From: Vicinamibacterales bacterium
Lineage (GTDB): Bacteria; Acidobacteriota; Vicinamibacteria; Vicinamibacterales; 2-12-FULL-66-21
DNA: 64,000 nt
Assembly (NCBI GenBank): GCA_035758845.1
Contig: DASTVZ010000178.1
Span: 34,713 to 98,712, forward strand
Reading direction: 5' to 3'
Shown here: in pieces, positions 1 through 64,000 of the stretch
How the letters are laid out: each line of letters starts with the position of its first letter
Position numbering within the stretch: position 1 is the stretch's first letter
Program-made: the position numbers and the translations under genes
The notes under the pieces: model-generated
Databases searched by the model: none
What the model was told of the DNA's origin: nothing
The model's input: only the letters and a program-made list of their open reading frames with translations

Positions 1-277
1 AGCGGCTCCGGAAGGAGTGCTGAGCGCCTGGTCGGAGACGACGGACCTCACGCGCGTGACATTCGTTGGCGATGGCGCCACCCGCCATGAAGAAACTCTG
101 CGGCGCCGCATCGGCCCGGACGTCGCGATCGTCAGGCCCCCGCCGGTTGCGGGCCTCATCGGTCAGATCGCCGCTGAAAACCCGTCGCGAGCAGTTCTGC
201 CGCACGCGATCGTTCCGATTTATGTCCGACGATCGGACGCGGAACTCGCACGCGCGCGACGCGCCGCGCTGCCATGA
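1..277 (+). CDS. tsaB: tRNA threonylcarbamoyladenosine biosynthesis protein TsaB (YeaZ-like), C-terminal part; 5' end outside window
   Basis: The C-terminal sequence (GLIGQIAAE...PIYVRRSDAE) resembles TsaB/YeaZ tails. ATGA stop/start overlap with rimI, a common tsaB-rimI arrangement. Confidence 0.55.
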   Translation, partial: AAPEGVLSAWSETTDLTRVTFVGDGATRHEETLRRRIGPDVAIVRPPPVAGLIGQIAAENPSRAVLPHAIVPIYVRRSDAELARARRAALP

Positions 278-771
278 CCTCGAGCGGTGCGCCTGACTAC
301 TCGATCACGCGCCTCCGCCCGGGCGACGCGCTCGACGATGTGGTCGCGCTCGAAGCCGCCTCGTTCAGCAACCCATGGTCACGCGACACGCTCGAGCGCG
401 ACCTTCGAAATACGGATGTCGTCCGCGTCTACGTCCTGCGCGATGCCGATGCACACGTGGTCGGATTCTGCGGCTGCTGGTTCGTCGCCGACGAATTGCA
501 CATCAACACGCTGGCAATTGCCGAGGAATTTCGCCGGCGCGGCCACGCCACACGGTTGCTGCGATTCGTACTCGCGGAAGCGGCCGCGGCCGGCATCACC
601 CGCGCCACGCTGGAAGTGCGCCGATCCAATGTCGCGGCCCTTCGACTCTACGGCCGGTTCGACTTCGAAGTCGGCGGGATCAGGCCGGATTACTACACCG
701 GGCCGGTTGAGGACGCCCTCGTCCTCTGGAGCCGGAAACTCGGCTTTTTGAATTTGAATACGGAACCTTGA
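274..771 (+). CDS. rimI: ribosomal-protein-alanine N-acetyltransferase RimI (GNAT)
   Basis: 165 aa. GNAT core (LHINTLAIAEEFRRRGHATRLL, ATLEVRRSNVAALRLYGRFDF) typical of RimI. Coupled to tsaB. Confidence 0.85.
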   Translation: MTSSGAPDYSITRLRPGDALDDVVALEAASFSNPWSRDTLERDLRNTDVVRVYVLRDADAHVVGFCGCWFVADELHINTLAIAEEFRRRGHATRLLRFVLAEAAAAGITRATLEVRRSNVAALRLYGRFDFEVGGIRPDYYTGPVEDALVLWSRKLGFLNLNTEP

Positions 772-842
772 AGCGTGCCGGCCCTTGTGATAGGTTGGTT
801 TTATGAATGTCTAGCCCTAACTTCATTCCCAGGAGGTCGGAA

Positions 843-1094
843 ATGCCAAACGACTTCGAAGAGCTGAAGCGTCAGTTGTTACAGAGCGACGACGAGTACC
901 GACAGTTAGCCAGCCGCCATCACGCCCTCGACGAACAGATTCACAACCTCAGCGATCGCCCCTATCTGACGCAGCCAGAACAGCTCGAAGAAGTCCGGTT
1001 GAAAAAGGTTAAGCTCCAAGTAAAAGACCAGATGGAAAATATTCTCCGCCGTCATCGGACGGACGGTGGTTCGCAGCACGCCGCGCATCGATGA
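843..1094 (+). CDS. DUF465 (YdcH-like) small coiled-coil protein
   Basis: The motif EELKRQLLQSDDEYRQLASRHHALDEQI...LEEVRLKKVKLQVKDQM matches the DUF465 pattern. I moved the start to ATG 843, which has AGGAGG 6 nt upstream. Confidence 0.7.
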   Translation: MPNDFEELKRQLLQSDDEYRQLASRHHALDEQIHNLSDRPYLTQPEQLEEVRLKKVKLQVKDQMENILRRHRTDGGSQHAAHR

Positions 1095-1218
1095 GACGCG
1101 CGGCCTGACGGCCGTTACAGCTCCCTTTTTCACCGAAGGGCCAGCAACCGGCGTAGCTCCGCTCACCGATTCCTGGCCCTCGTGACTTTCCGCCCGCTTC
1201 CGGGCATCATCACATTCA

Positions 1219-1857
1219 ATGAGAATCGATCGCGCGGGATTTCCGTTTATCGCGGCCGCCCTCGTGCCCGCTGCCTTCCTGGTTGCCGTGCGGCGCTACG
1301 CGCTTGCTGCACCGTTGGCGGCGCTCGGCGGTTTCATGGCGTACTTCTTCCGCGATCCGGAGCGACGTGTCCCACAGGATCCCGATCTGGTCGTGTCGCC
1401 GGCCGATGGACGCGTGATGATCGCCGGTCCGAGCGACGGCCGCTGGTCACCGCCCGGAACGTGGAAACAGGTGACGATTTTTCTCTCGCCGATGGACGTG
1501 CACATCAACCGCTCGCCGGTGGCCGGCCGAATCACCCGCGTCGATTACCGCCGAGGCAAATTCCTGCCCGCCTACGACGAACGATCCAACGACAATGAGT
1601 TGAACGAGGTCTGGGTTGACTACCACGGCCGTCCGGTCGTTTTTCGTCAGGTCGTGGGAATTCTCGCCCGCCGGATCGTCTGCCGCGTGCAGGAAGGGCA
1701 GGTGCTGGAACGCGGCGAGCGCGTGGGGCTCATGCGGTTCGGATCGCGAATGGACGTGTTCCTGCCCGAGGATGCCGTGCTCGATGTTCGCGTCGGCGAT
1801 CGGGTGATCGGCGGGGAAACGGTTCTCGCAACACTGGAGCCTGGCAGTGCTCGATAA
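1219..1857 (+). CDS. psd: phosphatidylserine decarboxylase proenzyme (short, archaetidylserine-decarboxylase-like type)
   Basis: 212 aa with FFRDPER, SPADGRV and the GSRMDV self-cleavage-type motif near the C-terminus. Overlaps pssA. Confidence 0.85.
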   Translation: MRIDRAGFPFIAAALVPAAFLVAVRRYALAAPLAALGGFMAYFFRDPERRVPQDPDLVVSPADGRVMIAGPSDGRWSPPGTWKQVTIFLSPMDVHINRSPVAGRITRVDYRRGKFLPAYDERSNDNELNEVWVDYHGRPVVFRQVVGILARRIVCRVQEGQVLERGERVGLMRFGSRMDVFLPEDAVLDVRVGDRVIGGETVLATLEPGSAR

Positions 1858-2668
1858 CACATCGCTCCGTCGGCGCCGACGTGAAGATCGTCCGAATCGT
1901 TTCCGCCGCGGCGTTTTCCTGCTGCCGTCTCTGTTTACTGTCGCGAACCTTTTCTGCGGTTACGCGTGCATCGTGTACTCGACGCGATCCGATTTCGACA
2001 CCGCTGCATTGTTCATTGGTATCGCGATGGTGCTGGATACGCTTGACGGCTTCTTCGCCCGCTTGACCAATTCATCGTCGGCATTTGGCGTCGAACTCGA
2101 TTCGCTGGCCGACGTCGTCTCGTTCGGCCTTGGGCCGGCGATCCTGGCATTTACGTGGGGACTCTGGCCACTCGAACGACTGGGATGGGCAGCCGGGTTT
2201 CTCTACGTCACGGCTGCGGCGATGCGGCTCGCGCGTTTCAACGTTCAGACGACGACGACCACGGCGTCAACCGACAAACGGTATTTCGTCGGCATGCCGA
2301 GTCCGGCTGCGGCCTCGGTGATTGCGTCGACGGTGTATCTCTACCCCTACGGGCTGCAGGAACGGGAAGCCGCGTTTCCCGCGCTCGCGATGGTACTCGT
2401 GCCGGCGTTCCTGATGGTCAGCACGATTCGCTTCCGCAGCGTCAAGGCGATCGACGTTGGTCACACGCGGTCCTACCTCTCTCTATTCCTCGCGGCAGTG
2501 GCCCTGGCGCTCGTCGCAACACATCCCCGTATCGCGCTCGTCGTGCTGTCCTACACCTACACTGCGGCGGCGCTCATCATGTGGGGATATTCGAAGCTGC
2601 GGCGAAGACCAACCGAGCAGGCGCCGGAAGATCATCCAGTTCCAGATTCGGGGGGGAATCCCTATTAG
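1847..2668 (+). CDS. pssA: CDP-diacylglycerol--serine O-phosphatidyltransferase
   Basis: CDP-alcohol phosphatidyltransferase motif (LDTLDGFFAR...ELDSLADVVSFG), a multi-TM protein. GTG start overlaps the psd stop. Confidence 0.85.
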   Translation: MLDNTSLRRRRREDRPNRFRRGVFLLPSLFTVANLFCGYACIVYSTRSDFDTAALFIGIAMVLDTLDGFFARLTNSSSAFGVELDSLADVVSFGLGPAILAFTWGLWPLERLGWAAGFLYVTAAAMRLARFNVQTTTTTASTDKRYFVGMPSPAAASVIASTVYLYPYGLQEREAAFPALAMVLVPAFLMVSTIRFRSVKAIDVGHTRSYLSLFLAAVALALVATHPRIALVVLSYTYTAAALIMWGYSKLRRRPTEQAPEDHPVPDSGGNPY

Positions 2669-2713
2669 TCACGTCGTTCACCGTCGAGCTGAGACGTACC
2701 CACGGTTTACGGT

Positions 2714-5700
2714 CTAAGCGACAGCAACCGGCAAGCGTACGCTGACGGTTGTCCCGCGTCCCTTGCCGCTCTCGACCTCAATCGTTCCGCCATTCAATTC
2801 AATATTGCGCCGTGCGATCGGAAGGCCGAGGCCGGTGCCGGTGGTCTTGGTGGAGAAGTACGGCTCGAAGACACGCGCGAGAGATTCTTCGTCCATGCCG
2901 ACGCCGTCGTCGTGAACGCGAAGCGTGACGAACTGACGATCGCTGGAAGCGTCGATCGTCAGCCGACCTTCACCAGGCATCGCATGGAGCGCATTTTCGA
3001 CGATGTTGGCCAGGCTTCGGGCGGTGAGCGTGCGATCGACGAACACGCGCGGAAGCGGTCCGGCAACGTTGTTGACGATCTCGATCCGGCCGCTGAGGCC
3101 GGTCCGATACGGATCGATGACGTCGGTTATCAGTTCGGGGACATCGACGGGTGCCGGTCGTGCCGTCGGTGACGACGCGAAGCTGGAGAACTCGGCAGAA
3201 ATCTGGCGCAGCAGCTTCACCTGGCTGAGAATCGAGTTCACACACCCTTCAAGCACGTCACCCATCGGCTCGCCGCGATCGGCATGGACGCGACGAAGAT
3301 GCTCGGCGGAGAGCTGAATCGGGGTCAGCGGATTCTTGATTTCGTGCGCGACCTGGCGCGCCATCTCCGCCCACGCCTCGAGACGATGGGTGCGCTCCAG
3401 CTGCGCCCGCTGCGCCTTGAGCTCGCCAGCCATGCTGTTGAAGGCATCGACCAGGCGACGCAACTCGTCTGACGACCGCACGGCGATCTGTGCATCAAAG
3501 TCGCCGCGTGCGATCTGGCGCGTCGCGCGCGTGAGCCGCCGGATCGGATCAGCAATGCGCTCGGCCATTGAGAGCCCAATCGCCGCTCCGAGCAGCACAA
3601 AGAGCAGCGCCGCGAGGTGGACGCCGCGATCGAGGTCGTCGATCTCGCGATCGATATCCCGCTGTCGCGTCGCGAGGGGAACCGTCAAAATGACTTTCTT
3701 GCCACCGGCATGCACCGGTGCGGCGGCGATAGTGTAGGGAACCGTGCCGATTCGATCCTCGCCAACGAAGCTGGGCAGCCGTTGCAGCGCGATCGCGCGA
3801 TAGACCGCATCAGGCGTGCGCGTCGCGAGCAGACCCGACGCAAACAGATCACGCTTGCTCGTCGCCACGAGCTGAGCGCCTTCAAAAATGTTGACGTCCT
3901 GATCGATCACCTGGCTGATCCAGATCATCACGTCGTCGCTCGCCGGCGCCAGGCCTTCCGTCCGTTGCGTCAGCGCGTTGGACTGCTCGATGACCCGCTG
4001 CGCGACGGCAGCGGTACGTGCGGCCTCGAGTGCGACGTCAGCGGTCAGAAGATTGGCGAAGTACCAACGGATGGCGACCGAGAGAATCAACACCGGGATG
4101 ATTGCCGCGAGTACGAACGCAAGGAAGAGCTTTCGATAGAAGCTCGATCGAATCTCCCGAAGCAATGCGCGCCCCAGCCGAGGACGGGCACGGGCCAATC
4201 GCGTGAAGAACGCGGTGCCGACGAGCACGAGCACGTAGAAAACACCGGACAGCGTCGTCAACTCGGCCAGATGGACGAGGTGATCGAAGAGCGTCAGCGT
4301 GCGATAGCCGATCGCGTAAATGAACACGCGATCGTTCGAGAAGAACACGCGATAGCGGTCGCCGTTGGTTTGGACCGTCGTCCAGAACGGCCGCCGCGCC
4401 GGATCGTAAATCCGTGCAAACAGATCATCGTCGATCGACCACGCCGCGTGTGGGGAGTTGTAAACGGCACCGAGGCCCCAACCGTAGATCGCGACTTCCA
4501 CCTCGCTCCCGGCAACGTCGTCGAGCCCGGTGCCAGCATCTGCCGGTCGGAAGACCTCGAAGTAGGGACTCTGCGAGGTGATGAACGGAAGCGTGCGGTA
4601 GTCGAACACCAGCACATGAACGACGATTGTGCCAACGACGCGCCGTGGTTCGTCGCCAGAGGGCATCGTGCAAATCTGTCGCGCCGCATGCAGCAATCGT
4701 CGCTCGGCGGCGCCGAATGGGGCCGCCTCGCCGAAGACGTCCCAGTCGCACGGCTTGCCCTCGATGTGCGGCGCCTGAGCGGTTCCGGAATATTCCGGCA
4801 GATCGAGTCCGAACCGGCTGACACATTCGCCAGCCGCATCGTAGAGTTCGACCGCGGAGGTCAGGCGGGCGCGCCCAAGCGCGGTTCGACTCCACACGAA
4901 ATAGGCGGGCTGTGTTCGCTCACACGGCTTCGGCTCGATCGGCTGTTCGGTCACCAGCACGGGAAGCGATTCGAGCGCGTCGATTTCAGCGCGAGCTTCG
5001 CTGAGTCTCTCCTGTAAGAACTGCGAATACTGCTGCGCCTGCGTCGCATAGCGGGACTCGACGAGCGCGCGCATGGCGCGTTCGGCGTAGTAGTCGACCG
5101 ACGGGTACAGAAGCAGCGCGGGCAGGAGGAACGCGGCGAACAACGCGAGGATTCGCGCCGCAACGGTCGTATGGCGATACCAGACCACGACGCGCGACGC
5201 GATGAGCGCCGCGACGGCGCAGGTGAAAGCCGACAGGATCAGAGCGACCGACGGCAGTGACCATCCGCGGACCGGCGCCATGAGCCCGATCGCGACTGAC
5301 GGCCCCAGCCAAAGCAGAAGCACCTGAATCCGCGAACGCGCCGCGGTGCTCAGACGCCAGCGCGCGAGCGCCGCGCTCAAAATAAGCGTCGCCGTCCATA
5401 AAGCTGCAGCATGGGACGCGAGGACTCCCGTCAGCAGCGCCAATCGCTTCGCATTCCAGGGATACAGCGAGAACCGGCGCAGATCGGCGGTCACTGGGTC
5501 GACCACGCGGGGGAGAAGCAGTTCGAACACCAAGAGAACCGCCGCCACGGCAATCCCGGCCAGCAGCTGACGACTGATAAAGCCGACAGCTGCGCCCTCG
5601 ACGTTTTGTCGCCGCGCGCGCAGGGCAATCCGCAGCCGAACGACGGGCCCGGCCAGGAGCGCGATCGCCGCGGCCGTTGTCGCGCCCGCGGTCAGCACCA

Positions 5701-6685
5701 GCACGCTCGGTGGCGGACGACGGCCAAGCTCAATCGCGAGTGCGACGCCGATCACCGCCGAGCCGGCGGCGAGGAGCAGGAGGCTCAGCGCCGTCGATCG
5801 CAGGAAGTCTCGCGCCGTTGTCGCTTGCGCGCGCCGATCGAGTACCGGACCGAGCACCAGGAGGATCGTGATCCCGGCGATCCACAGCAGCGCGGCGGCG
5901 ACATGGCGCCGCCAGGTACGGCGTGCGGTGTCGAGCGTATCCGGCAGGAGCGAGACCTCGACAAGCGTTTCGCCACCTGGCGATCGGAGCAGAAATGCAT
6001 TCTCTCGCGGCCGGTCGCCGGCACCTTCCGCGCGCGTTCTCAGCGACCCGGGTCCAACCGGCGTATCGAGGACGTAGCCGGTGGCGGTAAACGTCGCCGT
6101 CGCCGACGCGCGCGAGAGGGCGTGCTCGGCGACCACCGAGCCCAGGCGGCGCTGATCTGCCTCGAGGATGGGCAGGACGTGGACGAGGCGAAGTCCCAGC
6201 GGCGTGGGCGCGACGTAGAACGCGGACGGACCGGTCAACCGCGCCGACACACCCACGTCGGACGGGCGGCCTACCCACGCCAGGGCGACGCCGGCGCGAT
6301 CGTAAATCGTGACCGCAATTGCGTCGGGCGAGGCGGCAGCGTCTGACAAACGGCGGTCGAGCAGATTGAACAAATCGCGGGCCGCGTCAGGCCCGCCTGA
6401 CAGCGCGCGAGCGGCGTCAGGATCCATCGCCACGCCGACCGCGACCCGCGAAAGCGCGGTCGTCGTGCGCTCGAAATCCCGCCGGACCTGCTGCTCGACT
6501 CGTGTCTGAGTGGCGCCTCGAGTGAGGCCAAAGCGCCAAATCTCGATGAACGCGCCGGAAATCGCCGCGATGAGCGCGATCGCCAAGCCACCGAGGATCA
6601 GGCGTTTCGCGCTAATCCGCTGCTCGCGGAGACTCGGCTTTAGCGATGAGGACACTGAAGCAGCAGAATACCGCAAAGGGTACAA
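2714..6685 (-). CDS. very large membrane sensor histidine kinase, NtrY-like (HAMP-HisKA-HATPase C-terminus)
   Basis: H-box HEIKNPLTPIQLSAEHL and G-box GTGLGLPIARRNIELNGG. A HAMP-like segment sits after the last TM. The N-terminal sensor part of about 1000 aa has many hydrophobic segments. The TTG start at 6685 is only 12 nt from the divergent gene, so the true start may be internal (for example GTG at 6655). Confidence 0.85.
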   Translation of the reverse strand: MYPLRYSAASVSSSLKPSLREQRISAKRLILGGLAIALIAAISGAFIEIWRFGLTRGATQTRVEQQVRRDFERTTTALSRVAVGVAMDPDAARALSGGPDAARDLFNLLDRRLSDAAASPDAIAVTIYDRAGVALAWVGRPSDVGVSARLTGPSAFYVAPTPLGLRLVHVLPILEADQRRLGSVVAEHALSRASATATFTATGYVLDTPVGPGSLRTRAEGAGDRPRENAFLLRSPGGETLVEVSLLPDTLDTARRTWRRHVAAALLWIAGITILLVLGPVLDRRAQATTARDFLRSTALSLLLLAAGSAVIGVALAIELGRRPPPSVLVLTAGATTAAAIALLAGPVVRLRIALRARRQNVEGAAVGFISRQLLAGIAVAAVLLVFELLLPRVVDPVTADLRRFSLYPWNAKRLALLTGVLASHAAALWTATLILSAALARWRLSTAARSRIQVLLLWLGPSVAIGLMAPVRGWSLPSVALILSAFTCAVAALIASRVVVWYRHTTVAARILALFAAFLLPALLLYPSVDYYAERAMRALVESRYATQAQQYSQFLQERLSEARAEIDALESLPVLVTEQPIEPKPCERTQPAYFVWSRTALGRARLTSAVELYDAAGECVSRFGLDLPEYSGTAQAPHIEGKPCDWDVFGEAAPFGAAERRLLHAARQICTMPSGDEPRRVVGTIVVHVLVFDYRTLPFITSQSPYFEVFRPADAGTGLDDVAGSEVEVAIYGWGLGAVYNSPHAAWSIDDDLFARIYDPARRPFWTTVQTNGDRYRVFFSNDRVFIYAIGYRTLTLFDHLVHLAELTTLSGVFYVLVLVGTAFFTRLARARPRLGRALLREIRSSFYRKLFLAFVLAAIIPVLILSVAIRWYFANLLTADVALEAARTAAVAQRVIEQSNALTQRTEGLAPASDDVMIWISQVIDQDVNIFEGAQLVATSKRDLFASGLLATRTPDAVYRAIALQRLPSFVGEDRIGTVPYTIAAAPVHAGGKKVILTVPLATRQRDIDREIDDLDRGVHLAALLFVLLGAAIGLSMAERIADPIRRLTRATRQIARGDFDAQIAVRSSDELRRLVDAFNSMAGELKAQRAQLERTHRLEAWAEMARQVAHEIKNPLTPIQLSAEHLRRVHADRGEPMGDVLEGCVNSILSQVKLLRQISAEFSSFASSPTARPAPVDVPELITDVIDPYRTGLSGRIEIVNNVAGPLPRVFVDRTLTARSLANIVENALHAMPGEGRLTIDASSDRQFVTLRVHDDGVGMDEESLARVFEPYFSTKTTGTGLGLPIARRNIELNGGTIEVESGKGRGTTVSVRLPVAVA

Positions 6686-6697
6686 TCAATTAGTTCG

Positions 6698-7720
6698 ATG
6701 CCGCACCCTCCCGCCCTGAAGGCTTCACTCAAGCGGGGCGCCTTCATCGCCGCCGCCAACTGGCCGCTCATTGCCGTGCAGTTCATTGCCGGAGGCACGC
6801 AACAGCTTCTGCTGGCGGTGCCAGTCGTCGGCGGAGTTGCCATGGTGGTGCTGCTGCTCGGGGCGAATGTCGAAGACGTGATGGGCAACGACATGAAGGG
6901 AACCATCCCGCACGTCATCGCGGCACTTCGCGCGAATCCGGTGGCACTCGGGTTGTTTGCCGCCGCCTTCCTCGTCGTTCTTCTCGGAGCCTCGGTGCTG
7001 ACCTTCATTGTCAAAGCCGGAACCGTGTCGATTCTCGCCGCCGCCGAGTCACAGGCCGGACCAATCGAACGACCTCCGCTTCGCCTGGCGGCGCTTCGTC
7101 GCGCAAACCTCACGAACATCGAACCGTTTCTCGAGGGCTGTCGAAACTTAGGACGACGGTACGTCAGGCTCGGACTGTGTCTGCTGCTGGTCTACGGCCT
7201 GACCGCGGCTGCCTGTCTCGGGTTTCTCGCCGGCGGCTACGGGCTTTCGGACAACTTCGGCGTGTTCCTGGGTTGGACCGTTGCTGCGATTCCGGCGCTC
7301 AGCGCGCTGGTTATGTGGATTACTCTCGTCAACTTCTTTTATCTCCTGACCCAGATGGCGATCGCGGTGGAGAACGTCGGCGTTCGCGAGGGAACACGCA
7401 AAGTCGCGCAGTTCATTCGCGCGAGCATTCGCGAAGTCGCTGGGATTTTCGGGGTCGTGCTCCTGCTCGTCGCCATCATGACGGGTGCGTCGATCCTGGC
7501 GACCGCGGGTCTCGGTCTCATCGCGGTGGTGCCATTCGTGGGTCTCGCCATGGTCCCCTTGCAGCTTGGCGCGTGGCTGCTTCGGGGCGTCGTCTTCGAG
7601 TATCTCGGACTGACCGCGCTTGGCGCCTACCTGACTCAATATAGGTTTTACCAGCACAGCCTCGTCACGGTTCACGTGCCCGAGCCAGCAACCGATGTCA
7701 CGGGGCCACGTCTCGCATGA
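6698..7720 (+). CDS. hypothetical polytopic membrane protein
   Basis: 340 aa with several long hydrophobic segments and codon usage like its neighbours. ATGA overlap with the downstream aminotransferase. I recognise no family. Confidence 0.5.
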   Translation: MPHPPALKASLKRGAFIAAANWPLIAVQFIAGGTQQLLLAVPVVGGVAMVVLLLGANVEDVMGNDMKGTIPHVIAALRANPVALGLFAAAFLVVLLGASVLTFIVKAGTVSILAAAESQAGPIERPPLRLAALRRANLTNIEPFLEGCRNLGRRYVRLGLCLLLVYGLTAAACLGFLAGGYGLSDNFGVFLGWTVAAIPALSALVMWITLVNFFYLLTQMAIAVENVGVREGTRKVAQFIRASIREVAGIFGVVLLLVAIMTGASILATAGLGLIAVVPFVGLAMVPLQLGAWLLRGVVFEYLGLTALGAYLTQYRFYQHSLVTVHVPEPATDVTGPRLA

Positions 7721-8982
7721 TCAACTACAACGACTTTCTTTCACAGGCTGCGTCGGGGATGCAGGAATCCGCCATCCGGCGCATGGGCACAATCCTGGCG
7801 CAGAACCGGGACCTGATTTCGTTTGCTCCCGGGTATCCGGCTCCGGAAACGTTTCCGTGGTCCGAGTTCTCGGACATCGCGCATGAACTCTTATCGGGCT
7901 CCCATCCGAACGCGCTCCAGTACGGCGCGACTCGCGGATTCCGACCGTTGCTGGAAATGATCACGACGATCATGGCCAAGCGGGGCGCTCCGACCGAGAT
8001 GAGCCGGCTGCTCATCACGACCGGATCGCAGCAGGGTCTCGATCTGGTCGCGCGCGTCCTCCTCGATCCCGGTGACGTCGCCCTCGTGGAACTGCCGGCG
8101 TACACCGGTGCAATCACCGCGTTTCGGAATGTCCGCGCGCACATGGAGGGTGTTCCACAGGAGGACGACGGCATCGACCTGGCGGCGCTCGACGAAACGC
8201 ATCAGCGCCTGCTGAAAAGCAATCGCCGCGTACGATTCGTGTATGTCGTTCCGAACTTTCAAAATCCCACCGGCATGCTGATGAGCCTGCGCAAGCGGCA
8301 GCAACTGCTCGAGTGGGGCTCGTCGCGGAATGTGCTGATCGTGGAAGACGACCCGTATCGTGAGCTGTACTTCGAAGACTCCGCGAGCGAGGCTGACGTT
8401 CGACCGATCAAGGCCGACGATCGCGAAGGACGGGTCATTTACCTCAGCAGCTTCTCGAAAACGCTCGCGCCTGGCTTCCGCGTCGCGTGGATCGACGCCC
8501 CAGCTCCGATCGCGGTGAAGATCGAAATGGCCAAACAGGCCGGCGATCTCTGCACCGGCGTGTTCGATCAACGCGTCGTTCACGAATGCGGACGACGGGG
8601 AATCCTCGAGCGGCAAGTGCCGCTGCTTCGGCGGCATTACGCTGAGAAGCGCGATGTGATGGTCGCAGCATTCCGGAAAGAGCCTGATACCGCGCTCACG
8701 TGGGCGGATCCGCGCGGTGGTTTCTTCCTCTGGGCGACGCTGCCGCGCGAGCTGAACGCGGACCGCCTGCTCGATCGGGCGGTGAAGCATGGCGTCGTCT
8801 ATGTCGCGGGAAGTGCGTTCTTCGTGAACGACGGCGGCGCAAGTCAGATTCGACTGTCATTTTCCGCGCCGGCCCACGAGCACATTCGCGAGGGCGTTCG
8901 TCGTCTTGCCGAAGCTATTCGCGAGGAGCTGCAGGAGCGGACACAGGCGGACCGGCCAGCACGAGCTTCCACTGGCCGTTGA
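7717..8982 (+). CDS. PLP-dependent aminotransferase, class I/II (2-aminoadipate/aromatic aminotransferase-like)
   Basis: 421 aa with the SFSKTLAPGFRVAW PLP-lysine motif and YVVPNFQNPTG, typical of the LysN/AruH-like fold-type I family. Confidence 0.8.
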   Translation: MINYNDFLSQAASGMQESAIRRMGTILAQNRDLISFAPGYPAPETFPWSEFSDIAHELLSGSHPNALQYGATRGFRPLLEMITTIMAKRGAPTEMSRLLITTGSQQGLDLVARVLLDPGDVALVELPAYTGAITAFRNVRAHMEGVPQEDDGIDLAALDETHQRLLKSNRRVRFVYVVPNFQNPTGMLMSLRKRQQLLEWGSSRNVLIVEDDPYRELYFEDSASEADVRPIKADDREGRVIYLSSFSKTLAPGFRVAWIDAPAPIAVKIEMAKQAGDLCTGVFDQRVVHECGRRGILERQVPLLRRHYAEKRDVMVAAFRKEPDTALTWADPRGGFFLWATLPRELNADRLLDRAVKHGVVYVAGSAFFVNDGGASQIRLSFSAPAHEHIREGVRRLAEAIREELQERTQADRPARASTGR

Positions 8983-9991
8983 GCGAACCGGTAAAAGCAG
9001 ACATCAGCGTCGAGTCGCCCGATTTCCCGAATGCGGGCGGCATGACGAGCGACTCCTCGAGCTTGATTTCACCTGCGGGACGGCCGGTCCCCGCGTCGAA
9101 GGCTCGCAGTTCGGAGGCATTGCCGGCGACCACGACCGCCGAGTCGACGAGCACGGGACCTGTCGTCGGACGAAACGGCACGCTCGGATGCCACAACAAC
9201 GCGCCGTTGGTTCGCCGATAGGCACGAAGCGTGTTATCCATGGACGCGACGTAGATGTGGTTGTCGTCGGCAATGGCTCGGCCTCGCAGCACCGAACCAA
9301 GCCGCACGCGCTGCCACACACGCGCACCGTCGGCGGCGCGCAGGCAGAAGAACCATTTGTCGTCGGTTCCGAAAAAAATCTCACCTGGAAGCGCGAGCAC
9401 TTCGCTCAACGGGCCGACGAAATTTTTCGCCCAGCGATCCGCTCCGGTCTTGAGATCGAGCGCCAGGAGTCGTCCGCTCTGGAGCGGGACGTAGAGGTTG
9501 TCGCCTTCAACTGTCGGCATCGCGCGCGCGCCGACAAGATCGCGAGTCCACACGCGACTGCCGTCGGCCGATCGAAAGGCGGTCACCCCATTTTCTGTTG
9601 TGGCAATCACCCAACCACCTTGCGCGACGAGCGGCACTGTCGCCGTGGGGGTCTGAGCACTCCACACTTTCACGCCGTCGGTTGCGTTCAGCGCGACGAT
9701 TTGATCGGAAGTCGCGACGTACGCGCGGCCGCCTTCGACAGCGACCGGTTGTTCCGATTGCAGGGGCACTTCCCATGCCGGCGTTCCATCGCTGACTTTG
9801 CGTGCGGAGATCACACCGGGCTGCAGCACGATAAATATCTGGTCGCTGTCGATGACCGGCGGCGCGGCAGGGCTGGCAGAAATTTCAACCGACCAACGGA
9901 TCGTGGTTGGCAGAGAATGCGTCGCCGCGGGGGGCGTGGTGCCGACGATCTGCGCGGCGACGAGAAGAAGTGTGGTGCGAAGCGGGTGCAC
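8915..9991 (-). CDS. secreted PQQ-like beta-propeller repeat protein (BamB-like fold)
   Basis: N-terminal signal peptide (MHPLRTTLLLVAAQIV). Repeated G..W/DG..vW blades (ADGSRVW, TDGVKVW, ADGARVW, TNGALLW). Confidence 0.7.
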   Translation of the reverse strand: MHPLRTTLLLVAAQIVGTTPPAATHSLPTTIRWSVEISASPAAPPVIDSDQIFIVLQPGVISARKVSDGTPAWEVPLQSEQPVAVEGGRAYVATSDQIVALNATDGVKVWSAQTPTATVPLVAQGGWVIATTENGVTAFRSADGSRVWTRDLVGARAMPTVEGDNLYVPLQSGRLLALDLKTGADRWAKNFVGPLSEVLALPGEIFFGTDDKWFFCLRAADGARVWQRVRLGSVLRGRAIADDNHIYVASMDNTLRAYRRTNGALLWHPSVPFRPTTGPVLVDSAVVVAGNASELRAFDAGTGRPAGEIKLEESLVMPPAFGKSGDSTLMSAFTGSLNGQWKLVLAGPPVSAPAAPRE

Positions 9992-10058
9992 GTCTTATAA
10001 TAGTGTGCCTGACACACCTTGACGCCTGCGTTGCTTCATTCCTCCGTCGGGCCGCTCG

Positions 10059-11645
10059 ATGATCGCGAATGAAATCGTTTCGTCGTCCGATCACCACTCG
10101 GCACGCCCCGTGAATCACCAGACCATCGTCGTTCTCGATTTCGGATCGCAGTTCACCCAACTGATCGCGCGGCGGCTGCGTGAACTCTCGGTCTATTCGG
10201 AGATCGTACCGTTCGATACCCCGCTCGAGGAGATCAAACGACGGAATCCCGTCGGGATCGTGTTGTCGGGCGGGCCGAAGAGTGTTTCCGAAACCGGCGC
10301 GCCACATTGTGAAACCGGTGTCTACAACGCCGGCGTGCCGGTGCTCGGCATCTGCTACGGCATGCAGTTGATGACCCATGCGCTCGGCGGCGAGGTCGCT
10401 CCCGCACCGCACCGCGAGTTCGGGCTGGCAACGATCGACATTCAACCGGGCGCGCCGCTCTTCGGATCGATTCCACCGAATCTCCGGGTGTGGGCGAGCC
10501 ATGGCGATTTCGTGAAAACCGCTCCGCCAGGCTTCCAGGTGATCGCGACAAGCGCGAACGCGCCCGTAGCGGCAATGGTCGCCGAAGACCGGCGCCTCTA
10601 TGCCTTGCTGTTCCACCCGGAAGTTGCCCATACCGATCACGGGATCGACATACTCCGCAATTTTTCGTACGACGTTTGCGGCTGCACCGGCGACTGGACG
10701 ATGTCGTCGTTTGTCGAGGAGGCGACCGAACGAATTCGCCGGCAGGTGGGAACCGGTCGCGTCGTCTGCGGCCTGAGCGGTGGCGTCGATTCCACGGTCG
10801 CGGCGCTGCTGATTCACCGCGCCATCGGCGATCACCTGACGTGCATCTTCGTCGATAACGGCGTCATGCGCGAGGATGAAGCCGGACAGATCCGCCGGCG
10901 TTTCGAGCGGCTGAAACTGCCGCTCGTCTTCGCCGATGCGTCGTCGCTGTTTCTCGACCGGCTGGCGGCGGTGACCGACCCTGAGCAGAAGCGCAAGATA
11001 ATCGGCGCCGCGTTTATCGACGTCTTCGAAGCGGAAGCGCAGAAGCTCGGATCATTCGACTTTCTGGGGCAGGGGACTCTGTATCCGGACGTCATCGAGA
11101 GCGTTTCGGTCATCGGGCCGTCGCACGTCATCAAGAGCCATCACAACGTCGGCGGCCTTCCGGAACGCATGCGCTTCAAACTGGTCGAGCCACTTCGGCT
11201 GCTCTTCAAAGACGAAGTGCGACTGGTCGGCAAGGAGCTCGGGCTCGACGACGAGTTCGTCTGGCGGCAGCCGTTCCCTGGACCAGGTCTCGCAGTGCGC
11301 ATCCTCGGCGAAGTGACGCCGGCGCGACTCCAGCTAATCCGCCGTGCCGATCACATCGTCGCGGAAGAAGTGAAACGGGCGGGCTGGTATCGGCGGCTAT
11401 GGCAATCGTTCGCGGTGCTGCTGCCGGTGCAGAGTGTCGGGGTGATGGGCGACGCTCGGACCTATGAGTACACGATTGCGATTCGCGCCGTGGAGAGCCG
11501 CGACGGCATGACCGCCGACTGGGCCCGTCTGCCACACGACCTGTTGGCGACGATTTCGTCGCGCATTGTGAACGAAGTCAAAGGCATCAATCGCGTTGTC
11601 TACGACATCAGTTCGAAGCCGCCCTCTACGATTGAATGGGAGTAA
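10059..11645 (+). CDS. guaA: GMP synthase (glutamine-hydrolysing)
   Basis: 528 aa. GATase (GICYGMQL) plus ATP-pyrophosphatase (SGGVDSTV) and a C-terminal PPSTIEWE. Confidence 0.95.
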
Positions 11646-11653
11646 GAATGCGG

Positions 11654-11696
11654 ATTGCGGATTGGTGACTGCGGTCATCAGTCGACAATCCGCAAT
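11654..11696. repeat. imperfect 17-bp-stem hairpin with heptamer-periodic arms (GCGGATT)n / (AATCCGC)
   Basis: 11654-11670 ATTGCGGATTGGTGACT pairs with 11680-11696 AGTCGACAATCCGCAAT (15 of 17). Sits between the guaA stop and the dnaE start. Confidence 0.8.
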
Positions 11697-11701
11697 CGAC
11701 T

Positions 11702-14700
11702 ATGAGCAATTTCGTCCATCTTCATCTGCATTCCGAGTATTCGCTCCTCGACGGCGCCTGCCGGATTGAGGAGCTGCTGGATCGCGTCGCGGAATTGAAG
11801 ATGCCGGCGGTGGCGATCACCGAGCACGGGAACATGTTCTCGTCGGTGATTTTTCACGATCAGGCGCGGAAGCGTGGACTCAACCCGATCCTCGGATGCG
11901 AGGTCTACGTCGCGCCGGGCGATCGACGGATCAAGAGCGGCACGCCGGGCGAGACCGCCAACCACCTGGTCTTGCTCGCTGAGAGCAAGACCGGCTACCA
12001 CAATCTGATCAAGCTGGTATCGTCCGGGTACACAGAGGGGTTCTACTACAAGCCGCGCATCGATAAAGAGCTTCTGGCGCAGCATGCCGAAGGCTTGATT
12101 GGCTTGAGCAGTTGTCTCAAGGGGGAAGTGGCCACCGGCATCCGCACTGAGCAACAGCAGAAAGCGATCGCCGCCGCGGCGACGTATCGCGACATCCTCG
12201 GTCGACAAAACTTTTTCCTGGAGATGCAATACCAGGGGATCGACGAGCAGAAGACCGTCAATACGGGCCTGCTCCCGATTGCCAGGGATCTCGGCCTGTC
12301 GCTCGTCGCCACCAACGACGTTCACTATCTCCAGAACTCAGATTTCAAACCGCACGATGTGCTGCTCTGTATCGGTACCGGCAAATCGGTCAACGACGCC
12401 GAGCGCCTGCGCTATCACGGCGACCAGTTCTACCTGAAGACCACCGCAGAGATGGCGGAGGTGTTCAAGGATCATCCGGACGCGCTCGCCAACACCGTGC
12501 GGATTGCGGAGCGCTGCCACGTCGACCTCTCGAACGCGATCAACCACCTGCCGAATTTCGACGTGCCCGCCGGCTTCACCCTCGATGACTACTTCGAACA
12601 TGTCGTCCGTGAGGGATTCGGGCAGCGATTGCCGAGACTGAAAGGACTCGCCGCGGCTGGAGTCCTCAGCCACACCATCGACGAGTACGAACGGCGGCTG
12701 ACCTATGAAGTCGACATGATCAAGAAGATGAAGTATCCGGGGTACTTCCTGATCACCTGGGACTTCATTCGGTACGCGCGCGAGCAGGGCATTCCAGTCG
12801 GACCCGGCCGCGGTTCTGCCGCCGGCAGTTTCGTCGCGTATTGCCTTCGCATCACCGATGTCGATCCGATCGAATACGACCTGATCTTCGAACGTTTTCT
12901 CAATCCCGAACGCGTCTCGCTTCCGGACATCGATATTGACTTCTGCGAGCGGCGGCGCGGCGAGGTCATCGACTACGTCACACAGAAGTACGGCCGCGAG
13001 AACGTCGCGCAGATCATCACGTTCGGCACGATGAAGGCGAGAGCGGTGGTTCGCGATGTCGCGCGCGTCATGGACATTCCCTACGCCGATGCCGATCGGG
13101 TGGCGAAAGCCATCCCGCCGGCGCTGGACATGACCCTCGACAAGGCGCTGGAGGAGAACCCCGTCCTCAAGGACATGGAGCAGAAGGACGAGCGGGTCAA
13201 AGAGCTGCTGGGCGTCGCGCGCCGACTCGAGGGGATGACGCGGCATGCGTCGGTGCACGCCGCGGGTGTGGTGATCGCGCCGCGGCCGTTGACCGAGTTC
13301 GTTCCTCTCTACAAGAGTCAAAAGGACGAAATCGTCACACAGTGGGCAATGAAGGAGGTCGAACGCATGGGCCTCCTGAAGATGGATTTCCTCGGGCTCA
13401 GCACGCTCACGCTGATTTGCGACGCGCGCGACGAGATTCGGCGCACCGAGGGCATCGATCTCGACATCGACGCGATTCCGCTGAACGACGCGAAAACCTT
13501 CCAGTTGTTCTGCGATGGTCAGACCTACGGCGTGTTCCAGTTTGAAAGCTCGGGCATGCGCGAGCTGCTGCGGAAGGCGAAGCCGGAACGGCTCGACGAT
13601 CTGATCGCCTTGAATGCGCTGTATCGTCCTGGTCCACTCAAGAGCGGGATGGTCGACGATTACATCTCGCGCAAGCAGGGAAAAACCGAGGTCAAATACG
13701 AACTTCCGCAGCTCGCGCCAATCCTCGAGGACACCTACGGGGTGATCGCCTATCAGGAACAGGTCATGCGCATCGCCGCCGTCCTGGCCGGATTCACGAT
13801 GGGCCAGTCCGACGTCCTGCGAAAGGCCATGGGCAAGAAGGACCCCAAGGTCATGGCGAAGCAGCGCGAGGCCTTCGTCAGCGGCGCCGTCAAGAACGGA
13901 GTCAGCGAGAAGAAAGCCACCAAGATCTTCGACTTGATGGAGTTCTTTGCCGGCTACGGGTTCAACAAGTCCCACTCGACGACGTATGCGTGGGTGGCAT
14001 ATCAGACCGCGTACCTCAAGGCGAATTATCCCGCGCACTTCATGGCGGCACTGCTCACCATCGAGGCCGCCAACACCGACAAGCTCGCCATGTACCTCGG
14101 AGAATGCCGCGAACTTGGCGTCACCATCCTTGCGCCCGACATCAACTCGAGCGAAATGGCGTTCACGGTGGTGCACGGCGGCGTCAGGTTCGGACTCTGC
14201 GCGGTCAAAAACGTCGGCGAGGGTGCGATCCAGTCGATGCTCAACGTGCGTCGCGAACACGGCCGCATCGATTCGCTCTACACACTCTGTGAGTATGCCG
14301 ATTTGCGGCTGGTCAACAAGCGCGTACTCGAGAGTTTGATCAAGGCGGGCGCGCTCGATTCGCTCGTGCCGGCAGCGAGCGGCACCGTCGGCGGGCGCCG
14401 CGCGCGGCTCTTTGCCGCTGTCGACAAGGCGATCGAGCACGGTGGCCGCCACCAGCGCGATCGTGAGAAAGGGCAATCGCAGTTGTTCGGCGGGAGCGAC
14501 GACGACAGTTCGTCGGCCGCCGTGCCGTTGCCCGACGCGCCGGCGTGGGCCGAAATCCAACAGCTCGCGGGTGAGAAGGAAGCGCTGGGCCTCTACATGA
14601 GCGGGCATCCACTCGATCGCTTTACCGAAGAATTGAAGACGTTCGGCGCGCGACGCGTCGCCGATCTCACCGCCTCGGAAGCCGATATCTGGGTGGGCGG

Positions 14701-15178
14701 CATCGTCTCCGGGCTTCGGCCGCTGAAGACGCGCAAGGGCGATCGCATGGCGGTGTTCATGCTCGACGACGTCGGCGGCGGCGTCGAAGTGGTCGTCTTT
14801 CCGGAAACCTTCAGCAAGTTTGGCTCACTCGTCGAAAACGATGCCATGCTGCTCGTGCGCGGCAAGCTCGAACGCGACGACGAGTCGGCGCGCATCGTCT
14901 CGACAGAGCTCATGCCCATCGCGTCGCTGAAAGAGAAGACGACGCGCGAGGTGGTGATTCATCTCGGGCAGGGAACGCAGGCACGAACGACGTTCGAAGC
15001 GCTCGCCGAGTTGTTCGCCCGGCATCGCGGCGACCGTCGCGTGTCGCTGGAGCTGGAGGTCACCGGTCCGCCTCCGATGCGTGTGCGTGCCGACGTCGCT
15101 CAGCGTGTGCGGCCATCAGAGAAGCTCGTGGCGGAAGTGGAGTTGATTTGCGGAGCCGGAACGGTGGAACTTCGGTGA
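11702..15178 (+). CDS. dnaE: DNA polymerase III subunit alpha
   Basis: 1158 aa. PHP N-terminus (FVHLHLHSEYSLLDG), polymerase core (PDIDIDF) and an OB-fold C-terminus. Confidence 0.97.
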   Translation: MSNFVHLHLHSEYSLLDGACRIEELLDRVAELKMPAVAITEHGNMFSSVIFHDQARKRGLNPILGCEVYVAPGDRRIKSGTPGETANHLVLLAESKTGYHNLIKLVSSGYTEGFYYKPRIDKELLAQHAEGLIGLSSCLKGEVATGIRTEQQQKAIAAAATYRDILGRQNFFLEMQYQGIDEQKTVNTGLLPIARDLGLSLVATNDVHYLQNSDFKPHDVLLCIGTGKSVNDAERLRYHGDQFYLKTTAEMAEVFKDHPDALANTVRIAERCHVDLSNAINHLPNFDVPAGFTLDDYFEHVVREGFGQRLPRLKGLAAAGVLSHTIDEYERRLTYEVDMIKKMKYPGYFLITWDFIRYAREQGIPVGPGRGSAAGSFVAYCLRITDVDPIEYDLIFERFLNPERVSLPDIDIDFCERRRGEVIDYVTQKYGRENVAQIITFGTMKARAVVRDVARVMDIPYADADRVAKAIPPALDMTLDKALEENPVLKDMEQKDERVKELLGVARRLEGMTRHASVHAAGVVIAPRPLTEFVPLYKSQKDEIVTQWAMKEVERMGLLKMDFLGLSTLTLICDARDEIRRTEGIDLDIDAIPLNDAKTFQLFCDGQTYGVFQFESSGMRELLRKAKPERLDDLIALNALYRPGPLKSGMVDDYISRKQGKTEVKYELPQLAPILEDTYGVIAYQEQVMRIAAVLAGFTMGQSDVLRKAMGKKDPKVMAKQREAFVSGAVKNGVSEKKATKIFDLMEFFAGYGFNKSHSTTYAWVAYQTAYLKANYPAHFMAALLTIEAANTDKLAMYLGECRELGVTILAPDINSSEMAFTVVHGGVRFGLCAVKNVGEGAIQSMLNVRREHGRIDSLYTLCEYADLRLVNKRVLESLIKAGALDSLVPAASGTVGGRRARLFAAVDKAIEHGGRHQRDREKGQSQLFGGSDDDSSSAAVPLPDAPAWAEIQQLAGEKEALGLYMSGHPLDRFTEELKTFGARRVADLTASEADIWVGGIVSGLRPLKTRKGDRMAVFMLDDVGGGVEVVVFPETFSKFGSLVENDAMLLVRGKLERDDESARIVSTELMPIASLKEKTTREVVIHLGQGTQARTTFEALAELFARHRGDRRVSLELEVTGPPPMRVRADVAQRVRPSEKLVAEVELICGAGTVELR

Positions 15179-15273
15179 AATGCTGAATGCTGATGTCTGA
15201 ATGCTGAATGTGGCAGTGTCTTTAGGCCATGCCACATCAGAAATCAACAATCAGCAATCAGCACTTTCAGAAT
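15179..15273. repeat. heptamer-armed long hairpin (AATGCTG)n ... (NNCAATC)n
   Basis: Left-arm heptads at 15179-15213. A perfect 7-bp apex stem TGTGGCA/TGCCACA (15209-15215 / 15230-15236). Right-arm heptads at 15239-15273. About 6 of 7 positions are complementary per heptad. Confidence 0.8.
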
Positions 15274-15280
15274 TGCACCT

Positions 15281-16270
15281 ATGCCTGACTTACTCGAATT
15301 CGAGGAACCCATCGGCGTCCTGCTGAAAGAGATCGAAGCGCTCAGCATGCTGCCGCGTACGCCCGACCGCGAACGTTCGATCGACTCGTTGCGCCGTCGC
15401 GCTGACGAGATCCGCGCGGAGTTGTACACGAATCTGACACCATGGCAGCGCGTACTGGTCGCGCGCCATCCGAATCGTCCGAACACGCTGGATTACATCG
15501 AGCGATTGTTTACCGGGTGGGACGAGCTCCACGGCGATCGCCGCTTCGCCGACGACCACGCGATCGTCGCCGGCCTTGCGCGATACCGTGACCAGCCGGT
15601 GGCCGTCATTGGCCATCAAAAAGGGGGCGACACCAAGCAGAAGATCTATCGCAACTTCGGCTACGCGCGGCCGGAAGGGTATCGGAAAGCCCTCCGCGTG
15701 ATGCAGCTGGCCCAGAAGTTCGCAAGGCCGATCATCGTCTTTATCGATACTCCCGCGGCGTACCCGGGTGTCGAATCCGAGGAGCGCGGCGTCGCCGAGG
15801 CGATTGCGTTCAATCTTCGCGAGATGATGATGCTCGAGGTGCCAATTGTCGTGCTCGTATGCGGCGAAGGCGGCAGTGGCGGGGCGCTTGGTATTGCGAT
15901 TGGCGATCGCGTCCTGATGCAGGAGTTTGCCGTCTATAGCGTGATTCCACCGGAAGGGTGCGCGGCGATTCTCTGGCGGGACGCCAACCGCAAGATCGAA
16001 GCCGCGGAGGCGTTGAAGATCACGGCACCCGATATGCTCGCGCTCGGTCTCATCGACGGGATCGTGCCCGAACCGACCGGTGGCGCACACAACAACCCGG
16101 ATGCCGCAACTGCGCTGGTCGATCAGGCGCTCTCAGCGGCGCTCCCGGAAGTAGCAGCGCTGTCGGTCGACGATCGGCTTCGCGTCCGTTACGACAAGTT
16201 CCGCAAGATGGGTGAGGAGCGCAGCTCCTTCCTGGATGCGAACGAGCCGCGGATGGAGCCGGCGCAGTGA
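15281..16270 (+). CDS. accA: acetyl-CoA carboxylase carboxyltransferase subunit alpha
   Basis: 329 aa with LDFEEPI, RHPNRP, FIDTPAAYPG and GEGGSGGALG motifs. Confidence 0.95.
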   Translation: MPDLLEFEEPIGVLLKEIEALSMLPRTPDRERSIDSLRRRADEIRAELYTNLTPWQRVLVARHPNRPNTLDYIERLFTGWDELHGDRRFADDHAIVAGLARYRDQPVAVIGHQKGGDTKQKIYRNFGYARPEGYRKALRVMQLAQKFARPIIVFIDTPAAYPGVESEERGVAEAIAFNLREMMMLEVPIVVLVCGEGGSGGALGIAIGDRVLMQEFAVYSVIPPEGCAAILWRDANRKIEAAEALKITAPDMLALGLIDGIVPEPTGGAHNNPDAATALVDQALSAALPEVAALSVDDRLRVRYDKFRKMGEERSSFLDANEPRMEPAQ

Positions 16271-16280
16271 CAATCCGCTG

Positions 16281-18002
16281 ATGAAGACTCTCCTGTGGCA
16301 TCACCTGCCGTGCAATGACGCCCAGGCGGCCACCCTTGCCGGCGCACTCGGCGTGCATCCGATCATCGCCCGACTGCTCTGTCTTCGTGGGTTCAGTAAC
16401 GTCGACGACGCGGCACGGTTTTTGAACCCGTCGCTGGATCAGTTACACGACCCGTTCCGGCTGGCGGACATGGACCGGGCCGTCGATCGGTTGGAGCAGG
16501 CACTCGCGCGCCGCGAGCGGATCGCGATCCATGGCGACTACGACGTCGACGGCATCACCTCGACGGTCATCCTTCGCCGCGCCCTCGAGATGCTCGGCGG
16601 TGACGTCGTCCATTTCATTCCTGAGCGACTGCGCGATGGATATGGCCTGCAGCGAGCCGCCATCGATCGACTTCATGGCGAACGCGTTGGTTTGATTGTG
16701 TCGGTCGACTGCGGAATCAGAAGTTCGGATGCCGCGGCCCGGGCGCGCGAGCTTGGCGTCGACCTCATCGTCACCGATCATCATGAACCCGACGGGACGT
16801 TGCCATCAGCGCTCGCGGTGATCAACCCGAAGCGCGCCGACTGCACCTATCCAGACAAGCATCTGGCCGGGGTTGGCGTCGCCCTCAAACTCGTCCAGGC
16901 GCTCTGCCACCGCGCCGGGAAAGGGAAGTGGCTGCCGGCATTCATCAAAGTCGCCGCAATTGGCACGCTCGCGGATGTCGTCCCGCTGGTCGGAGAGAAT
17001 CGCGTGATTGCGCGCCTGGGCCTGGCCTCGCTCAGTCGCGGGCCGCACACGATCGGCTTGCGGTCCCTGCTCGATGCGTCCGGCCTGAGCGGCAAGACAA
17101 TCGATAGTTACCAGGTGGCATTCATGCTGGCGCCTCGCGTCAATGCCGCGGGGCGTATGAGCACGCCGGACATCGCCACCCGCCTGCTGCTCGCGACCGA
17201 CGAAGCGATGGGAGAGGAAGCGCGCTCGCTCGCCCAACAGTTGAACGACGAGAATCTCCGGCGACAGCAGGAAGAGGCGGATCTCGTAGCGCAAGCTCGC
17301 AAGGCGATCGAAACCGACCCTGCCGTCGGCGCACATAACGTCCTGGTGGTCGGAGGAGATGGATGGCATCGCGGTGTGATCGGCATCGCCGCTTCGAAGC
17401 TCGTGGATACATTTCACAAGCCGGCCATTGTCCTGTCGGTGGAAGGCGAAGTGGCGCACGGATCCTGCCGAAGTATTCCTGACTTCGACATGCTCGCCGC
17501 GCTGGAGCATTGTTCCGACGTGTTCGTCAGGTTTGGCGGGCACAAACAAGCCGCCGGTCTGACAATGGAAGCCGCCCGCGTGCCGGAGTTCCGGTCGCGC
17601 ATAAATGCCTATGCCGACGACGTGCTCGAGCCGGATCAGCTGCGCCCACGTCTTCGGATCGACGGCCCGCTGAGCCTGCGCTCGATTACCCCGGACTTCA
17701 TGCGCGAGCTCGACACCATGGGTCCGTTCGGTATGGCGAATCCGCGGCCGGTATTTCACGCCTCAGGCGTCGAGATCGTCGACGGACCGCGGCCGCTCAA
17801 GGACCGGCATCTCAAGATGACCTTTTCGCAGGATGGACGGCGCTTTCGGGCGATCGCATGGCGTGCCGCCGAACGCGCCGACTTTCTCAATCAGAACCGA
17901 GCTGGCGTGAACCTCGCCTTCTCGCTGGAAAAGAACGAATTCCAGGGGGAAACGTATCTCGAGTTGTCCGTCGCTGACATCAAGAGCCTGAGCGACGGAT
18001 AA
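16281..18002 (+). CDS. recJ: single-stranded-DNA-specific exonuclease RecJ
   Basis: DHH motifs (IAIHGDYDVDGITS, VTDHH) and DHHA1 (GGHKQAAG). I trimmed the start to ATG 16281, just after the accA stop. The track ORF from 16212 overlaps accA. Confidence 0.9.
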   Translation: MKTLLWHHLPCNDAQAATLAGALGVHPIIARLLCLRGFSNVDDAARFLNPSLDQLHDPFRLADMDRAVDRLEQALARRERIAIHGDYDVDGITSTVILRRALEMLGGDVVHFIPERLRDGYGLQRAAIDRLHGERVGLIVSVDCGIRSSDAAARARELGVDLIVTDHHEPDGTLPSALAVINPKRADCTYPDKHLAGVGVALKLVQALCHRAGKGKWLPAFIKVAAIGTLADVVPLVGENRVIARLGLASLSRGPHTIGLRSLLDASGLSGKTIDSYQVAFMLAPRVNAAGRMSTPDIATRLLLATDEAMGEEARSLAQQLNDENLRRQQEEADLVAQARKAIETDPAVGAHNVLVVGGDGWHRGVIGIAASKLVDTFHKPAIVLSVEGEVAHGSCRSIPDFDMLAALEHCSDVFVRFGGHKQAAGLTMEAARVPEFRSRINAYADDVLEPDQLRPRLRIDGPLSLRSITPDFMRELDTMGPFGMANPRPVFHASGVEIVDGPRPLKDRHLKMTFSQDGRRFRAIAWRAAERADFLNQNRAGVNLAFSLEKNEFQGETYLELSVADIKSLSDG

Positions 18003-18186
18003 TGGAATTGCTGACTGTTGATTGCCGATTTGGCGCGGTCTAACCAGCCTTGGCCAAGGCTACGGCGGTCCGCGGAGCGCTTCGCGCGAAGGCGGAAGAC
18101 CGCGCCCTACAGCCATCAATCGGCAATGACATTCGACAATCGGCAATCACAGCAATCAGCAATCGACAATCAGCAATCAGCAATTC
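18003..18186. repeat. heptamer arrays (NGATTGC)x4 and (NNCAATC)x~10 flanking an inserted 79-bp element
   Basis: Left arm 18005-18032, right arm 18112-18186. The arms are mutually complementary in sequence family. Confidence 0.75.
18033..18111 (+). repeat. 79-bp structured repeat, copy 1 (closing stem GCGCGGTCT/AGACCGCGC)
   Basis: Near-identical to 53904-53980. Contains the 16-nt palindrome AGCCTTGGCCAAGGCT and a TCCGC...GCGGA stem. Confidence 0.8.
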
Positions 18187-18189
18187 TGA

Positions 18190-20376
18190 ATGTCCTGGCA
18201 ACGAAAAGCTCGCATCGCCATAGCCGCGTTCGTGATCGTCTTCATCGCGATCGTGGTCGTTGCCTTGCGTCAGCGTAAGGGGCCGCCACAGACCGCGGCC
18301 GTGCCCGAGCGGCGGGACAAAGACTGCATTCTCGAGAACACCCAGAGCGGTGAGGTGAAGCAGTCCAAAGACGGGAAGATTGTTTTTGCGATGAAGTTTG
18401 GCGCCCAGTGCAGCTACAACGATGGTCGCACACGACTCGGAAATGGCGTCGAGATTACATCGTTGAGAAATGGGAAACCGTTCACCGTCCGAAGCAACGA
18501 AGCGGAGGTGGTTCAGTCTGGCGAGGATTTGAAGACCGCTCATTACATCGGAGCGGTGAAGCTGACGAGCGAGGGGACGGAAGTCACGACCGACGATGCC
18601 ACCTACGATCACCAGGCCGGACTACTTAAAGCGCCTGGACCGGTGGCGTTCACGCGTGGGCGGATGCATGGAAGCGGCGTCGGCGCGACATACGATTTCA
18701 ACCGCGAAGTGCTCTGGCTGCTCGCGCAGCCTCACGTCACAGTGACGCCCGACGAGAAGGGTCAAGGCGCGATCGATGCCACGGCTGAATCGATTGGCCT
18801 GGCGAAAGCCGAACACTATCTGAAACTGACGCGCAGCGCACACATCAATGCCGAAGGACGCGTCATTGATGCCGATGAGATCATGATCCTGCTGACCCAG
18901 GACGATCAGCGCGTCCAGGTGCTGCAGCTTCGCAACAACAGCCGCATCACCAGCTCGGGGGACGGCGGCCCCCAGTCGATGGCCGCTCGCGATATCGACC
19001 TGACCTACGGCGACGACGGCCGCACGCTGCAGCACTCGCACCTGGTCGAGAACGCCGTCGTGCAACTACCCGGCGAAGCCAACGGAGCCGGAAAGCGGGT
19101 CGCCGGGAAAACGATCGACATGTCGATGTCGCCAGATGGCAAGACGTTAACCAGTCTCGACGCGGTGGAGAACGTCGAGGTCGATCTGCCGCCGGATGGC
19201 GATTCGCCCGCGAAGCGTATTCGTTCAGCCACGTTGAACGCGACCGGAGCACCGGGAACAGGGCTGCAGAACGCGACGTTTGGCGGCAATGTCGAGTATC
19301 GCGAGACTCGAGCCGCACGGGGCACTCTGCCGGCCGTCGATCGACAGGCACGCGCGGTGACCCTGGTCATTACGACCAAGCCCGGGTTTGGTGCGGTCGA
19401 ACAGGCGGACTTTCGCGGCAACGTGCACTTCACGGATGGTCCGCAGGTCGCGGCGGACGCGACCCACGCCTTGTACCATGTCGAGAAAGACCAAATCGAT
19501 CTGTCGCCGTCGCAGGATCCGGGGCCGTCGGCGCCGCGAGTGAGCGACGGCCGGGTCACCGTCGAAGCGCGGGCCATCGAGTTCTCGATTGCCTCGAGAA
19601 AGCTGAAAGCGGACACAAAAGTGCGCACCTCGATGCTGCCGCAGAAGGGGGCAGATGGGGGTCAATCCGGGGTCAAACCGGGGTCAGACCAGGGTCAGAC
19701 CCCAACACGCGTGCCGGCATTGTTGCAGCAGGACCAACCCGTCACCGTCACGTCCAACCGGCTCGAGTACGATGGACTCGCCGGCCACGCCGTCTACATT
19801 GGAAACTCCCGGTTGTGGCAGGGCGCGACCAAAGTGAACGCCGACACGATCGTCGTCGACGACAAAACCGGCAACCTCGAGGCACGCGTCAACGTGCACA
19901 CTGAAATGATGATGGACGACGTCGATCCGAAGACCAACGTCCGAAAGAGCACGCCGTCGACGGGAGAATCGGAAACATTCCTGTACGATGACGCGAAACG
20001 GCTCGCGACCTACACCACCAAGGCGCACATGATCGGTTCGGAAGGGGACGTCGCTGCCGAAAAACTTGAACTCTATTTGAAGAAGGACGTGAATGAGCTC
20101 GAGCGCGTCGAAGGATACGGCGCCAATGGTTCGGTGATAGTGAAGGAAGGAGGTCGGATCGCAACTGGCGCTCGTCTCACGTATCTGTCGAAGGACCAGA
20201 CCTATCACATGACCGGAACACCCGTGGAGGCGATCGAAATCGCTCCAAACGACTGCAAGAAGTCGGTCGGTGCCACATTGACCTTCCAGCGCGCGGTCGA
20301 CTCCATCACCATGAAGGGGCCAAATCTACTCAGGTCCGTGCAGCAGTCAATCGCGTGTCCAACGGAGACGCGGTAG
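18190..20376 (+). CDS. membrane-anchored LptC/LptA (OstA-like) multi-domain protein
   Basis: N-terminal TM anchor (IAIAAFVIVFIAIVVVAL) followed by repeated OstA-type strands (A.D.A.Y..., FRGNVHF, FGGNVEY, NADTIVVDDKTGNLEARVNVH). Sits 4 nt upstream of lptB, in the lptC-lptA slot. Confidence 0.7.
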   Translation: MSWQRKARIAIAAFVIVFIAIVVVALRQRKGPPQTAAVPERRDKDCILENTQSGEVKQSKDGKIVFAMKFGAQCSYNDGRTRLGNGVEITSLRNGKPFTVRSNEAEVVQSGEDLKTAHYIGAVKLTSEGTEVTTDDATYDHQAGLLKAPGPVAFTRGRMHGSGVGATYDFNREVLWLLAQPHVTVTPDEKGQGAIDATAESIGLAKAEHYLKLTRSAHINAEGRVIDADEIMILLTQDDQRVQVLQLRNNSRITSSGDGGPQSMAARDIDLTYGDDGRTLQHSHLVENAVVQLPGEANGAGKRVAGKTIDMSMSPDGKTLTSLDAVENVEVDLPPDGDSPAKRIRSATLNATGAPGTGLQNATFGGNVEYRETRAARGTLPAVDRQARAVTLVITTKPGFGAVEQADFRGNVHFTDGPQVAADATHALYHVEKDQIDLSPSQDPGPSAPRVSDGRVTVEARAIEFSIASRKLKADTKVRTSMLPQKGADGGQSGVKPGSDQGQTPTRVPALLQQDQPVTVTSNRLEYDGLAGHAVYIGNSRLWQGATKVNADTIVVDDKTGNLEARVNVHTEMMMDDVDPKTNVRKSTPSTGESETFLYDDAKRLATYTTKAHMIGSEGDVAAEKLELYLKKDVNELERVEGYGANGSVIVKEGGRIATGARLTYLSKDQTYHMTGTPVEAIEIAPNDCKKSVGATLTFQRAVDSITMKGPNLLRSVQQSIACPTETR

Positions 20377-20379
20377 GAC

Positions 20380-21105
20380 GTGGCCACACTGCACACCGCA
20401 GACCTCACCAAGTCATACAGCGGACGCACCGTGGTGAAGGGCGTGAACCTCGATGTCTCGTCCGGCGAGGTCGTGGGCCTTCTCGGTCCGAACGGCGCCG
20501 GAAAGACGACGACATTTTCAATGGTCGTCGGGTTGACGGCACCTGATTCCGGTCGTGTCCTGCTCGACGGGGCCGATGTGACCGACGATCCAATGTACGT
20601 CCGGGCCCGAAAGGGCATCGGCTATCTGCCGCAGGAAGCATCGATCTTTCGCGGCCTTAGCGTCGAGGACAACATTACGGCGATTCTCGAAACGCTTCCG
20701 CTCGATTCCGCCAGCCGCCGCAATCGGAGAACAGAACTGCTCGCCGAGCTCGGCCTGACGCCGCTCGCGAAGGCGCCAGCCTACACCCTGTCCGGCGGCG
20801 AACGGCGCCGGGTCGAAATCACTCGCGCGCTCGTCGTCTCACCCAAGATCATGCTCCTGGACGAGCCGTTCGCCGGGATCGATCCGATCGCCGTGACCGA
20901 CATCCAGAAGATCGTGTTTCATCTCAAGGAGCGGGGAATCGGTGTACTGATTACCGACCACAACGTGCGGGAAACACTCAGGATAACGGACCGCGCGTAT
21001 ATCGTGCATGACGGCGTCATCTTCCGCAGTGGAACTCCGGCCAGCCTCGCCGCCGACGAGGAGGTGAAGCGGATTTACCTCGGCTCGGAGTTCCGATTGG
21101 ACTAA
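20380..21105 (+). CDS. lptB: LPS export ABC transporter ATP-binding protein LptB
   Basis: 241 aa. Walker [10 protein letters not shown], signature LSGGERRR, and the conserved lptB-rpoN synteny. Confidence 0.93.
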
Positions 21106-21139
21106 GATTGGAAGGGACGGACACGGCCCCACTCGACTA

Positions 21140-22579
21140 ATGGCGATTCAGCAGAAGCTCCACACCAAGCTCGTTCAAAAGCTCATCCTTACTCCATCGC
21201 TGCAGCAGGCGATCAAGCTGTTGCCGATGTCGACGCTCGAGCTCGCGGAGCTGCTGAACCAGGAAATGGTCGAAAATCCGCTGCTCGAGGAGGTGCCGAC
21301 TGAGGAACTTCAGCCGGCAGAGCAACAGCAGCAACAGGAAAAAGCGGCGGACCAGCAGCCGGCCGACAAGGGCGATCCCTGGGACGATGCCGACTACGAG
21401 TACTTCTTCGGAGACTATCTCGACGACGGCTATCGCTCCCGCACCCCATCCGAGGTCAAGGAGCTGCCGCCGATCGAGAACACACTCTCGACGGCGGCTT
21501 CACTCTCCGACCATCTGCTCTGGCAACTCTCCCTCCAAACAGACGACGAACGGCTCAAGGAGATCGGCGGCGCGATTATCGGCAATCTCGACGACGATGG
21601 ATATCTGGTCGCGTCGGTCGAAGAAATCGCGGCAATGGGGGAGTGGCCCGTCGCCGATGTCGAACGCGCATTGCAGCACGTACAGACGTTCGATCCGATC
21701 GGTGTCGCCGCGCGTGATCTGCAGGAGTGTCTCTGGCTCCAGATTCGGCATCTCGGTCTCGAGGGCACACCGACCGAGAAGATCGTCACCGAACACCTCC
21801 GACTTCTCCAGAACCATCAGGTTCCTGAAATCGCGAGGAAGCTCGGCATCTCGCTCGACGACTTGAAGGAACACGTCGAAATCATTCGCAACCTGGATCC
21901 CAAGCCGGGAAGCCGCTACAACCCCTCGCAGTCACAGTACGTCATTCCGGATGTGTACGTCGTCAAGGTTGAGGATCAGTACGTCGCCGCGTTGAATGAG
22001 GAAGGATTGCCGCAGCTGCGGATCAGTCCGGTCTATCGGCGGCTGCTCGACAAGACCGGCGCCGGTGGCGGAGAACAGAACGACGAGACGCGCGCCTATG
22101 TGAAGGACAAATTCCGATCGGCGCTCTGGTTGATCAAGTCGGTCGATCAGCGGCAGAAGACGATTCACAAGGTCGCGACCAGTATCATCAATTTTCAACG
22201 CGAGTTTCTCGATCACGGGATCGAGTATCTGCGGCCGCTCGTGCTTCGTGACGTGGCCAACGACATCGGCATGCACGAATCGACGGTCAGCCGCGTCGTC
22301 AACAACAAGTACATGCACACGCCGCAAGGCGTCTTCGAGCTGAAATACTTTTTCCACAGCGGGATCAGCAGCTCGTTCGGCGAGAGCGTCTCGTCGGTCA
22401 CCATCAAACAGCGGATCCGCAAGATCATCGAGAACGAGGATCCGCGCAAGCCGTTGAGCGACTCGAAAATCGTGAGCATCCTCCAGAAAGAGGGTCTGAT
22501 GCTTGCCCGCCGCACCATCGCGAAGTATCGCGAGGAGCTGAAGATTCCAACATCGAACCAGAGAAAAGTGCTTTTCTGA
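21140..22579 (+). CDS. rpoN: RNA polymerase sigma-54 factor
   Basis: 479 aa. N-terminal Gln-rich region I and the RpoN box ARRTIAKYR near the C-terminus. Confidence 0.95.
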   Translation: MAIQQKLHTKLVQKLILTPSLQQAIKLLPMSTLELAELLNQEMVENPLLEEVPTEELQPAEQQQQQEKAADQQPADKGDPWDDADYEYFFGDYLDDGYRSRTPSEVKELPPIENTLSTAASLSDHLLWQLSLQTDDERLKEIGGAIIGNLDDDGYLVASVEEIAAMGEWPVADVERALQHVQTFDPIGVAARDLQECLWLQIRHLGLEGTPTEKIVTEHLRLLQNHQVPEIARKLGISLDDLKEHVEIIRNLDPKPGSRYNPSQSQYVIPDVYVVKVEDQYVAALNEEGLPQLRISPVYRRLLDKTGAGGGEQNDETRAYVKDKFRSALWLIKSVDQRQKTIHKVATSIINFQREFLDHGIEYLRPLVLRDVANDIGMHESTVSRVVNNKYMHTPQGVFELKYFFHSGISSSFGESVSSVTIKQRIRKIIENEDPRKPLSDSKIVSILQKEGLMLARRTIAKYREELKIPTSNQRKVLF

Positions 22580-22659
22580 GCTCTCAGCTATCAGCTCTCA
22601 GCTGTCAGCAGCACGCGGCGGCTGTGAGCTGAAAGCTGACGGCTGACAGCTGATAGCTT
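22578..22659. repeat. heptamer-armed hairpin (CAGCTNT)n / (GCTGANN)n
   Basis: Left arm 22585-22612 and right arm 22621-22658, with the right arm the reverse complement of the left. It fills the rpoN-hpf spacer. Confidence 0.85.
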
Positions 22660-22662
22660 CTT

Positions 22663-23187
22663 ATGCGACTCGATATAACCGGCCGGCACGTGGAGATCAC
22701 CGCTCCCGTGCGGCAGCTGATAACCAGACGTTTTTCCCGCCTCGAGCGTCTCCTGAACGACGCGGCCGTCTCCGCAATCATCACGCTGACGAAAGAGAAG
22801 TACCGTCTGCGCACGGAGATTGCCGTTCACACCAAAGGGGACCACGTGCTCCGCGGGAACGGTGAAGGGAACGCGTGGCCGATCTCGATCCGCCAGGCGA
22901 CGCAGAAGATCGAGCAGCAGGCGCAAACGTTGAAGGGCAAGTGGGATGGCCGCAAACGTACTGCGGCTCCGCGTGTCGTTCGGCCCGCGCCTGGTGAAGC
23001 GGCTTCGGCGCCGCGTATTGTCAGGAACGCGCGGTACGCCGTGAAACCGATGTCACTCGAAGACGCGGCGCTGCGGGTCGACGGCGAGGGAGACAACTTC
23101 GTCGTGTTTCGGAATGCTGAAACCGACGCCGTCAGCATTTTGTATCGCCGAAAAGACGGAAATCTCGGGCTGATCGAGCCGGAGTAG
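22663..23187 (+). CDS. hpf: ribosome hibernation promoting factor, long form
   Basis: 174 aa. The N-terminal sigma-54 modulation/S30EA domain (ITGRHVEIT) and a C-terminal dimerisation domain (VVFRNAETDAVSILYRRKDGNLGLIE). Confidence 0.9.
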   Translation: MRLDITGRHVEITAPVRQLITRRFSRLERLLNDAAVSAIITLTKEKYRLRTEIAVHTKGDHVLRGNGEGNAWPISIRQATQKIEQQAQTLKGKWDGRKRTAAPRVVRPAPGEAASAPRIVRNARYAVKPMSLEDAALRVDGEGDNFVVFRNAETDAVSILYRRKDGNLGLIEPE

Positions 23188-23244
23188 TTCCCGCGACGAA
23201 CGATCGGGAACCGATTTCGTGCAGATTCACGTAGCATTGCCGCG

Positions 23245-24231
23245 ATGACCGAAACCGCCCAGCCGCGGGGCGTCACCGTCGCAACGATCCTTCGAGATGT
23301 CTCGGATTCCGGCGCTTTCGATCTCGAACTGCTTGCCGGGCACTCCGGGCTCGAACGGCTGATCACCATTCCGCACACGCAGAAAACGGGCCTCGCTCTC
23401 TCCGGGTTCGATGCCTACCTTCGTCCCGGCCGTGTGCTCGTGTTCGGCACGAGCGAAGTGCGATATCTCGAAACCCTGACCGCTGAGGAACGCGCCGTGG
23501 CCCTGCGACGAGTATTCAGCCACGAGCTTCCATGTCTGCTCGTCACCGGAGGCGCCTCGCCGCCCCCTGAAACCATCGCCGAAGCCGACCGCGCCGCCGT
23601 GCCGCTGCTGCGGTCGCGAACGCCGACGCCGGAAGCCATCTCGAGACTTTCGTCAGTCCTCGATGCGCATCTCGCCGCGCGCGGTGTGGTCCACGGCGTC
23701 CTGATGGACATCCTCGGTCTTGGCGTGCTCGTGGTCGGCGAAAGCGGTATCGGAAAGAGTGAATGTGCGCTGGACCTGGTCGTCCGTGGCCACCGGCTTG
23801 TCGCCGACGACGTGGTCGAACTGCGATGCCGGGCGCAATCGTTCCTGATCGGAACATGTCCCGAGTTGACGCGGAACCACATGGAGATTCGCGGGCTTGG
23901 GTTAATCAATGTGCAGGATCTCTTTGGCGTCGCATCGACGCGATCGTCGAAGCGCGTCGAACTGGTCGTCCAACTGGAACGATGGGAGCACGGCCGGGAA
24001 TACGATCGCCTCGGCGTTGACGACGAATCCTACGAAACACTCGGCGTGCGCATTCCAATGATTCGGATGCCGGTCGCTCCAGGACGCAACGTCGCGATTC
24101 TCGTCGAAGTGGCGGCGCGTAACCAACTGCTGCGCGTGCGCGGCCACCATGCGGCGCGCAAGCTCGTGACCCGCCTGAACGACCAGCTTGCCGGCCGCGG
24201 GCAGGATGTCGACATAGGAGAAGACCATTGA
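23245..24231 (+). CDS. hprK: HPr kinase/phosphorylase
   Basis: 328 aa. Walker A GESGIGKSE, LVADD, and MEIRGLGLINV, typical of HprK. Confidence 0.9.
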   Translation: MTETAQPRGVTVATILRDVSDSGAFDLELLAGHSGLERLITIPHTQKTGLALSGFDAYLRPGRVLVFGTSEVRYLETLTAEERAVALRRVFSHELPCLLVTGGASPPPETIAEADRAAVPLLRSRTPTPEAISRLSSVLDAHLAARGVVHGVLMDILGLGVLVVGESGIGKSECALDLVVRGHRLVADDVVELRCRAQSFLIGTCPELTRNHMEIRGLGLINVQDLFGVASTRSSKRVELVVQLERWEHGREYDRLGVDDESYETLGVRIPMIRMPVAPGRNVAILVEVAARNQLLRVRGHHAARKLVTRLNDQLAGRGQDVDIGEDH

Positions 24232-25145
24232 TGCGAGAGAAGCGCCACGCTGCGAGGCGCGCCGCTCGCACGGCGGTGACCTCCCGCTTCGTCGTGCTGA
24301 CGGGTCTTTCCGGATCGGGAAAGTCGCAAGCGATCCGCGCGCTCGAGGATCTCGGCTACTTCTGCGTCGATAACCTGCCGGTGACGCTCTTGCCGATGCT
24401 CGCCGAACTCACGCTGAGGGCTGGGACGGAGATTTCCCGGGCTGCCGTTGTCGTCGACGTGCGCGAAGGGAAGATGCTGAAAGAGTTTCCGGGCGTCTAC
24501 CGTCGCTTGAAGGCGCGGAAGAACCTGAATCCGGTCCTGATCTTCCTCGAGGCGGCGGAGCCTGCGCTCGTGCGGCGATTCAGCGAGACGCGCCGGCCAC
24601 ACCCGCTGGCACCCGATCGATCGGCGATCGAAGGAATCCGGGAAGAGCGCGACGCCATGCGCGCCATTCGAAAGCTGGCCGATCACGTCATCGACACGAC
24701 CGAGATGACGGTTCATGAACTGCGACATGTCTTCACCGGGGTGGCGGCCGGCAGCACCCCTGGATCGCAGCTTGTCGTCACGATTCTAAGCTTCGGGTTC
24801 AAGCACGGCATTCCCGTCGACTCGGATCTGCTTTTTGACGTGCGCTTTCTTCCCAATCCGCATTTCGTTCCCGCCCTGCGGCCCTATACGGGACGAGATG
24901 CGGAAGTCGCTCGCTATCTCGATCGTTCCAGCGCCACCCACGAATTCCTGGATCACACACTCAATCTGCTGAAATTCCTGATTCCGCAGTACGCTCACGA
25001 AGGAAAGACGTATTTGACTATCGGGATCGGATGCACCGGCGGGCGCCATCGGTCGGTGGCGATCGCGGAGGCACTGAGAAAGGGACTCGCGGGGATTCCT
25101 GGCGTGCGTCTTCGGGTGAAGCATCGGGATATTGCGAATGAATAG
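24228..25145 (+). CDS. rapZ: RNase adapter protein RapZ (YvcJ/YhbJ family)
   Basis: 305 aa with GLSGSGKS, FGFKHG, DVRFLPNP and CTGGRHRSV motifs. Confidence 0.92.
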   Translation: MMREKRHAARRAARTAVTSRFVVLTGLSGSGKSQAIRALEDLGYFCVDNLPVTLLPMLAELTLRAGTEISRAAVVVDVREGKMLKEFPGVYRRLKARKNLNPVLIFLEAAEPALVRRFSETRRPHPLAPDRSAIEGIREERDAMRAIRKLADHVIDTTEMTVHELRHVFTGVAAGSTPGSQLVVTILSFGFKHGIPVDSDLLFDVRFLPNPHFVPALRPYTGRDAEVARYLDRSSATHEFLDHTLNLLKFLIPQYAHEGKTYLTIGIGCTGGRHRSVAIAEALRKGLAGIPGVRLRVKHRDIANE

Positions 25146-25265
25146 ACGTCGTCTAAGTGGGACAAGGCGCGCCACGGGCGCGCCCGCCGGAGCGGAGCGG
25201 GGCGTTGGGGCCCCGCGAGCGAAGGCGTGGGGGGTCCGCGGGGGCGAAGCCCCCCGGATCAGAAC

Positions 25266-25697
25266 ATGAAGCTGGGCATTGTCGTCGTGACCCACGGCCA
25301 ACTGGCGACCGAACTCGTCAATTCTGCTGAGATGATCGTCGGCGATCTGCCGCATTTCGCGGCGGTCTCCATCGGATGGCACGAGGATGTCGACCACGCG
25401 CGAGAGGGGATCGGCGCCGCGATCGCTCGGGTTGGCGCGTCGGCCGGCGCGACTGACGAGGAGCCGGCCAAGGTACTCGTGCTGACTGATATGTTCGGCG
25501 GGACGCCTGCGAACCTGGCGGTCACGTTCGTCAGCGAACATGTCGAGGTGATTACCGGGGTCAACCTGGCGATGTTGATTAAGCTCGCGCGGCCGCAGAA
25601 GTTCGCGGATCTCGCATCGCTCGCGCGCGACATGCGCGAGCATGGCCGGAACGCCATCTGGGTCGCCTCGGATCTGCTGAAGGGCGAGAAGGCGTGA
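25266..25697 (+). CDS. PTS EIIA component, mannose class
   Basis: MKLGIVVVTHGQLA, with the phosphorylatable His, is typical of EIIA-Man. I trimmed the start to ATG 25266 because the upstream part of the track ORF lies in a GC hairpin region. Confidence 0.8.
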   Translation: MKLGIVVVTHGQLATELVNSAEMIVGDLPHFAAVSIGWHEDVDHAREGIGAAIARVGASAGATDEEPAKVLVLTDMFGGTPANLAVTFVSEHVEVITGVNLAMLIKLARPQKFADLASLARDMREHGRNAIWVASDLLKGEKA

Positions 25698-25705
25698 CAC
25701 GATGT

Positions 25706-25969
25706 ATGGTCACCATACTGAACCCACTCGGGCTTCATGCCCGCGCGGCGGCACGGTTCGTTCACGCCGCCAGTGGTTTCGCGTGCCGCATCAAGGTCGG
25801 CCGCGGTGGCCGCGAAGTTGACGGGAAAAGCATCATGGGACTGCTGCTGCTTGCTGCCGCGAAGGGCAGCGAAATCACGATATTGGCGGATGGACCAGAC
25901 GAGGAGGCGGCCGTGGCGGCGCTCTGCGCGTTGATCGAGCGCGGTTTGGACGAAGCGCCATGCGTCTGA
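25706..25969 (+). CDS. ptsH: phosphocarrier protein HPr/NPr
   Basis: MVTILNPLGLHARAAARFV (His15 context) and GKSIMGLLLLAA (Ser46 context, the HprK target). Confidence 0.85.
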   Translation: MVTILNPLGLHARAAARFVHAASGFACRIKVGRGGREVDGKSIMGLLLLAAAKGSEITILADGPDEEAAVAALCALIERGLDEAPCV

Positions 25970-27705
25970 CCGGCCTCGGCGTATCCCCCGGCATCGGCAT
26001 CGGCAAAGCGCTCGTGCTGCGTCGCGGTGCGCGCGATTTCCGATTCCGCATTCCAGCCGCCCGGATCGAGCGCGAAATCGAACTGCTCGCCGAAGCGCGC
26101 GCTCGCTCACGCGAGCAACTGCAACAGATCCGGCAGCGGATCGCGCAATCGGCCGGTGTCGAGCACGCGTATCTGTTCGACGCGCAACTGCTCATGCTCG
26201 ACGATGCGATGTTGATCGACCGGGCGGTTGAAATCATTCGCACCGAACAGCTGAATGCGGGATCGGCGCTGGAACGCGCGTTTTCGGAGATCTCGGCGGT
26301 GTTCGATCAGGGTGAAGACGCGTATCTCAAAGAGCGACAGGGAGACGTCGGTGACGTCGTTGGCCGTCTCTGCATGAACCTTCGCACCGGAGGAGATCCG
26401 CTCGAGGTGTTCAAAGATCTCGAAGGCCCACTGGTGCTTGTCGCCGACGAGTTGACGCCTTCGGTGATCGCCCAGCTCGATTGGCAGCGTTTCTCGGCGT
26501 TTTTGACCGATGGCGGCAGCTGGACGTACCACACGGCGATTCTCGCCAGATCGATCCAGGTGCCGGCGGTGGCCGGCCTGCGCACCGCAAGCAGCGTGAT
26601 TGCCCCGGGTGCTCTAATCGCCGTCGACGGCGCGAGTGGCGAGGTGTTCGTCGATCCGGATCCGGCGACGCTCGAGCACGTCCGGACACGGCAGCAGCGC
26701 CGCGAAAAATTCGAACAGTCGCTCGACGAGTATCGGCGCCTGCCGCCAGTCACCGAAGATGGCGTTCAGATCCGGCTCGAAGCTAACGTCGAGTCTCCCG
26801 ACGACGCGATGCGGGCGCGCGAGGCGGGCGCCGAGGGCATCGGCCTCTTCCGATCGGAGTTTCTGCTCGCGTGGGGCGGACACGCGGCGTTGACCGAAGA
26901 AACACAGTTCGCGGCCTACACGCGCCTCGTCGAGAGCATGGCGCCGGGCCGGGTCACGATCCGCACATTCGACATCAGTGAGGGGCAGCTGCCCGTCGAC
27001 ACGCCTGACGCCGATGGCGCGCGCGCGCCGCTTGGACTGCGCGGTGTCCGGCTGAGCCTGGCGATGGACGACGTGTTTCAGGCGCAGCTTCGCGCGTTGC
27101 TGCGCGCGGCGGCGCACGGACCTCTGCGGATCATGTTTCCGTTCGTGTCAGGCGTCGATGAACTTCGCGAGGCGCGCGCAGCCGTCGTGCGCGCCGCCGA
27201 GACTCTTCGCGCCCGCGGCATCGGCATACCTCCTGTGCCCATTGGCGTGATGATCGAGGTACCGTCGGCGGCAGTGACAGCCGATCTGCTCGCGGAGCAC
27301 GCGGACTTCTTCAGCATCGGCACCAACGACCTCATTCAGTACTGCTTGGCGGTCGATCGCACCGACGAGCGGGTGTCCAATCTGTATGAACCGCTCCATC
27401 CTGCCATCGTGAGAATGCTTCGGCTCGTCGCGCGTGCGGCGCGCCGGCGCGGCATCCCGGTGTCGGTGTGCGGCGAGATGGCCGCCGATCCGATCGTGCT
27501 GACACTGCTCGTGGGACTGGGTCTGACCGAATTCAGCATGGCGCCAACCGCCGTGCCTCTGGCCAAACAGGCGTTGCGCGGACTGAGCGCCGCCGAGGCG
27601 ACACGAATGGCAGCCCGGACGCTGCGCGCACACACCGCGTCCGACGTCGAGAAGCTGCTGGCGGAATTCATGTCGACGCGAATGAAAGTAGGGCCGCGGC
27701 TGTAA
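25960..27705 (+). CDS. ptsI: phosphoenolpyruvate-protein phosphotransferase (PTS Enzyme I)
   Basis: 581 aa. GGSWTYHTAILARS (active-site His) and the PEP-utilising TIM-barrel motifs FFSIGTNDLIQY and VCGEMA. Confidence 0.92.
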   Translation: MRLTGLGVSPGIGIGKALVLRRGARDFRFRIPAARIEREIELLAEARARSREQLQQIRQRIAQSAGVEHAYLFDAQLLMLDDAMLIDRAVEIIRTEQLNAGSALERAFSEISAVFDQGEDAYLKERQGDVGDVVGRLCMNLRTGGDPLEVFKDLEGPLVLVADELTPSVIAQLDWQRFSAFLTDGGSWTYHTAILARSIQVPAVAGLRTASSVIAPGALIAVDGASGEVFVDPDPATLEHVRTRQQRREKFEQSLDEYRRLPPVTEDGVQIRLEANVESPDDAMRAREAGAEGIGLFRSEFLLAWGGHAALTEETQFAAYTRLVESMAPGRVTIRTFDISEGQLPVDTPDADGARAPLGLRGVRLSLAMDDVFQAQLRALLRAAAHGPLRIMFPFVSGVDELREARAAVVRAAETLRARGIGIPPVPIGVMIEVPSAAVTADLLAEHADFFSIGTNDLIQYCLAVDRTDERVSNLYEPLHPAIVRMLRLVARAARRRGIPVSVCGEMAADPIVLTLLVGLGLTEFSMAPTAVPLAKQALRGLSAAEATRMAARTLRAHTASDVEKLLAEFMSTRMKVGPRL

Positions 27706-27714
27706 GGAGAACAT

Positions 27715-28068
27715 GTGCCTGAACAAGTGACAAAAGTCGATAAACCCTGGGGTTACGAACTGCATTGGGCCAAGACCGAGCGCTATGTCGGCAAGGTGAT
27801 TCACATCAACGCTGGCCACGCGCTCAGCCTTCAGTACCACAATCAGAAGGATGAAACGATCTACCTGGCGTCCGGCCGGATGCTCTTTGAGATCAAAGAA
27901 GGCGATGAACTCGTCAAGCGCGAGATGAAGCCTGGCGACGCAGTCCACGTGACGCCGAAGACCGTCCACCGCATGACCGCGATTACCGATTGCGATGTCT
28001 TCGAAGTTTCGACACCCGAACTTCACGACGTCGTCCGCCTCGAGGATCGCTACGGCCGTACGACGTAA
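27715..28068 (+). CDS. cupin domain protein (type II phosphomannose-isomerase C-terminal-like)
   Basis: 117 aa. KPWGYE...SLQYHNQKDET...VHRM cupin motifs. GTG start with AAGGAGA upstream. Confidence 0.7.
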   Translation: MPEQVTKVDKPWGYELHWAKTERYVGKVIHINAGHALSLQYHNQKDETIYLASGRMLFEIKEGDELVKREMKPGDAVHVTPKTVHRMTAITDCDVFEVSTPELHDVVRLEDRYGRTT

Positions 28069-28130
28069 TCACAACATTCGACACCGATCGATGTGGCAGA
28101 AACCGCGCCGCCGATTGGTAAATATGTAGA

Positions 28131-28160
28131 TTGACGCGAGAAACGCGCACGTCACACAAT
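28131..28160 (+). promoter_or_regulatory. weak promoter candidate for ssb (TTGACG-18 nt-CACAAT)
   Basis: Hexamers read by eye only. A TGACG...CGTCA inverted repeat lies in the spacer. Confidence 0.3.
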
Positions 28161-28175
28161 GGCGCGACTTTTGTT

Positions 28176-28207
28176 AATTGGTGAATTGGTGGATCGGTGA
28201 ATTGGTG
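28176..28207. repeat. octamer tandem repeat (AATTGGTG)x4, one copy GATCGGTG
   Basis: Read directly. Lies just upstream of the ssb start. The partial complement TCACAACATTCGACACCGATC sits at 28069-28089. Confidence 0.75.
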
Positions 28208-28215
28208 AGGCTTCG

Positions 28216-28647
28216 ATGGGCAGTGTGAACAAAGTAATCCTGGTTGGAAATCTCGGGCGCGATGCCGAGCTTCGTTATACGCCGGGCGGCGCACCGGTTG
28301 CGACTTTGAGCCTCGCGACAACGGAGATGTGGAACGACAAGGCCGGGCAGCGTCAGGAAAAAACCGAGTGGCACCGTGTCGTCCTCTGGGGAAAGACGGC
28401 CGAGAGCCTGAACGAATACCTGATGAAGGGAAAGCAGATCTACGTCGAAGGCAAGCTGCAGACGCGCGAGTGGACCGACAAGGACGGCACGAAGCGTTAC
28501 ACGACGGAAATCCGCGGTGATCGGGTCGTGCTGCTCGGCGGCGGCGGAGGAGGTGCGCGTCAACAGCCTCGCGCGGCGGCAGCGCCGGCCGAGGAGCACA
28601 TGGGGGAGCCCGTCTCCGAATTGACGGACGACGATATTCCGTTTTAA
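28216..28647 (+). CDS. ssb: single-stranded DNA-binding protein
   Basis: OB fold ([31 protein letters not shown]), a Gly-rich linker and the acidic tip DDDIPF. Confidence 0.95.
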
Positions 28648-28656
28648 CTGACCGAG

Positions 28657-29511
28657 CTACTTTCTATTCAGCGCGTCTAATCGCTGCTTCGCAAGGAAGG
28701 CCTCCGGCGCAGCGGGGTATTTCTGCATCACCGTCTCGAACGCACGGCGCGCGAGATCCGGTTGCTTCAGATCGTTGTAGGTGACACCAAGCTTGTAGTA
28801 CGCGACCGGAATACTGTCGCTATTCGGGTAATTCGAAATCACCTTCTGATAGGCGTCGATCGCTTCGCGTTGTTTTCCCGCCCCGTAGTACGCATTGCCG
28901 ATGTTCAGCTGTGCGTCGTCTGCCTTGTCCGACTTCGGAAAGCTCGCGATATACGCATTGAATCCCTGAATGGCAATGTCGAACTGCCCGCCCGCATAGT
29001 CGCTGTAGGCGTTGTCGTACATCCGCTGGGGCGAGATGAACGGCGCTGATCCAGGCGGTGTGGTTGGCACCGGCGCGGCTGCGGTTGGGGCGGCACCAGG
29101 CTCACCGGTGGGAGACGGTTCGGCTCCAGGAGCTGGCGGCGGAACCTGCGCCGTCGGCATCGACGACATCGCCTGCCGGACAGCCTCGAGCTCCTGCGAC
29201 ACCGTCGAGAGACGAACATTCGTATCGTCGGCTTTCTCGCGGAGCACTCTCACTCCATCTGCGACATTGTCGACTTGCAGCTTTTGATCGGCGAACGACT
29301 TCCTGTTCGCCGCTGTTTGATCGTCGATCTTCGTCGAGACGGTCTTGAGCGTTTCCGCAAGCATCCCCATCATCTGCTGAAGCTGCTGTTGCTGCTCCTG
29401 CAACATCCTGATCTCGGCCATCAGCTGCTGGTGTGCCTTGTCAGCCGCAGCGGCCGGCGACGCGCCAACGAGCACCAGCACTGCAGCAACCGTCAATGCA
29501 CTTTGTTTCAT
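28657..29511 (-). CDS. cpoB: Tol-Pal system protein CpoB/YbgF (coiled coil plus TPR)
   Basis: Signal peptide from MKQSALTVAAVLVL, a Gln-rich coiled coil and C-terminal TPRs. It is the last gene of the tol-pal operon. Start trimmed to ATG 29511. Confidence 0.8.
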   Translation of the reverse strand: MKQSALTVAAVLVLVGASPAAAADKAHQQLMAEIRMLQEQQQQLQQMMGMLAETLKTVSTKIDDQTAANRKSFADQKLQVDNVADGVRVLREKADDTNVRLSTVSQELEAVRQAMSSMPTAQVPPPAPGAEPSPTGEPGAAPTAAAPVPTTPPGSAPFISPQRMYDNAYSDYAGGQFDIAIQGFNAYIASFPKSDKADDAQLNIGNAYYGAGKQREAIDAYQKVISNYPNSDSIPVAYYKLGVTYNDLKQPDLARRAFETVMQKYPAAPEAFLAKQRLDALNRK

Positions 29512-29574
29512 ATGCGCGCCTCGAACAGCGTGAACCCACGGCAACGTGGAGATAGCATCAACACCCAAAATGGA

Positions 29575-30150
29575 CTACTTGCTCGTGACGACAAAATGCG
29601 CCCGGCGATTCTTCGACCACGATGTTTCGTCGTGGCCGGGCTCGAAGGGAAATTCCTTGCCGTAGCTGACGGTCCGCAGCCGATCGGCCGGGATACCGAG
29701 CGATACCAGGTAGTTTCGCGCCGCAAGCGCGCGACGCTCTCCGAGCGCCAGATTGTATTCTGCCGTACCGCGCTCGTCGGCGTGCCCTTCAATTGTGACA
29801 ATCCAGCTCGGATATTTCTTCATCAGCTCGGCATTGTTATTCAACGCCTGCTGACCCGGCGCATCGATATCGTCCTGGTCGTAGGCAAAAAACACTGGCT
29901 GGAAGGGGGAGTTCTTGTTGAGTGTGTCTATGTCGATCGACGACAGGGTATCGCGGCCAATTGGTTCGGCGGGTACGGGAACGGGCTCGCGCACGGGCTC
30001 AGGTGGACCAGGTATCTTCGATCCGCCGGTGGACGACGATCCGGGAGGTGGCGTCACCGGCCGCGCGACCGGCGGCTTCTTCTTCGAGCACGCGCTCACC
30101 AGCATCAGCGCCACGATCGCCACCGCCACAACGGTTCGTCTCTGGGTCAT
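29575..30150 (-). CDS. pal: peptidoglycan-associated lipoprotein Pal (OmpA family)
   Basis: Lipobox LVSAC. OmpA-like domain ([23 protein letters not shown]). Confidence 0.9.
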
Positions 30151-30211
30151 CTCTCTCTCGTTTCCTTTTTGCCTTTTCCCTTTTCCCTTTCGCTCGCCGC
30201 AGGCGAGCGGC

Positions 30212-31582
30212 CTATTGCGACCAGTTCGGATAGCGGTTCATTCCGGTCCTGGTGATCTGCTGCAAGTTCTTGCCATCGCGATCGATCAGGAAGATCTGCG
30301 CTTTGCCGGCTCTCGTCGACGTGAACGCGATGTGACGGCCGTTGGGCGAAAAGGCCGGGCTCTCGTTGCTGCCGATGCCATCAGTGATCGTCTGGCTGCT
30401 ACTGGTCGCGACATCGTAGATCCGGATGTCGTAGCCGGCGCCGGTCAGTGACGCGTAGGCGATCTCATTGTTCGGCGAAATCGACCAGGTCGGGCGATCG
30501 CACCTCGATTCGTTGGTGATCTTGTGCGGTTCGGACCCATCGTCGTTCATCACCCAGATCTGCGGCGCTCCGGTGCGGTCGGACGTGAATGCGATTTGCG
30601 TCCCGGTGGGGGACCAGGTCGGCGTCACGTCGATAGCCGGATGATTGGTCAGACGACGGAGCCCGCTGCCGTCGCGATTGATCACGTAGATCTCGCTGTT
30701 GCCATCGCGATTCGACGTGAACGCCAGCCGCGTTCCATCGGGCGACCATGCCGGCAGGAAATTCTGTTTCTCCGAAGTCCCTGCCGTCGGGTTCGAATAT
30801 TTCCCCTCGTAAATGTACGAAACGATGATGTCCTGGAACCCCGTGCGATAAGACGTGTAGGCAATGGCGCGCGAGTCAGGCGACCAGGCCGGCGTAATGT
30901 CGAGCGAACGGGTAATCGTCACGCGCTGCTGGTTGGCGCCGTCGTAATCCGACATGTAGATGTTGGAGATGCCGCGATCGACAATGGGTCCCTTCATGCG
31001 TTCGCCATCGCGATCGGACGCGAACGCCAGCCTCGTGCGCGCGACCCCTTTCAGCCCGCGCTGCTGCAGATGAATCTCGTCGGACGCGGTGTGCGCGTAA
31101 AGCCGCGGGTTCTTCAATGTGCCGCTGTACTCTTTGCCGAGGGCGGTCCGCCCGGACGTCACTTCGATGAGCCGTATCTGCACAGCGGCGCCGGTTGGGG
31201 TCTTTCGTACAGTGCCGACGATGAGGCCGTCTGCACCAAGCTGCTTCCATTGATCGAGCGGCACCTGATCGATTGACGTCGCCGGAGGAATCGTTCTGTA
31301 GGTGTCGCGTGGAATCAGGTAGAACTCGCGCTCGAAGTTCAAGTCGTCCCACAGAACCTGGCCGATTGTTTTGGCAGCGGCGACGGTTTCCGGATCGTTC
31401 GTGAGCGGAATGAAGTCGGGCACCGCGTACCTCGGTGGAAGCCCTGGTGCGCCACTGATTTTCACGACAATCTGATCGGATTGAGGCGCGGGCTGCTGGG
31501 GTGTGCTGCCCTGAGGCGGCCCCTGCGCGGCGAGGGTCAACGCGACTGACGCCGCGATCGTGCTCGAGATGAGTATTCGCAT
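30212..31582 (-). CDS. tolB: Tol-Pal system beta-propeller protein TolB
   Basis: Repeated WSPDG/FSPNG blades plus the N-terminal TolB domain. Start taken at ATG 31582. The track TTG at 31594 abuts the tolA stop. Confidence 0.92.
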
Positions 31583-31590
31583 AGGTCTAA

Positions 31591-32388
31591 TCAACGATGG
31601 TAATCAAATATCAGATGGACGGTCAGCGTGTTTTCAGTGAATTCGCGCGGCAGCGGGGGCAACGTGCGCGTCTTCGCGAGGGCTCGCTGCGACTCGAGAT
31701 CGAGCAATGAGATGTTGCTCGGTTTCTCCAGTTCCACATCAGTGATGGTGCCGTCGCGACGGATCGTGAACTTCACCTGCACTTCGCCGGACGCCCCCTG
31801 GTTCTGGTTCCAGTTGCGCTTGATCAGATCGACCATCTGATTCAAGTAGGACGGACAGCAGAAGTTCGCGTAGTCGGTCATGACCGCGGCGCCGGCGGAA
31901 CTGGCACCGGCCGGCCGAGTCAATCCGCCGAACGGAATCGCCGCGCCTCCAGTGTCGGCGCGGGCATCGCCCGTGCGCACTTCCGGGCCGGTGGTCGGTT
32001 TTCGCGCGCTCGATTTATCAACCGGTTTCTCGGTGCGTTTCGGCGGCGTTTTCGCAATCGGAGTCGCCTTCGGCTCCGGCGCAACCATCTCTGGCGGTTT
32101 GGACACGGGCGGCGCGACCGGAGCCGGTTTGGTTGCTGCGGCGACTTCCTGCACGGGCCTTCCGGAAATGGGCGTCAAACCTCCCGTATCGGGTCCCCCT
32201 CCGCTACTGAGCGTAATGGTCATGGGCGTGACGTCAGTCGTTGTCGAAGACATCCGCCAGCTCGATGGCATCAGAACGAGAGCCGAGATGAGCAACGCGT
32301 GCGCAAGGAAGGAGACCAGCACCATCTGGCCAAGGCGGTCACTTTCGCGCGATCGTTCGAGGAGAATGTCGCTGACAGCTTCGTGCAT
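31591..32388 (-). CDS. TonB-family energy transducer in the TolA position
   Basis: N-terminal TM, a Pro/Lys-rich spacer and a C-terminal TonB_C-like domain (VQVKFTIRRDGTITDVELEKPS). Located between tolR and tolB. Confidence 0.75.
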   Translation of the reverse strand: MHEAVSDILLERSRESDRLGQMVLVSFLAHALLISALVLMPSSWRMSSTTTDVTPMTITLSSGGGPDTGGLTPISGRPVQEVAAATKPAPVAPPVSKPPEMVAPEPKATPIAKTPPKRTEKPVDKSSARKPTTGPEVRTGDARADTGGAAIPFGGLTRPAGASSAGAAVMTDYANFCCPSYLNQMVDLIKRNWNQNQGASGEVQVKFTIRRDGTITDVELEKPSNISLLDLESQRALAKTRTLPPLPREFTENTLTVHLIFDYHR

Positions 32389-32391
32389 GCG

Positions 32392-32850
32392 TTACCGGGT
32401 GACGGGCTTGGTCATCCAGCCGACCTTCTCGATCCCGCCTTCCTTCAGTTTGTCCATGACCGTGGCGATGTCCTGCACGGTCGCCGTGGCGTCTGCGCGA
32501 ATGAACACGGATTTGTCTTCACGCGGAAGCAGGGCCTGACGCACGCGCTCCGAAAGAAAATCAATCTTGACGTCGTCCTTGTCGAGCTGCACCGTTCGAT
32601 TGCGGCTGAAGTCGGCGGGCACCGTGACGTAGATCGGCTGCGCCGTCACCGGTGTCGCGCGGCGCGCCTGCGGAAGATTCACTTGCAGCCCTTGCTGCAT
32701 CATCGGTGCAGTCACCATGAAGATGATCAAGAGCACGAGCATCACATCGACGAGCGGCACGACATTAATCTCGGCCAGCGTCGTCGTCACACGCGCGCTT
32801 CGGCCACGTCGTGAACCGTTAGCACCCGCTGTATCGTGGACTTTTGGCAC
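32392..32850 (-). CDS. tolR: biopolymer transport protein TolR/ExbD
   Basis: 152 aa. The EINVVPLVDVMLVLLIIFM motif with the conserved Asp. Confidence 0.85.
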   Translation of the reverse strand: MPKVHDTAGANGSRRGRSARVTTTLAEINVVPLVDVMLVLLIIFMVTAPMMQQGLQVNLPQARRATPVTAQPIYVTVPADFSRNRTVQLDKDDVKIDFLSERVRQALLPREDKSVFIRADATATVQDIATVMDKLKEGGIEKVGWMTKPVTR

Positions 32851-32854
32851 TATG

Positions 32855-32960
32855 AATCCCTAATCACTGATCACTAATCGTGAACCACTAATCGTGAATC
32901 ACTCATCCTCGAATCCCGAATCGCGGCCAGCAGCCAACAGCGAGGAGCCAGCAGCCACTA
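32855..32960. repeat. two adjacent heptamer arrays, (AATCNNN)x~10 then (GCCANCA)x5
   Basis: 32855-32924 and 32926-32960, in the tolQ-tolR spacer. The second array is the complement-strand form of the GGCTGCT unit. Confidence 0.8.
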
Positions 32961-33725
32961 AGTGAAATTCCGCTCCGAGATATTGAGAAATTCGAGCGAG
33001 AAATCGTCCATGTCCGAGGCGAAGTGCTTCACGCGGTTCGTGAAGTAGTTGTAGAAATACACAGCCGGTATCGCGGCGAAGAGTCCCGCCGCCGTGGTGA
33101 TCAGCGCTTCCGCGATGCCCGGTGCGACAACCCCAAGGCTTGATGAACCCTGCGCGCCGATCTGCTGGAACGAGCTCATGATCCCCCACACGGTTCCGAA
33201 CAGTCCGATGAACGGCGTGATGCTCGCCGTCGTCGCGAGAAACGTCACGCGACGTTCGAGTTTCGTCATCTCGACGGTCGTCGCGCGAAGCAGTGCGCGG
33301 TCGACGCTATCGAGACTCTTGAGGGTTGGACGTCCGGCCGCGGCTGCTGGCTTGGCGGGCTCGGGGTTGCCTGAGGTTCGCAGTTGCGAATTGAGCTCCG
33401 TGTACCCCGATTGAAACAAGCCAACGAGTGGACTCGCCGAGAGCGTCCGGCACACCGCCTGCACTTCAGAGAACTTGCTGCTCTTACGAAAGACGTCGAG
33501 AAATGTCGACGACTGGCGCGATGAGCGGCCGAACTGCCAGAACTTGTAAAGAATGATCCCCCACGAGATCGCTGAGAAGAGCAGCAGGATCGCCAACACC
33601 AGCTGCGCAACCAGGCTCGCGTGAAGGACGAGATAAATGATGTCGGTGTTGACTTCGCCGGCCCCAGTTGCCGGCGCATCGCCCTGCGCGTACAGCGCAA
33701 GAGCGTAGTATCCGGGCGTGCGCAA
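32958..33725 (-). CDS. tolQ: MotA/TolQ/ExbB proton channel protein
   Basis: 255 aa, three TM segments, PFIGLFGTVWGIM and APGIAEALITTAAGL motifs. Confidence 0.85.
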   Translation of the reverse strand: MRTPGYYALALYAQGDAPATGAGEVNTDIIYLVLHASLVAQLVLAILLLFSAISWGIILYKFWQFGRSSRQSSTFLDVFRKSSKFSEVQAVCRTLSASPLVGLFQSGYTELNSQLRTSGNPEPAKPAAAAGRPTLKSLDSVDRALLRATTVEMTKLERRVTFLATTASITPFIGLFGTVWGIMSSFQQIGAQGSSSLGVVAPGIAEALITTAAGLFAAIPAVYFYNYFTNRVKHFASDMDDFSLEFLNISERNFT

Positions 33726-33837
33726 ACATTCCTCCGCTACGATGTATGTCGCGCCGCTGGGACAGCGCAGGGTTTTTGAAGAGTAACATGCCCCCTATGC
33801 GCTGTCAAACATCTGATAAGATTGTACTTCGCGCCCC

Positions 33838-35526
33838 ATGCTCCGTTTTCTTTCCGTCCGCAATCTGGCCGTGATCGATCGGCTTGAACTCGAGTTCGGG
33901 ACCGGTCTGAACGTGCTCACAGGGGAGACCGGGGCAGGCAAGTCCATACTGGTGGGGGCCGTCGGACTACTCGTTGGCGGGCGCGCCTCCGCCGACCTGG
34001 TCAGGACGGGTGAAGATGCTGCCACGGTCGAAGCGATTTTCGAGACACCGGATGGTGGAGAGGTGATCGTCAGGCGCGAAGTGTCGGCACAAGGACGAAG
34101 CCGCGCGTCGATCGACGGTGCGCTCGCGACGAGCGCGACACTGCGCGATGTCTGCTCACCGCTTGTGGATCTCCACGGCCAACACGAACACCAGCGACTG
34201 CTCGACGCGTCGACGCACCTCGATCTGCTCGACGCGTTCGCCAATCTTGGCGATCACCGCTGCGTGGTTGCCGACCGCTTCGCCACGTTCCAGGCAGTGC
34301 GTACGGAACGAGACCGGTTGGTCACTGGAGAACGCGAAAAAGCGTCGCGTCTCGAATTCCTCTCGTTCCAGCTTGCGGAGATCGATCGCGTTGTCCCCAG
34401 GGTCGGCGAAGACGAAGAACTCGCCGCCACGCGGATCGTCCTCACGAATGCTGATAAGCTGCAGCGCCTTTGCTCGGAAGCGTACGAGGCGCTCTACGAA
34501 GGGGACGCGGCAGTACTCCCGGCCCTCGGTATCGTGTGGAAGAAGGTCGGGGATCTCGCGGCGCTCGACATGCGGTTCGGTCCGTATCTAGACACGCGCG
34601 ACGCGGTGAAGTCGCAGCTGGAAGATCTTTCCTTCTTTCTTCGATCGTACGCCGGGACCATCGACGCCTCGCCGGCGCGGTTGCAGGAAGTCGAGGATCG
34701 GCTCGCCCAGCTCGAACGGTTGAAGAAAAAGCACGGCGCGACGCTCGCCGACGTCCTGCAGAAGGCAGAGGCGCTGCGACGCGAGGAGCAGGAGTTGACG
34801 CACGCGACCGAGCGTGTTGCGACCATCGATCGGGAATTAGCGCTTGCGCGCGACCTATATGTCCAGGCGGCGACGACGCTGGCGAGCGCGCGCCGCACGG
34901 CTGCCGCCGAGTTCTCACGCGCACTCGAAAAGGCCCTGGGCGAACTGGCGATGACCCGCACCCGGTGTGACGTGCGATTCACCCCCGCCTCGACCGAAGC
35001 GGAATGGACCAGCCGCGGGATCGAGGAAGGGGAGTTCTACATCTCGCCGAATCCAGGGGAGGATCTTCGCCCGCTGGCACGCATTGCCTCGGGCGGCGAG
35101 TTGTCGCGCGTGATGCTCGCGCTCAAGACCTTGGCGTCCACTGACACGCCCGGAAAGACGCTCATCTTCGACGAAGTGGATGCCGGCATCGGAGGCGGCG
35201 TCGCCGATGTCGTCGGGGCGCGACTCCAGAGCCTGGCAGCGATGTATCAAGTGCTCTGTATCACTCACCTTCCGCAGATCGCCGCGTACGGCTCGGCACA
35301 CTACCGGATCGAAAAGAGCATCCGGACGGGCCGAACAGTTACAGACGTTGCACGGGTTGAAGGCGTCAAAAGGGAAGAGGAGCTGGCGCGCATGATCGGC
35401 GGGAGCGACATCTCGGCGACTGTCATGGCCAGTGCACGAGAGATGCTGGCGCTGCGGCTCAAAAGAGAGCAGAGTCGTTACAGAGGAAACGGAGATTCCT
35501 CAGCACAGAGGAAGCAGAGAAATTGA
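33838..35526 (+). CDS. recN: DNA repair protein RecN
   Basis: 562 aa. LTGETGAGKS Walker A, a long coiled coil, and SGGELSRVMLAL/IFDEVDAGIGG. The last ~20 codons run into a repeat region and may not be conserved. Confidence 0.92.
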   Translation: MLRFLSVRNLAVIDRLELEFGTGLNVLTGETGAGKSILVGAVGLLVGGRASADLVRTGEDAATVEAIFETPDGGEVIVRREVSAQGRSRASIDGALATSATLRDVCSPLVDLHGQHEHQRLLDASTHLDLLDAFANLGDHRCVVADRFATFQAVRTERDRLVTGEREKASRLEFLSFQLAEIDRVVPRVGEDEELAATRIVLTNADKLQRLCSEAYEALYEGDAAVLPALGIVWKKVGDLAALDMRFGPYLDTRDAVKSQLEDLSFFLRSYAGTIDASPARLQEVEDRLAQLERLKKKHGATLADVLQKAEALRREEQELTHATERVATIDRELALARDLYVQAATTLASARRTAAAEFSRALEKALGELAMTRTRCDVRFTPASTEAEWTSRGIEEGEFYISPNPGEDLRPLARIASGGELSRVMLALKTLASTDTPGKTLIFDEVDAGIGGGVADVVGARLQSLAAMYQVLCITHLPQIAAYGSAHYRIEKSIRTGRTVTDVARVEGVKREEELARMIGGSDISATVMASAREMLALRLKREQSRYRGNGDSSAQRKQRN

Positions 35527-35617
35527 TCTCTGCCAACGCTGCTACCTCAGTCGTGAGGAACTCTGCTAACTCTTTTGGGCGAAAGCGAAATAAACGCGAA
35601 AGCGAAAGCGAAGGTAG

Positions 35618-36985
35618 ATGGGGCGCAAGTATCTGATCGAAACGTTCGGATGTCAGATGAACATCCACGACTCGGAGCGGATGGCCGGCCTGCTCGATCA
35701 GGCGGGCCTCGAGCCGACGACCGACGCACGTGACGCCGATGTGATCGTGATCAATACCTGCAGCGTCCGCGAACGCGCCGAAGAGAAGCTGTTTACCCGG
35801 CTCGGGGAGATTCGACAGCTCAGCGACGAGACGGGCGTGCGTCCGGTTGTCGCCGTCACTGGCTGCGTTGCCCAACAGGAAGGATCGCAGATTCTGCGAC
35901 GCTCAAAGTCAGTCGACGTGATCCTTGGTACGCAGAATCTGAAACGACTGCCGCTGCTGGTCACAGAAGCGCTCGAACAGCCTCGTCGGCCGTCGGTCGC
36001 AGCGACAGTCGCGATCGATCCCGTCGACGACGTGTCGTTTCCGTTGGGGATTGCGCGACGAAGCGATCCGGTGAAGGCGTATGTGACCATCATTGAAGGG
36101 TGCAATGAGTACTGCGCCTTCTGCGTCGTACCGTACACGCGCGGCCACGAGCGCATGCGTCCTGTCGCAGACATCCTGGCGGACGCCAGACATGCGGTTG
36201 CGACCGGCGCCAGGGAAGTGCAGCTGCTCGGACAAATCGTGAATCACTACCAGGCGCCTGACGATCCGGCGTGCGATTTCGCCGCGCTGCTCGAACGGCT
36301 CAACGAGATTGAGGGCCTGGCGCGAATTAGATTCGCGAGCCCGCACCCGAGACACGTGACGCCGCGGATGATTGCCGCGATGCGGGATTTGCCGGCCGTC
36401 TGCCGGCATCTGCATCTGCCGGTGCAATCGGGGTCGACGCGAGTGCTCGCGGCCATGCGCCGGCGTCACACGCGTGAGCATTATCTCGAACTTGTCGCGG
36501 CGTTGCGCGACGCTATCCCGGACATCGCCCTATCGACCGATATGATCGTCGGGTTCCCGGGAGAGAGCGACGCGGATTTTGCCGAGACGCTGTCCCTCGT
36601 GGAGCAGGTCCGGTATCACAGCATGTTTTCGTTCAAGTACTCGGAGCGGCCGAACACGCTGGCCTCGAAGCGCATGCCGGACGCTGTCTCCGAACGCGAC
36701 AAGACTGACCGGATCGTGGCACTGCAGGCATTGCAGAAACGGATACAGACAGAGATCTTCACTGCTGCGATCGGACACACATTCGACGTGCTGGTCGACT
36801 CTCGAAGCCGGCGGCGTGAATGGGAACTCTCGGGTCGGACGAGCGGCAACTCGGTCGTGAACTTCGCGGGAAGAGGGTATGAGATCGGGCGGATCATCCC
36901 GGTGCGAATTACAGGCGCGAACCCGAACAGTCTCAGAGGGGAGTCGGTCGCGCTTGACACTCGGATGACGGCTGCCTACGTTTGA
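35618..36985 (+). CDS. miaB: tRNA-2-methylthio-N6-dimethylallyladenosine synthase MiaB
   Basis: UPF0004 domain (ETFGCQMN), the radical SAM motif EGCNEYCAFCVVP and a TRAM C-terminus. Confidence 0.92.
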   Translation: MGRKYLIETFGCQMNIHDSERMAGLLDQAGLEPTTDARDADVIVINTCSVRERAEEKLFTRLGEIRQLSDETGVRPVVAVTGCVAQQEGSQILRRSKSVDVILGTQNLKRLPLLVTEALEQPRRPSVAATVAIDPVDDVSFPLGIARRSDPVKAYVTIIEGCNEYCAFCVVPYTRGHERMRPVADILADARHAVATGAREVQLLGQIVNHYQAPDDPACDFAALLERLNEIEGLARIRFASPHPRHVTPRMIAAMRDLPAVCRHLHLPVQSGSTRVLAAMRRRHTREHYLELVAALRDAIPDIALSTDMIVGFPGESDADFAETLSLVEQVRYHSMFSFKYSERPNTLASKRMPDAVSERDKTDRIVALQALQKRIQTEIFTAAIGHTFDVLVDSRSRRREWELSGRTSGNSVVNFAGRGYEIGRIIPVRITGANPNSLRGESVALDTRMTAAYV

Positions 36986-37069
36986 GCGGGTTCTAGCGGT
37001 TCTGCGAGGTTCTGCGTGGTTCTGAACCTGGCAGAACCTATGTGCGACTGCGAACTGGGAAACGACACC

Positions 37070-37552
37070 ATGCAGATTGAGATGACGATCAAGGGGCTGA
37101 TGGTCGATCCGATCACGAACATGCCGATCATCATTCTCCGCGACAAGGCGGAGCAGCGCGTGCTGCCGATCTGGGTCGGCGTGTTCGAGGCCAATGCCAT
37201 CGCGCTGCAGATCGAGAACGTCACCACGCCGCGCCCGATGACGCACGACCTGCTGCGCAACGTCATTCAGGATCTGAAAGCCGACATCCAGAAGATCGTC
37301 GTCTCGGATCTGAAGGACAACACCTTCTACGCGTTGATCTATCTGCTGGTCAACGGAGAGTCGATGGCGATCGATGCGCGGCCAAGCGATGCGATTGCCC
37401 TCGCGCTTCGCGCTCGCGCCCCTATCTTCGTCGAGGACACGGTCATCGACAACGCGAAGACGGTCGATTTCGCGCCCGAGAAGCGCGATTCAGAGTTGCA
37501 GAAGTGGCTCGAGAGCCTCGACCCGAACGAGATGGGGAAGTACAAGATGTAA
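37070..37552 (+). CDS. bifunctional nuclease family protein (BFN/DUF151)
   Basis: The LPIWVGVFEANAI...TPRPMTHDLL...RPSDAIALALR pattern. Start trimmed to ATG 37070. Confidence 0.8.
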   Translation: MQIEMTIKGLMVDPITNMPIIILRDKAEQRVLPIWVGVFEANAIALQIENVTTPRPMTHDLLRNVIQDLKADIQKIVVSDLKDNTFYALIYLLVNGESMAIDARPSDAIALALRARAPIFVEDTVIDNAKTVDFAPEKRDSELQKWLESLDPNEMGKYKM

Positions 37553-37557
37553 GTTTT

Positions 37558-37606
37558 GGCTGCTGGCTGCTGGCTGCTGGCTGCTGGCTGCTGGCTGCTG
37601 GCTGCT
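37558..37606. repeat. perfect tandem heptamer (GGCTGCT)x7
   Basis: Counted base by base: seven exact copies. Confidence 0.95.
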
Positions 37607-37647
37607 GCAACGTACTTCGAAAGTTTCCCGCCTTCGACGCGCTCCGC

Positions 37648-37698
37648 TTAGCAATCACAGCAGGAGCCGACAACCGGAAGCCAAGAGCTCGTAAGCCG
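37648..37698. repeat. degenerate heptamer array (NNNAGCC)x~7, approximate complement of GGCTGCT
   Basis: TTAGCAA TCACAGC AGGAGCC GACAACC GGAAGCC AAGAGCT. Confidence 0.6.
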
Positions 37699-37746
37699 GT
37701 ACATTTTGGTCGGGTGCCCTTTTCACTGACAACCCCGCACATTTCG

Positions 37747-37775
37747 TTGACACCCCCGCACACGCTTCCTACAAT
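37747..37775 (+). promoter_or_regulatory. sigma-70-type promoter candidate for parAB (TTGACA-17 nt-TACAAT)
   Basis: TTGACA at 37747-37752 and TACAAT at 37770-37775 with an exact 17-nt spacer, 37 nt upstream of the parA ATG. Confidence 0.55.
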
Positions 37776-37811
37776 GGCCGCACCCCCTGTGAATTCACAT
37801 GCATTGACGCG

Positions 37812-38567
37812 ATGATCGTTGCGATAGCCAACCAGAAAGGGGGCGTGGGGAAAACCACGACCGCGATCAACCTGGCGGCGGCTCTTTCGTTGCGCGGTGC
37901 CCGAACCCTCCTCGTCGATCTCGATCCTCAAGCGAACAGCACGATGTCGTATGTGGACATGTCGACGGTCACGCGCAGCGTGTACGACGCTGTCGCGGAA
38001 GCCTCGTGCAGTTTCGCCGACGTCATCGTCCCGTCGACGCAGCCGAACTTGTGGGTGGCGCCTTCCCGCATCGCCCTGGCGAAGATCGAATCAAAGCTGG
38101 TCGGGGAGCTCGACGCCCATTTCAGGCTCAAGGATCGCCTCGATCCGATTCTCGGCGACTATCCCAACATCGTTATTGATTGCCCGCCGACACTGGGCCT
38201 CCTGACTGTCAACGCCCTGGTCGCGGCAACGCACCTGCTGATTCCGATTCAGTCGTCATATTTCGCGCTCGAAGGGACTGACGATCTGCTCGAGACAATC
38301 GAGAAGGTGCGGACCCGAGCCAATCCGAATCTGCGCATCCTCGGCGTCGTGATCACCATGCACGACAAGCGCACCGCGCTCGGCCGCGACATCCGATCGC
38401 AGATCGACAAGGTATTCGGCAACAAGGTATTCAAGACCGTGATAACCAAGAGCGTTCGCCTGGAGGAGAGCCCGGCCTACAAGGAGTCGATCTTCTCCTT
38501 TGCGCCCGAATCGACCGGCGCCGCCGAGTATTACCGGCTGTGCGAGGAGGTCATGGATCGTGCCTAA
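37812..38567 (+). CDS. parA: chromosome partitioning ATPase ParA/Soj
   Basis: Deviant Walker A (ANQKGGVGKTTT), IDCPPTLG, 251 aa. Confidence 0.93.
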   Translation: MIVAIANQKGGVGKTTTAINLAAALSLRGARTLLVDLDPQANSTMSYVDMSTVTRSVYDAVAEASCSFADVIVPSTQPNLWVAPSRIALAKIESKLVGELDAHFRLKDRLDPILGDYPNIVIDCPPTLGLLTVNALVAATHLLIPIQSSYFALEGTDDLLETIEKVRTRANPNLRILGVVITMHDKRTALGRDIRSQIDKVFGNKVFKTVITKSVRLEESPAYKESIFSFAPESTGAAEYYRLCEEVMDRA

Positions 38568-39381
38568 GCGTGGTCTTCCGCAAACCGTGCGCATGCGGCA
38601 CGACGAGCACTATGTCGAGGCACTGACGAGCTCGGCAGGTACGCCCGTCGGCCGCATGGTTCCGATCGATCAGCTCGATCCGAATCCAAATCAGCCTCGT
38701 CAGGTCATGGGCGACCTTTCGGAGCTGATGGCCTCGATCGCCGAGAAAGGGATCATCGAGCCGATCATCGTCCGACAACGTGGAAGCCGGTTCCAGATTG
38801 TCGCCGGCGAACGCCGATACCAGGCCGCCGTCCAGGTGGGACTGCGCGAAATCCCTATCGTCATCAGGGAAGTCGACGACAACGAGATCATCGAGATTGC
38901 GCTCGTCGAAAACATCCAGCGGAAGGACCTGACGCCGTTTGAGGAATCCGAAGCGCTGCACGCGCTGGCGGAGCGTTGCGGCTACACGCACGAGGACATG
39001 GCGCGACGGCTGGGGAAGTCGCGGACCGCGATTACCGAGTCGTTGTCTCTGAATAATATGCCCGACGAGGTGAAAAACCTTTGTCGGCTGGCCGACATTC
39101 ACTCCAAGTCACTGTTATTACAGATAGTTAGGCAAGGCGACCCGCAGAAAATGGTCGCCTTGATAGAGAAACTCGGCCGCGACGGCGCCATAACCCGTGA
39201 AGCCGTCCGCAAAGAGACCGCCAAACCGAAACCAGGACGGCCGAAGGCCTACATCTTCAGCTACAGGGCACCCACCAAGGCGTTTAAACTGCAGCTGCGG
39301 TTTACGAAGTCCCGGGTCGATCGGGACGAAGTCATCGCAGCGCTGCAGGAAATCATCAAAGAACTGCGCGCCCAGTCGTAA
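38560..39381 (+). CDS. parB: chromosome partitioning protein ParB/Spo0J
   Basis: ParB box (IIEPIIVRQ, VAGERRYQAA) and an HTH (YTHEDMARRLGKSRTAITESL). GTG 38560 overlaps the parA stop by 8 nt. The track start at 38500 is probably too long. Confidence 0.9.
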   Translation: MPKRGLPQTVRMRHDEHYVEALTSSAGTPVGRMVPIDQLDPNPNQPRQVMGDLSELMASIAEKGIIEPIIVRQRGSRFQIVAGERRYQAAVQVGLREIPIVIREVDDNEIIEIALVENIQRKDLTPFEESEALHALAERCGYTHEDMARRLGKSRTAITESLSLNNMPDEVKNLCRLADIHSKSLLLQIVRQGDPQKMVALIEKLGRDGAITREAVRKETAKPKPGRPKAYIFSYRAPTKAFKLQLRFTKSRVDRDEVIAALQEIIKELRAQS

Positions 39382-39412
39382 CTCGCGGCGGCGTGGCGGC
39401 GGGCGGCGGGCT

Positions 39413-39468
39413 GGCTGCTGGCTGCTGGCTGCTGGCTGCTGGCTGCTGGCTGCTGGCTGCTGGCTGCT
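39413..39468. repeat. perfect tandem heptamer (GGCTGCT)x8
   Basis: Eight exact copies plus partial units on both sides (39408-39475). Begins 32 nt after the parB stop. Confidence 0.95.
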
Positions 39469-39514
39469 GGCTGTGATGGTCGCTATGAAAGCGACACGCG
39501 TCAAGTTCTTGCCG

Positions 39515-39627
39515 CGAAGCCGAAACGCGAGGAGCCGGGAGCCGGGAGCCAAGAGCCAGGAGCCGGAAGCCAGGAGCAGCCAGGAGCCGAGAACCGAGAG
39601 CCGAGAGCCGGAATCGGAGCCCGAACC
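39515..39627. repeat. degenerate heptamer array (RGGAGCC)x~15, approximate complement of GGCTGCT
   Basis: AGGAGCC GGGAGCC GGGAGCC AAGAGCC AGGAGCC GGAAGCC and onward. One fixed mismatch per heptad against AGCAGCC. Confidence 0.8.
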
Positions 39628-39819
39628 AGCGTTGTTAGTTAACATAACACTCATTATCAGACCCACGATGTTTGGTCAGAAAAACAGGCCTGTGGAAGGT
39701 TTGTGGACGATGCTTAAGGTTTGCCGCCCTGGCGCCGCTCGGTTGGCGCCGCCTTTTGGCTCCCGGCTCTCGGCTTGGCCGCCAACAGCCAGCAACCGGT
39801 GGATAATCACTAGGTAGCA

Positions 39820-42204
39820 ATGTTGCGAACGATCGACCGGTACATCATCAGGGAAACCATCCCGCCGTTCTTGCTCTCGCTGGTCATCTTCACGTTTCTG
39901 CTGGAAATCCCGCCCGTGATGCGCGACCTCGAGATGCTGGTCGCCAAGGGAGTCTCCTGGCCGGTCGCTGGCCGCATCGTCCTGACCCTGATTCCGCAGG
40001 CCCTGGGGCTTACCATTCCGATGGCCCTGCTGACCGGTCTTCTGATTGGCCTTGGACGTTTGTCCAGCGATCGCGAGACGGTTGCGCTCCTAGCGTGTGG
40101 CGTCAGCCCGCACCGGTTGTTGAGGCCCGTACTCCTGATGGCGACGATCGCGGCGGGCGCAACCCTCTACGTCATGGTCAAGGCGCTGCCCGACGCAAAC
40201 CAGACGTTCCGGGAAATCACCTTCGACGTCATCGCCAAGCAGGTCGAAAACGACGTCCGGCCGCGCGTGTTCTTCGAGAATTTCCCGGGCTGGGTGCTGT
40301 ACGCGCGTGACGAGCCGGAAGACCGCGTCGGCTGGAAAGACATGCTCGTCGCGAACACGGCGAGGCAAGATTCGACAGAACTGTTCCTGGCTTCCCGTGG
40401 CCGGCTGATTGTGAGCCGCCAGGAGCGCCGCGTCGATCTAGTACTGACCGACGGGACGCGGTACGCGACCGGCAAACCGGGTGAGACGCGTACCTATCGC
40501 TTCCCCGGCGATTTGACGATGGCGTTGAACCCGGAGAAGGTGTTCGAGAAAGCCGAATTGCCGCGCGGGTTGACGGAGAAGACGATCGCCGACTTGCAGC
40601 ATGACAGGCATGTGAAACTCACTGGCAACCCACAGCTCTCGCCGCACCCCGAAATCATCTTCATGGAGCAGAAATTCTCGGTGCCGTTTGCCTGCTTCGT
40701 GTTTGCGATCATCGGGCTGGCACTCGGGCTGTCGGTGGCCCGCGATGGAAAAATGGGCGGGTTCGTGATCGGCATCGCCGTCATCTTCGCCTACTACGTG
40801 ATCATGTACCTGGCGGAAGCGCAGACGCAGGGGCACTACCGGGCGATAGAAACTGCCCACCAGCTCAATTCCGCGAACTTTGCGCTCGCCCACCTCGCGC
40901 GCTGGTGGCCGAACATCATCCTGGGGATATTTGGAATCGGCGCGCTCGTCTGGCGCGATCGCTTCGCCAGCCGTCAACTTCCGCGAAGCTTCCCCGTCCT
41001 CGTGCCGCAGCTCGCCAGGAGGTGGCGCGGCCGTCGGGTCGCAAGCGAGCCTGCGTCGATTCCCGAGACTCTCAGTGGCAAAAGACGCAACGTCGTCGTT
41101 GTCGTAAGAGTGCCGAAATTTAAACTCCCGAGTGCAGGCCTCATCGACCAGTACGTGAGCCGGATGTATCTGCGCGTAGTCGCGCTGGCGTTTCTCGCAC
41201 TTGTCGGTCTTTTTTATATCTCCACGTTCATCGACGCGTCCGACAAGCTGTTCAAAGGATCGGCAACGGGTACGATGATCATGTCGTTGCTCGTTTACCG
41301 GACGCCGCAATTCGTCTACTTCGTCATTCCCATCGCGGCACTGCTCAGCGTGCTGGTGACCTTCGGACTGCTCTCGCGCACGAGCGAACTGACGGTCATG
41401 AAAGCCTGCGGGATCAGCCTGTATCGAGTCGCGCTGCCGATCGTCCTCCTGTCGCTGCTCTTCAGCGGCGCATTATTTGCCCTCGACCAGGAGATTCTCG
41501 CGCGCGCCAACCGCCGCGCGACCGCAATCGACGATCAGATCCGCGGCCGCCCTCCGAAGACGTTCAATCCGCTCAATCGTCGATGGATAATCGGCCGCGA
41601 TGGCAGCATTTATCACTACGGATACTTCGATCCGCGACGCGAAACCCTCACGTCTCTGAGCGTCTACCGGCTGGTGCCCAATACGTGGAGGCTCGCCTCG
41701 CAAACCTACTCGGCCACCGCTGAATTTCGGAATGGATGGACGGGCATCAACGGCTGGACCCAGGATTTCACGGGGGCGGCGGTAAAGGGGCGAACGTTCA
41801 GCCGCGAGTCGCTGCCGCTCGAAACGCCGGAGTACTTCAAGACCGAGGACACTGAAGCAGATCTGATGACCGTGGCACAGCTGCGGCGGACGGTCCGAGA
41901 ACTGGCGGCAACCGGCGCGAATGTGGTGCCGCAGCAAGTCGATCTCCAGAGGAAGCTCGCGTTTCCATTCGTCACGTTCGTGATGACTTTGCTCGCCGTG
42001 CCGTTTGGCGTGACGACTGGCCGGCGCGGCGCGCTGTATGGGATTGGTCTCGGGATTGTGCTGGCGCTCACATACTGGTTACTCATGAGCGTCTTCGTTG
42101 CCGTCGGAAAGGCTGGCCTGCTTCCACCACTTCTTGCGGCGTGGACGCCGAACATCATTGTCTCGGCGACCGCCATCTATCTGCTTCTTACGACGAAGAC
42201 CTAG
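39820..42204 (+). CDS. fused LptF-LptG LPS export permease (two YjgP/YjgQ modules)
   Basis: 794 aa. The first module starts IDRYIIRETIPPFLL and the second starts near residue 440 with IDQYVSRMYLRVVALAFL. Each module has 6 TM segments plus a periplasmic beta-jellyroll insert. Confidence 0.8.
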   Translation: MLRTIDRYIIRETIPPFLLSLVIFTFLLEIPPVMRDLEMLVAKGVSWPVAGRIVLTLIPQALGLTIPMALLTGLLIGLGRLSSDRETVALLACGVSPHRLLRPVLLMATIAAGATLYVMVKALPDANQTFREITFDVIAKQVENDVRPRVFFENFPGWVLYARDEPEDRVGWKDMLVANTARQDSTELFLASRGRLIVSRQERRVDLVLTDGTRYATGKPGETRTYRFPGDLTMALNPEKVFEKAELPRGLTEKTIADLQHDRHVKLTGNPQLSPHPEIIFMEQKFSVPFACFVFAIIGLALGLSVARDGKMGGFVIGIAVIFAYYVIMYLAEAQTQGHYRAIETAHQLNSANFALAHLARWWPNIILGIFGIGALVWRDRFASRQLPRSFPVLVPQLARRWRGRRVASEPASIPETLSGKRRNVVVVVRVPKFKLPSAGLIDQYVSRMYLRVVALAFLALVGLFYISTFIDASDKLFKGSATGTMIMSLLVYRTPQFVYFVIPIAALLSVLVTFGLLSRTSELTVMKACGISLYRVALPIVLLSLLFSGALFALDQEILARANRRATAIDDQIRGRPPKTFNPLNRRWIIGRDGSIYHYGYFDPRRETLTSLSVYRLVPNTWRLASQTYSATAEFRNGWTGINGWTQDFTGAAVKGRTFSRESLPLETPEYFKTEDTEADLMTVAQLRRTVRELAATGANVVPQQVDLQRKLAFPFVTFVMTLLAVPFGVTTGRRGALYGIGLGIVLALTYWLLMSVFVAVGKAGLLPPLLAAWTPNIIVSATAIYLLLTTKT

Positions 42205-42207
42205 AAA

Positions 42208-42293
42208 TCGGGATCCGTTGTCCGGGATCCGGGATCCGGGCTGCGTCTCGAGATCGATACGGAAAACGGATCCCGGACTCCGGATCCCGGCAG
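42208..42293. repeat. CGGGATC/GATCCCG heptamer-armed hairpin, copy A
   Basis: The left arm 42208-42240 and right arm 42266-42293 pair at 21 of 25 positions. Confidence 0.85.
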
Positions 42294-42303
42294 CGCCCTA
42301 GCG

Positions 42304-42334
42304 TACCAGTATGCTAGTATACCAGTGTGCTAGT
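42304..42334 (+). promoter_or_regulatory. candidate GntR operator: two 15-bp direct repeats TACCAGT(A/G)TGCTAGT
   Basis: 42304-42318 and 42320-42334, with one mismatch. Each is an imperfect palindrome, and the second covers the GTG start of the GntR gene. Confidence 0.45.
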
Positions 42335-42713
42335 TGACATAGATCCGTCCGACCCGAGGCCGGTGTATCGGCAAATCGTCGACGAAATTCGAAGGTGTGT
42401 CTCGGTGGGAATTTTGAAACCGGACGAGCCGCTGCCGGCGGTCCGCAAACTTGCGGGCGAATTGAAAATCAACGCGAACACGGTTCAGCAAGCCTACCGG
42501 ACGCTCGAGCACGAAGGTGACGCGTACGTAAAGCGTGGACTCGGGACGTTTATTACTACTCGCGCGAAGGAAGCTGGACGCGGACGATCAGCCGCGATCG
42601 CCCGGCAAATCGCCGGGAAGATGCTGCGTGAGGGCTTTCGCCACGGTCTGTTGGCGAGCGACCTGATTGCTGCACTTCAGGAAATCACCCCTCGAAAAGA
42701 CAAGACCCCTTAG
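42327..42713 (+). CDS. GntR family transcriptional regulator, short YtrA-like subfamily
   Basis: 128 aa. Winged HTH (PVYRQIVDEI...LPAVRKLAGELKINANTVQQAYRTLEHEG). Confidence 0.85.
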   Translation: MLVDIDPSDPRPVYRQIVDEIRRCVSVGILKPDEPLPAVRKLAGELKINANTVQQAYRTLEHEGDAYVKRGLGTFITTRAKEAGRGRSAAIARQIAGKMLREGFRHGLLASDLIAALQEITPRKDKTP

Positions 42714-44405
42714 CTATTTCACGAATTTCACTCCGGCAATCGAGATCGAATTCTGGCCTCCCGGCAGCGCATTCGTGAGATCGACCACGAACAGAAGTGA
42801 ACCGGCACCGGTCGTGTCGGGTGCCTGGCCCTGCTGAAAGTCGGCAGGGACCATTCCGGCGACTGGAACCGAAACCTCCCGTCGCTCATTGTCGACATAG
42901 ACCGATTTCTCCCAGCGCTCTCCCCTGCCATTTCGATACCGCAACTGCACGGACACCCGACCAGGATGCACCGCGACGATTGAGAATCTGATGGCCTTGA
43001 ATGTCGCGGCCCGTCCCTGGAAATCGGTGACCGCTGCGGCAAACTGACTGCGCCGTGTACCGCCAGCCAGCGTGTAATCAAGCCTCACCTCGCCGCCCGA
43101 AGCAATGATCTCCGCCTGCGTATCTGGGTCTTTCTCTGCGTGCCAGACTGCATCCGGCCCAAGGGGAACCGTGACATCCGGCCCGAATGTCGGCATCTCG
43201 ATCACGAATGGAGCACGGTAGAGGGCATTACTCACAATCCACGGCACGGCAGGTTTGCCCGGCGCGTACGGGACACGCGCTTCGAACCGCACAATCCCCA
43301 TCTCCTCTTTGGTCAATTGATACCGGCCGGAGGCGCCAGCCCTTAACAGCGGGAACTCGCGACCGTTGCGTACCATTACCAGCTCGGCGCCGTCACCGAT
43401 TCCGTAATCAAGCCACGCTCCGGGCCCGCCTTCGCGCGAAGCGACTTGGCGAGATCTCGCCGAAGCCTTGGCGTCGGCGGGCGGATCGGACTCGACGTCA
43501 AAATAACCGGGTGCGGCGATCGCGTCGATCAGCGTAAACACTCGCCCTGTCCGAACCGCCGCCAGGAGTTCCCTGGCGTCGGCCGCAGCATCGCCGGAAA
43601 ACGGCCGCTCGAGAATCGCTCTCGTCGTGAAGGTTCGAAAGCTTGCTTCGTATGACGGAACGGTGCCCAGCGCTGGACGCCGCTTCCCTCCTTCTTCCAT
43701 CCCTCGTCCGATTCCACCGTGAGCATCGACACCGGCGAGGGCCACCACGGGACGTCGCTGAATCACGTCATCCCAATGCGCGAACGTCGCAATCGGACGA
43801 TCGAGCAGCGACGCGAGCGCAGGTGCTGGCCGCACCAGGTAATCAAAAAGGACCTGGCTGATTCGGGCGCGAGACTCATCGCGCCATTCGCTGTCCGCGC
43901 TGAGCCATTCAAGACCGTCGAAAGGCGCATCCCAATCCTTCCAGGCCAGCTGGGATCTGGGTGAATCGGGATGGGCGACGATGCCAAATCCTCCGAGCCG
44001 CTTGACGTCTTCGACGACGGCCGACGGTTCGCCGCCGAGAGGATATGGCGCGGGTCGCATGTCGAGCGCGACGTAGTGTCCGCCGTTGGTGCTGATTTCG
44101 ACCGCGTCCAGGCACAACACGCCATGAAGGTATGCGGGCGGATCTGGCGTCCGCATCCCGTCGCCGTGATCGGTAAGGATGATGAATGCGAGACCCGCGC
44201 GCGATGCCGCAGCGGCAATCGCATCCTTGTCAGCCGCGCCATCCGATCGAGTGGAGTGGATGTGATACGCACCGCTGACCGTTCGCCGCATCAGCTCGGG
44301 ATTTACGGTGACGTTCGTTTGCCTGGGCTGCGGCGGAAGTGTGGCGAGCAGGAAAAAAATAACGGCGGCCGCGATGGCCGCCGTTACTAGTGCTACCTTT
44401 CTCAT
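42714..44405 (-). CDS. PHP-domain (CehA/McbA-like) metallohydrolase with a C-terminal beta-rich domain; N-terminal membrane anchor or signal
   Basis: YHIHSTRSDG and LTDHGD PHP motifs. N-terminal hydrophobic segment VALVTAAIAAAVIFFLL. Confidence 0.7.
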   Translation of the reverse strand: MRKVALVTAAIAAAVIFFLLATLPPQPRQTNVTVNPELMRRTVSGAYHIHSTRSDGAADKDAIAAAASRAGLAFIILTDHGDGMRTPDPPAYLHGVLCLDAVEISTNGGHYVALDMRPAPYPLGGEPSAVVEDVKRLGGFGIVAHPDSPRSQLAWKDWDAPFDGLEWLSADSEWRDESRARISQVLFDYLVRPAPALASLLDRPIATFAHWDDVIQRRPVVALAGVDAHGGIGRGMEEGGKRRPALGTVPSYEASFRTFTTRAILERPFSGDAAADARELLAAVRTGRVFTLIDAIAAPGYFDVESDPPADAKASARSRQVASREGGPGAWLDYGIGDGAELVMVRNGREFPLLRAGASGRYQLTKEEMGIVRFEARVPYAPGKPAVPWIVSNALYRAPFVIEMPTFGPDVTVPLGPDAVWHAEKDPDTQAEIIASGGEVRLDYTLAGGTRRSQFAAAVTDFQGRAATFKAIRFSIVAVHPGRVSVQLRYRNGRGERWEKSVYVDNERREVSVPVAGMVPADFQQGQAPDTTGAGSLLFVVDLTNALPGGQNSISIAGVKFVK

Positions 44406-44471
44406 TCCGCGAACCGCGTCGGCTGAGGCACCCTAGGTACTCCAGGCACCCATGGCCCTGGCACCGGTCTT

Positions 44472-45647
44472 CTAGACCTTTACCCCTACCGCACTCTTGA
44501 GGCCGGCGTCTGCCTTGATGGCCTCTGCTTTGTCGGTGCGTTCCCATCCGAACTCCGGCTCGGTGCGGCCGAAGTGACCGAAGGCTGCCGTCTTCTTGTA
44601 GATCGGCCGTCGCAGATCAAGCGTCTCGATGATGCCTTTCGGGGTCAGCTTGAAATGTCCCCGCACGATTTCGCTGATCCTGTCGTCGTCGATGAGACCG
44701 GTATCAAAGGTGTCGATCAGTACCGACACGGGTTCGGCGACGCCAATGGCATACGCGAGCTGGACCATGCAGCGGCTCGCCAGGCCAGCGGCGACGACGT
44801 TCTTGGCGACGTAGCGGGCCATGTAGCACGCCGAGCGATCGACCTTGGTGGGATCCTTGCCGGAGAATGCGCCGCCGCCGTGGGGTGCCGCGCCGCCGTA
44901 GGTGTCAACGATGATCTTGCGGCCGGTGACTCCCGCATCGCCATGCGGACCACCGACAACGAACCGGCCTGTGGGATTGATGAGGAAGCGAGTCTTGCTG
45001 TCGCGCATGTTCTCGGGGATCACGCGCTTGATGATGTTCTCGGTAACGTCTTCGCGCAGCTGCTCGTTGCTGACCGAATCGCTGTGTTGTGTCGAAATCA
45101 CGACGGTATCGACGCGAACCGGGCGATCGCCGTCGTATTCAACGGTGACCTGTGACTTCCCGTCCGGCCGAAGGTAGTCCATGACGCCTTCCCGGCGCGC
45201 ACGGGACAAACCCTTTCCGAGTTTGTGCGCCAGCATGATTGGCAGCGGCATGAGTTCTTCGGTCTCGGTGCACGCGTAGCCGAACATCAGTCCCTGATCG
45301 CCCGCACCGCCAGGATCGACGCCCTGCGCGATGTCCGGCGATTGTCCGTGTATCGTTGAAAGAACTCCGCACGTTTCGGAATCGAAGCCGTATTTTGCGC
45401 GCGTATATCCCACGTCCTTGATCGTCTCGCGGACGACCCTTTGGAAATCGACGTAGCAGTTCGTAGTGATTTCACCGGCGACAATTGCCAGTCCAGTCGT
45501 GACGAGCGTTTCGCACGCCACGCGGGCCAGCGGATCCTGGGTGAGAATTGCGTCGAGAATGGAATCTGAAATCTGATCGGCGATCTTGTCGGGGTGTCCC
45601 TCGGTTACCGATTCGGACGTGAAGAGATGGCGGCCTTTCCGGCTCAT
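44472..45647 (-). CDS. metK: S-adenosylmethionine synthase
   Basis: 391 aa with [19 protein letters not shown] and GGGAFSGKD motifs. Confidence 0.97.
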
Positions 45648-45788
45648 GCGTGTCGGGCTCCTTCATGCTGCGCGATCGCCCGCCTCAGGACGCGGCAACA
45701 GTGCGCAGGCGCTTTCATTGGGACTTGCTCGGAAGTTCCGAGGAAGCAGGCGCACCGCCACGGAGGGCGGTGCGAACAAAACCGAACA

Positions 45789-45817
45789 AATATATCAGCT
45801 TAGGAGGATCCGAGCAA
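45789..45817 (-). promoter_or_regulatory. sigma-70-type promoter candidate for metK (TTGCTC-17 nt-TATATT on the minus strand)
   Basis: Minus-strand hexamers at 45817-45812 and 45794-45789. Predicts a 5' leader of about 135 nt. Confidence 0.4.
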
Positions 45818-45841
45818 TCTCGGACCGCGCACAAGGCGGGT

Positions 45842-46111
45842 CTAGGCGACAGGGGTCGATTCCGGTTCGTTAACGGTCTTTTCGACTTCGATCGAGCAGT
45901 CGGTGATGAGCGCCGTCAGGGCGCCGATCGCGGCGGCGACCGGGGCAATTACTGCACCGATGACGCCGGCCGTCAACGGGAATTCGGCAACCGTCTTACC
46001 CTTCTGTTTCACGACAACGCGGCGAATGTTTCCTTCTTCGATGAGCTTTCGAAGCTGCGCGAAAACCTGTTCGGTCGTCCCTTCCAGTTTCTCCCAGAAC
46101 GTACGTTCCAT
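45842..46111 (-). CDS. DUF4342 domain small protein
   Basis: 89 aa. The GNIRRVVVKQKGKTVAEFPLTAGVIGAVIAPVAAAIGALTALITDCSIEV pattern is typical of DUF4342. Confidence 0.65.
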   Translation of the reverse strand: MERTFWEKLEGTTEQVFAQLRKLIEEGNIRRVVVKQKGKTVAEFPLTAGVIGAVIAPVAAAIGALTALITDCSIEVEKTVNEPESTPVA

Positions 46112-46169
46112 AGTCCTCCTCCAGTACGCGGTTGTGGCGTGTACTAAATAGACGAACCGCGTGGTGGTT

Positions 46170-46251
46170 GGTTCCGGGTTCCGGGATCCGGGATCCGAAT
46201 CGATCCACCGAGGGCGCGGATCACGGATACCGGACCACGGATCACGACTTA
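46170..46251. repeat. GGWTCCG / CGGAYNA heptamer-armed hairpin, degenerate relative of the CGGGATC family
   Basis: Left heptads at 46170-46197 and right heptads at 46217-46251. Follows the xerD stop on the minus strand. Confidence 0.65.
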
Positions 46252-46255
46252 TCCG

Positions 46256-47134
46256 CTACTTTCGTGGATGGAATTTGTCGTAGGCCGCCCGCAGCCGCGC
46301 CTCGAGCACGTGCGTGTAGATCTGCGTCGTCGACAGATCGGCGTGGCCGAGCATCATTTGTATCATTCGCAGATCGGCACCGCGCTCGAGCAGGTGTGTC
46401 GCAAACGAATGCCTGAGTACGTGAGGACTGAGATCGCGCGTGACGCCGGCTTTGATTCCGTACTCTTTCAGCACTTTCCAGAAGCCGACGCGCGAGAGTG
46501 GGCCGCCGTCACGCGCATTGACGAACAGCCACGGTGAACTCTTCTTACGAAGCAGCGCCGGGCGGCCGTCGCGTAGGTATCGCCGCACCCAGTCGGCCGC
46601 TTCATGTCCGAGCGGTACCATCCGCTGCTTGTCCCCCTTGCCAATGCAGGTCAGGTAACCCTCATCGAGATTCAAGTCACCGGCGCGCAACGCGACGAGT
46701 TCCGACACGCGAAGGCCGGTCGCATACAGCACTTCGATCAACGCTTTATCGCGCAGTCCGCGTGGCGTTGACGGATCCGGTTGCTCGAGCAAACGGTCGA
46801 CTTCCTCGAGTGAGAGAAACTTCGGCAACGCGGCCCATGCGCGAGGCGGCCTGAGGTCGTCGGCGGGACTGCTGTCGCGCTTCTGCTCCGCGGCGATGAA
46901 ACGATAGAAACCGCGGACGCACGCGACCGTGCGCGCGACCGAACGCGGCGCCAGTCCTGACGACATCAACTGCCGGACGAAGGCTTCCAGATCCTGACGC
47001 TGAAGCTCGCCGACGGTCGAGCTTCGTTTATCGGCGAACTCCGCCAACTGCGCCAGATCGCGCGCGTAACTCTCGACCGTATTTGGCGACATGCGCCGCA
47101 CGTCACGGAGATAGTTGAGGTACTCGTCGATCAT
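46256..47134 (-). CDS. xerD: site-specific tyrosine recombinase XerD-like
   Basis: The C-terminal catalytic region (HVLRHSFATHLLERGADLRMIQMMLGHADLSTTQIYTHV) resembles XerD more than XerC. Start trimmed to MIDEYLNYL (ATG 47134). Confidence 0.85.
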   Translation of the reverse strand: MIDEYLNYLRDVRRMSPNTVESYARDLAQLAEFADKRSSTVGELQRQDLEAFVRQLMSSGLAPRSVARTVACVRGFYRFIAAEQKRDSSPADDLRPPRAWAALPKFLSLEEVDRLLEQPDPSTPRGLRDKALIEVLYATGLRVSELVALRAGDLNLDEGYLTCIGKGDKQRMVPLGHEAADWVRRYLRDGRPALLRKKSSPWLFVNARDGGPLSRVGFWKVLKEYGIKAGVTRDLSPHVLRHSFATHLLERGADLRMIQMMLGHADLSTTQIYTHVLEARLRAAYDKFHPRK

Positions 47135-47228
47135 GGCGCTAAGTTTGACACCACTGTGACCGAGGAGTAGTGTAAGCGGTTGCACCATACAGCCAGCGCG
47201 CCACGCTACGCCGTAGACGGACGTATTC

Positions 47229-48194
47229 ATGCCGAGCCATTCCAAGTGGGAATTGCTTCCCACGGAAGCCATTAACCCAGACAGTCTTTCGGTCGACAAA
47301 GCTCCAGTTCCCGACATCATCGATATGGTGGTGAACGAGGATCGGAAAGTCGTCGCAGCCGTTCACAAAGAACGCCAGCGTATCGCGCATGGTGTCGAAA
47401 TCATCACCCAGGCGCTTCGCAAGGGCGGCCGCGTCATTTTCGTCGGCGCCGGCACCAGTGGCCGTCTCGGTGTCGTCGAGGCATCCGAGATGCCGCCGAC
47501 GTTTGGCACCAGCCCGACGCTCGTACAGGCGATCATGGCCGGCGGACAGGAAGCAGTCTTTCGCGCAAAGGAAGGCGTCGAAGACAACTATGAAGAGGGG
47601 GCGCGAAGCCTGGCGCGGCTTCGACTCGGCAAGAAGGACGTCGTGATCGGCGTGTCCGCGAGCGGCATGACGCCGTTCGTCCGTGGCGCGCTGACGCGTG
47701 CGCGGAAGGCCGGCGCAAAGATCATCTTCGTCACCTGCTGGCCCGGGTCCGAGCTGCAGAACTTCGTCGATCTCCAGATCGCGCCGGCCGTTGGCCCGGA
47801 GATCATCGCGGGATCGACGCGGTTGAAAGCGGGCACCGCGACCAAGATGGTGCTCAACATGCTCACCACCATCGCCATGATCAAGGTCGGGAAGACTTAC
47901 GGAAACCTGATGGTCGACGTCCAGACCGGGTCGGAGAAACTGAAAGACCGCGCTCGTCGCATTGTCGTCCTGGTCACCGGTGTCGAGTACGACAGGGCCG
48001 ATGCGCTGCTCAAGCGCGCAAAGTGGAACGTCAAGGCGGCCATCATCATGCAGCGTGCGGACCTGACGCTTCCGCAGGCGCTTCGGCGGTTAAGAAAGGC
48101 GCACGATTCTGTGCGCGAGGCGATCGGTGAAGAAGCCGACGCGCACCTCAGAGGGTTGCTTGAAGCCTCTCAGCCGCGCCAGCGTCCAGCATGA
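47229..48194 (+). CDS. murQ: N-acetylmuramic acid 6-phosphate etherase
   Basis: SIS domain (FVGAGTSGRLGVVEASEMPPTF, GVSASGMTPF, STRLKAGTATKMVLN). Confidence 0.9.
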   Translation: MPSHSKWELLPTEAINPDSLSVDKAPVPDIIDMVVNEDRKVVAAVHKERQRIAHGVEIITQALRKGGRVIFVGAGTSGRLGVVEASEMPPTFGTSPTLVQAIMAGGQEAVFRAKEGVEDNYEEGARSLARLRLGKKDVVIGVSASGMTPFVRGALTRARKAGAKIIFVTCWPGSELQNFVDLQIAPAVGPEIIAGSTRLKAGTATKMVLNMLTTIAMIKVGKTYGNLMVDVQTGSEKLKDRARRIVVLVTGVEYDRADALLKRAKWNVKAAIIMQRADLTLPQALRRLRKAHDSVREAIGEEADAHLRGLLEASQPRQRPA

Positions 48195-48927
48195 TGTCGA
48201 CATCGTCGTGAAGCTGGAGGAATGACGCCGGCAGCTCGGGGGTGATCGTTCCGTTCACGACATGCTCGATGCACGCCGCTTTCGCCCTCCCTGTCGCCAG
48301 GAGAATGATGGCGCGGGAGTGAAGAATCGTCGCCATCCCGACCGACAGCGCCTCCGGCGGAACGTTCGACGGATCGCCACCAAACAGCGCCGCATTGCTG
48401 CGGCGCGTTTCCGGCCGCAATTTGACGCGATGCGCACGCGCGACGAGTGTCGGTGCCGGCTCGTTGAATCCGATGTGGCCGTTGGTGCCGATCCCCAGTA
48501 CCTGCAGATCAATTCCGCCGGCCTCGGCAATTTCACGTTCGTATCGCAGACACTCGGCTTCGGGATCGCTCGCCGTGCCATTCAGAAAATGCCGGTTCTC
48601 CGGTTTGATGTTCACGTGGCTGAACAGATGTTGCTCCATGAAGCTGCGATAACTTCCGGGATGGGTCGCGGGTATTCCAAGGAACTCGTCGAGGTTGAAC
48701 GTGGTGACTTCGGAAAAATCGACACCGTGCGCGTGCAACGACGCGAGCTCACGATAGAGGCCTACCGGCGTTCGTCCGGTCGGGAGTCCAAGGACGACGC
48801 GCTTGTTTTTCGTGACGAGATCCGCGATCCGTCTCGCCACCGCTTTCGCGACTGCGTAGTCGTGGTTGAAGACGGTGACTCGTGGACTCCGCCCAGTGCC
48901 GATGGAGCGTCCGAGATCACCCGGCAT
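48148..48927 (-). CDS. nagB: glucosamine-6-phosphate deaminase
   Basis: 259 aa with GLPTGRTP, LGIGTNGHIGFNEP and FNLDEF motifs. Confidence 0.9.
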   Translation of the reverse strand: MPGDLGRSIGTGRSPRVTVFNHDYAVAKAVARRIADLVTKNKRVVLGLPTGRTPVGLYRELASLHAHGVDFSEVTTFNLDEFLGIPATHPGSYRSFMEQHLFSHVNIKPENRHFLNGTASDPEAECLRYEREIAEAGGIDLQVLGIGTNGHIGFNEPAPTLVARAHRVKLRPETRRSNAALFGGDPSNVPPEALSVGMATILHSRAIILLATGRAKAACIEHVVNGTITPELPASFLQLHDDVDIMLDAGAAERLQATL

Positions 48928-49872
48928 CTAGTCCGCTTTGTACGCGGGAATCATCGCCCCGCCGTGCGCTTCCTGCAGCGCCAGCGCGACCGCGCCACTC
49001 GCGGGTTCGCGGTCCAATAGCCGGACCCAGCTGCGACGCGCGGCCACCGGCAGCCGGCGCTCGAGTTCCTGCTCGAGCCAGGGCACGGCGCGAAAAATCC
49101 CTCCGGAGAGAATGAATACAAACGGCTGGCCCACCAGTTCGAGCCGACGGGCGACGGAGAGCGCGAACATTTCCAGCTCATTCGCCGCCGCTCTGAGGAT
49201 GCCGATCGCCACGGAATCTCCCTGTGAGAACGCCGACTGCACGCAGGTGGCGAGCGCCCCAATGGCGGTGGGTTTCAGGTCTTTGTTATAGACCTCGTGA
49301 ATCAGTTCCGGCGGAGCCGACACGCCGAAATGCTTGAGAACGAGCTCGGTCAGGACGGTGTCGGGACCTCTTCGATCCGCCTGCCGCAGGACGGCTCGAA
49401 GGGCGGCGCGTCCGATCCAGTAGCCACTCCCCTCATCGCCCAGCACATAACCCCACCCGCCGGCACGAGCCGCCTCCCCCTTTGCGTTCCGGCCGTACGA
49501 AATCGATCCCGTTCCCGAGATGACGACAATGCCGGGCTGGCCTGGAGCTCCCGCTTCCAGCGCAACCAGCGCGTCGTTGACGACGACGACCCTCGCCTTG
49601 TGGCCGATGCGACGCATGATCGAACTCACGATCGCAAAATCATCGCGGCGGTCGACGCCGGCCATGCCGAGGCAGATTGCCGCAGGAACGACCGCGCGAT
49701 TACCGATCGCCTCCTCCATCACGCGATGAAGAACCTTTTCCACCTCCAGTTCGCCTACTGCCTGGAGGTTCGCGCCGCCTGCTCGAGCACTGGCGATAAT
49801 ATTGCCCTGTTCGTCCGCGAGCAGGCACACCGTCTTCGTGCCGCCCGCGTCGATCCCGAGTACGTGTGTCAT
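48928..49872 (-). CDS. BadF/BadG/BcrA/BcrD-type sugar kinase (GlcNAc/MurNAc kinase candidate)
   Basis: LGIDAGGTKT N-terminus, GTGSISYG and LGDEGSGYWIG motifs. Its stop codon abuts the nagB start. Confidence 0.8.
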   Translation of the reverse strand: MTHVLGIDAGGTKTVCLLADEQGNIIASARAGGANLQAVGELEVEKVLHRVMEEAIGNRAVVPAAICLGMAGVDRRDDFAIVSSIMRRIGHKARVVVVNDALVALEAGAPGQPGIVVISGTGSISYGRNAKGEAARAGGWGYVLGDEGSGYWIGRAALRAVLRQADRRGPDTVLTELVLKHFGVSAPPELIHEVYNKDLKPTAIGALATCVQSAFSQGDSVAIGILRAAANELEMFALSVARRLELVGQPFVFILSGGIFRAVPWLEQELERRLPVAARRSWVRLLDREPASGAVALALQEAHGGAMIPAYKAD

Positions 49873-49910
49873 GAGTTGATGATGCGGATCGTACCACGGG
49901 TGAATCCTGT

Positions 49911-50003
49911 CGGGATCCGTTGTGCGGGATCCGGGATCCGATCTCTCGCATATACGCCGTGACGATGCGCACCACGGATCCCGGACACCGGATCCCGGCA
50001 GGC
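49911..50003. repeat. CGGGATC/GATCCCG heptamer-armed hairpin, copy B
   Basis: The arms are almost identical to copy A (one substitution per arm). The loop sequence is unrelated. Confidence 0.85.
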
Positions 50004-50071
50004 GAACGCGGAATACTCGCGTTCGCTCTCATTGACACTGTGCGCGTGACGCTGTTACATTCGTTCGATTT

Positions 50072-51355
50072 ATGAACTTTGACGGAGGGTGCGCGCGCGC
50101 TGCTGCTGCGCTCGCGATTGTGATAGGTGTGTGTGCGTCTCTGGGCTCCTCATCCGGGACGATCGCATCCTCCGAAGCCTCAGCTTCTGAAACTCGTGCG
50201 CTGTGGGTTCAGCGCGGATCACTTGCCACTCCTCAGAGTATTGCCACGCTGGTGAAATCGGCGCGCGAGCACGGGTTCAACACGCTGCTGGTGCAGGTGC
50301 GAGGGCGTGGCGACGCTTACTATCTCGGCGGCGTCGAGCCGCGCGCGACGGAACTGTTTCGGCAGGCGGACGATTTCGATCCGCTCGCGACGGTACTCGA
50401 CGCGGGACACGCTGCCGGTCTCCGCATTCACGCGTGGATCAACGTCAATCTGATTTCGAGCGCGGCGGAATTACCCTCGGCGCGGGAACACGTGATTTAC
50501 CGACACCCGGCGTGGCTGATGGTGCCGCGGGACATCGGCCAGCAACTGGCGGCCATGGAGCCCGACAGTCCGGGTTATGTCGGCACGCTGGCGCGATGGA
50601 CGCGCGCGCAATCTGCGGCGATTGAGGGGCTGTACCTCTCACCGATCGTTCCTGACGCCGCCGACTACACCGACTCGATCGTTCGCGCGCTCGTTCGACG
50701 ATATCCGGTCGACGGTATTCACTTCGACTACGCGCGATATCCAAACGACCGCTTTGACTACAGTCGTCTCGCGATCCGCGAATTTCGCGCGTCGGTGCGG
50801 AATCAGCTTGCGGAAGCGACTCGCCGTACTCTGGACGCGCAGGAACAGGCGGATCTCTTCGCCTACCCGGATTCGCTGCCCGATCGGTGGCGCGAGTTTC
50901 GAATCTCGCGGATGACCGAACTCATCACCCGCCTGCGTGCGACCGTCAAACGCGAACGTCCCGACGCGCTGGTCAGCGTCGCGGTCGTTCCCAACGCGCG
51001 TGAGGCTGAAATCCACCGACTCCAAAACTGGGGCGCCTGGGCCGAAACCGGCCTGGTCGACGCCGTGTGTCCGATGGCTTACGCAACCGAAGCAACCCAT
51101 TTCGCCGAACAGATCGCCGACGCTCGCGCCGCCGCCGGCTCGCGGCCGGTGTGGGCCGGCATCGGTTCGTATCGTCTGTCGCCGAAGGAAACCGTGGACA
51201 ACATCCAGACGGCTCGCCGGCTTGGCGCCACTGGCATCGTCCTGTTTTCGTACGACAGCCTGATCAACTCGCGGCAGTCTGACTCCGACTACCTGGCTGT
51301 CGTCGGACGAGCGGCGTTCGCTCCGGTGGCATCTTCGGCGGCCGGATCCCGCTGA
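50072..51355 (+). CDS. glycoside-hydrolase-like family 10 protein (DUF187/YngK type), secreted
   Basis: N-terminal signal. RALWVQR...GFNTLLVQVRGRGDAYY...GLRIHAWINV and GIHFDYARYP motifs of the DUF187 TIM-barrel. Confidence 0.65.
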   Translation: MNFDGGCARAAAALAIVIGVCASLGSSSGTIASSEASASETRALWVQRGSLATPQSIATLVKSAREHGFNTLLVQVRGRGDAYYLGGVEPRATELFRQADDFDPLATVLDAGHAAGLRIHAWINVNLISSAAELPSAREHVIYRHPAWLMVPRDIGQQLAAMEPDSPGYVGTLARWTRAQSAAIEGLYLSPIVPDAADYTDSIVRALVRRYPVDGIHFDYARYPNDRFDYSRLAIREFRASVRNQLAEATRRTLDAQEQADLFAYPDSLPDRWREFRISRMTELITRLRATVKRERPDALVSVAVVPNAREAEIHRLQNWGAWAETGLVDAVCPMAYATEATHFAEQIADARAAAGSRPVWAGIGSYRLSPKETVDNIQTARRLGATGIVLFSYDSLINSRQSDSDYLAVVGRAAFAPVASSAAGSR

Positions 51356-51373
51356 CCGCGATCAACAGAACGG

Positions 51374-52810
51374 ATGGTCCTCACCTGGGTTGACTACATC
51401 GTCATAGCCGGGTATCTGCTTGCGATCACCGCGTTCGGATCCTGGTTTGCGCGATTTCAGAAAACCACCCGCGACTATTTCCTCACCGGCCGCTCGGTGC
51501 CCTGGTGGGCAATCTGTTTCACGGTTGTCGCCACCGAGACCAGTACGCTGAGCTTCATCGGCGTTCCCGCAGGCGCCTATGCCGGCAACATGACGTTCCT
51601 CCAACTGCCCCTCGGGTACATCTGCGGCCGGTTCCTGGTCAGTCTGCTCTTCATCCCGGCATATTTTCGCGGCGAGCTGTACACCTCGTATGAACTTTTG
51701 CAGCGCCGTTTCGGCGCGCCGGTCAAGAACGCCGCCGCGATTATTTTCGTCGTCACCCGCACGCTCGCCGATGGCGTAAGGCTATTCGCCACCGCGCTGG
51801 CGATCGCGGTGGTCACCGGTGTTCCGGTGTCATTGACGGTCATTCTTCTCGGCGTGGCAATGATCGTTTACACAGTTCGCGGAGGGGTTGCCGCAGTCAT
51901 CTGGACCGATGTGGTCCAGATGTTCGTGTACGTCGCCGGAGCGCTGATCGTGTTCTTCGCACTGCTGTGGCAGATTCCCGGGGGATGGGCAACGGTTGTC
52001 GCCGCTGGAGACGCGGCGGGCAAGTTTCAGATATTCGACTTCAGTTTCAATCCCGCCAAGGTGTACACGTTCTGGGCCGGCCTGTTCGGCGGCATTGCGC
52101 TCACGCTGGCAACCCACGGAACCGATCAATTCCTCGTCCAGCGACTGCTATCGGCGCGATCCGCGAATGATGCCGGCAAGGGTCTGATTCTGAGCGGGTT
52201 CATCGTCTTCGCCCAGTTTCTGTTGTTCCTGATCATCGGTGTCATGCTCTACACGTATTACCAGCACACACCGCTGCCACGGCCGCTCGGGCGAACCGAC
52301 GAAATCCTGCCGCTCTTCGTGGTGCACGGGATTCCGCAGGGCATCTCAGGATTCATCATGGCCGCAATCGTCGCGGCGGCGTTGTCCCCCTCGATTAATG
52401 CGCTCGCCGCAACAACCGTCAATGATTTCTACGTGAAGTACGTGAGACCCGACGCGGATCAGGACACGCTGATGCGATTGTCGCGGCAGGCGACCATCGG
52501 GTGGGGCGTTGCGCAGATCGCCGTCGCCCTGGGCGCCCAATGGATCGATCGCTCCGTGCTCGATGCCGGTCTGCTCGTGCTCTCTTTCGCGGCGGGACCG
52601 GTGCTCGGCGCGTTTCTGACCGGTGTTCTCATTCGTCGCGTCGGTTCGATGGCGATGCTCTGGGGAATGATCGGCGGCACTGGTGTTGTGACCTACATCT
52701 GGTGGGCGACTGCCTGCGCCTGGACCTGGTACGCGCTGCTCGGCGCGTTATGCACGGGTGGACTTGCGGTCGCCTTGTCGTTTGCAATGCCCGCACGCGC
52801 GAATGCTTGA
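51374..52810 (+). CDS. sodium:solute symporter family transporter
   Basis: 478 aa, about 13 TM segments. YFLTGRSVPWW and the SSS-type N-terminal region. Confidence 0.85.
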   Translation: MVLTWVDYIVIAGYLLAITAFGSWFARFQKTTRDYFLTGRSVPWWAICFTVVATETSTLSFIGVPAGAYAGNMTFLQLPLGYICGRFLVSLLFIPAYFRGELYTSYELLQRRFGAPVKNAAAIIFVVTRTLADGVRLFATALAIAVVTGVPVSLTVILLGVAMIVYTVRGGVAAVIWTDVVQMFVYVAGALIVFFALLWQIPGGWATVVAAGDAAGKFQIFDFSFNPAKVYTFWAGLFGGIALTLATHGTDQFLVQRLLSARSANDAGKGLILSGFIVFAQFLLFLIIGVMLYTYYQHTPLPRPLGRTDEILPLFVVHGIPQGISGFIMAAIVAAALSPSINALAATTVNDFYVKYVRPDADQDTLMRLSRQATIGWGVAQIAVALGAQWIDRSVLDAGLLVLSFAAGPVLGAFLTGVLIRRVGSMAMLWGMIGGTGVVTYIWWATACAWTWYALLGALCTGGLAVALSFAMPARANA

Positions 52811-53900
52811 ATCTTTCGAACGCGCGTCGGAGATCCTGCTCGAAGGGATCCTCCATCGGGCGTTTCCGGCAGCGACCACTGAAGTTGGCCGATCAACCGG
52901 GCCAATCTGGCGACGCGCATTCGGCACGCTCACTTACGCAGCCGATTCGCCCGACGTCGGCCACGACACGATTTTCGATCTCGCCTCGCTGACGAAGGTC
53001 ATCGCGACGACGACCTTGTCGATGCGAGCGATCGATGACGGTCTGCTGACGCTGGACGATCGCCTCGCTGCGCACCTTCCGGAGTGGCGCGGCACGGATC
53101 GCGAAGCGGTCACAATCCGGGATCTGCTCGTACACGCCTCCGGGCTGCCAGCGTATCTGCCGTTCTTTCGCGATCACACCGGCCGTGTCGAATTCGAACC
53201 CGCGATCTGCCACACGCCGCTCGAGTATCCGCCTCGCTCGCAATCGATCTACAGCGACCTCGGCTTCATGCTCCTCGGATTCATCCTTGAAGATCTTCGT
53301 CGAAACACGCAGGCCCGTCCCGGCCAGTTCGATCCCTCCGCGACCCTGGTCTCACAATTCCGGCGCGTCGCTGCCTTCATCACGATCGAACCGCTCGCCT
53401 ACAACCCGCCACGTCCGTGGCGGTCGCGAACCGCGCCGACCGAACACGACGCTTGGCGCGGAAGAACCCTGCAAGGAGAAGTGCACGACGAAAACGCATG
53501 GGCTCTCGGGGGGGCCGCCGGCCACGCCGGGCTGTTCGGAACGGCCGGGGCCGTCGGCGCGTTCGCGCAATCCGTGTTGCGGACAATCGGCGGTGAACGC
53601 GTCATCTCCGCGCCCGACACTTTTCGCGATTTCATGCGTCGCGCCGGAACTCCCGGCAGTTCGAGAGCCCTCGGATGGGACACGATGCTTCCGACGTCAT
53701 CGTGCGGATCGCGAATGTCACCGACGGCCATCGGGCATACGGGCTTCACCGGGACGTCACTGTGGATCGACTGGGAGCGGGATCTGTACGTCGTGCTGTT
53801 GACCAATCGCGTGCACCCGACGCGCGAGAACGATCGGCTTCGCGCGATCCGACCGGCGTTTCACGATGCGGTGATTGAGGAATTCGATCGAACGCTGTAG
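52803..53900 (+). CDS. serine hydrolase, beta-lactamase/DD-peptidase fold (AmiE/YbbE-like candidate)
   Basis: SxxK motif (FDLASLTKV), YSD, and a HTGFTG (KTG-like) box. ATG 52803 overlaps the symporter stop. Confidence 0.8.
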   Translation: MLESFERASEILLEGILHRAFPAATTEVGRSTGPIWRRAFGTLTYAADSPDVGHDTIFDLASLTKVIATTTLSMRAIDDGLLTLDDRLAAHLPEWRGTDREAVTIRDLLVHASGLPAYLPFFRDHTGRVEFEPAICHTPLEYPPRSQSIYSDLGFMLLGFILEDLRRNTQARPGQFDPSATLVSQFRRVAAFITIEPLAYNPPRPWRSRTAPTEHDAWRGRTLQGEVHDENAWALGGAAGHAGLFGTAGAVGAFAQSVLRTIGGERVISAPDTFRDFMRRAGTPGSSRALGWDTMLPTSSCGSRMSPTAIGHTGFTGTSLWIDWERDLYVVLLTNRVHPTRENDRLRAIRPAFHDAVIEEFDRTL

Positions 53901-53903
53901 GCG

Positions 53904-53980
53904 GCGGGGTCTAACCAGCCTCCGCTAAAGCTACGGCGGTCCGCCGACGCCTTGGCGAAGGCGGAAGACCCCGCCCTACA
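53904..53980 (+). repeat. 77-bp structured repeat, copy 2 (closing stem GCGGGGTCT/AGACCCCGC)
   Basis: Same orientation and architecture as 18033-18111, with paired base changes in two stems. Confidence 0.8.
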
Positions 53981-53995
53981 CTTGGGCCCTTCGCG

Positions 53996-55276
53996 TTACA
54001 AACAGGGTCCATTTACGGTAATGCTGGTCTGACCCTGACCGACTGGACCGGTCGATTGAGTAACGGTAACCCGAACGTCAAAGGTGCTTGGTTTTGTATA
54101 CGTGTGCGAAATCTGCGGACTGCTCACCGTTGTTGTCGCTGATCCATCGCCGAAGTCCCATTCGTAAGAAGTAATGGACGAAACCGCCCCGGAGACGCTG
54201 GCGGTAAACGTGACTCTAGCGTTACACGACGCCGTTGCCGGACCGGTGATGGTTACCGCCGGCGGTTGAGCCGGGAGAATGGTGACCGCGGTGGCGACCT
54301 GCTCGTTGAAGCCGCTTGCGTCGGTCGCAGTCGCTCTCACCGTGAATGTGCCAGGCTGCCTGTACACATGTTGGATGACGGTGCTACCGCTGATCGCCCC
54401 CAGCGGTTGCTGCGAGCCATCACCAAAATCCACGATGACATTCTGAATGTTTGCCGTGGCGGCGACGTTCACCGTAAAGCTCGCCGGCAGTCCCGCGGAA
54501 ACCGCGGTCGTTGGAGCGGTGATGCTGAGACCCGTTCGCGGACTCAGACTGACGGTCACATCGGCCGTCTTGCCGGCAACGTTCGCCGTTACCTTCGCCG
54601 TGCGTGGCGCATTAAGAGACGTGGTCGCCACGCCATTTGAATCTGTCGTCGCCGTCGGCGGATTCAACGAGCCATTGTCGGTGGTAAACGTGACCGGGAT
54701 CCCGGAAAGGCCGAGGCCGGACACATCCTCGACACGAGCGGTGATCGTTGATGTCCCACCACCCGGCGGCAGCGTCTGTGGGCTGGCAGACAGGGTCACG
54801 CGCTCCACGGCTGCTGCTCCCACCTTCAGGTTCTCGAGCTTGCCCGATGCCCCACCTGAGAATGCCGTGATCGTCGCCGTGCCGCTCTGATTGCCCGAAA
54901 AGAAACGCACTCGTACTTGACCATTGCTGGTTCGGGCTTCACTCGGCTCGATTCGGCCGATCGTTGTCGTGAAAGACACCAGCGTGCCATTTTGTACCGG
55001 CGTTCCTGCTCCGGTAGTCGTCGTACTCGTAGTGCCTGTTGTTCCCGTTCCCGGAGTCCCGTTTGTCGGCGTCGTCGGCGTGCTTTGCGCCGTCCCGTTT
55101 TCAATGACGTTGGCGATGATCTCGATATCGCCATTCAGCGGGACGGTGTTGGCCGATGCAAAGACGCTGATCACCGAACCGGTCGGCGCGAGCAGCGGGA
55201 CTTTGTCGCACGCGACCGCGAGCGACAGAGCCGCGATGAGGCAGAGCACGGCAAGGCCGGCAAAGGAGCGCTTCAT
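53996..55276 (-). CDS. lipoprotein with bacterial Ig-like (Big_1-type) and two PKD domains
   Basis: Lipobox LAVAC after MKRSFAGLAVLCLIAALS. Thr-rich linker. PKD signatures (VDFGDGS...HVY, WDFGDGS...HTY). Start trimmed to ATG 55276. Confidence 0.7.
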   Translation of the reverse strand: MKRSFAGLAVLCLIAALSLAVACDKVPLLAPTGSVISVFASANTVPLNGDIEIIANVIENGTAQSTPTTPTNGTPGTGTTGTTSTTTTGAGTPVQNGTLVSFTTTIGRIEPSEARTSNGQVRVRFFSGNQSGTATITAFSGGASGKLENLKVGAAAVERVTLSASPQTLPPGGGTSTITARVEDVSGLGLSGIPVTFTTDNGSLNPPTATTDSNGVATTSLNAPRTAKVTANVAGKTADVTVSLSPRTGLSITAPTTAVSAGLPASFTVNVAATANIQNVIVDFGDGSQQPLGAISGSTVIQHVYRQPGTFTVRATATDASGFNEQVATAVTILPAQPPAVTITGPATASCNARVTFTASVSGAVSSITSYEWDFGDGSATTTVSSPQISHTYTKPSTFDVRVTVTQSTGPVGQGQTSITVNGPCL

Positions 55277-55313
55277 GTGTGCTACCATCGGAGACGCTAA
55301 GGATAATACTCTC

Positions 55314-56120
55314 ATGTGTTTAGAGGGTGGTCAAGACAACGAGCGGGGCTACGCCATGGCGGCGCTGCTCGTGAGCCTTGCCGTGATGATGGTGCTCATG
55401 TCCGTCGCGATGCCCGTCTGGAAGACACAGGCGCAGCGCGAGAAGGAAGCGGAACTCATTTTTCGCGGTGAACAGATTGCGCGGGGGATCAATCTTTATA
55501 TGCGGAAGATGGGCGGAGCCAGCTATCCGCCAAGTCTTGACGTCCTGGTGCAAGGCCGTTTCCTTCGAAAGAAATACAAGGATCCCATGACGGAAAATGA
55601 CACCTCGCTGCCGATGAATCAGCGTGGCGAATGGGACATTGTCAATGCTGCGGGCGGCGTGCCTGGCCAAGGAGGTGCTTCGCCGCAGCAGCCCGGCGGA
55701 CGTGGCCGCGCGGGTGCCCCCGCGACCGGCCTGAGTGCTCCACCGTCGCCACGGTCGGGAATAGGGTCTCCCACAGGATCGCCAGGGCCCTCGCTCGGTG
55801 GACAGACGGCAGTCGGCGGAATGATGGGTGTCCGCAGCAAGAGTAAGGAATCGTCCTTCAAGATCTACAAAGGAACAGGCACGCATTACAACGAGTGGCT
55901 GTTCCTCTTCAGCACGGTGAGCAACCGGCCCGGCGCCCCCGGCGGAGGCCAGCCCGTTCCGGGAATGCCGGGGCGGGGGGGGCCAGGACAACGCGGCGCC
56001 CCCGTTCCCGGCATGGGCCCGGGACGCGGCATCAACATCGGGCCTGACGGTGGCCGCGGGCCACGCGGCTTCGGACCGGGTCCGGTGCAGCCTGGTGTTC
56101 AGCGCGGGCGCGGCCAATAG
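55314..56120 (+). CDS. GspG-like pseudopilin paralogue with a degenerate prepilin signal and a Gly/Pro/Arg-rich C-terminal tail
   Basis: Hydrophobic N-terminal helix (GYAMAALLVSLAVMMVLMSVAMPVW), then a GspG-core-like segment (GEQIARGINLYMRKMGGASYPPSLDVLVQGRFLRKKYKDPMT). The upstream part of the track ORF (from 54924) is antisense to the Ig/PKD gene. Confidence 0.55.
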   Translation: MCLEGGQDNERGYAMAALLVSLAVMMVLMSVAMPVWKTQAQREKEAELIFRGEQIARGINLYMRKMGGASYPPSLDVLVQGRFLRKKYKDPMTENDTSLPMNQRGEWDIVNAAGGVPGQGGASPQQPGGRGRAGAPATGLSAPPSPRSGIGSPTGSPGPSLGGQTAVGGMMGVRSKSKESSFKIYKGTGTHYNEWLFLFSTVSNRPGAPGGGQPVPGMPGRGGPGQRGAPVPGMGPGRGINIGPDGGRGPRGFGPGPVQPGVQRGRGQ

Positions 56121-56178
56121 AGTCATCCGGACTTGAGACGGCTGGCGCCTGCGGGTCGGCCGAGTAGAATTTGTCCAG

Positions 56179-57624
56179 ATGCCGCCGCCCCATACTGATC
56201 CTTCCCTGTCCACTTCCAACACATCCACCGATCGCGGCCTGGTCCGAGGGATAGGCCTCTGGCAGGCCACGGCGCTGAACATGATCGACATGATCGGCGT
56301 CGGACCATTCGTCACGATCCCGCTCATGGTTGCCACCATGCACGGACCGCAAGCGATGGTTGGCTGGATCCTCGGCGCGTTACTCGTGGTGTGCGACGGC
56401 CTCGTGTGGGCCGAGCTCGGCGCCGCGCTGCCGCATGCAGGCGGTCCGGTTCGATACCTGCGCGCGATGTACGGTCCTCGTGTTGGAGGCTGGCTCGCAT
56501 TCCTGTTCGTCTTTCAGTTGACCTTCAGCGCACCGTTGTCGATGGCCTCCGGATGTATCGGCTTTGCGCAGTACGCCGAATATCTGTGGCCCGCGCTGCA
56601 CGACACGATCACGGCACAACGCATTCCGTTGTCGATCCCGGGCGTCGGGACGACGTTCATGGAAATCACGATTACCAAGGGAACATTCCTGGCAATGGCG
56701 ACCGTTGCCACCGCCGTGATCCTGTTGTATCGGCGCATCACCATCATCGGCAGGCTCGGCGCTCTCCTCTGGGTCGGCGTAATCGGGACGACGCTCGCGA
56801 TCATTTTCTCGGGACTGACGCACTTCAGTCCGTCGCAGGCATTTTCGTTTCCGCCGGGAGCCTGGGAGCCGACGCACGCGTTCTTTACCGGCCTCGGCGC
56901 CGCCCTCTTGATTGCCATCTACGACTACTGGGGCTATTACAACGTGTGTTATCTCGGCGGCGAGATCACAAATCCCGGCCGCGTCATCCCGCGCGCCATT
57001 CTTCTCTCGATCGCGGGCGTGGCGTTTCTCTACCTCACGATGAACCTGTCGATCCTCGGCGCCATGCCGTGGCAGGAGGTCGAGAAGTCACGGTTCATCG
57101 CGTCCGACTTCATGGCGCGCATCTGGGGTCCGGAGACCGGCGCGCTCGTGACGCTGATGATGCTGTGGACGGCGTTCGCCTCTGTTTTCTCGCTGCTCCT
57201 CGGCTACTCGCGGGTGCCTTACGCGGCCGCGCTCGAAGGGGATTACTTCAAGGTCTTCGCCCGCGTCCACCCGAAGCATCACTTCCCTCACGTCTCGCTC
57301 CTGTGGCTCGGGACGATGGCCGCGATCTTCTGCCTGTTCAAGCTTGCCGACGTTGTCACCGCGCTCGTGGTGATCAGGATCTCCACGCAGTTCCTCGCAC
57401 AGACGATCGGGGTCATGGTCCTGCGCCGGCGCGAGCCGGACCTGCCGCGTCCATTCCGGATGTGGCTCTACCCCATTCCAGCGGTGCTCGCGTTCCTCGG
57501 ATTCATCTATGTGATCGTGATGCGACCGAAATCGTTGGAATCGATTCGGTTGGCGATCGTGGTGATTATCGTCGGGACGCTACTGTTTTGGATCAGAAGG
57601 CGTTTTGCGAAGCGCATGACTTAA
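56179..57624 (+). CDS. APC-superfamily amino acid permease
   Basis: 481 aa, 12 or more TM segments, and an N-terminal IGVGPFVTIPL motif typical of APC transporters. Confidence 0.88.
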   Translation: MPPPHTDPSLSTSNTSTDRGLVRGIGLWQATALNMIDMIGVGPFVTIPLMVATMHGPQAMVGWILGALLVVCDGLVWAELGAALPHAGGPVRYLRAMYGPRVGGWLAFLFVFQLTFSAPLSMASGCIGFAQYAEYLWPALHDTITAQRIPLSIPGVGTTFMEITITKGTFLAMATVATAVILLYRRITIIGRLGALLWVGVIGTTLAIIFSGLTHFSPSQAFSFPPGAWEPTHAFFTGLGAALLIAIYDYWGYYNVCYLGGEITNPGRVIPRAILLSIAGVAFLYLTMNLSILGAMPWQEVEKSRFIASDFMARIWGPETGALVTLMMLWTAFASVFSLLLGYSRVPYAAALEGDYFKVFARVHPKHHFPHVSLLWLGTMAAIFCLFKLADVVTALVVIRISTQFLAQTIGVMVLRRREPDLPRPFRMWLYPIPAVLAFLGFIYVIVMRPKSLESIRLAIVVIIVGTLLFWIRRRFAKRMT

Positions 57625-57628
57625 ACAA

Positions 57629-57706
57629 GAGAAACGGGAAAGGAGAGATATTTTCTTGGTGCTCTAAAAATCAAAAACTCTCGTTTCTCCAGTTTCTCCT
57701 GTTTTT
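57629..57706 (+). terminator. candidate factor-independent terminator between convergent genes (long imperfect stem, AT-rich loop, T5 run)
   Basis: 57629-57647 pairs with 57678-57698 (with a 2-nt bulge), followed by TTTTT at 57702-57706. Begins 5 nt after the permease stop. Confidence 0.5.
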
Positions 57707-57716
57707 GATGGTGACG

Positions 57717-58118
57717 TTACCAATCTGAGTAGGAAGTGCCGTCGAGACCCGTACCAGGCGCGCCGCTCTTTATGTTGTAAATCCCAGGATCGCCCGATGT
57801 ATTTCCGGGCTCGGGTTCAGCCGGGACCGTCTGCCAGGTGTCGGCCGACTTGGTGATCGGATCTTCTGGAATCGCGCGCATGTAGCCGTCGCTGACAAGC
57901 GCGTCGAGGGAGGCGGGGTACTTCGCCTTGTCGGCGTAGTACTGATCGATCGCGTCGCGCATGCGGAAGAGATCGGTGCGAAGCGTCGCTTCTTTCGCGC
58001 TCTGGACGGAGTTGCGGTACTGCACGACCCCCATCGTCGCGAGGATTGAGATCAGCGCGATGACGATGAGCAGTTCGATCAGCGTGAACCCGCCGGCGCC
58101 CCGTTTCCTGTCGTTCAT
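57717..58118 (-). CDS. type II secretion pseudopilin GspG-like (prepilin-type N-terminal cleavage/methylation domain)
   Basis: Leader MNDRKRGAGG followed by FTLIELLIVIALISILA. GspG core (AIDQYYADKAKYPASLDALVSDGYMRAIPEDP). C-terminal LDGTSYSDW. Confidence 0.85.
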   Translation of the reverse strand: MNDRKRGAGGFTLIELLIVIALISILATMGVVQYRNSVQSAKEATLRTDLFRMRDAIDQYYADKAKYPASLDALVSDGYMRAIPEDPITKSADTWQTVPAEPEPGNTSGDPGIYNIKSGAPGTGLDGTSYSDW

Positions 58119-58167
58119 ACGTCCTACTATCTGCCCTGCGCGCGTTTCTCCCGCGAGTCGAATGGCC

Positions 58168-58635
58168 CTACCAGTCGCGATACTTGGTTCCGTCGAGCGC
58201 TGTGCCTTCTGCCTTGGTGTAAACGTCGTACACGTTGCCGCCGCCCCACGACGTCGAATCCGGTTTGTCGCCGTAGGCCCGCATTCCCCACTCCGTCGAT
58301 TTCGTCATCGGGTCCTGGGGAATGCGGCGAAGGAACTTCAGCTTGCGGCCGGACGCATCGTTTGCCACCGAGACGCCCTCGACGAGCGTTTCGAGATCCG
58401 GCGGATATCCCTCGCTGCCGACTTTGACGTCGACCGATCCAATGAGCCCGTTGTCGACCGAATCCTTGTACTTGTCGATCGCCAGTCGTATCTCGCGAAG
58501 CGCGCGATGCAACTCGATTTCGCGCTGACGCTGAACCGTGACCCGCGCAAGCGGCATCGCGGCCGTAGCAAGGATCAAGAGGATCGTCGTGACGACGAGG
58601 AGTTCGATGAAGGTGAAGCCCTTCGCCCCTCGCAC
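58168..58635 (-). CDS. type II secretion pseudopilin GspG-like, second copy
   Basis: KG followed by FTFIELLVVTTILLILA, and a C-terminal LDGTKYRDW. I prefer GTG 58635 (leader MRGAKG). The track start at 58680 adds a (RVP)n extension encoded by a 9-nt repeat. Confidence 0.8.
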   Translation of the reverse strand: MRGAKGFTFIELLVVTTILLILATAAMPLARVTVQRQREIELHRALREIRLAIDKYKDSVDNGLIGSVDVKVGSEGYPPDLETLVEGVSVANDASGRKLKFLRRIPQDPMTKSTEWGMRAYGDKPDSTSWGGGNVYDVYTKAEGTALDGTKYRDW

Positions 58636-58682
58636 CCCTGGCACTCTTGGCACCCGCGGCACCCGTAGCACCCAATTCACAT

Positions 58683-61214
58683 CTACCTCACCATCACATT
58701 CACCGGGCTGAACTGCAGGTTGATCGCCGCACCCTCGGGTGTGCTCGCGACGCCGCTCACCTGAATCACCGACCCGCCGGGACCGATGGCGTCGAAGATG
58801 AGTGCGGCGAGCAGTCCAGTGCCTGATGCGCCGGCCTGATCGGCTGTTCGTGTAATCGCGATGTCGATTCGACCCGACGCCGCGTCGATCCGCGGCGTGA
58901 AAGACGTCGCGACGCCCCCCTGCCGCATGAACGTGCCGTCCTGAGCCGTGCGTACGCGAAGCACGTTCGGGTTGTAGGTCACCGTCAGCGTCATCACCGA
59001 GAGACGGGCCACGTTGTTGATCGAGACCGGCACCGTATATGGACCACCGGCAACGCGGAACTCGGTCCCTGGTGGCGTGACGATCACTTGCGCGGTTGTT
59101 GCAGCGGGGGGAGTGGCCGTCCCCGGTGCCGCTGCAGGAGTCGGCGAGACGTCTCGTGGCGGCGTCGTGGGCGCAGCAACTCCACCCGGCGGCGGCGTCA
59201 CTGGCGCAATACCACCAGGCGTGGTGACGGGCGGTGCACCACCCGGTGCCGTGGCGGGCGGAGCCCCCGGCAGCGGCGTCACTAGTGTCGGTACGGGCGA
59301 CGTCCCCGGCGGCGCCGGGAAGTTAGTCGGCGGCACTCCGCCTTCGGGATTTGCCGTGGACCGTGGAACACCCGGAACGGTTCCCGGCTGCGTGCCGCCC
59401 GCTGGCGGCGCCCCTCCCGGAGCAGTTCCGGGTGGTGGATTATCTGGCCCGGGTTGCGGGGCGATGAGTGGCGGCGGACCGCCAAGGCCGACGTTCTGCT
59501 GCGTGCCGATGTAGATCGACGACAGATCTTCCACCGTGAGTTCGTGAGTGCGGACGATGTGCGGCGTCAGCAGCATGACGATGTCTGACTGGTTGATTTC
59601 GTCGTTGGTGGATCCGAAGAGGGACCGGAGAATGGGGGTCTTGGTGATGCCTGGGAAACCTGTCAGGATCTTGCGCTGCTCGTCGCGGAGCAACCCCGCG
59701 AGCAACGTCGACTCCCCTTCGCGCAATCGAAGCTTCGTCGTGACCTTGCGCGAACTGAACGACGGCACGTCCTGCCCGGCCACACTGATGCTTGGTCCAA
59801 GCGCGCTGCTCTCCAGCATGAAGGCATCGAGCACGATCTCCCCTTCGTAGGTCACACGCGGGGTCATTTCGAGATTGACGCCGACGTCTTTGTAGTTGAA
59901 CGACGACTGCGGGGTCGTCGCCAGCCCTCCGGGCACGGCGGCGCCGAAGACGGTCGACAGCACCGGAATCTGATCGCCGAGGTTCAGCGTCAGTTTGGTC
60001 CCTTCAGCGCCGCGAAGCTGCGGCTTCGCGATCACTTTCGTGCGGGAGTCGGTCTCGAGGAACTTGATGACCGCCGCCGGCACGCTGAGGTAGAAGTCCG
60101 CGGTACTGATTCCCTGTGAGATGGTGTTGAGATTGAAGGGCGGCGGCTGTGTTGGCGCGCTCGGCAAGGTATTCGGCGTGTTCGGAGGAGCCACTTCCGG
60201 CGAGAACGTCAGGCCCAACGCATAGGCGCTGAGATTCAGCCCGAGATCCTTCGTTCGCTTGCGATTCACCTCGAGGATCTGGACATCGACGATCACCTCG
60301 GCGCGCGGCTTGTCGTTGGCCTTGATGATCCGTTCGATGACGTCCATGACCGGAGCCGTCGCGCGCACGGTCAACGTGTTCGCCGTCTTGTTCTGCAGCA
60401 CCGTCGGCTGCACCGGCATCGTCGGGACACGCATGATCGTGTTGATGATCTGCGAGATTTCCGCCACGTCCGCGTGCGAGATGAAGAAGACCTTGACGAC
60501 GAGGTCGTCGTATTGGGCGTGCTTCTGCGCGTTATCGGGAACGATGATGATCGTCTTCGGATTCAGAACCTTGTAAAAGAACTGATTCGCCGCCGTGACC
60601 TGCTGCAGCGCCTGTTCGAGCGTGACGTCTTCGAGCCGTACGGTGTAGGCCTTGTCTTGATATTGCTGGTCGTAGGTGACGTTAATTCCCGTCGCGCTGC
60701 CGATGAAGTTCAGGATGTCGCGAACGCTGGCGTTCGGCCCGAAGCTGACGACCGGCAGTGGCGACGTCGGATTGAGCAGCGGCGTACTCGCCCGTCGCGC
60801 TTCCTCGCGCTGTCTCTCGATGGGCGGCTTTGGACGCAACGCCTCAATGCGATCGCGAATAGTCTTCTCGAGCTCGACGCTCTTTGCCGCCGCAAGGCGA
60901 TTCGAGGGATCAATGTCGAGCGCGCGCTTGTACTGGAGAAGCGCGGCGTCGAGCTGATCCGCCTGTTCCAGTTCGTGCGCGCGGCTCAAATGCTCGCGCG
61001 ACGCAGTCTGGACCGCCCGTTCGAGCGCGATCTTGTATTCGGCCTTGTTCGGGCTCTCCTGGACTGCCGTCGTGTAGTGCGTGACGGCAGCGTCCCAGTC
61101 GCCAACACGCGACGCCTCCTGCCCTTGACGGTACGCGCGTCCGGCAGCACATCCCGAGACGCACATCGCAAGAACGATTGCAATTGCAATCCTGTGCTTC
61201 ACCAACACCGCCAC
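58683..61214 (-). CDS. secretin (GspD/PilQ family) with an N-terminal lipidated TPR module and a C-terminal Pro-rich linker plus cohesin-like domain
   Basis: Lipobox VSGC. TPR-like helices at residues ~25-115. Secretin_N-type domains. Secretin core (GVNLEMTPRV...GFPGITKTPILRSLFG...VMLLTPHIV). A Pro/Gly/Thr linker of about 110 aa. The terminal ~140 aa beta-domain resembles cohesin (YTVPVSINNVARLSVMTLTVTYNPNVL...GTGLLAALIFDAIGPGG). Confidence 0.88.
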   Translation of the reverse strand: MAVLVKHRIAIAIVLAMCVSGCAAGRAYRQGQEASRVGDWDAAVTHYTTAVQESPNKAEYKIALERAVQTASREHLSRAHELEQADQLDAALLQYKRALDIDPSNRLAAAKSVELEKTIRDRIEALRPKPPIERQREEARRASTPLLNPTSPLPVVSFGPNASVRDILNFIGSATGINVTYDQQYQDKAYTVRLEDVTLEQALQQVTAANQFFYKVLNPKTIIIVPDNAQKHAQYDDLVVKVFFISHADVAEISQIINTIMRVPTMPVQPTVLQNKTANTLTVRATAPVMDVIERIIKANDKPRAEVIVDVQILEVNRKRTKDLGLNLSAYALGLTFSPEVAPPNTPNTLPSAPTQPPPFNLNTISQGISTADFYLSVPAAVIKFLETDSRTKVIAKPQLRGAEGTKLTLNLGDQIPVLSTVFGAAVPGGLATTPQSSFNYKDVGVNLEMTPRVTYEGEIVLDAFMLESSALGPSISVAGQDVPSFSSRKVTTKLRLREGESTLLAGLLRDEQRKILTGFPGITKTPILRSLFGSTNDEINQSDIVMLLTPHIVRTHELTVEDLSSIYIGTQQNVGLGGPPPLIAPQPGPDNPPPGTAPGGAPPAGGTQPGTVPGVPRSTANPEGGVPPTNFPAPPGTSPVPTLVTPLPGAPPATAPGGAPPVTTPGGIAPVTPPPGGVAAPTTPPRDVSPTPAAAPGTATPPAATTAQVIVTPPGTEFRVAGGPYTVPVSINNVARLSVMTLTVTYNPNVLRVRTAQDGTFMRQGGVATSFTPRIDAASGRIDIAITRTADQAGASGTGLLAALIFDAIGPGGSVIQVSGVASTPEGAAINLQFSPVNVMVR

Positions 61215-61387
61215 CCCATCTTTAGATCCGAGGGGCTTCGCCCCTCGGACTCCCCTTCACGCTCTCTCGCGAGCCGCTTCGTCGGCTCGCTCCGTTCGCG
61301 TGGCTCGCTTCGCTGCGCTCGCGTCTTTCTTCGCCGCTCTTGCCTCGCCATAGCAAGTGTCATCCTACGATGGCGAGACGAGTCGGG

Positions 61388-61975
61388 TTATTTCCCGACG
61401 CACTCCTGACCGGACAGCCGAATCGTTTGCCGGCCACGGCCGTCGACATACTCCATGACCACCGACTCGACGCCAATCTTCACGAGTCGATACTGACCTG
61501 AGATGATGTCCCCCTCGCGACCGCGCATAGTACTCCGACAATCACTGAATGCCGCCAACTTTCCACCACCCTTTTCCTCCAACAGCCCGATGTACTTTAA
61601 CGGGATGGCCGGCGGAGGCGGCGGTGGGGGCGGCACCGTCGACTCCGGCGTCGGCGGCGGCTCTGGCTTCGGCTGCGGCGGCGGAGGTGGCGGCGGCGGC
61701 TTCACGTAGAACCGAAACGGGTTCCGCTCGCTCGACTCGGCGTCCGGACGCGGCTCGCTCAGCGCCTTCAGGTGCACCTCGAGATCCCCCGGCTGCACAC
61801 TCTCGACGGTCTTCCCCCTCTGTGTCGCCCGGGGATTAGACGGTGCGGGTCCGGGCGCGGCTGGCTTTCCTACGGGCAGCCACGAGATCAGCGCCACGGC
61901 AACAACGATCGCCAAGGCGACGAGGAGCCACGGTCTCGGCCGGCCCGAAGGGCGGGTTGACGCGTCAGTTTCCAT
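61388..61975 (-). CDS. PilP-like / GspC-HR-like pilus assembly protein with a poly-Pro linker
   Basis: One TM (PWLLVALAIVVAVALISWL), runs of Pro, and a C-terminal beta-domain (LKYIGLLEEKGGGKLAAFSD...GDIISGQYRLVKIGVESVVMEY) like the PilP fold pattern. The start is ambiguous (61975 or 62017). Confidence 0.5.
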   Translation of the reverse strand: METDASTRPSGRPRPWLLVALAIVVAVALISWLPVGKPAAPGPAPSNPRATQRGKTVESVQPGDLEVHLKALSEPRPDAESSERNPFRFYVKPPPPPPPPQPKPEPPPTPESTVPPPPPPPPAIPLKYIGLLEEKGGGKLAAFSDCRSTMRGREGDIISGQYRLVKIGVESVVMEYVDGRGRQTIRLSGQECVGK

Positions 61976-62540
61976 TCGCTCCGGTCCGGTAGTACGTGGC
62001 GATGTCGACGCTGACATTCAACCCGCGATTTTCAATCTCGCTCTGGGTAAGCTCGACATTTTCGAGGACGAGAAATTCCGGGGCGGTTTCCAGCTCATGG
62101 ATGAAGCGACGGATGTTCCGGTACTCACCCGATAGCGACGCCCGATACGTGAACTTCACCAGCTGACTATCCCGCTGCGGTTGCGGATCGGACGTCTCGC
62201 GCTCGAGTCGCAGATTGGACTTTTGCGCCAGCTGCTCGATCCGAAGAAACGTCGCCCGTCGTGCGGCGCTCAAATCCGGCGGCAACACGTCGCTGTAGAA
62301 CTTCTGCAGCTCCTGATCGGCCTGTCCTTTTCCTGTTACCGTCGCGCGCGCCGCGTCGTAATCACGTTTCGCGGCATGGAGCGCGGTCGTTGCCGCCTTC
62401 GACTGCTGCTCCCCACCCGCCACTTTTTTCGACAGTGGATAGACCACAATCGCGAAGAGCGCGATGTTCACCACGAGTGCGATCACAATCGGCAGAATCA
62501 GTCTGCGCTTCTCGGCCAGCACACGACGCGCATCTGTCAT
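61965..62540 (-). CDS. PilO/GspM-like pilus assembly protein
   Basis: 191 aa. N-terminal TM, a coiled coil and a C-terminal ferredoxin-like part. Located between pilN-like and pilP-like genes, with an ATGA overlap with the pilN-like gene. Confidence 0.65.
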   Translation of the reverse strand: MTDARRVLAEKRRLILPIVIALVVNIALFAIVVYPLSKKVAGGEQQSKAATTALHAAKRDYDAARATVTGKGQADQELQKFYSDVLPPDLSAARRATFLRIEQLAQKSNLRLERETSDPQPQRDSQLVKFTYRASLSGEYRNIRRFIHELETAPEFLVLENVELTQSEIENRGLNVSVDIATYYRTGANGN

Positions 62541-63238
62541 TGCCGCCCCCGATCGCGCGGCACCTGAGGCGGCGGCGCATTTCCTGATGGCGGCTGACCG
62601 GCGCGGCCGGGCTCCGGGGTCGTCGGTGGTGTCGGATTGGTCGGAGCCGCGGGTGCAGCTTCCTGCGGCTTCGCTTCCGTCGCCGCGACATTTCCTACGT
62701 ACACGCTTTCAATTGTGGACCGCCGCAGCCCGTCGTCAGTGGTCTCGGTGGACGCCGGAACGGCGTCCTCGAAATAGCCGGTGGCCTCGAGCTTCTCCAT
62801 GAACTCGTCGATATCGGCAATCTGGCGACCGAGCACAATCATGGTGACGCGGGTGACACCATCCTTGAACGAAGGTCGAACCGATGTGAGCATCACGTCC
62901 GGCGGGATGGTCGCCTCGATCTGATTGAAGAACTCCGTCCACGAAAACGTCCGCTGATCGATCAACGCATTGGCTTCCTGCGCGGCGTTGACCACGAGCG
63001 TGAGTTCATCCTTATTGATCGTTCTCCGGATACGCAACGCCTCGGTACTCAACTTGGACGCTTCGTTTCGATCGGCGTTGGTGCGCGAAGACAGATCCGT
63101 GCTGTGCCGCGACAAGGTCACGATGCGACTGACATTCAGTACGGTGATCGCTAACACGATCAGCGCCGCGACCGCGAGCAGCAGGTGGATCGCGCGTTCG
63201 TTGTAAAAAGGGCGTGTCGCAAGGTTGGCGCGCAGCAT
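62537..63238 (-). CDS. PilN-like fimbrial assembly protein with a Pro-rich C-terminal tail
   Basis: N-terminal NLATRPFYNER followed by a TM segment, typical of the PilN family. Lies immediately downstream of pilM. Confidence 0.7.
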   Translation of the reverse strand: MLRANLATRPFYNERAIHLLLAVAALIVLAITVLNVSRIVTLSRHSTDLSSRTNADRNEASKLSTEALRIRRTINKDELTLVVNAAQEANALIDQRTFSWTEFFNQIEATIPPDVMLTSVRPSFKDGVTRVTMIVLGRQIADIDEFMEKLEATGYFEDAVPASTETTDDGLRRSTIESVYVGNVAATEAKPQEAAPAAPTNPTPPTTPEPGRAGQPPSGNAPPPQVPRDRGRQ

Positions 63239-64000
63239 CTAAGCGACCCGCTCCCGCAGAATGAGCCCAATGGCGGGCGCCAGGCTGTCGAGCAGCTCTG
63301 GCGCTGCAGCGATCCGATCGCGCAACGCGACGGCGCCGCGGAAGTCGAGTGCCTCGACGCGCGTACCGAGACGGCCTTCGAGCTCACGTCGCAGGAGGTC
63401 CGCCACCTCAGGTCCGCGAAGCGATGCGCCGGCGAGGACGACTCGCGCGAAGCCGCTGCCGCCCAATCGATCTTCGTGATACATCGCTGTCTGGTGCACC
63501 AGATCTGCAAGATCGTCGTCTTTGTCCGATGCTCGGGTGCGAAAGAAGATGACTTGCGATTCGCGAATCACCGCCATCGTGCTGTAGTCGGCGGCCACGT
63601 GCACGAGCAGCCAATCGGTTGCCGGCGTCGCGCGAGTCTCGGTGCCAAGGACGGCATTGACCAAGTTCACCGTCGCCAGATCGACAATGCCGGGATAGGC
63701 GCCGGCCGCTTCGCAGGCGCGCTCGTAGCTCTGGATGATGTCACGTCGCGCGACCGTCACGATGTACTCGCGGCCGCCTTCGGGAGGCACGATGCCAGGC
63801 ACCCACGAGACCTGCGCATCCTCAATCTTGAACGGCGCGGCTTTCCTGACCTGCCAGCGAATGAGCTGATCCAGATCCTGCACCTTCGCAGGAATTTTCT
63901 CGAACCGTATCAGAGACAATTTGCCGACCGTGTCGGGCAGTACGAGCGCGATCCGTTTCGGCCGCGACGACAGCCGGTCGAGAACGCTGCGGATGGCTGC
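63239..64000 (-). CDS. pilM: type IV pilus assembly ATPase-fold protein PilM; N-terminus outside window
   Basis: Actin-like fold motifs (IVDLATVNLVNAV, LLVHVAADYSTMAVI, VVLAGASL). The reading frame stays open through 63920-64000 (RIALVLPDTVGKLSLIRF), so the gene continues past the window edge. Confidence 0.8.
   Translation of the reverse strand, partial: AAIRSVLDRLSSRPKRIALVLPDTVGKLSLIRFEKIPAKVQDLDQLIRWQVRKAAPFKIEDAQVSWVPGIVPPEGGREYIVTVARRDIIQSYERACEAAGAYPGIVDLATVNLVNAVLGTETRATPATDWLLVHVAADYSTMAVIRESQVIFFRTRASDKDDDLADLVHQTAMYHEDRLGGSGFARVVLAGASLRGPEVADLLRRELEGRLGTRVEALDFRGAVALRDRIAAAPELLDSLAPAIGLILRERVA

Follow-up and report, generated by a model that had tools for sequence, protein, structure and literature searches.

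Why does one stretch of Vicinamibacterales DNA carry the same GC-rich repeat of 78 bases at two places, each time shortly behind a gene, and each time closed by a stem of different base pairs? A sequence-only reading of the window (the whole 64-kb stretch that was analysed) had placed the repeats at 18033-18111 and 53904-53980, both on the + strand, and both were found there with sequences exactly as quoted. In our own search for repeats within the window the pair appeared as repeat families D7 and D17. Chance is excluded as an explanation for the pair, since an exact 14-mer and an exact 15-mer of the element occur within the window only at these two sites. The window thus contains two full copies, plus one relative of the inner part that lacks the stem (43421-43477, - strand). 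The results described below indicate that the repeats are probably long-loop members of a GTAG-tagged REP family specific to Vicinamibacterales, with a BIME-like organisation. It is in Proteobacteria that REP and BIME elements are best known. Most knowledge of the Vicinamibacterales comes from MAGs, and the Acidobacteriota rank among the most abundant soil phyla.

Each closing stem extends one base further at its 5′ side than first noted (to 18032 and 53903), and is therefore 10 bp long. In copy 1 the 5′ arm GGCGCGGTCT (18032-18041, +) pairs with the 3′ arm AGACCGCGCC (18097-18106, +). The arms enclose a loop module of 55 nt, AACCAGCC...GGCGGA (18042-18096, +), which includes a 16-nt palindrome, AGCCTTGGCCAAGGCT (18046-18061, +), and an apical hairpin, GCGC-TTC-GCGC (18077-18087, +). 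The stem is followed by a one-sided tag, CTACA (18107-18111, +), which contains GTAG when read on the - strand. Copy 2 has the same plan, with the arms GGCGGGGTCT (53903-53912, +) and AGACCCCGCC (53966-53975, +), a module of 53 nt (53913-53965, +) that belongs to the CTAAAGCT/CTTGG sub-family, and the tag CTACA (53976-53980, +). The closing arms are supported by covariation across the family, and the 5′ arm of copy 2 by the same stem standing without a module at the orthologous site of a relative (L136). The module of copy 1 is supported by its conserved columns and the covariation of its tip, and both tags by family-wide tag statistics. Comparison of the two copies bore out the reported exchange of C:G for G:C in the closing stem, GGCGCGGTCT/AGACCGCGCC becoming GGCGGGGTCT/AGACCCCGCC. 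Apical pairing is kept in both copies (GCGC-TTC-GCGC and CGCC-TT-GGCG, each self-complementary), and the 16-nt palindrome is, as had been said, present in copy 1 and absent from copy 2.

Both copies do lie shortly 3′ of + strand stop codons. Copy 1 starts 30 nt past the stop (18002) of recJ, whose product has the domains DHH, DHHA1 and RecJ_OB, and ends 79 nt ahead of an LptC/LptD_N-like gene. As context, a tandem array of heptamers of the CAATCAG/CAATCGG type (repeat family D2; 18112-18185, +) runs from copy 1 to the start of the LptC/LptD_N-like gene, and its inverted partner, a heptamer array of the TTGCTGA type (18008-18030, +), stands on the other side of the element. The stem of copy 2 begins 2 nt past the stop (53900) of a gene for a beta-lactamase-family hydrolase, and the copy ends 16 nt from the stop codon of a PKD-domain gene that runs convergently (53996-55288, - strand). 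This convergent gene had been missed in the earlier description of the locus.

We used a pattern consisting of the two blocks that adjoin the closing stem to scan a collection of 185,579 species, represented by one genome each and without the window's own genome. The exact pattern was found at 25 places, all of them in eight MAGs of Vicinamibacterales/Acidobacteriota. Each MAG had 1-8 long copies by this exact pattern, and the 64-kb window has 2. A looser pattern, with the interior left free, matched 101 soil or rhizosphere metagenome contigs. The two patterns together gave 131 long copies (114 unique once flanks were counted), with the consensus GGCGGGTCT-RACCAGCCTCCGCCAAGGCTACGGCGGTCCGCCGAAGC-[variable tip]-GCGAAGGCGGA-AGACCCGCC-(N)CTAC. 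No match to the element consensus was found by blastn in plasmid and phage collections. An Rfam scan of the window at the gathering score gave 0 matches, a permissive scan of the locus returned chance hairpins only (E above 0.6, scoring about 17-18 bits where the thresholds are 53-87), and a scan for tRNA and tmRNA found none. The repeats of the window therefore belong to a multi-copy family limited to Vicinamibacterales/Acidobacteriota genomes and soil metagenomes. Further copies exist beyond the first two, about 130 long and about 70 short.

The short copies came to light when a covariance model, trained on 26 copies that had been collected first, also detected shorter elements in the same loci. 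These have the stem and tail of the long form and a loop of 2 nt, for example GGCGGGTCT-AA-AGACCCGCC-TCTAC, the loop reading TY on the GTAG strand; about 70 were found in 0.88 Mb by direct search of the loci. The core of the element is a GC-rich stem of 9-11 bp, NNNNGGGTCT/AGACCCNNNN, followed on one side only by CTAC or CCAC, which reads GTAG or GTGG on the other strand. Written on the tag strand, the basic unit is 5′-GTAG-(0-2 nt)-NNNNGGGTCT-TY-AGACCCNNNN-3′, and the window copies are its complement, with the tag CTACA at the 3′ end. The short form is a stem-loop of 22-24 nt plus a tag of 4 nt. The long form, represented by both window copies, is the short form with ACCAGCC...GGCGG placed between TCT(R) and AAGAC, and so has a quasi-palindromic loop module of 53-56 nt that is 95% conserved, is itself built of nested palindromes, and brings the element to 78 nt overall. 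Outer-stem variants are common to the two forms and occur at similar frequencies in both (GCCGG, GGCGG, CGTCGG, GGCGGG and GGCGCG). About 80 of the 90 long copies and 56 of the 64 short ones carry a tag (CTAC, CCAC, CGAC or CTCC) at an offset of 0-2 past the stem, and a GTAG-like motif was absent from the 5′ side in 85/90 and 58/64, respectively.

Covariation was measured in an alignment of 105 distinct long copies. In the closing stem, covariation is strong at the five outer pairs. Pair 5:80 is GC in 48 copies, CG in 36 and UA in 10, and pair 6:79 is CG in 76, GC in 19, UG in 3, AU in 2 and UA in 1. In the outer stem 81 cells were changed on both sides; shuffling gave 26±3, and sliding the partner columns gave no more than 28. 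Compensatory change in the closing stem, first noticed between two copies, thus holds across more than 100 relatives, as does that in the apical stem. The inner part of the stem, GGTCT/AGACC, is invariant, yet it is mostly fixed by both search patterns. At the apical stem, the first inner pair x:y of the tip GC-x...y-GC was paired in 23 of 30 distinct tips, against 0/2000 shuffles, and occurred as GC, CG, TA, AT and GT. The middle stem, AGCCT/AGGCT with an extension to 16 nt in copy 1, is unmaintained, in agreement with the initial impression: in 16 of the 105 copies it is disrupted by a change of G to A that is uncompensated. Conservation was 95% in the 35 module columns free of the search patterns, 80% in the outer stem and 37% in the flanks. 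Three models of the inner fold were tried, and covariation was seen at the closing stem and the apical tip only. The interior is nearly invariant, and covariation therefore cannot choose between one long hairpin and two hairpins side by side; members of the copy 2 sub-family fold as a single long hairpin that is nearly perfect.

Two covarying helices together with conserved unpaired positions might indicate a structured RNA that is selected in the transcript as a 3′-UTR stabiliser, a factor-dependent terminator or a small RNA gene, repeated because many genes need the same RNA module. The RNA folds of the two window copies are indeed very stable, with free energies of -43 and -46 kcal/mol and z-scores of -2.8 and -5.6. 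Within segment 22-26, changes from C to T retain G·U pairing on the + strand, and REPs are known to affect mRNA stability (PMC3733652). The position of the copies also fits. Using a simple and rather crude codon-bias gene caller, and counting classifiable copies only, we found a gene 3′ end adjoining 73 of the 78 long copies and all 40 short ones, with the stop often 2-30 nt away. The same analysis showed, however, that the orientation of the element relative to genes is mixed. Long copies were convergent in 33 cases, co-directional in 40 (26 in one orientation and 14 in the other) and divergent in 5, and short copies were convergent in 19, co-directional in 21 (12 and 9) and divergent in 0. 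Co-directional transcripts would hence carry either strand (26+12 against 14+9), and convergent spacers are frequent. Mismatches in the covarying stem were G·T in 12 cases and A·C in 13, so that neither strand is favoured, as for a palindrome acting at the level of DNA and unlike an RNA made from one strand; when folded as single-stranded DNA, both strands of the copies were equally stable. A terminator scan at both window copies found no terminator-like site and no T-tract, Rfam gave no match even at E<10, and the one-sided tag stands outside any helix. An RNA selected in the transcript is, on balance, an unlikely explanation of the family.

The arrangement of neighbouring elements also bears on this question. 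Where a long and a short form are neighbours, they were inverted in 21 cases and direct in 2, and 13 had spacers of 6-8 nt; no long+long neighbour pairs were found among the loci. Nine independent loci share the dimer GTGG-CGTCGGGTCT-TT-AGACCCGACG-(5-6 nt)-GGGCGGGTCT-GACC...-AGACCCGCCC-CCAC, in which a short form on the - strand precedes a long form on the + strand, and in which the partners differ in stem (CGTCGG and GGGCGG) and in length. Inverted long+short pairs with 7-nt spacers would be unexpected of an RNA module. Arrays of 3′ half-sites were also seen, for example at L033, and both window copies are singletons, outside any long+short pair.

To compare orthologous sites we used the recJ spacers of relatives whose RecJ is 90-99% identical to that of the window. 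Where the window has its long form, L131 (RecJ 93%) has two short forms with their tags facing, GGCGGGGTCT-GA-AGACCCCGCC-CTAC ... GTAG-GGCGCGGTCT-TT-AGACCGCGC. L130 (90%) has one variant short hairpin followed by CTACA, L128 and L129 (92%) have a degenerate hairpin, and the recJ spacers of L127 (99%), L132 (93%) and L133 and L134 (91%) are without the element. The spacer between the hydrolase and PKD-domain genes measures 95 nt in the window and 36-48 nt in three relatives. One of these spacers (L136) holds a short hairpin with a stem identical to that of the window, GGCGGGGTCT-CG-AGACCCCGCC, so that the long form of the window and the short form of the relative differ at this locus essentially by the loop module; another (L135) holds a degenerate short form, then CTAC. 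At both window loci, close relatives therefore differ in what the spacer contains. As occupancy varies among relatives whose flanking proteins are 90-99% identical, the neighbouring genes do not need the element, which further weakens the case for an RNA required by them. A search by flank BLAST gave no filled/empty pairs among the fetched loci, all of which had been chosen for carrying long forms.

An element of about 80 nt with inverted termini, multi-copy and intergenic, whose presence differs at orthologous sites, could also be of the MITE type, the closing stem serving as terminal inverted repeats. DDE transposases need conserved termini. Here the termini are the least conserved part, while still complementary within each copy, the tag is one-sided, and the short form is merely a 22-nt hairpin. 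Copies in a REP context have unrelated flanks and no target-site duplication, and no transposase gene lies near any copy in the window or the loci. We rejected the MITE interpretation, which appears very improbable, on the grounds that the termini are the most variable part and that target-site duplications are absent from the flanks of REP-context copies.

Several other kinds of element were considered and set aside. An intrinsic terminator was rejected because the GC-rich hairpin lacks a T-tract at either window copy. An integron attC site was rejected because, although GTCTAAC fits RYYYAAC, the 3′ end is GAAGAC and not GTTRRRY; moreover half of the copies have GTCTGAC, and their orientation to genes is mixed. 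CRISPR was rejected because the copies are not tandem, and a REPIN because the partners of a pair differ in stem (CGTCGG against GGGCGG) and in length.

The earlier description had proposed that the repeats could be a REP/BIME-like element, a terminator module or a small structured RNA. The first of these is supported by the one-sided tag, the inverted pairs, the gene context and the variable occupancy. The terminator module is not supported, given the missing T-tract and the mixed orientation, nor is the small structured RNA, given the mixed orientation, the equality of G·T and A·C and the lack of an Rfam match. The closest known elements are those of the GTAG-tagged REP super-family (Nunvar 2010, PMC2817692; Di Nocera 2013, PMC3733652), which are likewise GC-rich stem-loops that carry a GTAG-type tetranucleotide on one end only. 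Their stems measure 6-9 bp and their loops are mostly TY; they fall into sub-families with complementary stem changes, include large-loop variants, carry tags that degenerate to GYAG or GTGG, and lie between unidirectional or convergent ORFs and occasionally inside genes (PMC3733652). In the present family, too, the tag degenerates (to GTGG, GGAG or GTCG), the short form has a 2-nt TY loop, stems change in complementary fashion between sub-families, short-loop and large-loop variants occur together, and copies lie between convergent or unidirectional genes and occasionally in genes. The differences are that the stem is longer (9-11 bp) and perfect, that the large loop of 53-56 nt is more conserved than the stem, that copy number per genome appears low, that no RAYT was found in 0.93 Mb, and that the host phylum, Acidobacteriota (Vicinamibacterales), is absent from the 2013 list. 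That survey reported GTAG REPs in Proteobacteria, Cyanobacteria, Chloroflexi and the PVC group, and for Acidobacteria only Y1 transposases flanked by TIRs (PMC3733652). A 2018 survey described a rare Y1 class with atypical flanking hairpins in Planctomycetes and Acidobacteria. The literature that we searched contained no GTAG-type REP family for Acidobacteriota and no REPs in Vicinamibacterales. The REP/BIME kind of element is already known, and the family is new for the phylum Acidobacteriota.

The organisation of the loci resembles that of E. coli BIMEs, which are pairs of a REP and an iREP of different types (y, z1 and z2 REPs with linkers) and whose number at a locus varies between strains (Ton-Hoang 2012, PMC3333891). 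In both systems two REP types alternate in inverted orientation and the number of units per locus varies between close relatives; the BIME-like spacers here are either short and fixed at 6-8 nt or longer, at 24-45 nt. The iREP-side sequence GGCCTACA, present in many copies of the family, is the same as a mapped cleavage site of TnpA-REP, the E. coli enzyme that cuts at GGCC|TACA (PMC3333891). Unlike E. coli BIMEs, the family showed no long tandem arrays, dimers and a few half-site arrays being the most complex arrangements seen; it has no recognisable IHF-site linker, and the window copies are singletons. Pseudomonas REPINs (Bertels and Rainey 2011, PMC3116915) are similar in that inverted pairs recur as a unit at different loci and that the conserved part has the pattern of a master sequence plus variants. 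Unlike in REPINs, however, the stems and lengths of the partners differ, so that a pair cannot fold into one long hairpin, nor does the long form consist of two inverted short ones. Imperfect hairpins beside a conserved tetranucleotide also occur as the sub-terminal hairpins of IS200/IS605 elements and of their miniature derivatives (PATEs), where they are acted on as single-stranded DNA, as would hold for the present family. Excision of IS200/IS605 is seamless, which fits a clean empty site that we found in a gene (L137, see below). Unlike those elements, the repeats have no left-end/right-end pair with distinct hairpins and no TnpA or TnpB gene nearby, and occur in both orientations.

By analogy with E. 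coli REPs and TnpA-REP, the hairpin would form on single-stranded DNA, and a nuclease of the RAYT type (HUH/Y1) would recognise it through the tag and irregularities of the stem. Such a nuclease would cut at C|T of the tag and rejoin strands, which would yield the copies, pairs, half-site arrays and interconversions of long and short forms. Where it is transcribed within a 3′ UTR, the hairpin probably also has the effects of other REPs, shielding the ends of mRNAs or hindering read-through; this would be a side effect rather than the reason why the family exists. We looked for the corresponding enzyme with phmmer and motif regular expressions, the queries being E. coli TnpA-REP (verified against PDB 4ER8) and unverified sequences of the IS200 and IS608 TnpA proteins. 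No Y1/RAYT gene was found in the 0.93 Mb made up of the window and 138 loci, which is a sample and not whole genomes. RAYTs are usually single-copy, and the result is for both reasons a weak negative. A REP/RAYT partnership for these repeats is thus suggested by the known systems to which they are compared.

Some features do not sit easily with the REP interpretation. REPs are defined as usually exceeding 100 copies per genome and as measuring 20-40 nt. Long copies that fit the exact pattern number 1-8 per genome here, far below the hundreds typical of classical REPs, and the 78-nt long form lies beyond the size range, with the short form inside it. The short form has no mismatch in its stem, while E. 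coli TnpA-REP requires one. The module is also more conserved than the outer stem (95% against 80%), the reverse of what simple copying of whole elements would give. If the repeats are REPs, as we think probable, they offer a test case for REP diversification, in which the stem drifts by compensatory change and the large loop module stays fixed, the two forms join in BIME-like pairs, and the module can stand by itself within a gene. The family could serve as a compact metagenome marker for Vicinamibacterales, and its repeats are likely to break contigs and to make intergenic regions differ between strains. Should a matching RAYT be found, the REP-RAYT partnership would extend to a new phylum.

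The high conservation of the module raises the further question of whether it is a unit separate from the stem that encloses it. A covariance-model match at 43426-43481 (- strand) lies inside an ORF of 563 amino acids (42714-44405) that encodes a conserved hypothetical protein. The match corresponds to an in-frame insertion of 57 nt, or 19 amino acids (43421-43477, - strand), with the sequence CCGACGCCAAGGCTTCGGCGAGATCTCGCCAAGTCGCTTCGCGCGAAGGCGGGCCCG, which matches most of the module and lacks the GGTCT/AGACC stem. The insertion is flanked by a direct repeat of 4-5 nt, (G/A)CCCG, and its edges are therefore ambiguous. Most homologues of the protein, including the closest (94-95% identity), are about 19 amino acids shorter. 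L137 has the empty site, ...GATCCACCCG|GAGCGTGG, and L138 has a 30-nt remnant of the insertion. REPs inside genes have been reported before (PMC3733652).

These observations raise the possibility that the loop module of 53-57 nt is a tiny non-autonomous insertion or conversion cassette, copied into the 2-nt loops of REPs and occasionally elsewhere, in which case the long form would be a nested composite rather than a REP variant copied whole. The insertion in the gene, stem-less and missing from the closest homologues, is what such a cassette would leave. So is the conserved module within a variable stem whose types are those of short forms, and so are the relative with an identical stem and no module at the copy 2 locus and the recJ relatives with short forms in place of the window's long form. 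Other inserts are found at the same loop position (for example L017:4768-4828), and L022, L024 and L051 carry variants with a duplicated unit. On the other hand, these comparisons would fit loss of the module as well as gain, and inserts that form hairpins are themselves easily deleted. The loop dinucleotide is CG in the short form of L136 and AA in the window, so that there is no clean filled/empty pair, and no target sequence is common to the site in the REP loop (TCTRA|AGAC) and that in the gene (CCCG|GAGC). Sub-types of the module correlate with stem types, as expected if whole elements are copied within lineages. We consider a separate unit of this kind a real but clearly minor possibility beside a REP family with long and short loops.

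If the module were an independent, self-folding DNA cassette, repeatedly written into REP loops and at least once, in frame, into a gene, which we put forward only tentatively and think rather doubtful, its greater conservation across species than that of the enclosing stem would be explained. It would then either live on the REP system as a parasite or passenger, or be a module functional at the level of protein or RNA and spread by the REP machinery. The module is quasi-palindromic and matches its own profile on the opposite strand, and its 3′ hairpin alone was found in other spacers (L130:18923-18950 and L116:13371-13401).

Copy 1, the long-form repetitive extragenic palindrome (REP) in the recJ spacer (18032-18111, + strand), lies at the apex of an inverted pair of heptamer arrays, which flank it on both sides (18008-18030 and 18112-18185). 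The 146-nt fold at this site has a predicted energy of -71 kcal/mol (z -6.0). Across orthologous recJ spacers the heptamer sequence is genome-specific (GAATGTT/AACATTC, CCAGTTT/AACTGGT and TTGCTGA/CAATCAG), and the inverted layout is retained despite this change. A sigma-70-like promoter match (CTGACA-18 nt-GATAAT, 10/12; 17974-18003, + strand) overlaps the recJ stop codon, preceding copy 1 by approximately 30 nt; a single site was observed, against a shuffle mean of 0.1. No counterpart of this match was seen at copy 2, the second long-form repeat (53903-53980, + strand).

Tandem heptamer arrays are present in many other intergenic spacers of the window (11674-11704, 15236-15266, 22583-22613, 37543-37621, 37665-37688, 39384-39490, 39533-39601, 42208-42293, 46167-46250 and 49910-50001). 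The window arrays are of the types CAATCAG, TGGCTGC, GGATCCC/CGGGATC and AGCCNGG, and are frequently inverted relative to each other, with one on each side of a spacer. They are reminiscent of cyanobacterial STRR heptamer repeats.

Sequence homologous to the loop module of the long form also occurs without the REP stem, as a 57-nt in-frame insertion (43421-43477, - strand) encoding 19 amino acids, PADAKASARSRQVASREGG, inside an ORF (42714-44405, - strand) for a conserved hypothetical membrane-anchored protein. The insert is missing from the closest homologues of this protein (94-95% identity), and present in one homologue at 92% identity; a further homologue, at 83%, retains just 30 nt of it. 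Because the module's 3′ hairpin (CGCCGAAGCGCTTCGCGCGAAGGCGGA) stands alone in intergenic spacers of two of the fetched loci (L130:18923-18950 and L116:13371-13401), the evidence suggests that the module is an assembly of smaller palindromic units.

The same REP stem and tag also enclose unrelated loop inserts, one of them 26 nt long (L017). In a divergent long form, both the inner stem (GGGGGCT/AGCCCCC) and the central palindrome (CGGCGTG/CACGCCG) carry compensatory changes. Elements of these two kinds were found at L017:4768-4828 (the same in L047 and L091), L012:1545-1635 and L025:4902-4991.

Short forms, with a 2-nt loop, are followed at several loci by one or two additional copies of the 3′ half and tag only (GAAGACCCGGCCTACGTA...; L033:10764-10830, L033:2452-2500, L088:7037-7080 and L034:2821-2890). 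Such half-site arrays are the type of product expected of cut-and-rejoin at the tag.

The REP-carrying MAGs also hold inverted pairs of AGTCTGA/AGTCTCA heptamer arrays and a separate palindrome, CGTCGGGTGTCT-TTTTCATCGAAAA-AGACACCCGACG; these further repeat types occur at L008:68-130, L015:4831-4950, L023:6666-6790 and L005:5918-6030.

Follow-up and report, generated by a model that had tools for sequence, protein, structure and literature searches.

The spacer between rpoN and hpf was studied in a stretch of 64,000 nucleotides (here called the window) from a Vicinamibacterales bacterium (Acidobacteriota), the flanking proteins being identified by Pfam as sigma-54 and a long-form HPF. On the plus strand, the rpoN stop codon TGA occupies positions 22577-22579, and its last base is at the same time the first base of an inverted-repeat arm. 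This left arm (22579-22612) consists of about four to five units of the type TCAGCTN, which run as AGCTCTC, AGCTATC, AGCTCTC, AGCTGTC and AGCAGC. The apex ACGCGGCG (22613-22620), 8 nt of G and C, forms a short GC helix closing a 4-nt loop in the minimum-energy fold. The right arm (22621-22658) contains about five units GCTGANN, equivalent to NAGCTGA, and is the reverse complement of the left arm except at the variable unit position. It is followed by TCTT and the hpf start codon (22659-22665, with the ATG at 22663), a segment that has neither a Shine-Dalgarno-like motif nor a U-tract. The preliminary description of this DNA, which had read the heptamers CAGCTAT, CAGCTCT, CAGCTGT and CAGCAGC at 22585-22612 and GCTGTGA, GCTGAAA, GCTGACG, GCTGACA, GCTGATA and GCT at 22621-22658, with the hpf ATG 4 nt beyond, proved correct to the base in all unit sequences and coordinates.

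Period-7 arrays were located by TRF at 22575-22609 (5.0 copies) and 22627-22658 (4.6 copies), so that the 7-nt units lie head to tail in at least three copies, as in heptanucleotide long SSRs of the STRR type. The two arms are 84% complementary over 31 nt, or 92% over 24 nt, and the RNA of the spacer was predicted to fold at -48.8 kcal/mol (z = -5.05), a value equalled by none of 200 shuffled sequences; the earlier reading of the spacer as a hairpin of complementary tandem-heptamer arrays was thereby borne out. The opposite strand gave -50.7 kcal/mol (z = -6.6) and the DNA fold -27.3 kcal/mol (z = -4.3). The helix is composed of 6-bp blocks, between which a 1x1 mismatch occurs at each seventh base. 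Two arrays of the same heptamer are present in convergent orientation, close together and able to form a stem-loop, which is the arrangement of the inverted arrays of Xanthomonas. No second TCAGCTN array was found in the 64-kb window, and comparison of the whole window with Rfam at the gathering score returned no match.

Spacers of the same design, built from other heptamers, occur elsewhere in the window. On the plus strand, the guaA-dnaE spacer (11646-11701) carries TGCGGAT / ATCCGCA arms (-31.8 kcal/mol, z = -7.1), the dnaE-accA spacer (15179-15273) AATGCTG / ATCAGCA arms (z = -4.7) and the recJ-lptC/A spacer (18003-18186) arms of the ATTGCTG / CAGCAAT type round a structured centre (z = -6.9). 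The largest member (39385-39627, plus strand) lies directly 3' of parB and joins a perfect (GCTGGCT)x9.1 left arm to a (GGAGCCN)x11 right arm (-149 kcal/mol, z = -6.3), while CGGGATC / GATCCCG arms are found 3' of lptF/G on the same strand (42208-42293, z = -5.7). Further members of the CGGGATC family, for which no strand was assigned, are a weaker one 3' of a minus-strand tyrosine-recombinase gene (46170-46251, z = -2.1) and one in a divergent spacer (49911-50003, z = -5.6). G3 runs are present in this family at 42208, 46170 and 49911, and the elements at 42208-42293 and 49911-50003 have irregular arm sequence in common and unrelated loops. Finally, a perfect (TGGCTGC)x7.3 array is placed 3' of a bifunctional-nuclease gene (37557-37607, plus strand); its partner arm (37650-37698) is degenerate, and the fold is at the level of shuffled sequence (z = -0.7). 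Of the eight other sites at which the design was first said to recur, seven fold better than shuffles (z between -4.7 and -7.1, with 46170 at -2.1), and 37558-37698 does not. A near-consensus promoter was noted at 37747-37775, downstream of one heptamer element.

Repeat families other than TCAGCTN are represented by two or three copies per 64 kb. Lag-7 identity in the spacers of the window was 0.358, against 0.260 after shuffling (z = 11.5), and the coding DNA of the window gave no lag-7 signal. Other classes of structured repeat were considered and rejected. The ends of the rpoN-hpf element, GCTCTCAGC and GATAGCTTCTT, are not the R''/R' core sites (RYYYAAC ... GTTRRRY) of an integron attC, and the flanks are housekeeping genes (guaA, dnaE, accA, recJ, rpoN and hpf). 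A CRISPR reading was ruled out from the sequence itself.

The distribution of such arrays was determined in 1.46 Mb from 81 Vicinamibacterales relatives, a sample of the order and not one complete genome. Period-7 arrays cover 6.9% of the intergenic DNA in this sample, against at most 1% for every other period tested (4-11), so that the intergenic excess of period 7 proposed as a check in the preliminary description is present both in the window and among the relatives. Among noncoding tandem repeats, period 7 and its multiples prevail: TRF returned 172, 62 and 16 arrays of period 7, 14 and 21 in 127 kb of noncoding DNA versus 72, 17 and 21 in 1.33 Mb of coding DNA; in noncoding DNA period 7 was the commonest, followed by period 14 and period 9 (43 arrays). 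Both the strong intergenic bias and the excess over other unit lengths are those of SSR/STRR repeats. The sample contained 58 inverted pairs, and a separately detected complementary partner was found for 93 of the 233 noncoding arrays (about 40%). Arrays were carried by 18% and 13% of the spacers in the two co-directional classes, by 21% of the convergent and by 8% of the divergent ones, the median distance from the upstream stop codon to the start of the first array being 6 nt. Heptamer sequences are very diverse across the sample, dozens of unrelated heptamers being in use even within one 64-kb window, and for this reason the constant feature of the class is the 7-nt step, not the motif. A heptamer family is common to distinct sites in 16.5% of comparisons within a genome and 5.2% between genomes (p = 3e-8). 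These data support taking the rpoN-hpf hairpin as the archetype of its class, whose members are found along the window and across the whole order Vicinamibacterales.

The statement that no such class had been described must be withdrawn, inverted GGGAATC arrays of Xanthomonas (PMC4692102) and hairpin-forming STRRs (PMC2670836) having been published. In Xanthomonas, likewise a GC-rich diderm, 186 intergenic GGGAATC heptamer arrays were reported at an average distance of 28 nt from the ORF that adjoins them on the 5' side, together with 70 cases of two close arrays in convergent (inverted) orientation, whose potential to form stem-loops was noted (Rehm et al. 2015, PMC4692102). The arrays of Xanthomonas campestris and X. 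axonopodis resemble the present ones in having head-to-tail 7-nt units in which a core is conserved and other positions vary, in being about 90% intergenic, near the ORF on the 5' side of the repeat and rare between divergent genes, in showing a four-unit mode and many convergent pairs with stem-loop potential, and in differing in length and sequence between close relatives. They belong to another phylum and essentially to one G-rich family, read as G-quadruplex, whereas the heptamers of Vicinamibacterales are dozens of unrelated ones, most of them unable to form such a structure; moreover, arm covariation and allele replacement within a species were not reported there.

In cyanobacteria, 7-bp STRRs form hairpins between genes, for example hupS-hupL, and roles in transcript stability, translational coupling and termination have been proposed for them (PMC2670836). 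They too are intergenic tandem units with several families per genome, capable of forming hairpins between co-transcribed genes. Their hosts have low-GC genomes and belong to a different phylum, and in Nostoc inverted pairing is found in only a few GGGGA(C/T)T arrays (PMC4692102), in contrast to about 40% of the arrays in Vicinamibacterales. A literature search for heptamer repeats of acidobacteria or Vicinamibacter returned nothing. The rpoN-hpf heptanucleotide palindrome is one of an order-wide population of inverted 7-nt SSR arrays in Vicinamibacterales, and it belongs with the hairpin-forming cyanobacterial STRRs and the inverted GGGAATC arrays of Xanthomonas as one kind of element.

The make-up of the units was also analysed in the sample. 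Each heptamer has a conserved core of 5-6 nt and one or two free positions, variation between units being concentrated at one or two of the seven bases (0.58 versus 0.44 expected, p = 1e-11). The number of copies per arm has its mode at four units and does not fall monotonically from two, and the same mode is seen in units that are not G-rich. The core with its free positions and the preferred length of about four units would agree with arrays acting as platforms for a protein that reads some 7 nt per subunit (cold-shock or S1-type domains on RNA, a nucleoid protein on DNA) or for non-B DNA such as a G-quadruplex, inversion being secondary, and such functions have been proposed for TAACTGA repeats (PMC4679880) and for G-rich heptamers (PMC4692102). 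We regard this explanation as very improbable: dozens of unrelated heptamers are in use, which no single sequence-specific binder fits, and the four-unit mode extends to units that are not G-rich. At rpoN-hpf itself a G-quadruplex was rejected, as TCAGCTN contains no G-run and is not a G-rich unit of the GGGNATC type.

Between the two arms, copy number shows only a weak correlation (r = 0.17). As a check for a directional process, the upstream arm was examined for greater purity or length, and the arms differed in neither purity nor copy number. The order of unit variants was mirrored between the arms in 82.1% of cases, against 78.2% with units shuffled, a difference of little weight because the choice of stems biases it upward.

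Like a Rho-independent terminator, the rpoN-hpf element is a GC-rich stem-loop immediately 3' of a stop codon. Such terminators have a stem of 5-15 bp and a U-tract, whereas the present stem is about 30 bp long, has periodic mismatches and is followed by TCTTATG; in the class as a whole a T-rich tail (at least 6 T in the 10 nt downstream) accompanies only 3% of the hairpins. The hairpin was rejected as an intrinsic terminator on these grounds, and the terminator role suggested earlier finds no support. A scan for consensus terminators gave as many matches as shuffled sequence in 10001-30000; in 30001-50000 it exceeded the shuffles by about 2 sd, which is not a clear enrichment. No heptamer hairpin qualified as a whole in the scans for consensus terminators and promoters. 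For comparison, this genome has at least one terminator of canonical form, at 44358-44388. The sense-strand mismatches of 62 hairpins comprised 71 G·T and 71 A·C, that is, no wobble bias, and together with the lack of a U-tract this leaves both canonical termination and selection on the sense-strand RNA unsupported. The 71:71 ratio argues against strong selection at the RNA level, not against all, because selection per base pair would be weak in stems of this length.

The orthologous rpoN-hpf spacers of 67 relatives range from 0 to 121 nt. Arrays occur in 31 of the 67, and about 20 are shorter than 20 nt, from which it follows that the hairpin is dispensable for the gene pair. The lptB-rpoN spacer carried arrays in none of 79 cases. 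Across orthologues, the state of a left-arm unit predicts the complementary state of the right arm at both variable core positions (r = 0.90), so that the covariation of arms which had been proposed as a check was indeed observed; in four relatives (L010, L013, L034 and L037) only one arm is present. Unit types are interleaved over three flank clades. The relatives L083 and L086 share 97-98% identity with the window over 5.6 kb, and identity is 0.59 in the 100-nt bin that includes the spacer; contigs with identical RpoN protein carry spacer alleles that cannot be aligned. In L092 exactly one TGCCAGT unit fewer was found than in L086, and L085 has at least one unit more than the window. This instability of unit number between close relatives is the slippage behaviour of SSR/STRR repeats, and the earlier suggestion of slippage-prone DNA agrees with alleles that are one 7-nt unit apart. 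At the same gene boundaries, other species have unrelated hairpins, which are heptamer-based, REPIN-like or unique palindromes.

It could be argued that the rpoN-hpf hairpin is a selected RNA element, such as a terminator or insulator without U-tract, a site of processing by RNase III or another enzyme, a stabiliser of the rpoN 3' end, or a means of bringing stop and start codons together for translational coupling, the arrays being an easy way to obtain a long stem. The strong fold, the covariation of the arms, the placement right after stop codons with depletion in divergent spacers, the unrelated hairpins at the same boundaries in other species, the near-consensus promoter downstream of one element and the roles proposed in the cyanobacterial literature (PMC2670836) are consistent with this explanation. 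We nevertheless consider it rather unlikely in view of the equal numbers of G·U and A·C mismatches, the lack of T-rich tails, the frequency of orthologous spacers below 20 nt, the unalignable alleles beside identical RpoN protein, the weak correlation of arm copy numbers and the single-arm loci.

REP and REPIN sequences are also extragenic palindromes of short post-gene spacers, with conserved arms, variable spacers and genome-specific families. They are distinguished by a GTAG/CGTC tag and a fixed palindrome of 20-40 nt, whereas the heptamer arms are untagged tandem arrays that change by 7-nt slippage. A GTAG-tagged REPIN-like palindrome occupies the rpoN-hpf spacer of L028 and L035, which indicates that the two kinds of element are distinct. 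Identity of the rpoN-hpf hairpin as a REPIN was rejected, since GTAG and CGTC are absent from 22579-22658 and a scan of 20 window ORFs, those flanking the hairpins, gave no transposase; nor was a RAYT (Y1 transposase) gene found among these 20 ORFs of the 64 kb of this genome, the sole recombinase being a tyrosine recombinase of the phage-integrase family.

In a broader form, the hairpins might be non-autonomous mobile elements of the REPIN/MITE type, whose arms are recognised by a transposase encoded elsewhere and whose families insert or are replaced in permissive spacers. Family sharing three times as high within genomes as between them, presence, absence and replacement at one site among close relatives, and the tagged palindromes of L028 and L035 would be explained in this way, as would the similar arms and unrelated loops at 42208 and 49911, which recall the spacers of REPINs (PMC3337134). 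However, neither a GTAG or CGTC tag nor a target-site duplication accompanies the rpoN-hpf hairpin, and the ORFs scanned offer no transposase. Across genomes, units of the AGCT type are found overwhelmingly at the rpoN-hpf site, which points to descent in place, and the arrays are mosaics of unit variants that change by single units, a behaviour of slippage and not of transposition. Mobility of this kind thus seems improbable. Swapping of dispersed rpoN-hpf unit families (A, B and C) by transposition was rejected, the unit types being almost confined to that site.

On a slight balance of probability, the arrays are best read as products of heptamer slippage at the DNA level combined with homogenisation from arm to arm, a REP-like effect on the transcript being a by-product. 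Units are added and removed by replication slippage in 7-nt steps, as the one-unit alleles segregating in natural populations and the perfect arrays of 7-9 copies show. New unit variants spread within an arm, the opposite arm gaining the complementary change, and the arms may be kept matched by template switching from one to the other, within a strand or at the fork, or by loss of poorly paired palindromes. Switching of template between arms is suggested by quasipalindrome mutagenesis in E. coli. The elements accumulate just downstream of stop codons where the neighbouring genes are co-directional or convergent, and divergent spacers have fewer of them; the former sites may be those at which they are tolerated. 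In the transcript, a predicted stem-loop of about -49 kcal/mol would begin at the rpoN stop and end 4 nt short of the hpf ATG. From general REP biology an effect on the mRNA 3' end is expected, and here it would probably consist in a barrier to 3' exonucleases with some decoupling of rpoN and hpf expression. Certain observations count against slippage with homogenisation: pure neutral slippage does not predict the focusing of variation on one or two heptamer positions, arm copy number peaks at four units, and unrelated hairpins at the same boundaries would be explained equally well by selection for a hairpin there.

Three hairpin haplotypes, with the units TCAGCTN, TTCCAGC and CCAGTTN, coexist in contigs with identical RpoN, and these three types of unit recur in three separate clades. 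One might speculate that the rpoN-hpf spacer is a multi-allelic hairpin cassette locus, whose haplotypes are kept or regenerated by a dedicated DNA process that is independent of sequence, measures 7 nt and copies one arm to its partner, possibly with diversifying or balancing selection on the hairpin. Such a process is a long shot in our estimation; if true, it would be a mechanism that accounts generally for the heptamer arrays of Acidobacteriota, Xanthomonas and cyanobacteria.

Heptamers dominate the long SSRs of many free-living bacteria. STRRs are an old observation, and over-representation of heptamers was reported, with the idea of polymerase slippage, by Mrazek et al. in 2007, according to the summary in PMC4679880. 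Vicinamibacterales offer an unusually rich natural experiment, in which dozens of unrelated heptamers adopt one architecture, hundreds of related MAGs exist and the orthologous spacers include empty, one-armed and fully paired forms. What is constant is the 7-nt step, the arms of about four units, the inverted pairing and the position 3' of the stop codon; repeat sequence and G-richness are not constant, and the G-quadruplex explanation offered for Xanthomonas is weakened by this. Comparative tests of polymerase slippage, palindrome processing and RNA function are thereby made possible. For annotation, heptamer spacers are hypervariable and should not be taken as conserved regulatory RNAs. With the rpoN-hpf hairpin, a repeat type known before from cyanobacteria and Xanthomonas is seen in a soil acidobacterium.

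The spacer between rpoN (21140-22579, plus strand; sigma-54 AID, CBD and DBD domains; stop TGA 22577-22579) and hpf (plus strand, ATG at 22663; Ribosomal_S30AE and C-terminal domains), read directly from the window, is 83 nt long. It contains a left arm of tandem heptamers, AGCTCTC AGCTATC AGCTCTC AGCTGTC AGCAGC, an apex, ACGCGGCG, and a right arm, GCTGTGA GCTGAAA GCTGACG GCTGACA GCTGATA GCT, with TCTT preceding hpf. Tandem Repeats Finder (TRF) counted 5.0 copies of a period-7 unit at 22575-22609 and 4.6 copies at 22627-22658, and the arms are 84% complementary over 31 nt, or 92% over 24 nt, forming a helix of 6-bp blocks with a 1x1 mismatch at each seventh position. The spacer folds better than shuffled sequence on both RNA strands (plus, -48.8 kcal/mol, z = -5.05, 0 of 200 shuffles equal or better; minus, -50.7 kcal/mol, z = -6.6) and with DNA parameters on the plus strand (-27.3 kcal/mol, z = -4.3). 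The hairpin of complementary heptamer arrays claimed in the preliminary description was thus exact to the base; it is real, with strong statistical support, and typical of the lineage.

A search with RpoN gave 80 loci (81-99% amino acid identity), nearly all from MAGs labelled Vicinamibacterales or Acidobacteriota. The rpoN-hpf spacer measured 0-121 nt in 67 relatives, of which 31 carried period-7 arrays, about 20 had a structureless spacer shorter than 20 nt, and four (L010, L013, L034 and L037) retained one arm alone; the hairpin is inessential to the rpoN-hpf pair. At two loci the heptamer hairpin is replaced by a GTAG-tagged perfect 35-bp palindrome, TTTGTAGGCCCGACCTTCAGGTCGGGCGTGCTC with its inverted copy (L028, 11432-11529; L035, 11432-11536; -74.5 kcal/mol), which has the appearance of a true REPIN-type element; this spacer can thus also house a palindrome of an unrelated kind.

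The rpoN-hpf units are variants of the core YCAGYTN, namely TCAGCTN (type A), CCAGCTT (type B) and CCAGTTN (type C). In 21 hairpins the fraction of left-arm units whose core position 1 is C predicted the right-arm complement (r = 0.90, p = 3e-8), and the same was found at position 5 (r = 0.90, p = 2e-8), so the covariation proposed as a test on orthologous spacers came out positive at both positions. The three types are interleaved among at least three clades defined by the flanks, and the covariation is therefore not one inherited event. No arrays were found in the lptB-rpoN spacer (0 of 79), and 34% of dnaE-accA and 27% of recJ-lptC spacers had them, with heptamers that differ strongly among relatives and arms that are complementary in every case. 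These two spacers at times hold long palindromes without heptamer basis instead. Near-perfect examples, such as purine-rich GGAGGAGGGGAGAAGGAGAG arms, occur at dnaE-accA in L003, L004 and L005, the boundary that carries a heptamer hairpin in the window.

A metagenome scan for the hpf start, with a look-up of the exact RpoN and Hpf proteins, added 15 loci (L081-L095; L083 and L088 are one contig). L084 has the exact window allele (type A; flank identity to the window 99.6% in the 3' part of rpoN, 100% in hpf), L086, L088-L090 and L093-L095 share a 112-nt type C allele that is identical throughout (97-98%), and L081, L087 and L091 are of type B (94-95%). In 100-nt bins over 5.6 kb the window and L083 are 92-100% identical, mostly 97-98%, and the spacer bin alone falls to 0.59. 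Three unalignable hairpin haplotypes were observed among contigs with identical RpoN protein (L083/L086 versus window 22580-22662), and the haplotypes are discordant with the flank tree. Smaller steps were also seen: L092 differs from the common type C allele by the loss of exactly one left-arm TGCCAGT unit and one loop SNP, and L085 has at least one CTCTCAG unit more than the window. Mosaic arrays of A/B or B/C units are frequent (L005, L001, L081, L010). Across genomes the three unit types are nearly restricted to the rpoN-hpf site, which indicates change in place and not by transposition. The allele pattern may stem from concerted evolution at a very high rate, from exchange restricted to the hairpin, or from long-lived polymorphism.

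The feature had been described as the archetype of a class with eight further sites in the window. Six of these are strong (11646, 15179, 18003, 39382, 42205 and 49905; z = -4.7 to -7.1), that at 46165 is weaker (z = -2.1), and the one at 37553-37700 is unconvincing as a hairpin (z = -0.7), the partner of its perfect (TGGCTGC)x7.3 array being degenerate; 11 other spacers of 57-194 nt lacking a period-7 array gave z of +1.2 to -3.7. The suggested autocorrelation analysis showed the expected excess, with lag-7 identity in the short spacers of the window at 0.358 where dinucleotide-shuffled sequence gave 0.260 ± 0.008 (z = 11.5; lag 14, z = 7.4; lag 21, z = 4.7); window coding DNA had no lag-7 signal and a period of 3 alone. 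The hairpins separate unrelated housekeeping genes (guaA|dnaE|accA, recJ|lptC-lptA fusion, rpoN|hpf, parB|lptF-lptG fusion). The two apparent LPS-transport gene fusions encode a 728-aa protein with LptC and LptA/LptD_N domains (18190-20376), whose gene has an 11-nt repeat, GGGGTCAAACC x4 (19658-19701), within a poorly conserved linker, and a 794-aa protein with two LptF_LptG stretches (39820-42204). Other coding repeats are a 9-nt unit giving VPR/VPG tripeptides (58626-58673) at the N-terminus of ORF 58168-58680 (minus strand) and CGG x30 (61610-61700), poly-proline in ORF 61388-62017 (minus strand).

The heptamer element at 37557-37698 is separated from parA (37812) by a near-consensus sigma-70-type promoter (TTGACA-17-TACAAT, 11/12; 37747-37775) and so falls at the 3' end of the preceding transcription unit. 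Unpaired arrays were also observed. Two adjoining, unrelated and not mutually complementary arrays, AATCACT/AATCGTG and GCCAGCA, occupy 32855-32957; the latter belongs to the family that, as its reverse complement, makes up the TGGCTGC arrays at 37557 and 39410. At 30161-30208, between two minus-strand genes, (TTTCCCT)x4 stands as a single array with a short GC hairpin, GCTCGCCGCAGGCGAGC, after it, and an 8-mer, AATTGGTG x4, without inverted partner and among the few non-heptamer intergenic arrays, stands directly 5' of gene 28216-28647 (28176-28208).

The census of the class covered the window and the relatives' loci, 1.46 Mb (by TRF count 127 kb noncoding and 1.33 Mb coding). Arrays of period 7/14/21 numbered 172/62/16 in noncoding and 72/17/21 in coding DNA, with at most 43 for any other noncoding period. 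With a detector of our own, 6,590 of the 95,124 intergenic bases (6.9%) fall in period-7 arrays, and none of the other periods between 4 and 11 takes up more than 1%. The heptamers are highly diverse (CCAGCTT, AATGCTG, CCGGGAT, GGGGATT, GGCGATT and dozens more), and for 93 of 233 noncoding arrays a complementary array no more than 150 nt away was detected independently, making 58 pairs. Arms of 2/3/4/5/6 units were counted 43/85/98/46/13 times, the mode staying at four even at a permissive threshold. The share of spacers with arrays was 21% for convergent and 8% for divergent gene pairs, and 18% and 13% for the two co-directional classes. The median distance was 6 nt from the upstream stop to the first array and 18 nt from the last array to the next start, and the median co-directional spacer measured about 100 nt with arrays versus 37 nt without; the array fills an otherwise tiny gap, and the element thus adjoins both genes. 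Among the very large members, GGGATTG/CAATCCC units make up nearly all of a 446-nt spacer (L019, 247-692; -257 kcal/mol), and two hairpins between recJ and lptC reach 200-250 nt (L013, 6737-6987; L020, 6804-7005).

A terminator, one of the roles proposed earlier, is not supported. The 10 nt 3' of 64 hairpins in co-directional spacers are 23% T, at least six T were present in 3% of these, and consensus terminator matches were not clearly enriched over shuffles in 10001-30000 (14 vs 17.0 ± 3.9) or 30001-50000 (26 vs 16.3 ± 4.9). One canonical intrinsic terminator alone was convincing: a 13-bp stem rich in GC, with a TTTTTTT tail (44358-44388, minus strand), between a GntR-family gene and a downstream minus-strand gene, so the genome does use such terminators. 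A 16-nt direct repeat, TACCAGTATGCTAGTA x1.9 (42304-42334), extends into the start of the gene for a GntR-family regulator (42327-42713) and looks like an operator. The main rival reading, a selected role of the transcribed stem-loop, bears on the mismatches, because structure kept in a sense transcript should be far more tolerant of G·U than of A·C. With arms aligned by DNA complementarity alone, giving no advantage to G·U, 62 co-directional hairpins had 1,596 Watson-Crick, 71 G·T and 71 A·C sense-strand pairs, that is, no such bias, although the stems are so long that selection per pair may be weak. Neither the left nor the right arm is systematically purer or longer, and the copy numbers of the two arms are weakly correlated (r = 0.17). 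The evidence does not support a selected sense-strand RNA, and we regard such a role as rather unlikely.

Against neutral slippage, readings that invoke mobile elements, gene conversion or protein binding are still alive. In their favour, unit variation is focused on one or two adjacent positions (share 0.58 vs 0.44 expected, p = 1e-11), arm length peaks at four units, and sites share a heptamer family more often within one genome (16.5%) than between genomes (5.2%, p = 3e-8). The hairpins at 42208 and 49911 also have common irregular arms, TCGGGATCCGTTGTNCGGGATCCGGGATCCG ... ACGGATCCCGGACNCCGGATCCCGGCAG, around unrelated loops. In the CGGGATC family (42208-42293 and 49911-50003, also 46170-46251) these arms include a CGTTGTN interruption, which suggests copying or gene conversion among dispersed sites.

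No Rfam family matched the heptamer hairpin, and full-text literature searches on heptamer repeats in acidobacteria or Vicinamibacter gave no result. The preliminary description was mistaken that no such class had been described in a GC-rich diderm, since heptamer hairpins are published for Xanthomonas and cyanobacteria. Rehm et al. (2015; PMC4692102) counted GGGAATC-type arrays in two genomes of Xanthomonas, 186 in one and 183 in the other; about 90% were intergenic, the mean distance to the ORF flanking the repeat on its 5' side was 28 nt, and divergent genes rarely had one between them; 70 and 75 cases were convergent inverted pairs able to form stem-loops, few of the Nostoc arrays studied there were paired, and no function was found. 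Their four-unit mode is common to the class described here, where it occurs in units incapable of forming a G-quadruplex, which argues against the G4 rationale offered for Xanthomonas. Cyanobacterial 7-bp STRRs form hairpins, for example in the hupS-hupL gap, with suggested roles in transcript stabilisation, translation coupling and termination (PMC2670836). As summarised in PMC4679880, Mrazek et al. (2007) reported heptanucleotide repeats as the commonest long-SSR category in most genomes and proposed that 7 nt is the stretch held by DNA polymerase.

The rpoN-hpf element is best filed with a known, poorly understood kind, the heptanucleotide SSR/STRR palindromes. As the most likely mechanism, held with moderate confidence, the heptamer palindrome would be generated and homogenised as DNA, and the REP-like stem-loop in the transcript would be an incidental outcome. 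For annotation, the element is to be treated neither as a conserved regulatory RNA nor as a terminator. What is new is the host phylum, the wide range of heptamer families, the predominance of paired arrays irrespective of G content, the covariation of the arms, the strand-symmetric mismatch spectrum and the turnover of alleles within species.

Follow-up and report, generated by a model that had tools for sequence, protein, structure and literature searches.

Identical heptamer arrays on either side of parAB are probably neighbouring copies of a lineage-wide intergenic repeat hairpin in Vicinamibacterales

When a pair of partition genes stands between two identical arrays of one heptamer, it is natural to ask whether the repeats serve partition or whether the genes have come to lie among repeats of a more general kind. 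This question is raised by a 64-kb stretch of a Vicinamibacterales (Acidobacteriota) genome, hereafter the window, in which arrays of GGCTGCT bracket parAB. A preliminary description of this DNA had offered insulation of parAB transcription, recombination or copy-number change, and protein binding as possible roles. The features on which the question turns are as follows.

32923 to 32957, minus strand: degenerate GGCTGCT/GGCTCCT array that follows the stop of exbB (32958) directly; a member, beside an unrelated gene, of the same local family of units.
37558 to 37606, plus strand: perfect (GGCTGCT)x7 array, the 5' arm of a weak upstream hairpin.
37640 to 37700, plus strand: degenerate NNNAGCC-like complementary heptads that form the upstream hairpin's 3' arm, now decayed.
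37747 to 37775, plus strand: parA promoter (TTGACA-17-TACAAT), kept in relatives and 140 nt 3' of the upstream array.
37812 to 38567, plus strand: parA (Pfam AAA_31/CbiA/ParA; NCBIfam).
38560 to 39381, plus strand: parB (ParB_N + HTH_ParB; TIGR00180, 146 bits, cutoff 58).
39387 to 39473, plus strand: period-7 tract, a GGCGGCG-like lead-in (39387-39411) and then (GGCTGCT)x8, the 5' arm of the downstream hairpin.
39474 to 39514, plus strand: loop of the downstream hairpin, holding a 6-bp stem-loop (GTCGCT, 39479-39484; AGCGAC, 39490-39495).
39515 to 39627, plus strand: RGGAGCC array, degenerate and about 16 heptads long, serving as 3' arm of the downstream hairpin.
39637 to 39664, minus strand: putative dif site, 28 bp, GGGTCTGATAA-TGAGTG-TTATGTTAACT on that strand.
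39758 to 39779, plus strand: third short array, GGCTCCC GGCTCTC GGCTTGG C, able to pair with part of the RGGAGCC array in a perfect 22-bp stem.

Tandem repeats were called with TRF, and the seven GGCTGCT units reported at 37558-37606 and the eight at 39413-39468 were both confirmed as head-to-tail 7-nt tandems with 100% matches. The upstream call covers 37557-37607 (7.3 copies) and begins 5 nt past the BFN stop (TAA, 37550-37552); the downstream call covers 39410-39473 (9.1 copies), and its eight exact, in-phase units begin 31 nt past the parB stop (TAA, 39379-39381). The two arrays have 51 nt in common at 100% identity, in the same orientation and 1855 nt apart. A copy said to lie on the opposite strand does exist, after exbB, but it is degenerate (76%).

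The preliminary description also held that the arrays form two large hairpins with complementary partners, which proved true of the downstream pair and only marginally so of the upstream one. We scored arm duplexes against 1000 random window segments (the downstream pair also against 500 shuffles) and judged folds against shuffles, dinucleotide shuffles in the case of 37545-37720. Each heptad of the RGGAGCC array (TRF core 39531-39611, 11.1 copies, 76%) makes six pairs and one G.G mismatch with the GGCTGCT arm, giving a duplex of -106.1 kcal/mol that was matched by 3/1000 segments and 0/500 shuffles, and the region 39375-39650 folds at -152.8 kcal/mol (z = -6.3). Upstream, the arm-to-arm duplex reaches -54.6 kcal/mol, with 30/1000 random segments as good, and the fold of 37545-37720 is no better than its shuffles (z = 0.13). 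The upstream partner, at about 37640-37700, is too degenerate for a TRF call, and 37665-37688 within it matches the downstream partner's reference copy at 79% identity. The third array and the RGGAGCC array form a duplex of -51.7 kcal/mol (2/1000 random segments as good), a pairing that would enclose dif.

A rho-independent terminator consists of a short GC-rich stem, a loop of 3-8 nt and then a U-tract. The loops of the two parAB hairpins measure 41 nt and about 41-46 nt, with no T-run after 37700 or 39627, and a terminator scan of 37400-39900 found no site of the rho-independent kind at either array. A search of the whole window against Rfam at the gathering threshold returned no match, and no tRNA or tmRNA was found. 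At an E-value threshold, 37540-39830 matched the miRNA precursor models MIR8622 (29.8 bits where 197 are needed) and mir-284, which we rejected as spurious matches to a long hairpin.

If the arrays served parAB, they might be expected to accompany it in related genomes. We compared both flanks in loci from 106 relatives, fetched through ParB, together with 119 distinct parB 3' spacers. An exact-sequence look-up with ParA, which might have shown the strain elsewhere, gave no record. Arrays flank parAB on both sides in only 8/106, and the same unit lies on both flanks in 4/106 loci even by a permissive count that allows at most one mismatch. The BFN-parA spacer carries an array in only 15/106 loci; in locus L009 the conserved parA promoter region follows the BFN stop almost directly, with no repeat array between. 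The parB 3' flank is richer, with an array in 62/119 spacers (52%), 25 of the 62 beginning within 8 nt of the stop, yet the units there are unrelated between species despite ParB proteins that are 75-97% identical. In the remaining species, about half, the spacer is barely structured (mean z = -0.86) and may be as short as 29 nt with no hairpin, which indicates that the array is dispensable. The same heptamer is absent around parAB in most relatives, the only orthologous GGCTGCT copies being an upstream array in L004 at the same place (6.6 units, one of them variant, where the window has 7.3) and a downstream array in L009 (x12, beginning directly at the parB stop, where the window has 9.1). 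The window's ParB is of the standard chromosomal type (ParB_N + HTH_ParB), and the 64-kb window holds no match to parS (TGTTNCACGTGAAACA, a 16-bp palindrome) with three or fewer mismatches. The scarcity of arrays on both flanks, the complete change of unit between similar ParB proteins, the rarity of the BFN-parA array and its lack in L009, the short parB 3' spacers with no hairpin and the lack of a parS-like site in the window speak against any parAB-specific role. GGCTGCT arrays common at unrelated loci and missing around parAB in relatives had been named in advance as evidence against such a role; the GGCTGCT-type array at the exbB 3' end and the want of this unit around parAB in most relatives bear this out in part. 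Breaks of short-read contigs inside arrays were considered as well and are a weak signal; 27 contigs end within 200 nt after parB, only 3 of them clearly in a period-7 tract.

The suspicion that this genome is full of such repeats was borne out on a wider scale. Across the window and 160 related loci, period-7 arrays occur about once per 4-5 kb. The window has 14 arrays of period 7 and 0-4 of each other period; the 1.23 Mb of the period census has 285 of period 7 and 2-90 of the others. About 90% of arrays (185/205) are intergenic, and 31% begin no more than 10 nt from a stop codon, compared with 9.8 +/- 2.1% under random intergenic placement. Spacers between co-directional genes carry an array in 29% of cases and convergent spacers in 26%, whereas only 1/79 divergent spacers does. 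Similar arrays follow dnaE, rpoN, exbB, lptFG and xerD. Neighbouring arrays in one spacer form inverted complements 29% of the time, whereas arrays drawn from different loci do so 3% of the time. Direct pairs are about as common as inverted ones. The arrays fall into 137 canonical units, most of them not G4-capable; GGCTGCT itself has no G-tracts. Matched variants occur in opposite arms, and in L006 GGCGACT accompanies AGTCGCC and GGCTACT accompanies AGTAGCC. Loops of the heptad hairpins range from 12 to 170 nt with no T-run, so these are not intrinsic terminators. Sense and antisense folds do not differ in stability (37 vs 34 of 71, Wilcoxon p about 1); the strand asymmetry in folding that would point to RNA-level selection through G.U pairs is thus absent. 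The arms show no polarity in purity or purine content, and a general rule of a perfect stop-proximal arm and a decayed distal one was rejected (purity 7 vs 8, length 10 vs 5, p = 0.07).

Two sets of observations describe how the arrays change. L084 and L085, one species from two samples, differ by 2 substitutions over 7 kb, and their only internal indels, of 7 nt and 14 nt, lie inside two arrays; indels of whole heptads between near-identical strains point to replication slippage, a copy-number polymorphism seen in this pair of relatives as opposed to the window's own arrays. Units are also shared locally. Different spacers have an exact unit in common in 8/60 comparisons when they lie 1.5-4 kb apart, in 4/40 when 4-8 kb apart and in 0/42 when more than 8 kb apart, and sharing within 1.5-8 kb (12%) exceeds that between loci (2.1%; binomial p = 1.4e-6) in this set of phylogenetically related loci with crude gene calls. 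Along the window, unit families are clustered (permutation p = 0.002). Sharing across lptFG gave a cleaner test on few pairs, whose result was not significant (4/11 related pairs against a 17% null). Whole arms can be alike as well. Those of the CGGGATC hairpins at 42208 and 49910 have 97% identity and share an irregular GTTGT interruption, and the three CGGGATC modules at 42208, 46167 and 49910 have arm irregularities in common, all with unrelated loops. The whole-heptad indels, together with the exact units and some arm irregularities common to neighbouring spacers, uphold the earlier suggestion of ongoing slippage or conversion.

In Vicinamibacterales, then, the period of these arrays is fixed at 7 and the sequence of the unit is free to vary. 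From species to species the units are replaced, copy number shifts by whole heptads between near-identical strains, and spacers a few kilobases apart tend to agree in their unit and at times in arm irregularities. We consider it likely that the arrays flanking parAB are neighbouring copies of a lineage-wide intergenic heptamer repeat hairpin and not a partition-specific device. The repeat would be a microsatellite of 7-nt units at or just past a stop codon, commonly followed by roughly complementary heptads, which allow the DNA or its transcript to fold as a long imperfect hairpin. Arrays may be copied and homogenised locally by gene conversion or template switching. The two spacers flanking parAB, 1.8 kb apart, would then belong to one local family, which may also take in the exbB 3' flank 4.6 kb upstream, and the excess of exact unit sharing between neighbouring spacers would explain the identical bracket. 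The fixed G.G mismatch could have arisen when GGCTGCT, as a variant of an ancestral GGCTCCY, swept the 5' arm by slippage; GGCTCCY is the exact complement of RGGAGCC and may survive at 39758-39779. For parAB itself the arrays appear to be dispensable and would not be partition sites, any effect being probably at most that of a modulatory 3'-end hairpin that protects the transcript 3' end or acts as a pause site.

Slippage alone would leave the period of 7, the starts at stop codons and the origin of the complementary array unexplained, and several other accounts deserve to be weighed against these facts. It is possible, though we think it improbable, that the arrays are selected REP/BIME-like 3'-end elements, built of heptads only as a matter of construction, which protect mRNA 3' ends, cause RNA polymerase to pause or terminate, or insulate downstream promoters (that of parA, or dif/lptFG). 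This account is partly compatible with the local-copy explanation and fits the strong tie to gene 3' ends, the near-absence from divergent spacers, stop-codon adjacency at about three times random placement, the very stable hairpin after parB, and arms that remain complementary while units are replaced between species, as the matched variants of L006 illustrate. It fits less well with the equality of sense and antisense folds, the lack of arm polarity, the long loops without a T-run, the parity of direct and inverted pairs, the array-less parB 3' spacers of about half the species, and the direct approach of the parA promoter region to the BFN stop in L009. A related and rather unlikely notion is that of undescribed, genome-wide "heptad hairpin" modules in which the 7-nt period alone is invariant, whose arms are kept complementary as units are replaced, and which are copied whole, arm irregularities included but with unrelated loops, between gene 3' ends a few kilobases apart. 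If true, it would call for some active mechanism or protein able to measure heptads and to copy locally, instead of passive slippage, and a REP-like layer of genome organisation resting on period and not on sequence. Small mobile elements of MITE or REP-like type, with heptad arms as terminal inverted repeats, might instead insert past stop codons and hop to nearby spacers, so that the parAB flanks are two insertions of one element. We think this unlikely, even though each arm at one parAB flank has a homologue at the other, the CGGGATC modules join common arm irregularities to unrelated loops, and unit sharing falls with distance. The 137 units have no lineage-wide consensus, and neither conserved ends nor target duplication were seen; no transposase or RAYT-like gene was present among the 23 window proteins scanned; and arrays change copy number in place by whole heptads and occupy the same site across species (L004, L009).

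The remaining accounts tie the arrays to parAB or to its surroundings. A non-canonical centromere-like or operator array, bound by ParB or another partition factor, would suit the position beside parAB, the heptad period and the lack of a canonical parS in the window, but it is scarcely credible when similar ParB proteins coexist with wholly different units, when the ParB of the window is of the standard chromosomal type, when both flanks carry arrays so rarely, and when the same kind of array follows dnaE, rpoN, exbB, lptFG and xerD. We hold it just as implausible that the identical repeats, put at 49-56 bp in the preliminary description, act as a cassette through which recombination excises or duplicates parAB or alters its copy number. 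Perfect identity over 51 nt, here in direct orientation and 1.8 kb apart, is enough for RecA-dependent recombination. Same-unit flanks are not conserved, however (4/106 loci), an excised circle would be without an origin, and the order BFN-parA-parB is kept in every locus examined, a set fetched through ParB in which deletions would be invisible. Finally, the downstream arrays may be linked to dif and the terminus, whether by directing FtsK, by shaping Xer synapsis or as scars of Xer integration. The RGGAGCC array lies 9 nt from the XerD arm of dif, the complementary array beyond dif could form the perfect 22-bp stem with it, and the parB-dif spacer varies in length from 34 to 1443 nt among relatives. 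We nevertheless consider this link highly unlikely, given that arrays of the same kind extend over the whole window far from dif, that their orientation around dif is inconsistent, and that about half of species have no array on the dif side.

Local copies of a general repeat have parallels elsewhere. The closest known relatives appear, by comparison of their features, to be the intergenic heptameric simple-sequence repeats of Xanthomonas, (GGGAATC)n, and of Nostoc/Anabaena, (GGGGAYT)n (Rehm et al. 2015, PMC4692102). The Xanthomonas GGGAATC repeats lie between aligned ORFs, within 50 bp of a stop codon or overlapping it, with frequent convergent pairs and a length that varies between species (PMC4692102). 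As in Xanthomonas and Nostoc, the arrays described here have a 7-nt unit, are intergenic, lie mostly between co-oriented ORFs close to stop codons and rarely between divergent ones, include many convergent pairs capable of forming a stem-loop or cruciform, keep their site while copy number and sequence vary between close species, and have slippage as the proposed process. The Xanthomonas and Nostoc genomes differ in using essentially one G-rich, quadruplex-capable unit genome-wide, where we find at least 137 units, most not G4-capable, that change by spacer cluster and species at a higher density (about 1 per 4-5 kb sampled). The cyanobacterial STRR of Calothrix and Anabaena and the TAACTGA repeats of Beggiatoaceae are also intergenic tandem heptamers of lineage-specific abundance (PMC4679880). 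TAACTGA, however, is a single unit found mainly upstream of start codons and almost never inverted (PMC4679880), unlike the many units found here downstream of stop codons, often with their complement. The Xanthomonas and Nostoc repeats are part of a general excess of heptanucleotide repeats in prokaryotes, which is credited to Mrazek et al. 2007 by two later papers (as cited in PMC4692102 and PMC4679880).

The heptad hairpins occupy the same genomic niche as REP/BIME. Those enterobacterial elements form hairpins, follow stop codons in co-directional and convergent spacers, are excluded from promoter-only spacers and are singly dispensable. REP elements keep one sequence throughout the genome and come with their own RAYT transposase; the heptad arrays conserve nothing but the 7-nt period and grow by tandem gain and loss of units. 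Heptads are also known from partition itself, since the omega protein of pSM19035 binds heptad repeats and P1 parS has heptamer boxes. The parAB arrays resemble such plasmid partition and operator sites in having 7-bp units, direct or inverted, next to partition genes. Plasmid sites, however, keep a fixed sequence that co-evolves with its binding protein, whereas here the unit is not conserved at near-identical ParB and similar arrays follow unrelated genes. For parAB the outcome is deflationary, the bracket being probably a by-product of a lineage-wide repeat dynamic and not a partition device. For the bacterial excess of heptamer repeats, known since 2007, Vicinamibacterales offer a rich natural experiment with many units, quick turnover at orthologous sites, whole-heptad polymorphism at strain level and local sharing, features that could help to tell slippage, conversion and selection apart. 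In practical terms, the arrays are also a concern for anyone assembling or strain-typing these abundant soil bacteria.

The downstream repeat region ends 9 nt before the dif site, an element that the preliminary description had overlooked. Judged by its sequence and setting, 39637-39664 is dif, the site of chromosome dimer resolution, with two 11-bp arms about a 6-bp centre. Compared with dif reference sequences taken from PMC3025954, it is identical to E. coli dif at 20/28 positions, with 10/11 in the XerD arm, and its central hexamer is the least conserved part. In 77/81 sequences there is a single copy of the site, its orientation unchanged; GC skew switches at it, being greater on the left than on the right in 57/60 loci; and xerD lies 6.6 kb away (XerD equivalog, 364.6 bits, cutoff 329.6). 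The dif site, the conserved skew switch and the nearby xerD together place parAB at the replication terminus. A parAB at the terminus and not near the origin across an order, with a conserved dif immediately 3' of parB, may interest chromosome biologists more than the repeats do. In relatives, too, arrays lie on both sides of dif, but L003 and L009 have them as direct copies where the window has them inverted. Because flank orientation varies between species, we rejected a KOPS-like polarity for these arrays. An sRNA and an oriC with DnaA boxes were also considered as identities of the conserved element that follows the arrays. The former was rejected when RNAalifold gave no consensus structure on either strand, and the latter because the skew polarity is that of a terminus and the element is dif. 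The sole near-consensus DnaA box of the spacer (39798-39806) overlaps the motif GATAAT. Several relatives keep this motif, as GATAATG, upstream of lptFG, and it is likely the -10 element of lptFG.

Reading of positions 37300-39900 together with Tandem Repeats Finder bore out the preliminary description of two perfect GGCTGCT arrays in the same orientation around parAB, where the gene order is RecN-like, MiaB-like, BFN (bifunctional-nuclease-domain gene), ParA, ParB, and fused LptF/LptG (Pfam). The upstream array, in the BFN-parA spacer, spans 37557-37607 with 7.3 copies at 100% match, including seven units in phase at 37558-37606, and follows the BFN stop after a gap of 5 nt. The downstream array, in the parB 3' flank, spans 39410-39473 (9.1 copies at 100% match, with eight units in phase at 39413-39468). 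It lies 31 nt past the parB stop, and a GGCGGCG-like lead-in of period 7 runs into it from 39387. They have 51 nt in common at 100% identity and are 1855 nt apart. The copy reported on the other strand is real at 32923-32957 (-), immediately 3' of the exbB stop, but degenerate.

Each array had also been described as paired with a complementary partner, which holds well for the downstream site and much less so for the upstream one. Downstream, the RGGAGCC array at 39515-39627 forms six pairs and one G.G mismatch per heptad with the perfect array; of 1000 segments drawn at random from the window, 3 equal the arm duplex (-106.1 kcal/mol), none of 500 shuffles does, and the hairpin region folds at -152.8 kcal/mol (z = -6.3). 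Upstream, Tandem Repeats Finder made no call for the partner array, the arm duplex (-54.6 kcal/mol) is equalled by 30 of 1000 random segments, and the regional fold is not above shuffles (z = 0.13). Compared with the reference copy of the partner array downstream, this partner nevertheless shows 79% identity.

Heptad arrays are a lineage-wide phenomenon. A periodicity scan found 14 period-7 tracts in the window versus 0-4 for periods 4-13, and the window plus 160 related loci (1.23 Mb) held 285, versus 2-90 for periods 5, 6, and 8-12. Of these loci, 80 came from a scan for ParB that took one genome per species, and nearly all of them are Vicinamibacterales/Acidobacteriota MAGs (ParB 76-97% identical); a metagenome scan added 80 more (73-97%). 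The order MiaB-BFN-ParA-ParB-LptFG is conserved among them. Genes were called by a simple ORF caller based on codon usage, with the conserved genes as training set; its stop codons can be trusted, its starts are approximate, and it misses a few genes. On these calls, 185 of 205 arrays are intergenic, and 31% start within 10 nt of a stop codon, compared with 9.8 +/- 2.1% (maximum 17%) under random intergenic placement. Among spacers of at least 60 nt, arrays occupy 29% of the co-directional and 26% of the convergent ones; for divergent spacers the figure is 1 of 79. Overall, there are 137 canonical units. Within one spacer, 29% of neighboring array pairs are inverted complements, with up to 1 mismatch allowed per unit, and 26% are direct repeats, versus 3% and 3% for arrays taken from different loci. 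Nearly all of the arrays in the window fold into hairpins with heptad arms, and the following lie directly 3' of genes:

15179, array 3' of dnaE
22575, array 3' of rpoN, overlapping its TGA
further arrays 3' of tolB, exbB, BFN, parB, lptFG, and xerD

An exception to the avoidance of divergent spacers is the heptad hairpin at 49910-50001, between a BadF/BcrA-type ATPase gene (-) and a GHL10 gene (+) that are apparently divergent; a TTGACA-containing stretch follows it.

Comparison between species indicates that parAB is not special as an array location. The parB 3' flank carries an array in 62 of 119 distinct spacers, 25 of these arrays begin at most 8 nt from the stop, and the units are unrelated between species (e.g., GCTCGGG, CTGCCAG, CGGGACT, CAGCTTC, TAACTTC, ACTCCCA, and TTCCAGT). 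The array is dispensable at this site; parB 3' spacers that lack an array show hardly any structure (mean z = -0.86), and some measure only 29-31 nt. The BFN-parA spacer has an array in only 15 of 106 loci; in relatives, the place ahead of the conserved parA promoter region is taken by a different heptad pair, a canonical terminator, or a plain hairpin, or is empty. Eight of 106 loci have arrays on both flanks, with related units in four of the eight. Exact GGCTGCT arrays occur at parAB in only two relatives, upstream in L004 (6.6 units, one variant) and downstream in L009 (12 units, beginning directly after the stop), and these are clearly orthologous to the two arrays of the window; related degenerate versions are present in L001 and L006.

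Unit families in the window are clustered along the chromosome (permutation p = 0.002):

15.2 and 18.0 kb, ATTGCTG-type units
32.9, 37.6, and 39.4 kb, GGCTGCT units
42.2, 46.2, and 49.9 kb, CGGGATC units

When sharing was scored across all loci as exact identity up to rotation and strand, a common unit was found in 8 of 60 spacer pairs at 1.5-4 kb, 4 of 40 at 4-8 kb, and 0 of 42 beyond 8 kb. Between loci the rate is 2.1%, giving a binomial p of 1.4e-6 for the excess among neighboring spacers, with the loci being phylogenetically related; a small clean test of sharing across lptFG did not reach significance. The bracket around parAB is an example of such sharing between neighboring spacers. CGGGATC-type hairpin modules at 42208-42293, 46167-46250, and 49910-50001 are spaced ~3.7-3.9 kb apart, and their arms have irregularities in common. 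The 5' arms at 42208 and 49910 show 97% identity that extends to an irregular GTTGT interruption, whereas the loops of all three modules are unrelated; we infer that the arms were copied or converted and did not arise by independent slippage.

Turnover is also visible at the level of single units. L084 and L085, metagenome contigs of the same species from two samples, differ by two substitutions over 7 kb, and their sole internal indels, of 7 nt and 14 nt, fall inside two different heptad arrays (L084 positions 1505 and 4156); whole heptads are thus gained or lost at least as often as single bases are substituted. The 5' arm variants of L006, GGCGACT and GGCTACT, have their exact complements, AGTCGCC and AGTAGCC, in the 3' arm. 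The 5' arm of the window differs at one fixed position from the exact complement of its partner, GGCTCCY, which is still present as a short third array at 39758-39779. A variant unit appears to have swept through this 5' arm, which would explain a perfect arm facing a decayed partner with one mismatch per heptad. No general arm asymmetry was seen across 17 pairs, in which purity and purine content are alike between arms.

As to function, a modest role as a 3'-end hairpin is possible. The arrays resemble REP elements (enterobacterial extragenic palindromes) in their 3'-end niche and exclusion from divergent spacers. Intrinsic termination is ruled out by loops of 12-170 nt, the lack of a T-run, and a scan that found no terminator-like site at the arrays. 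Selection at the RNA level found no support, as the sense and antisense strands fold with equal stability (37 versus 34 of 71), and the 64-kb window contains no canonical parS. Heptanucleotide SSRs, as relayed in PMC4679880 and PMC4692102, outnumber every other class of long SSR in many prokaryotes, an abundance ascribed to polymerase slippage (Mrazek et al. 2007). The Xanthomonas (GGGAATC)n repeat lies between aligned ORFs, at most 50 bp from or overlapping the stop codon, with about 70-75 convergent pairs per genome that are stem-loop capable; its site is kept while its length varies between species (PMC4692102). The Vicinamibacterales arrays have almost every positional feature in common with it, but differ in their many units, unit turnover, and local clustering. 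A literature search found no link of Vicinamibacter to tandem repeats or of Acidobacteria to heptamer repeats.

Directly beyond the downstream arrays lies dif, the chromosome dimer resolution site recombined by XerC/XerD, so the arrays fill a variable parB-dif spacer (34-1443 nt). The 28-mer at 39637-39664 (-), GGGTCTGATAA-TGAGTG-TTATGTTAACT, follows the final RGGAGCC heptad (39627) by 9 nt and the parB stop by 255 nt; it agrees with E. coli dif in 20 of its 28 bases, and in 10 of 11 within the XerD arm (reference sequences from PMC3025954). Of 81 sequences, 77 have a single copy of it between parB and lptFG, always in the same orientation, the central hexamer being its least conserved part. 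GC skew is higher to the left of dif than to the right in 57 of 60 loci and is negative on the right in 59 of 60; cumulative skew in the window peaks at ~36-40 kb. A recombinase gene is close by:

46256-47320 (-), XerD equivalog, 6.6 kb from dif

The conserved dif, the conserved skew switch, and the nearby XerD gene together place parAB at the predicted replication terminus across the order Vicinamibacterales.

Several other elements were noted around dif. A second conserved block, CCTGTGGAAGGTTTGTGGAC (39689-39708), lies ~25 nt past it and is kept across relatives. Two TGTGGA motifs fall within this block at a spacing of 11 bp, and it may represent an Xer/FtsK accessory site, a DnaA-box-like pair, or a regulator site. 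GGATCCCGGACCACGGATCCCG segments, resembling the CGGGATC-type modules, flank dif in L003 and L004. L001 (7032-7945) and L081, of the same species, have almost the same sequence as far as the dif core, but from the XerC arm on (GACGC versus GACCC) they differ completely, with unrelated DNA in L001 in place of the conserved block and lptFG, which could reflect Xer-mediated integration (IMEX) at dif or an assembly chimera. A terminator-like hairpin with a T-run (39730-39751) separates dif from the putative lptFG promoter. GATAAT at 39802-39807, 12 nt upstream of the lptFG ATG (39820), recurs in the form GATAATG in several relatives, so that the mRNA is probably near-leaderless; the fused LptF/LptG protein has 794 aa and two LptF_LptG domains.

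Other repeats are dispersed through the window. A GC-rich repeat of ~80 nt (18032-18111 and 53903-53980; 82-96% identical) forms its own hairpin, and its first copy sits inside the loop of the heptad hairpin at 18004-18185. Another GC-rich palindromic repeat, with a GGGGCTTCGCCCC core, occurs at 25214-25268, at 61217-61271, and 3' of parB in L004. A period-3 CGG-rich tract at 61610-61700 (30 copies, 64% matches in Tandem Repeats Finder) falls within the span of an ORF at 61388-62017 (-) and is probably a low-complexity coding segment.
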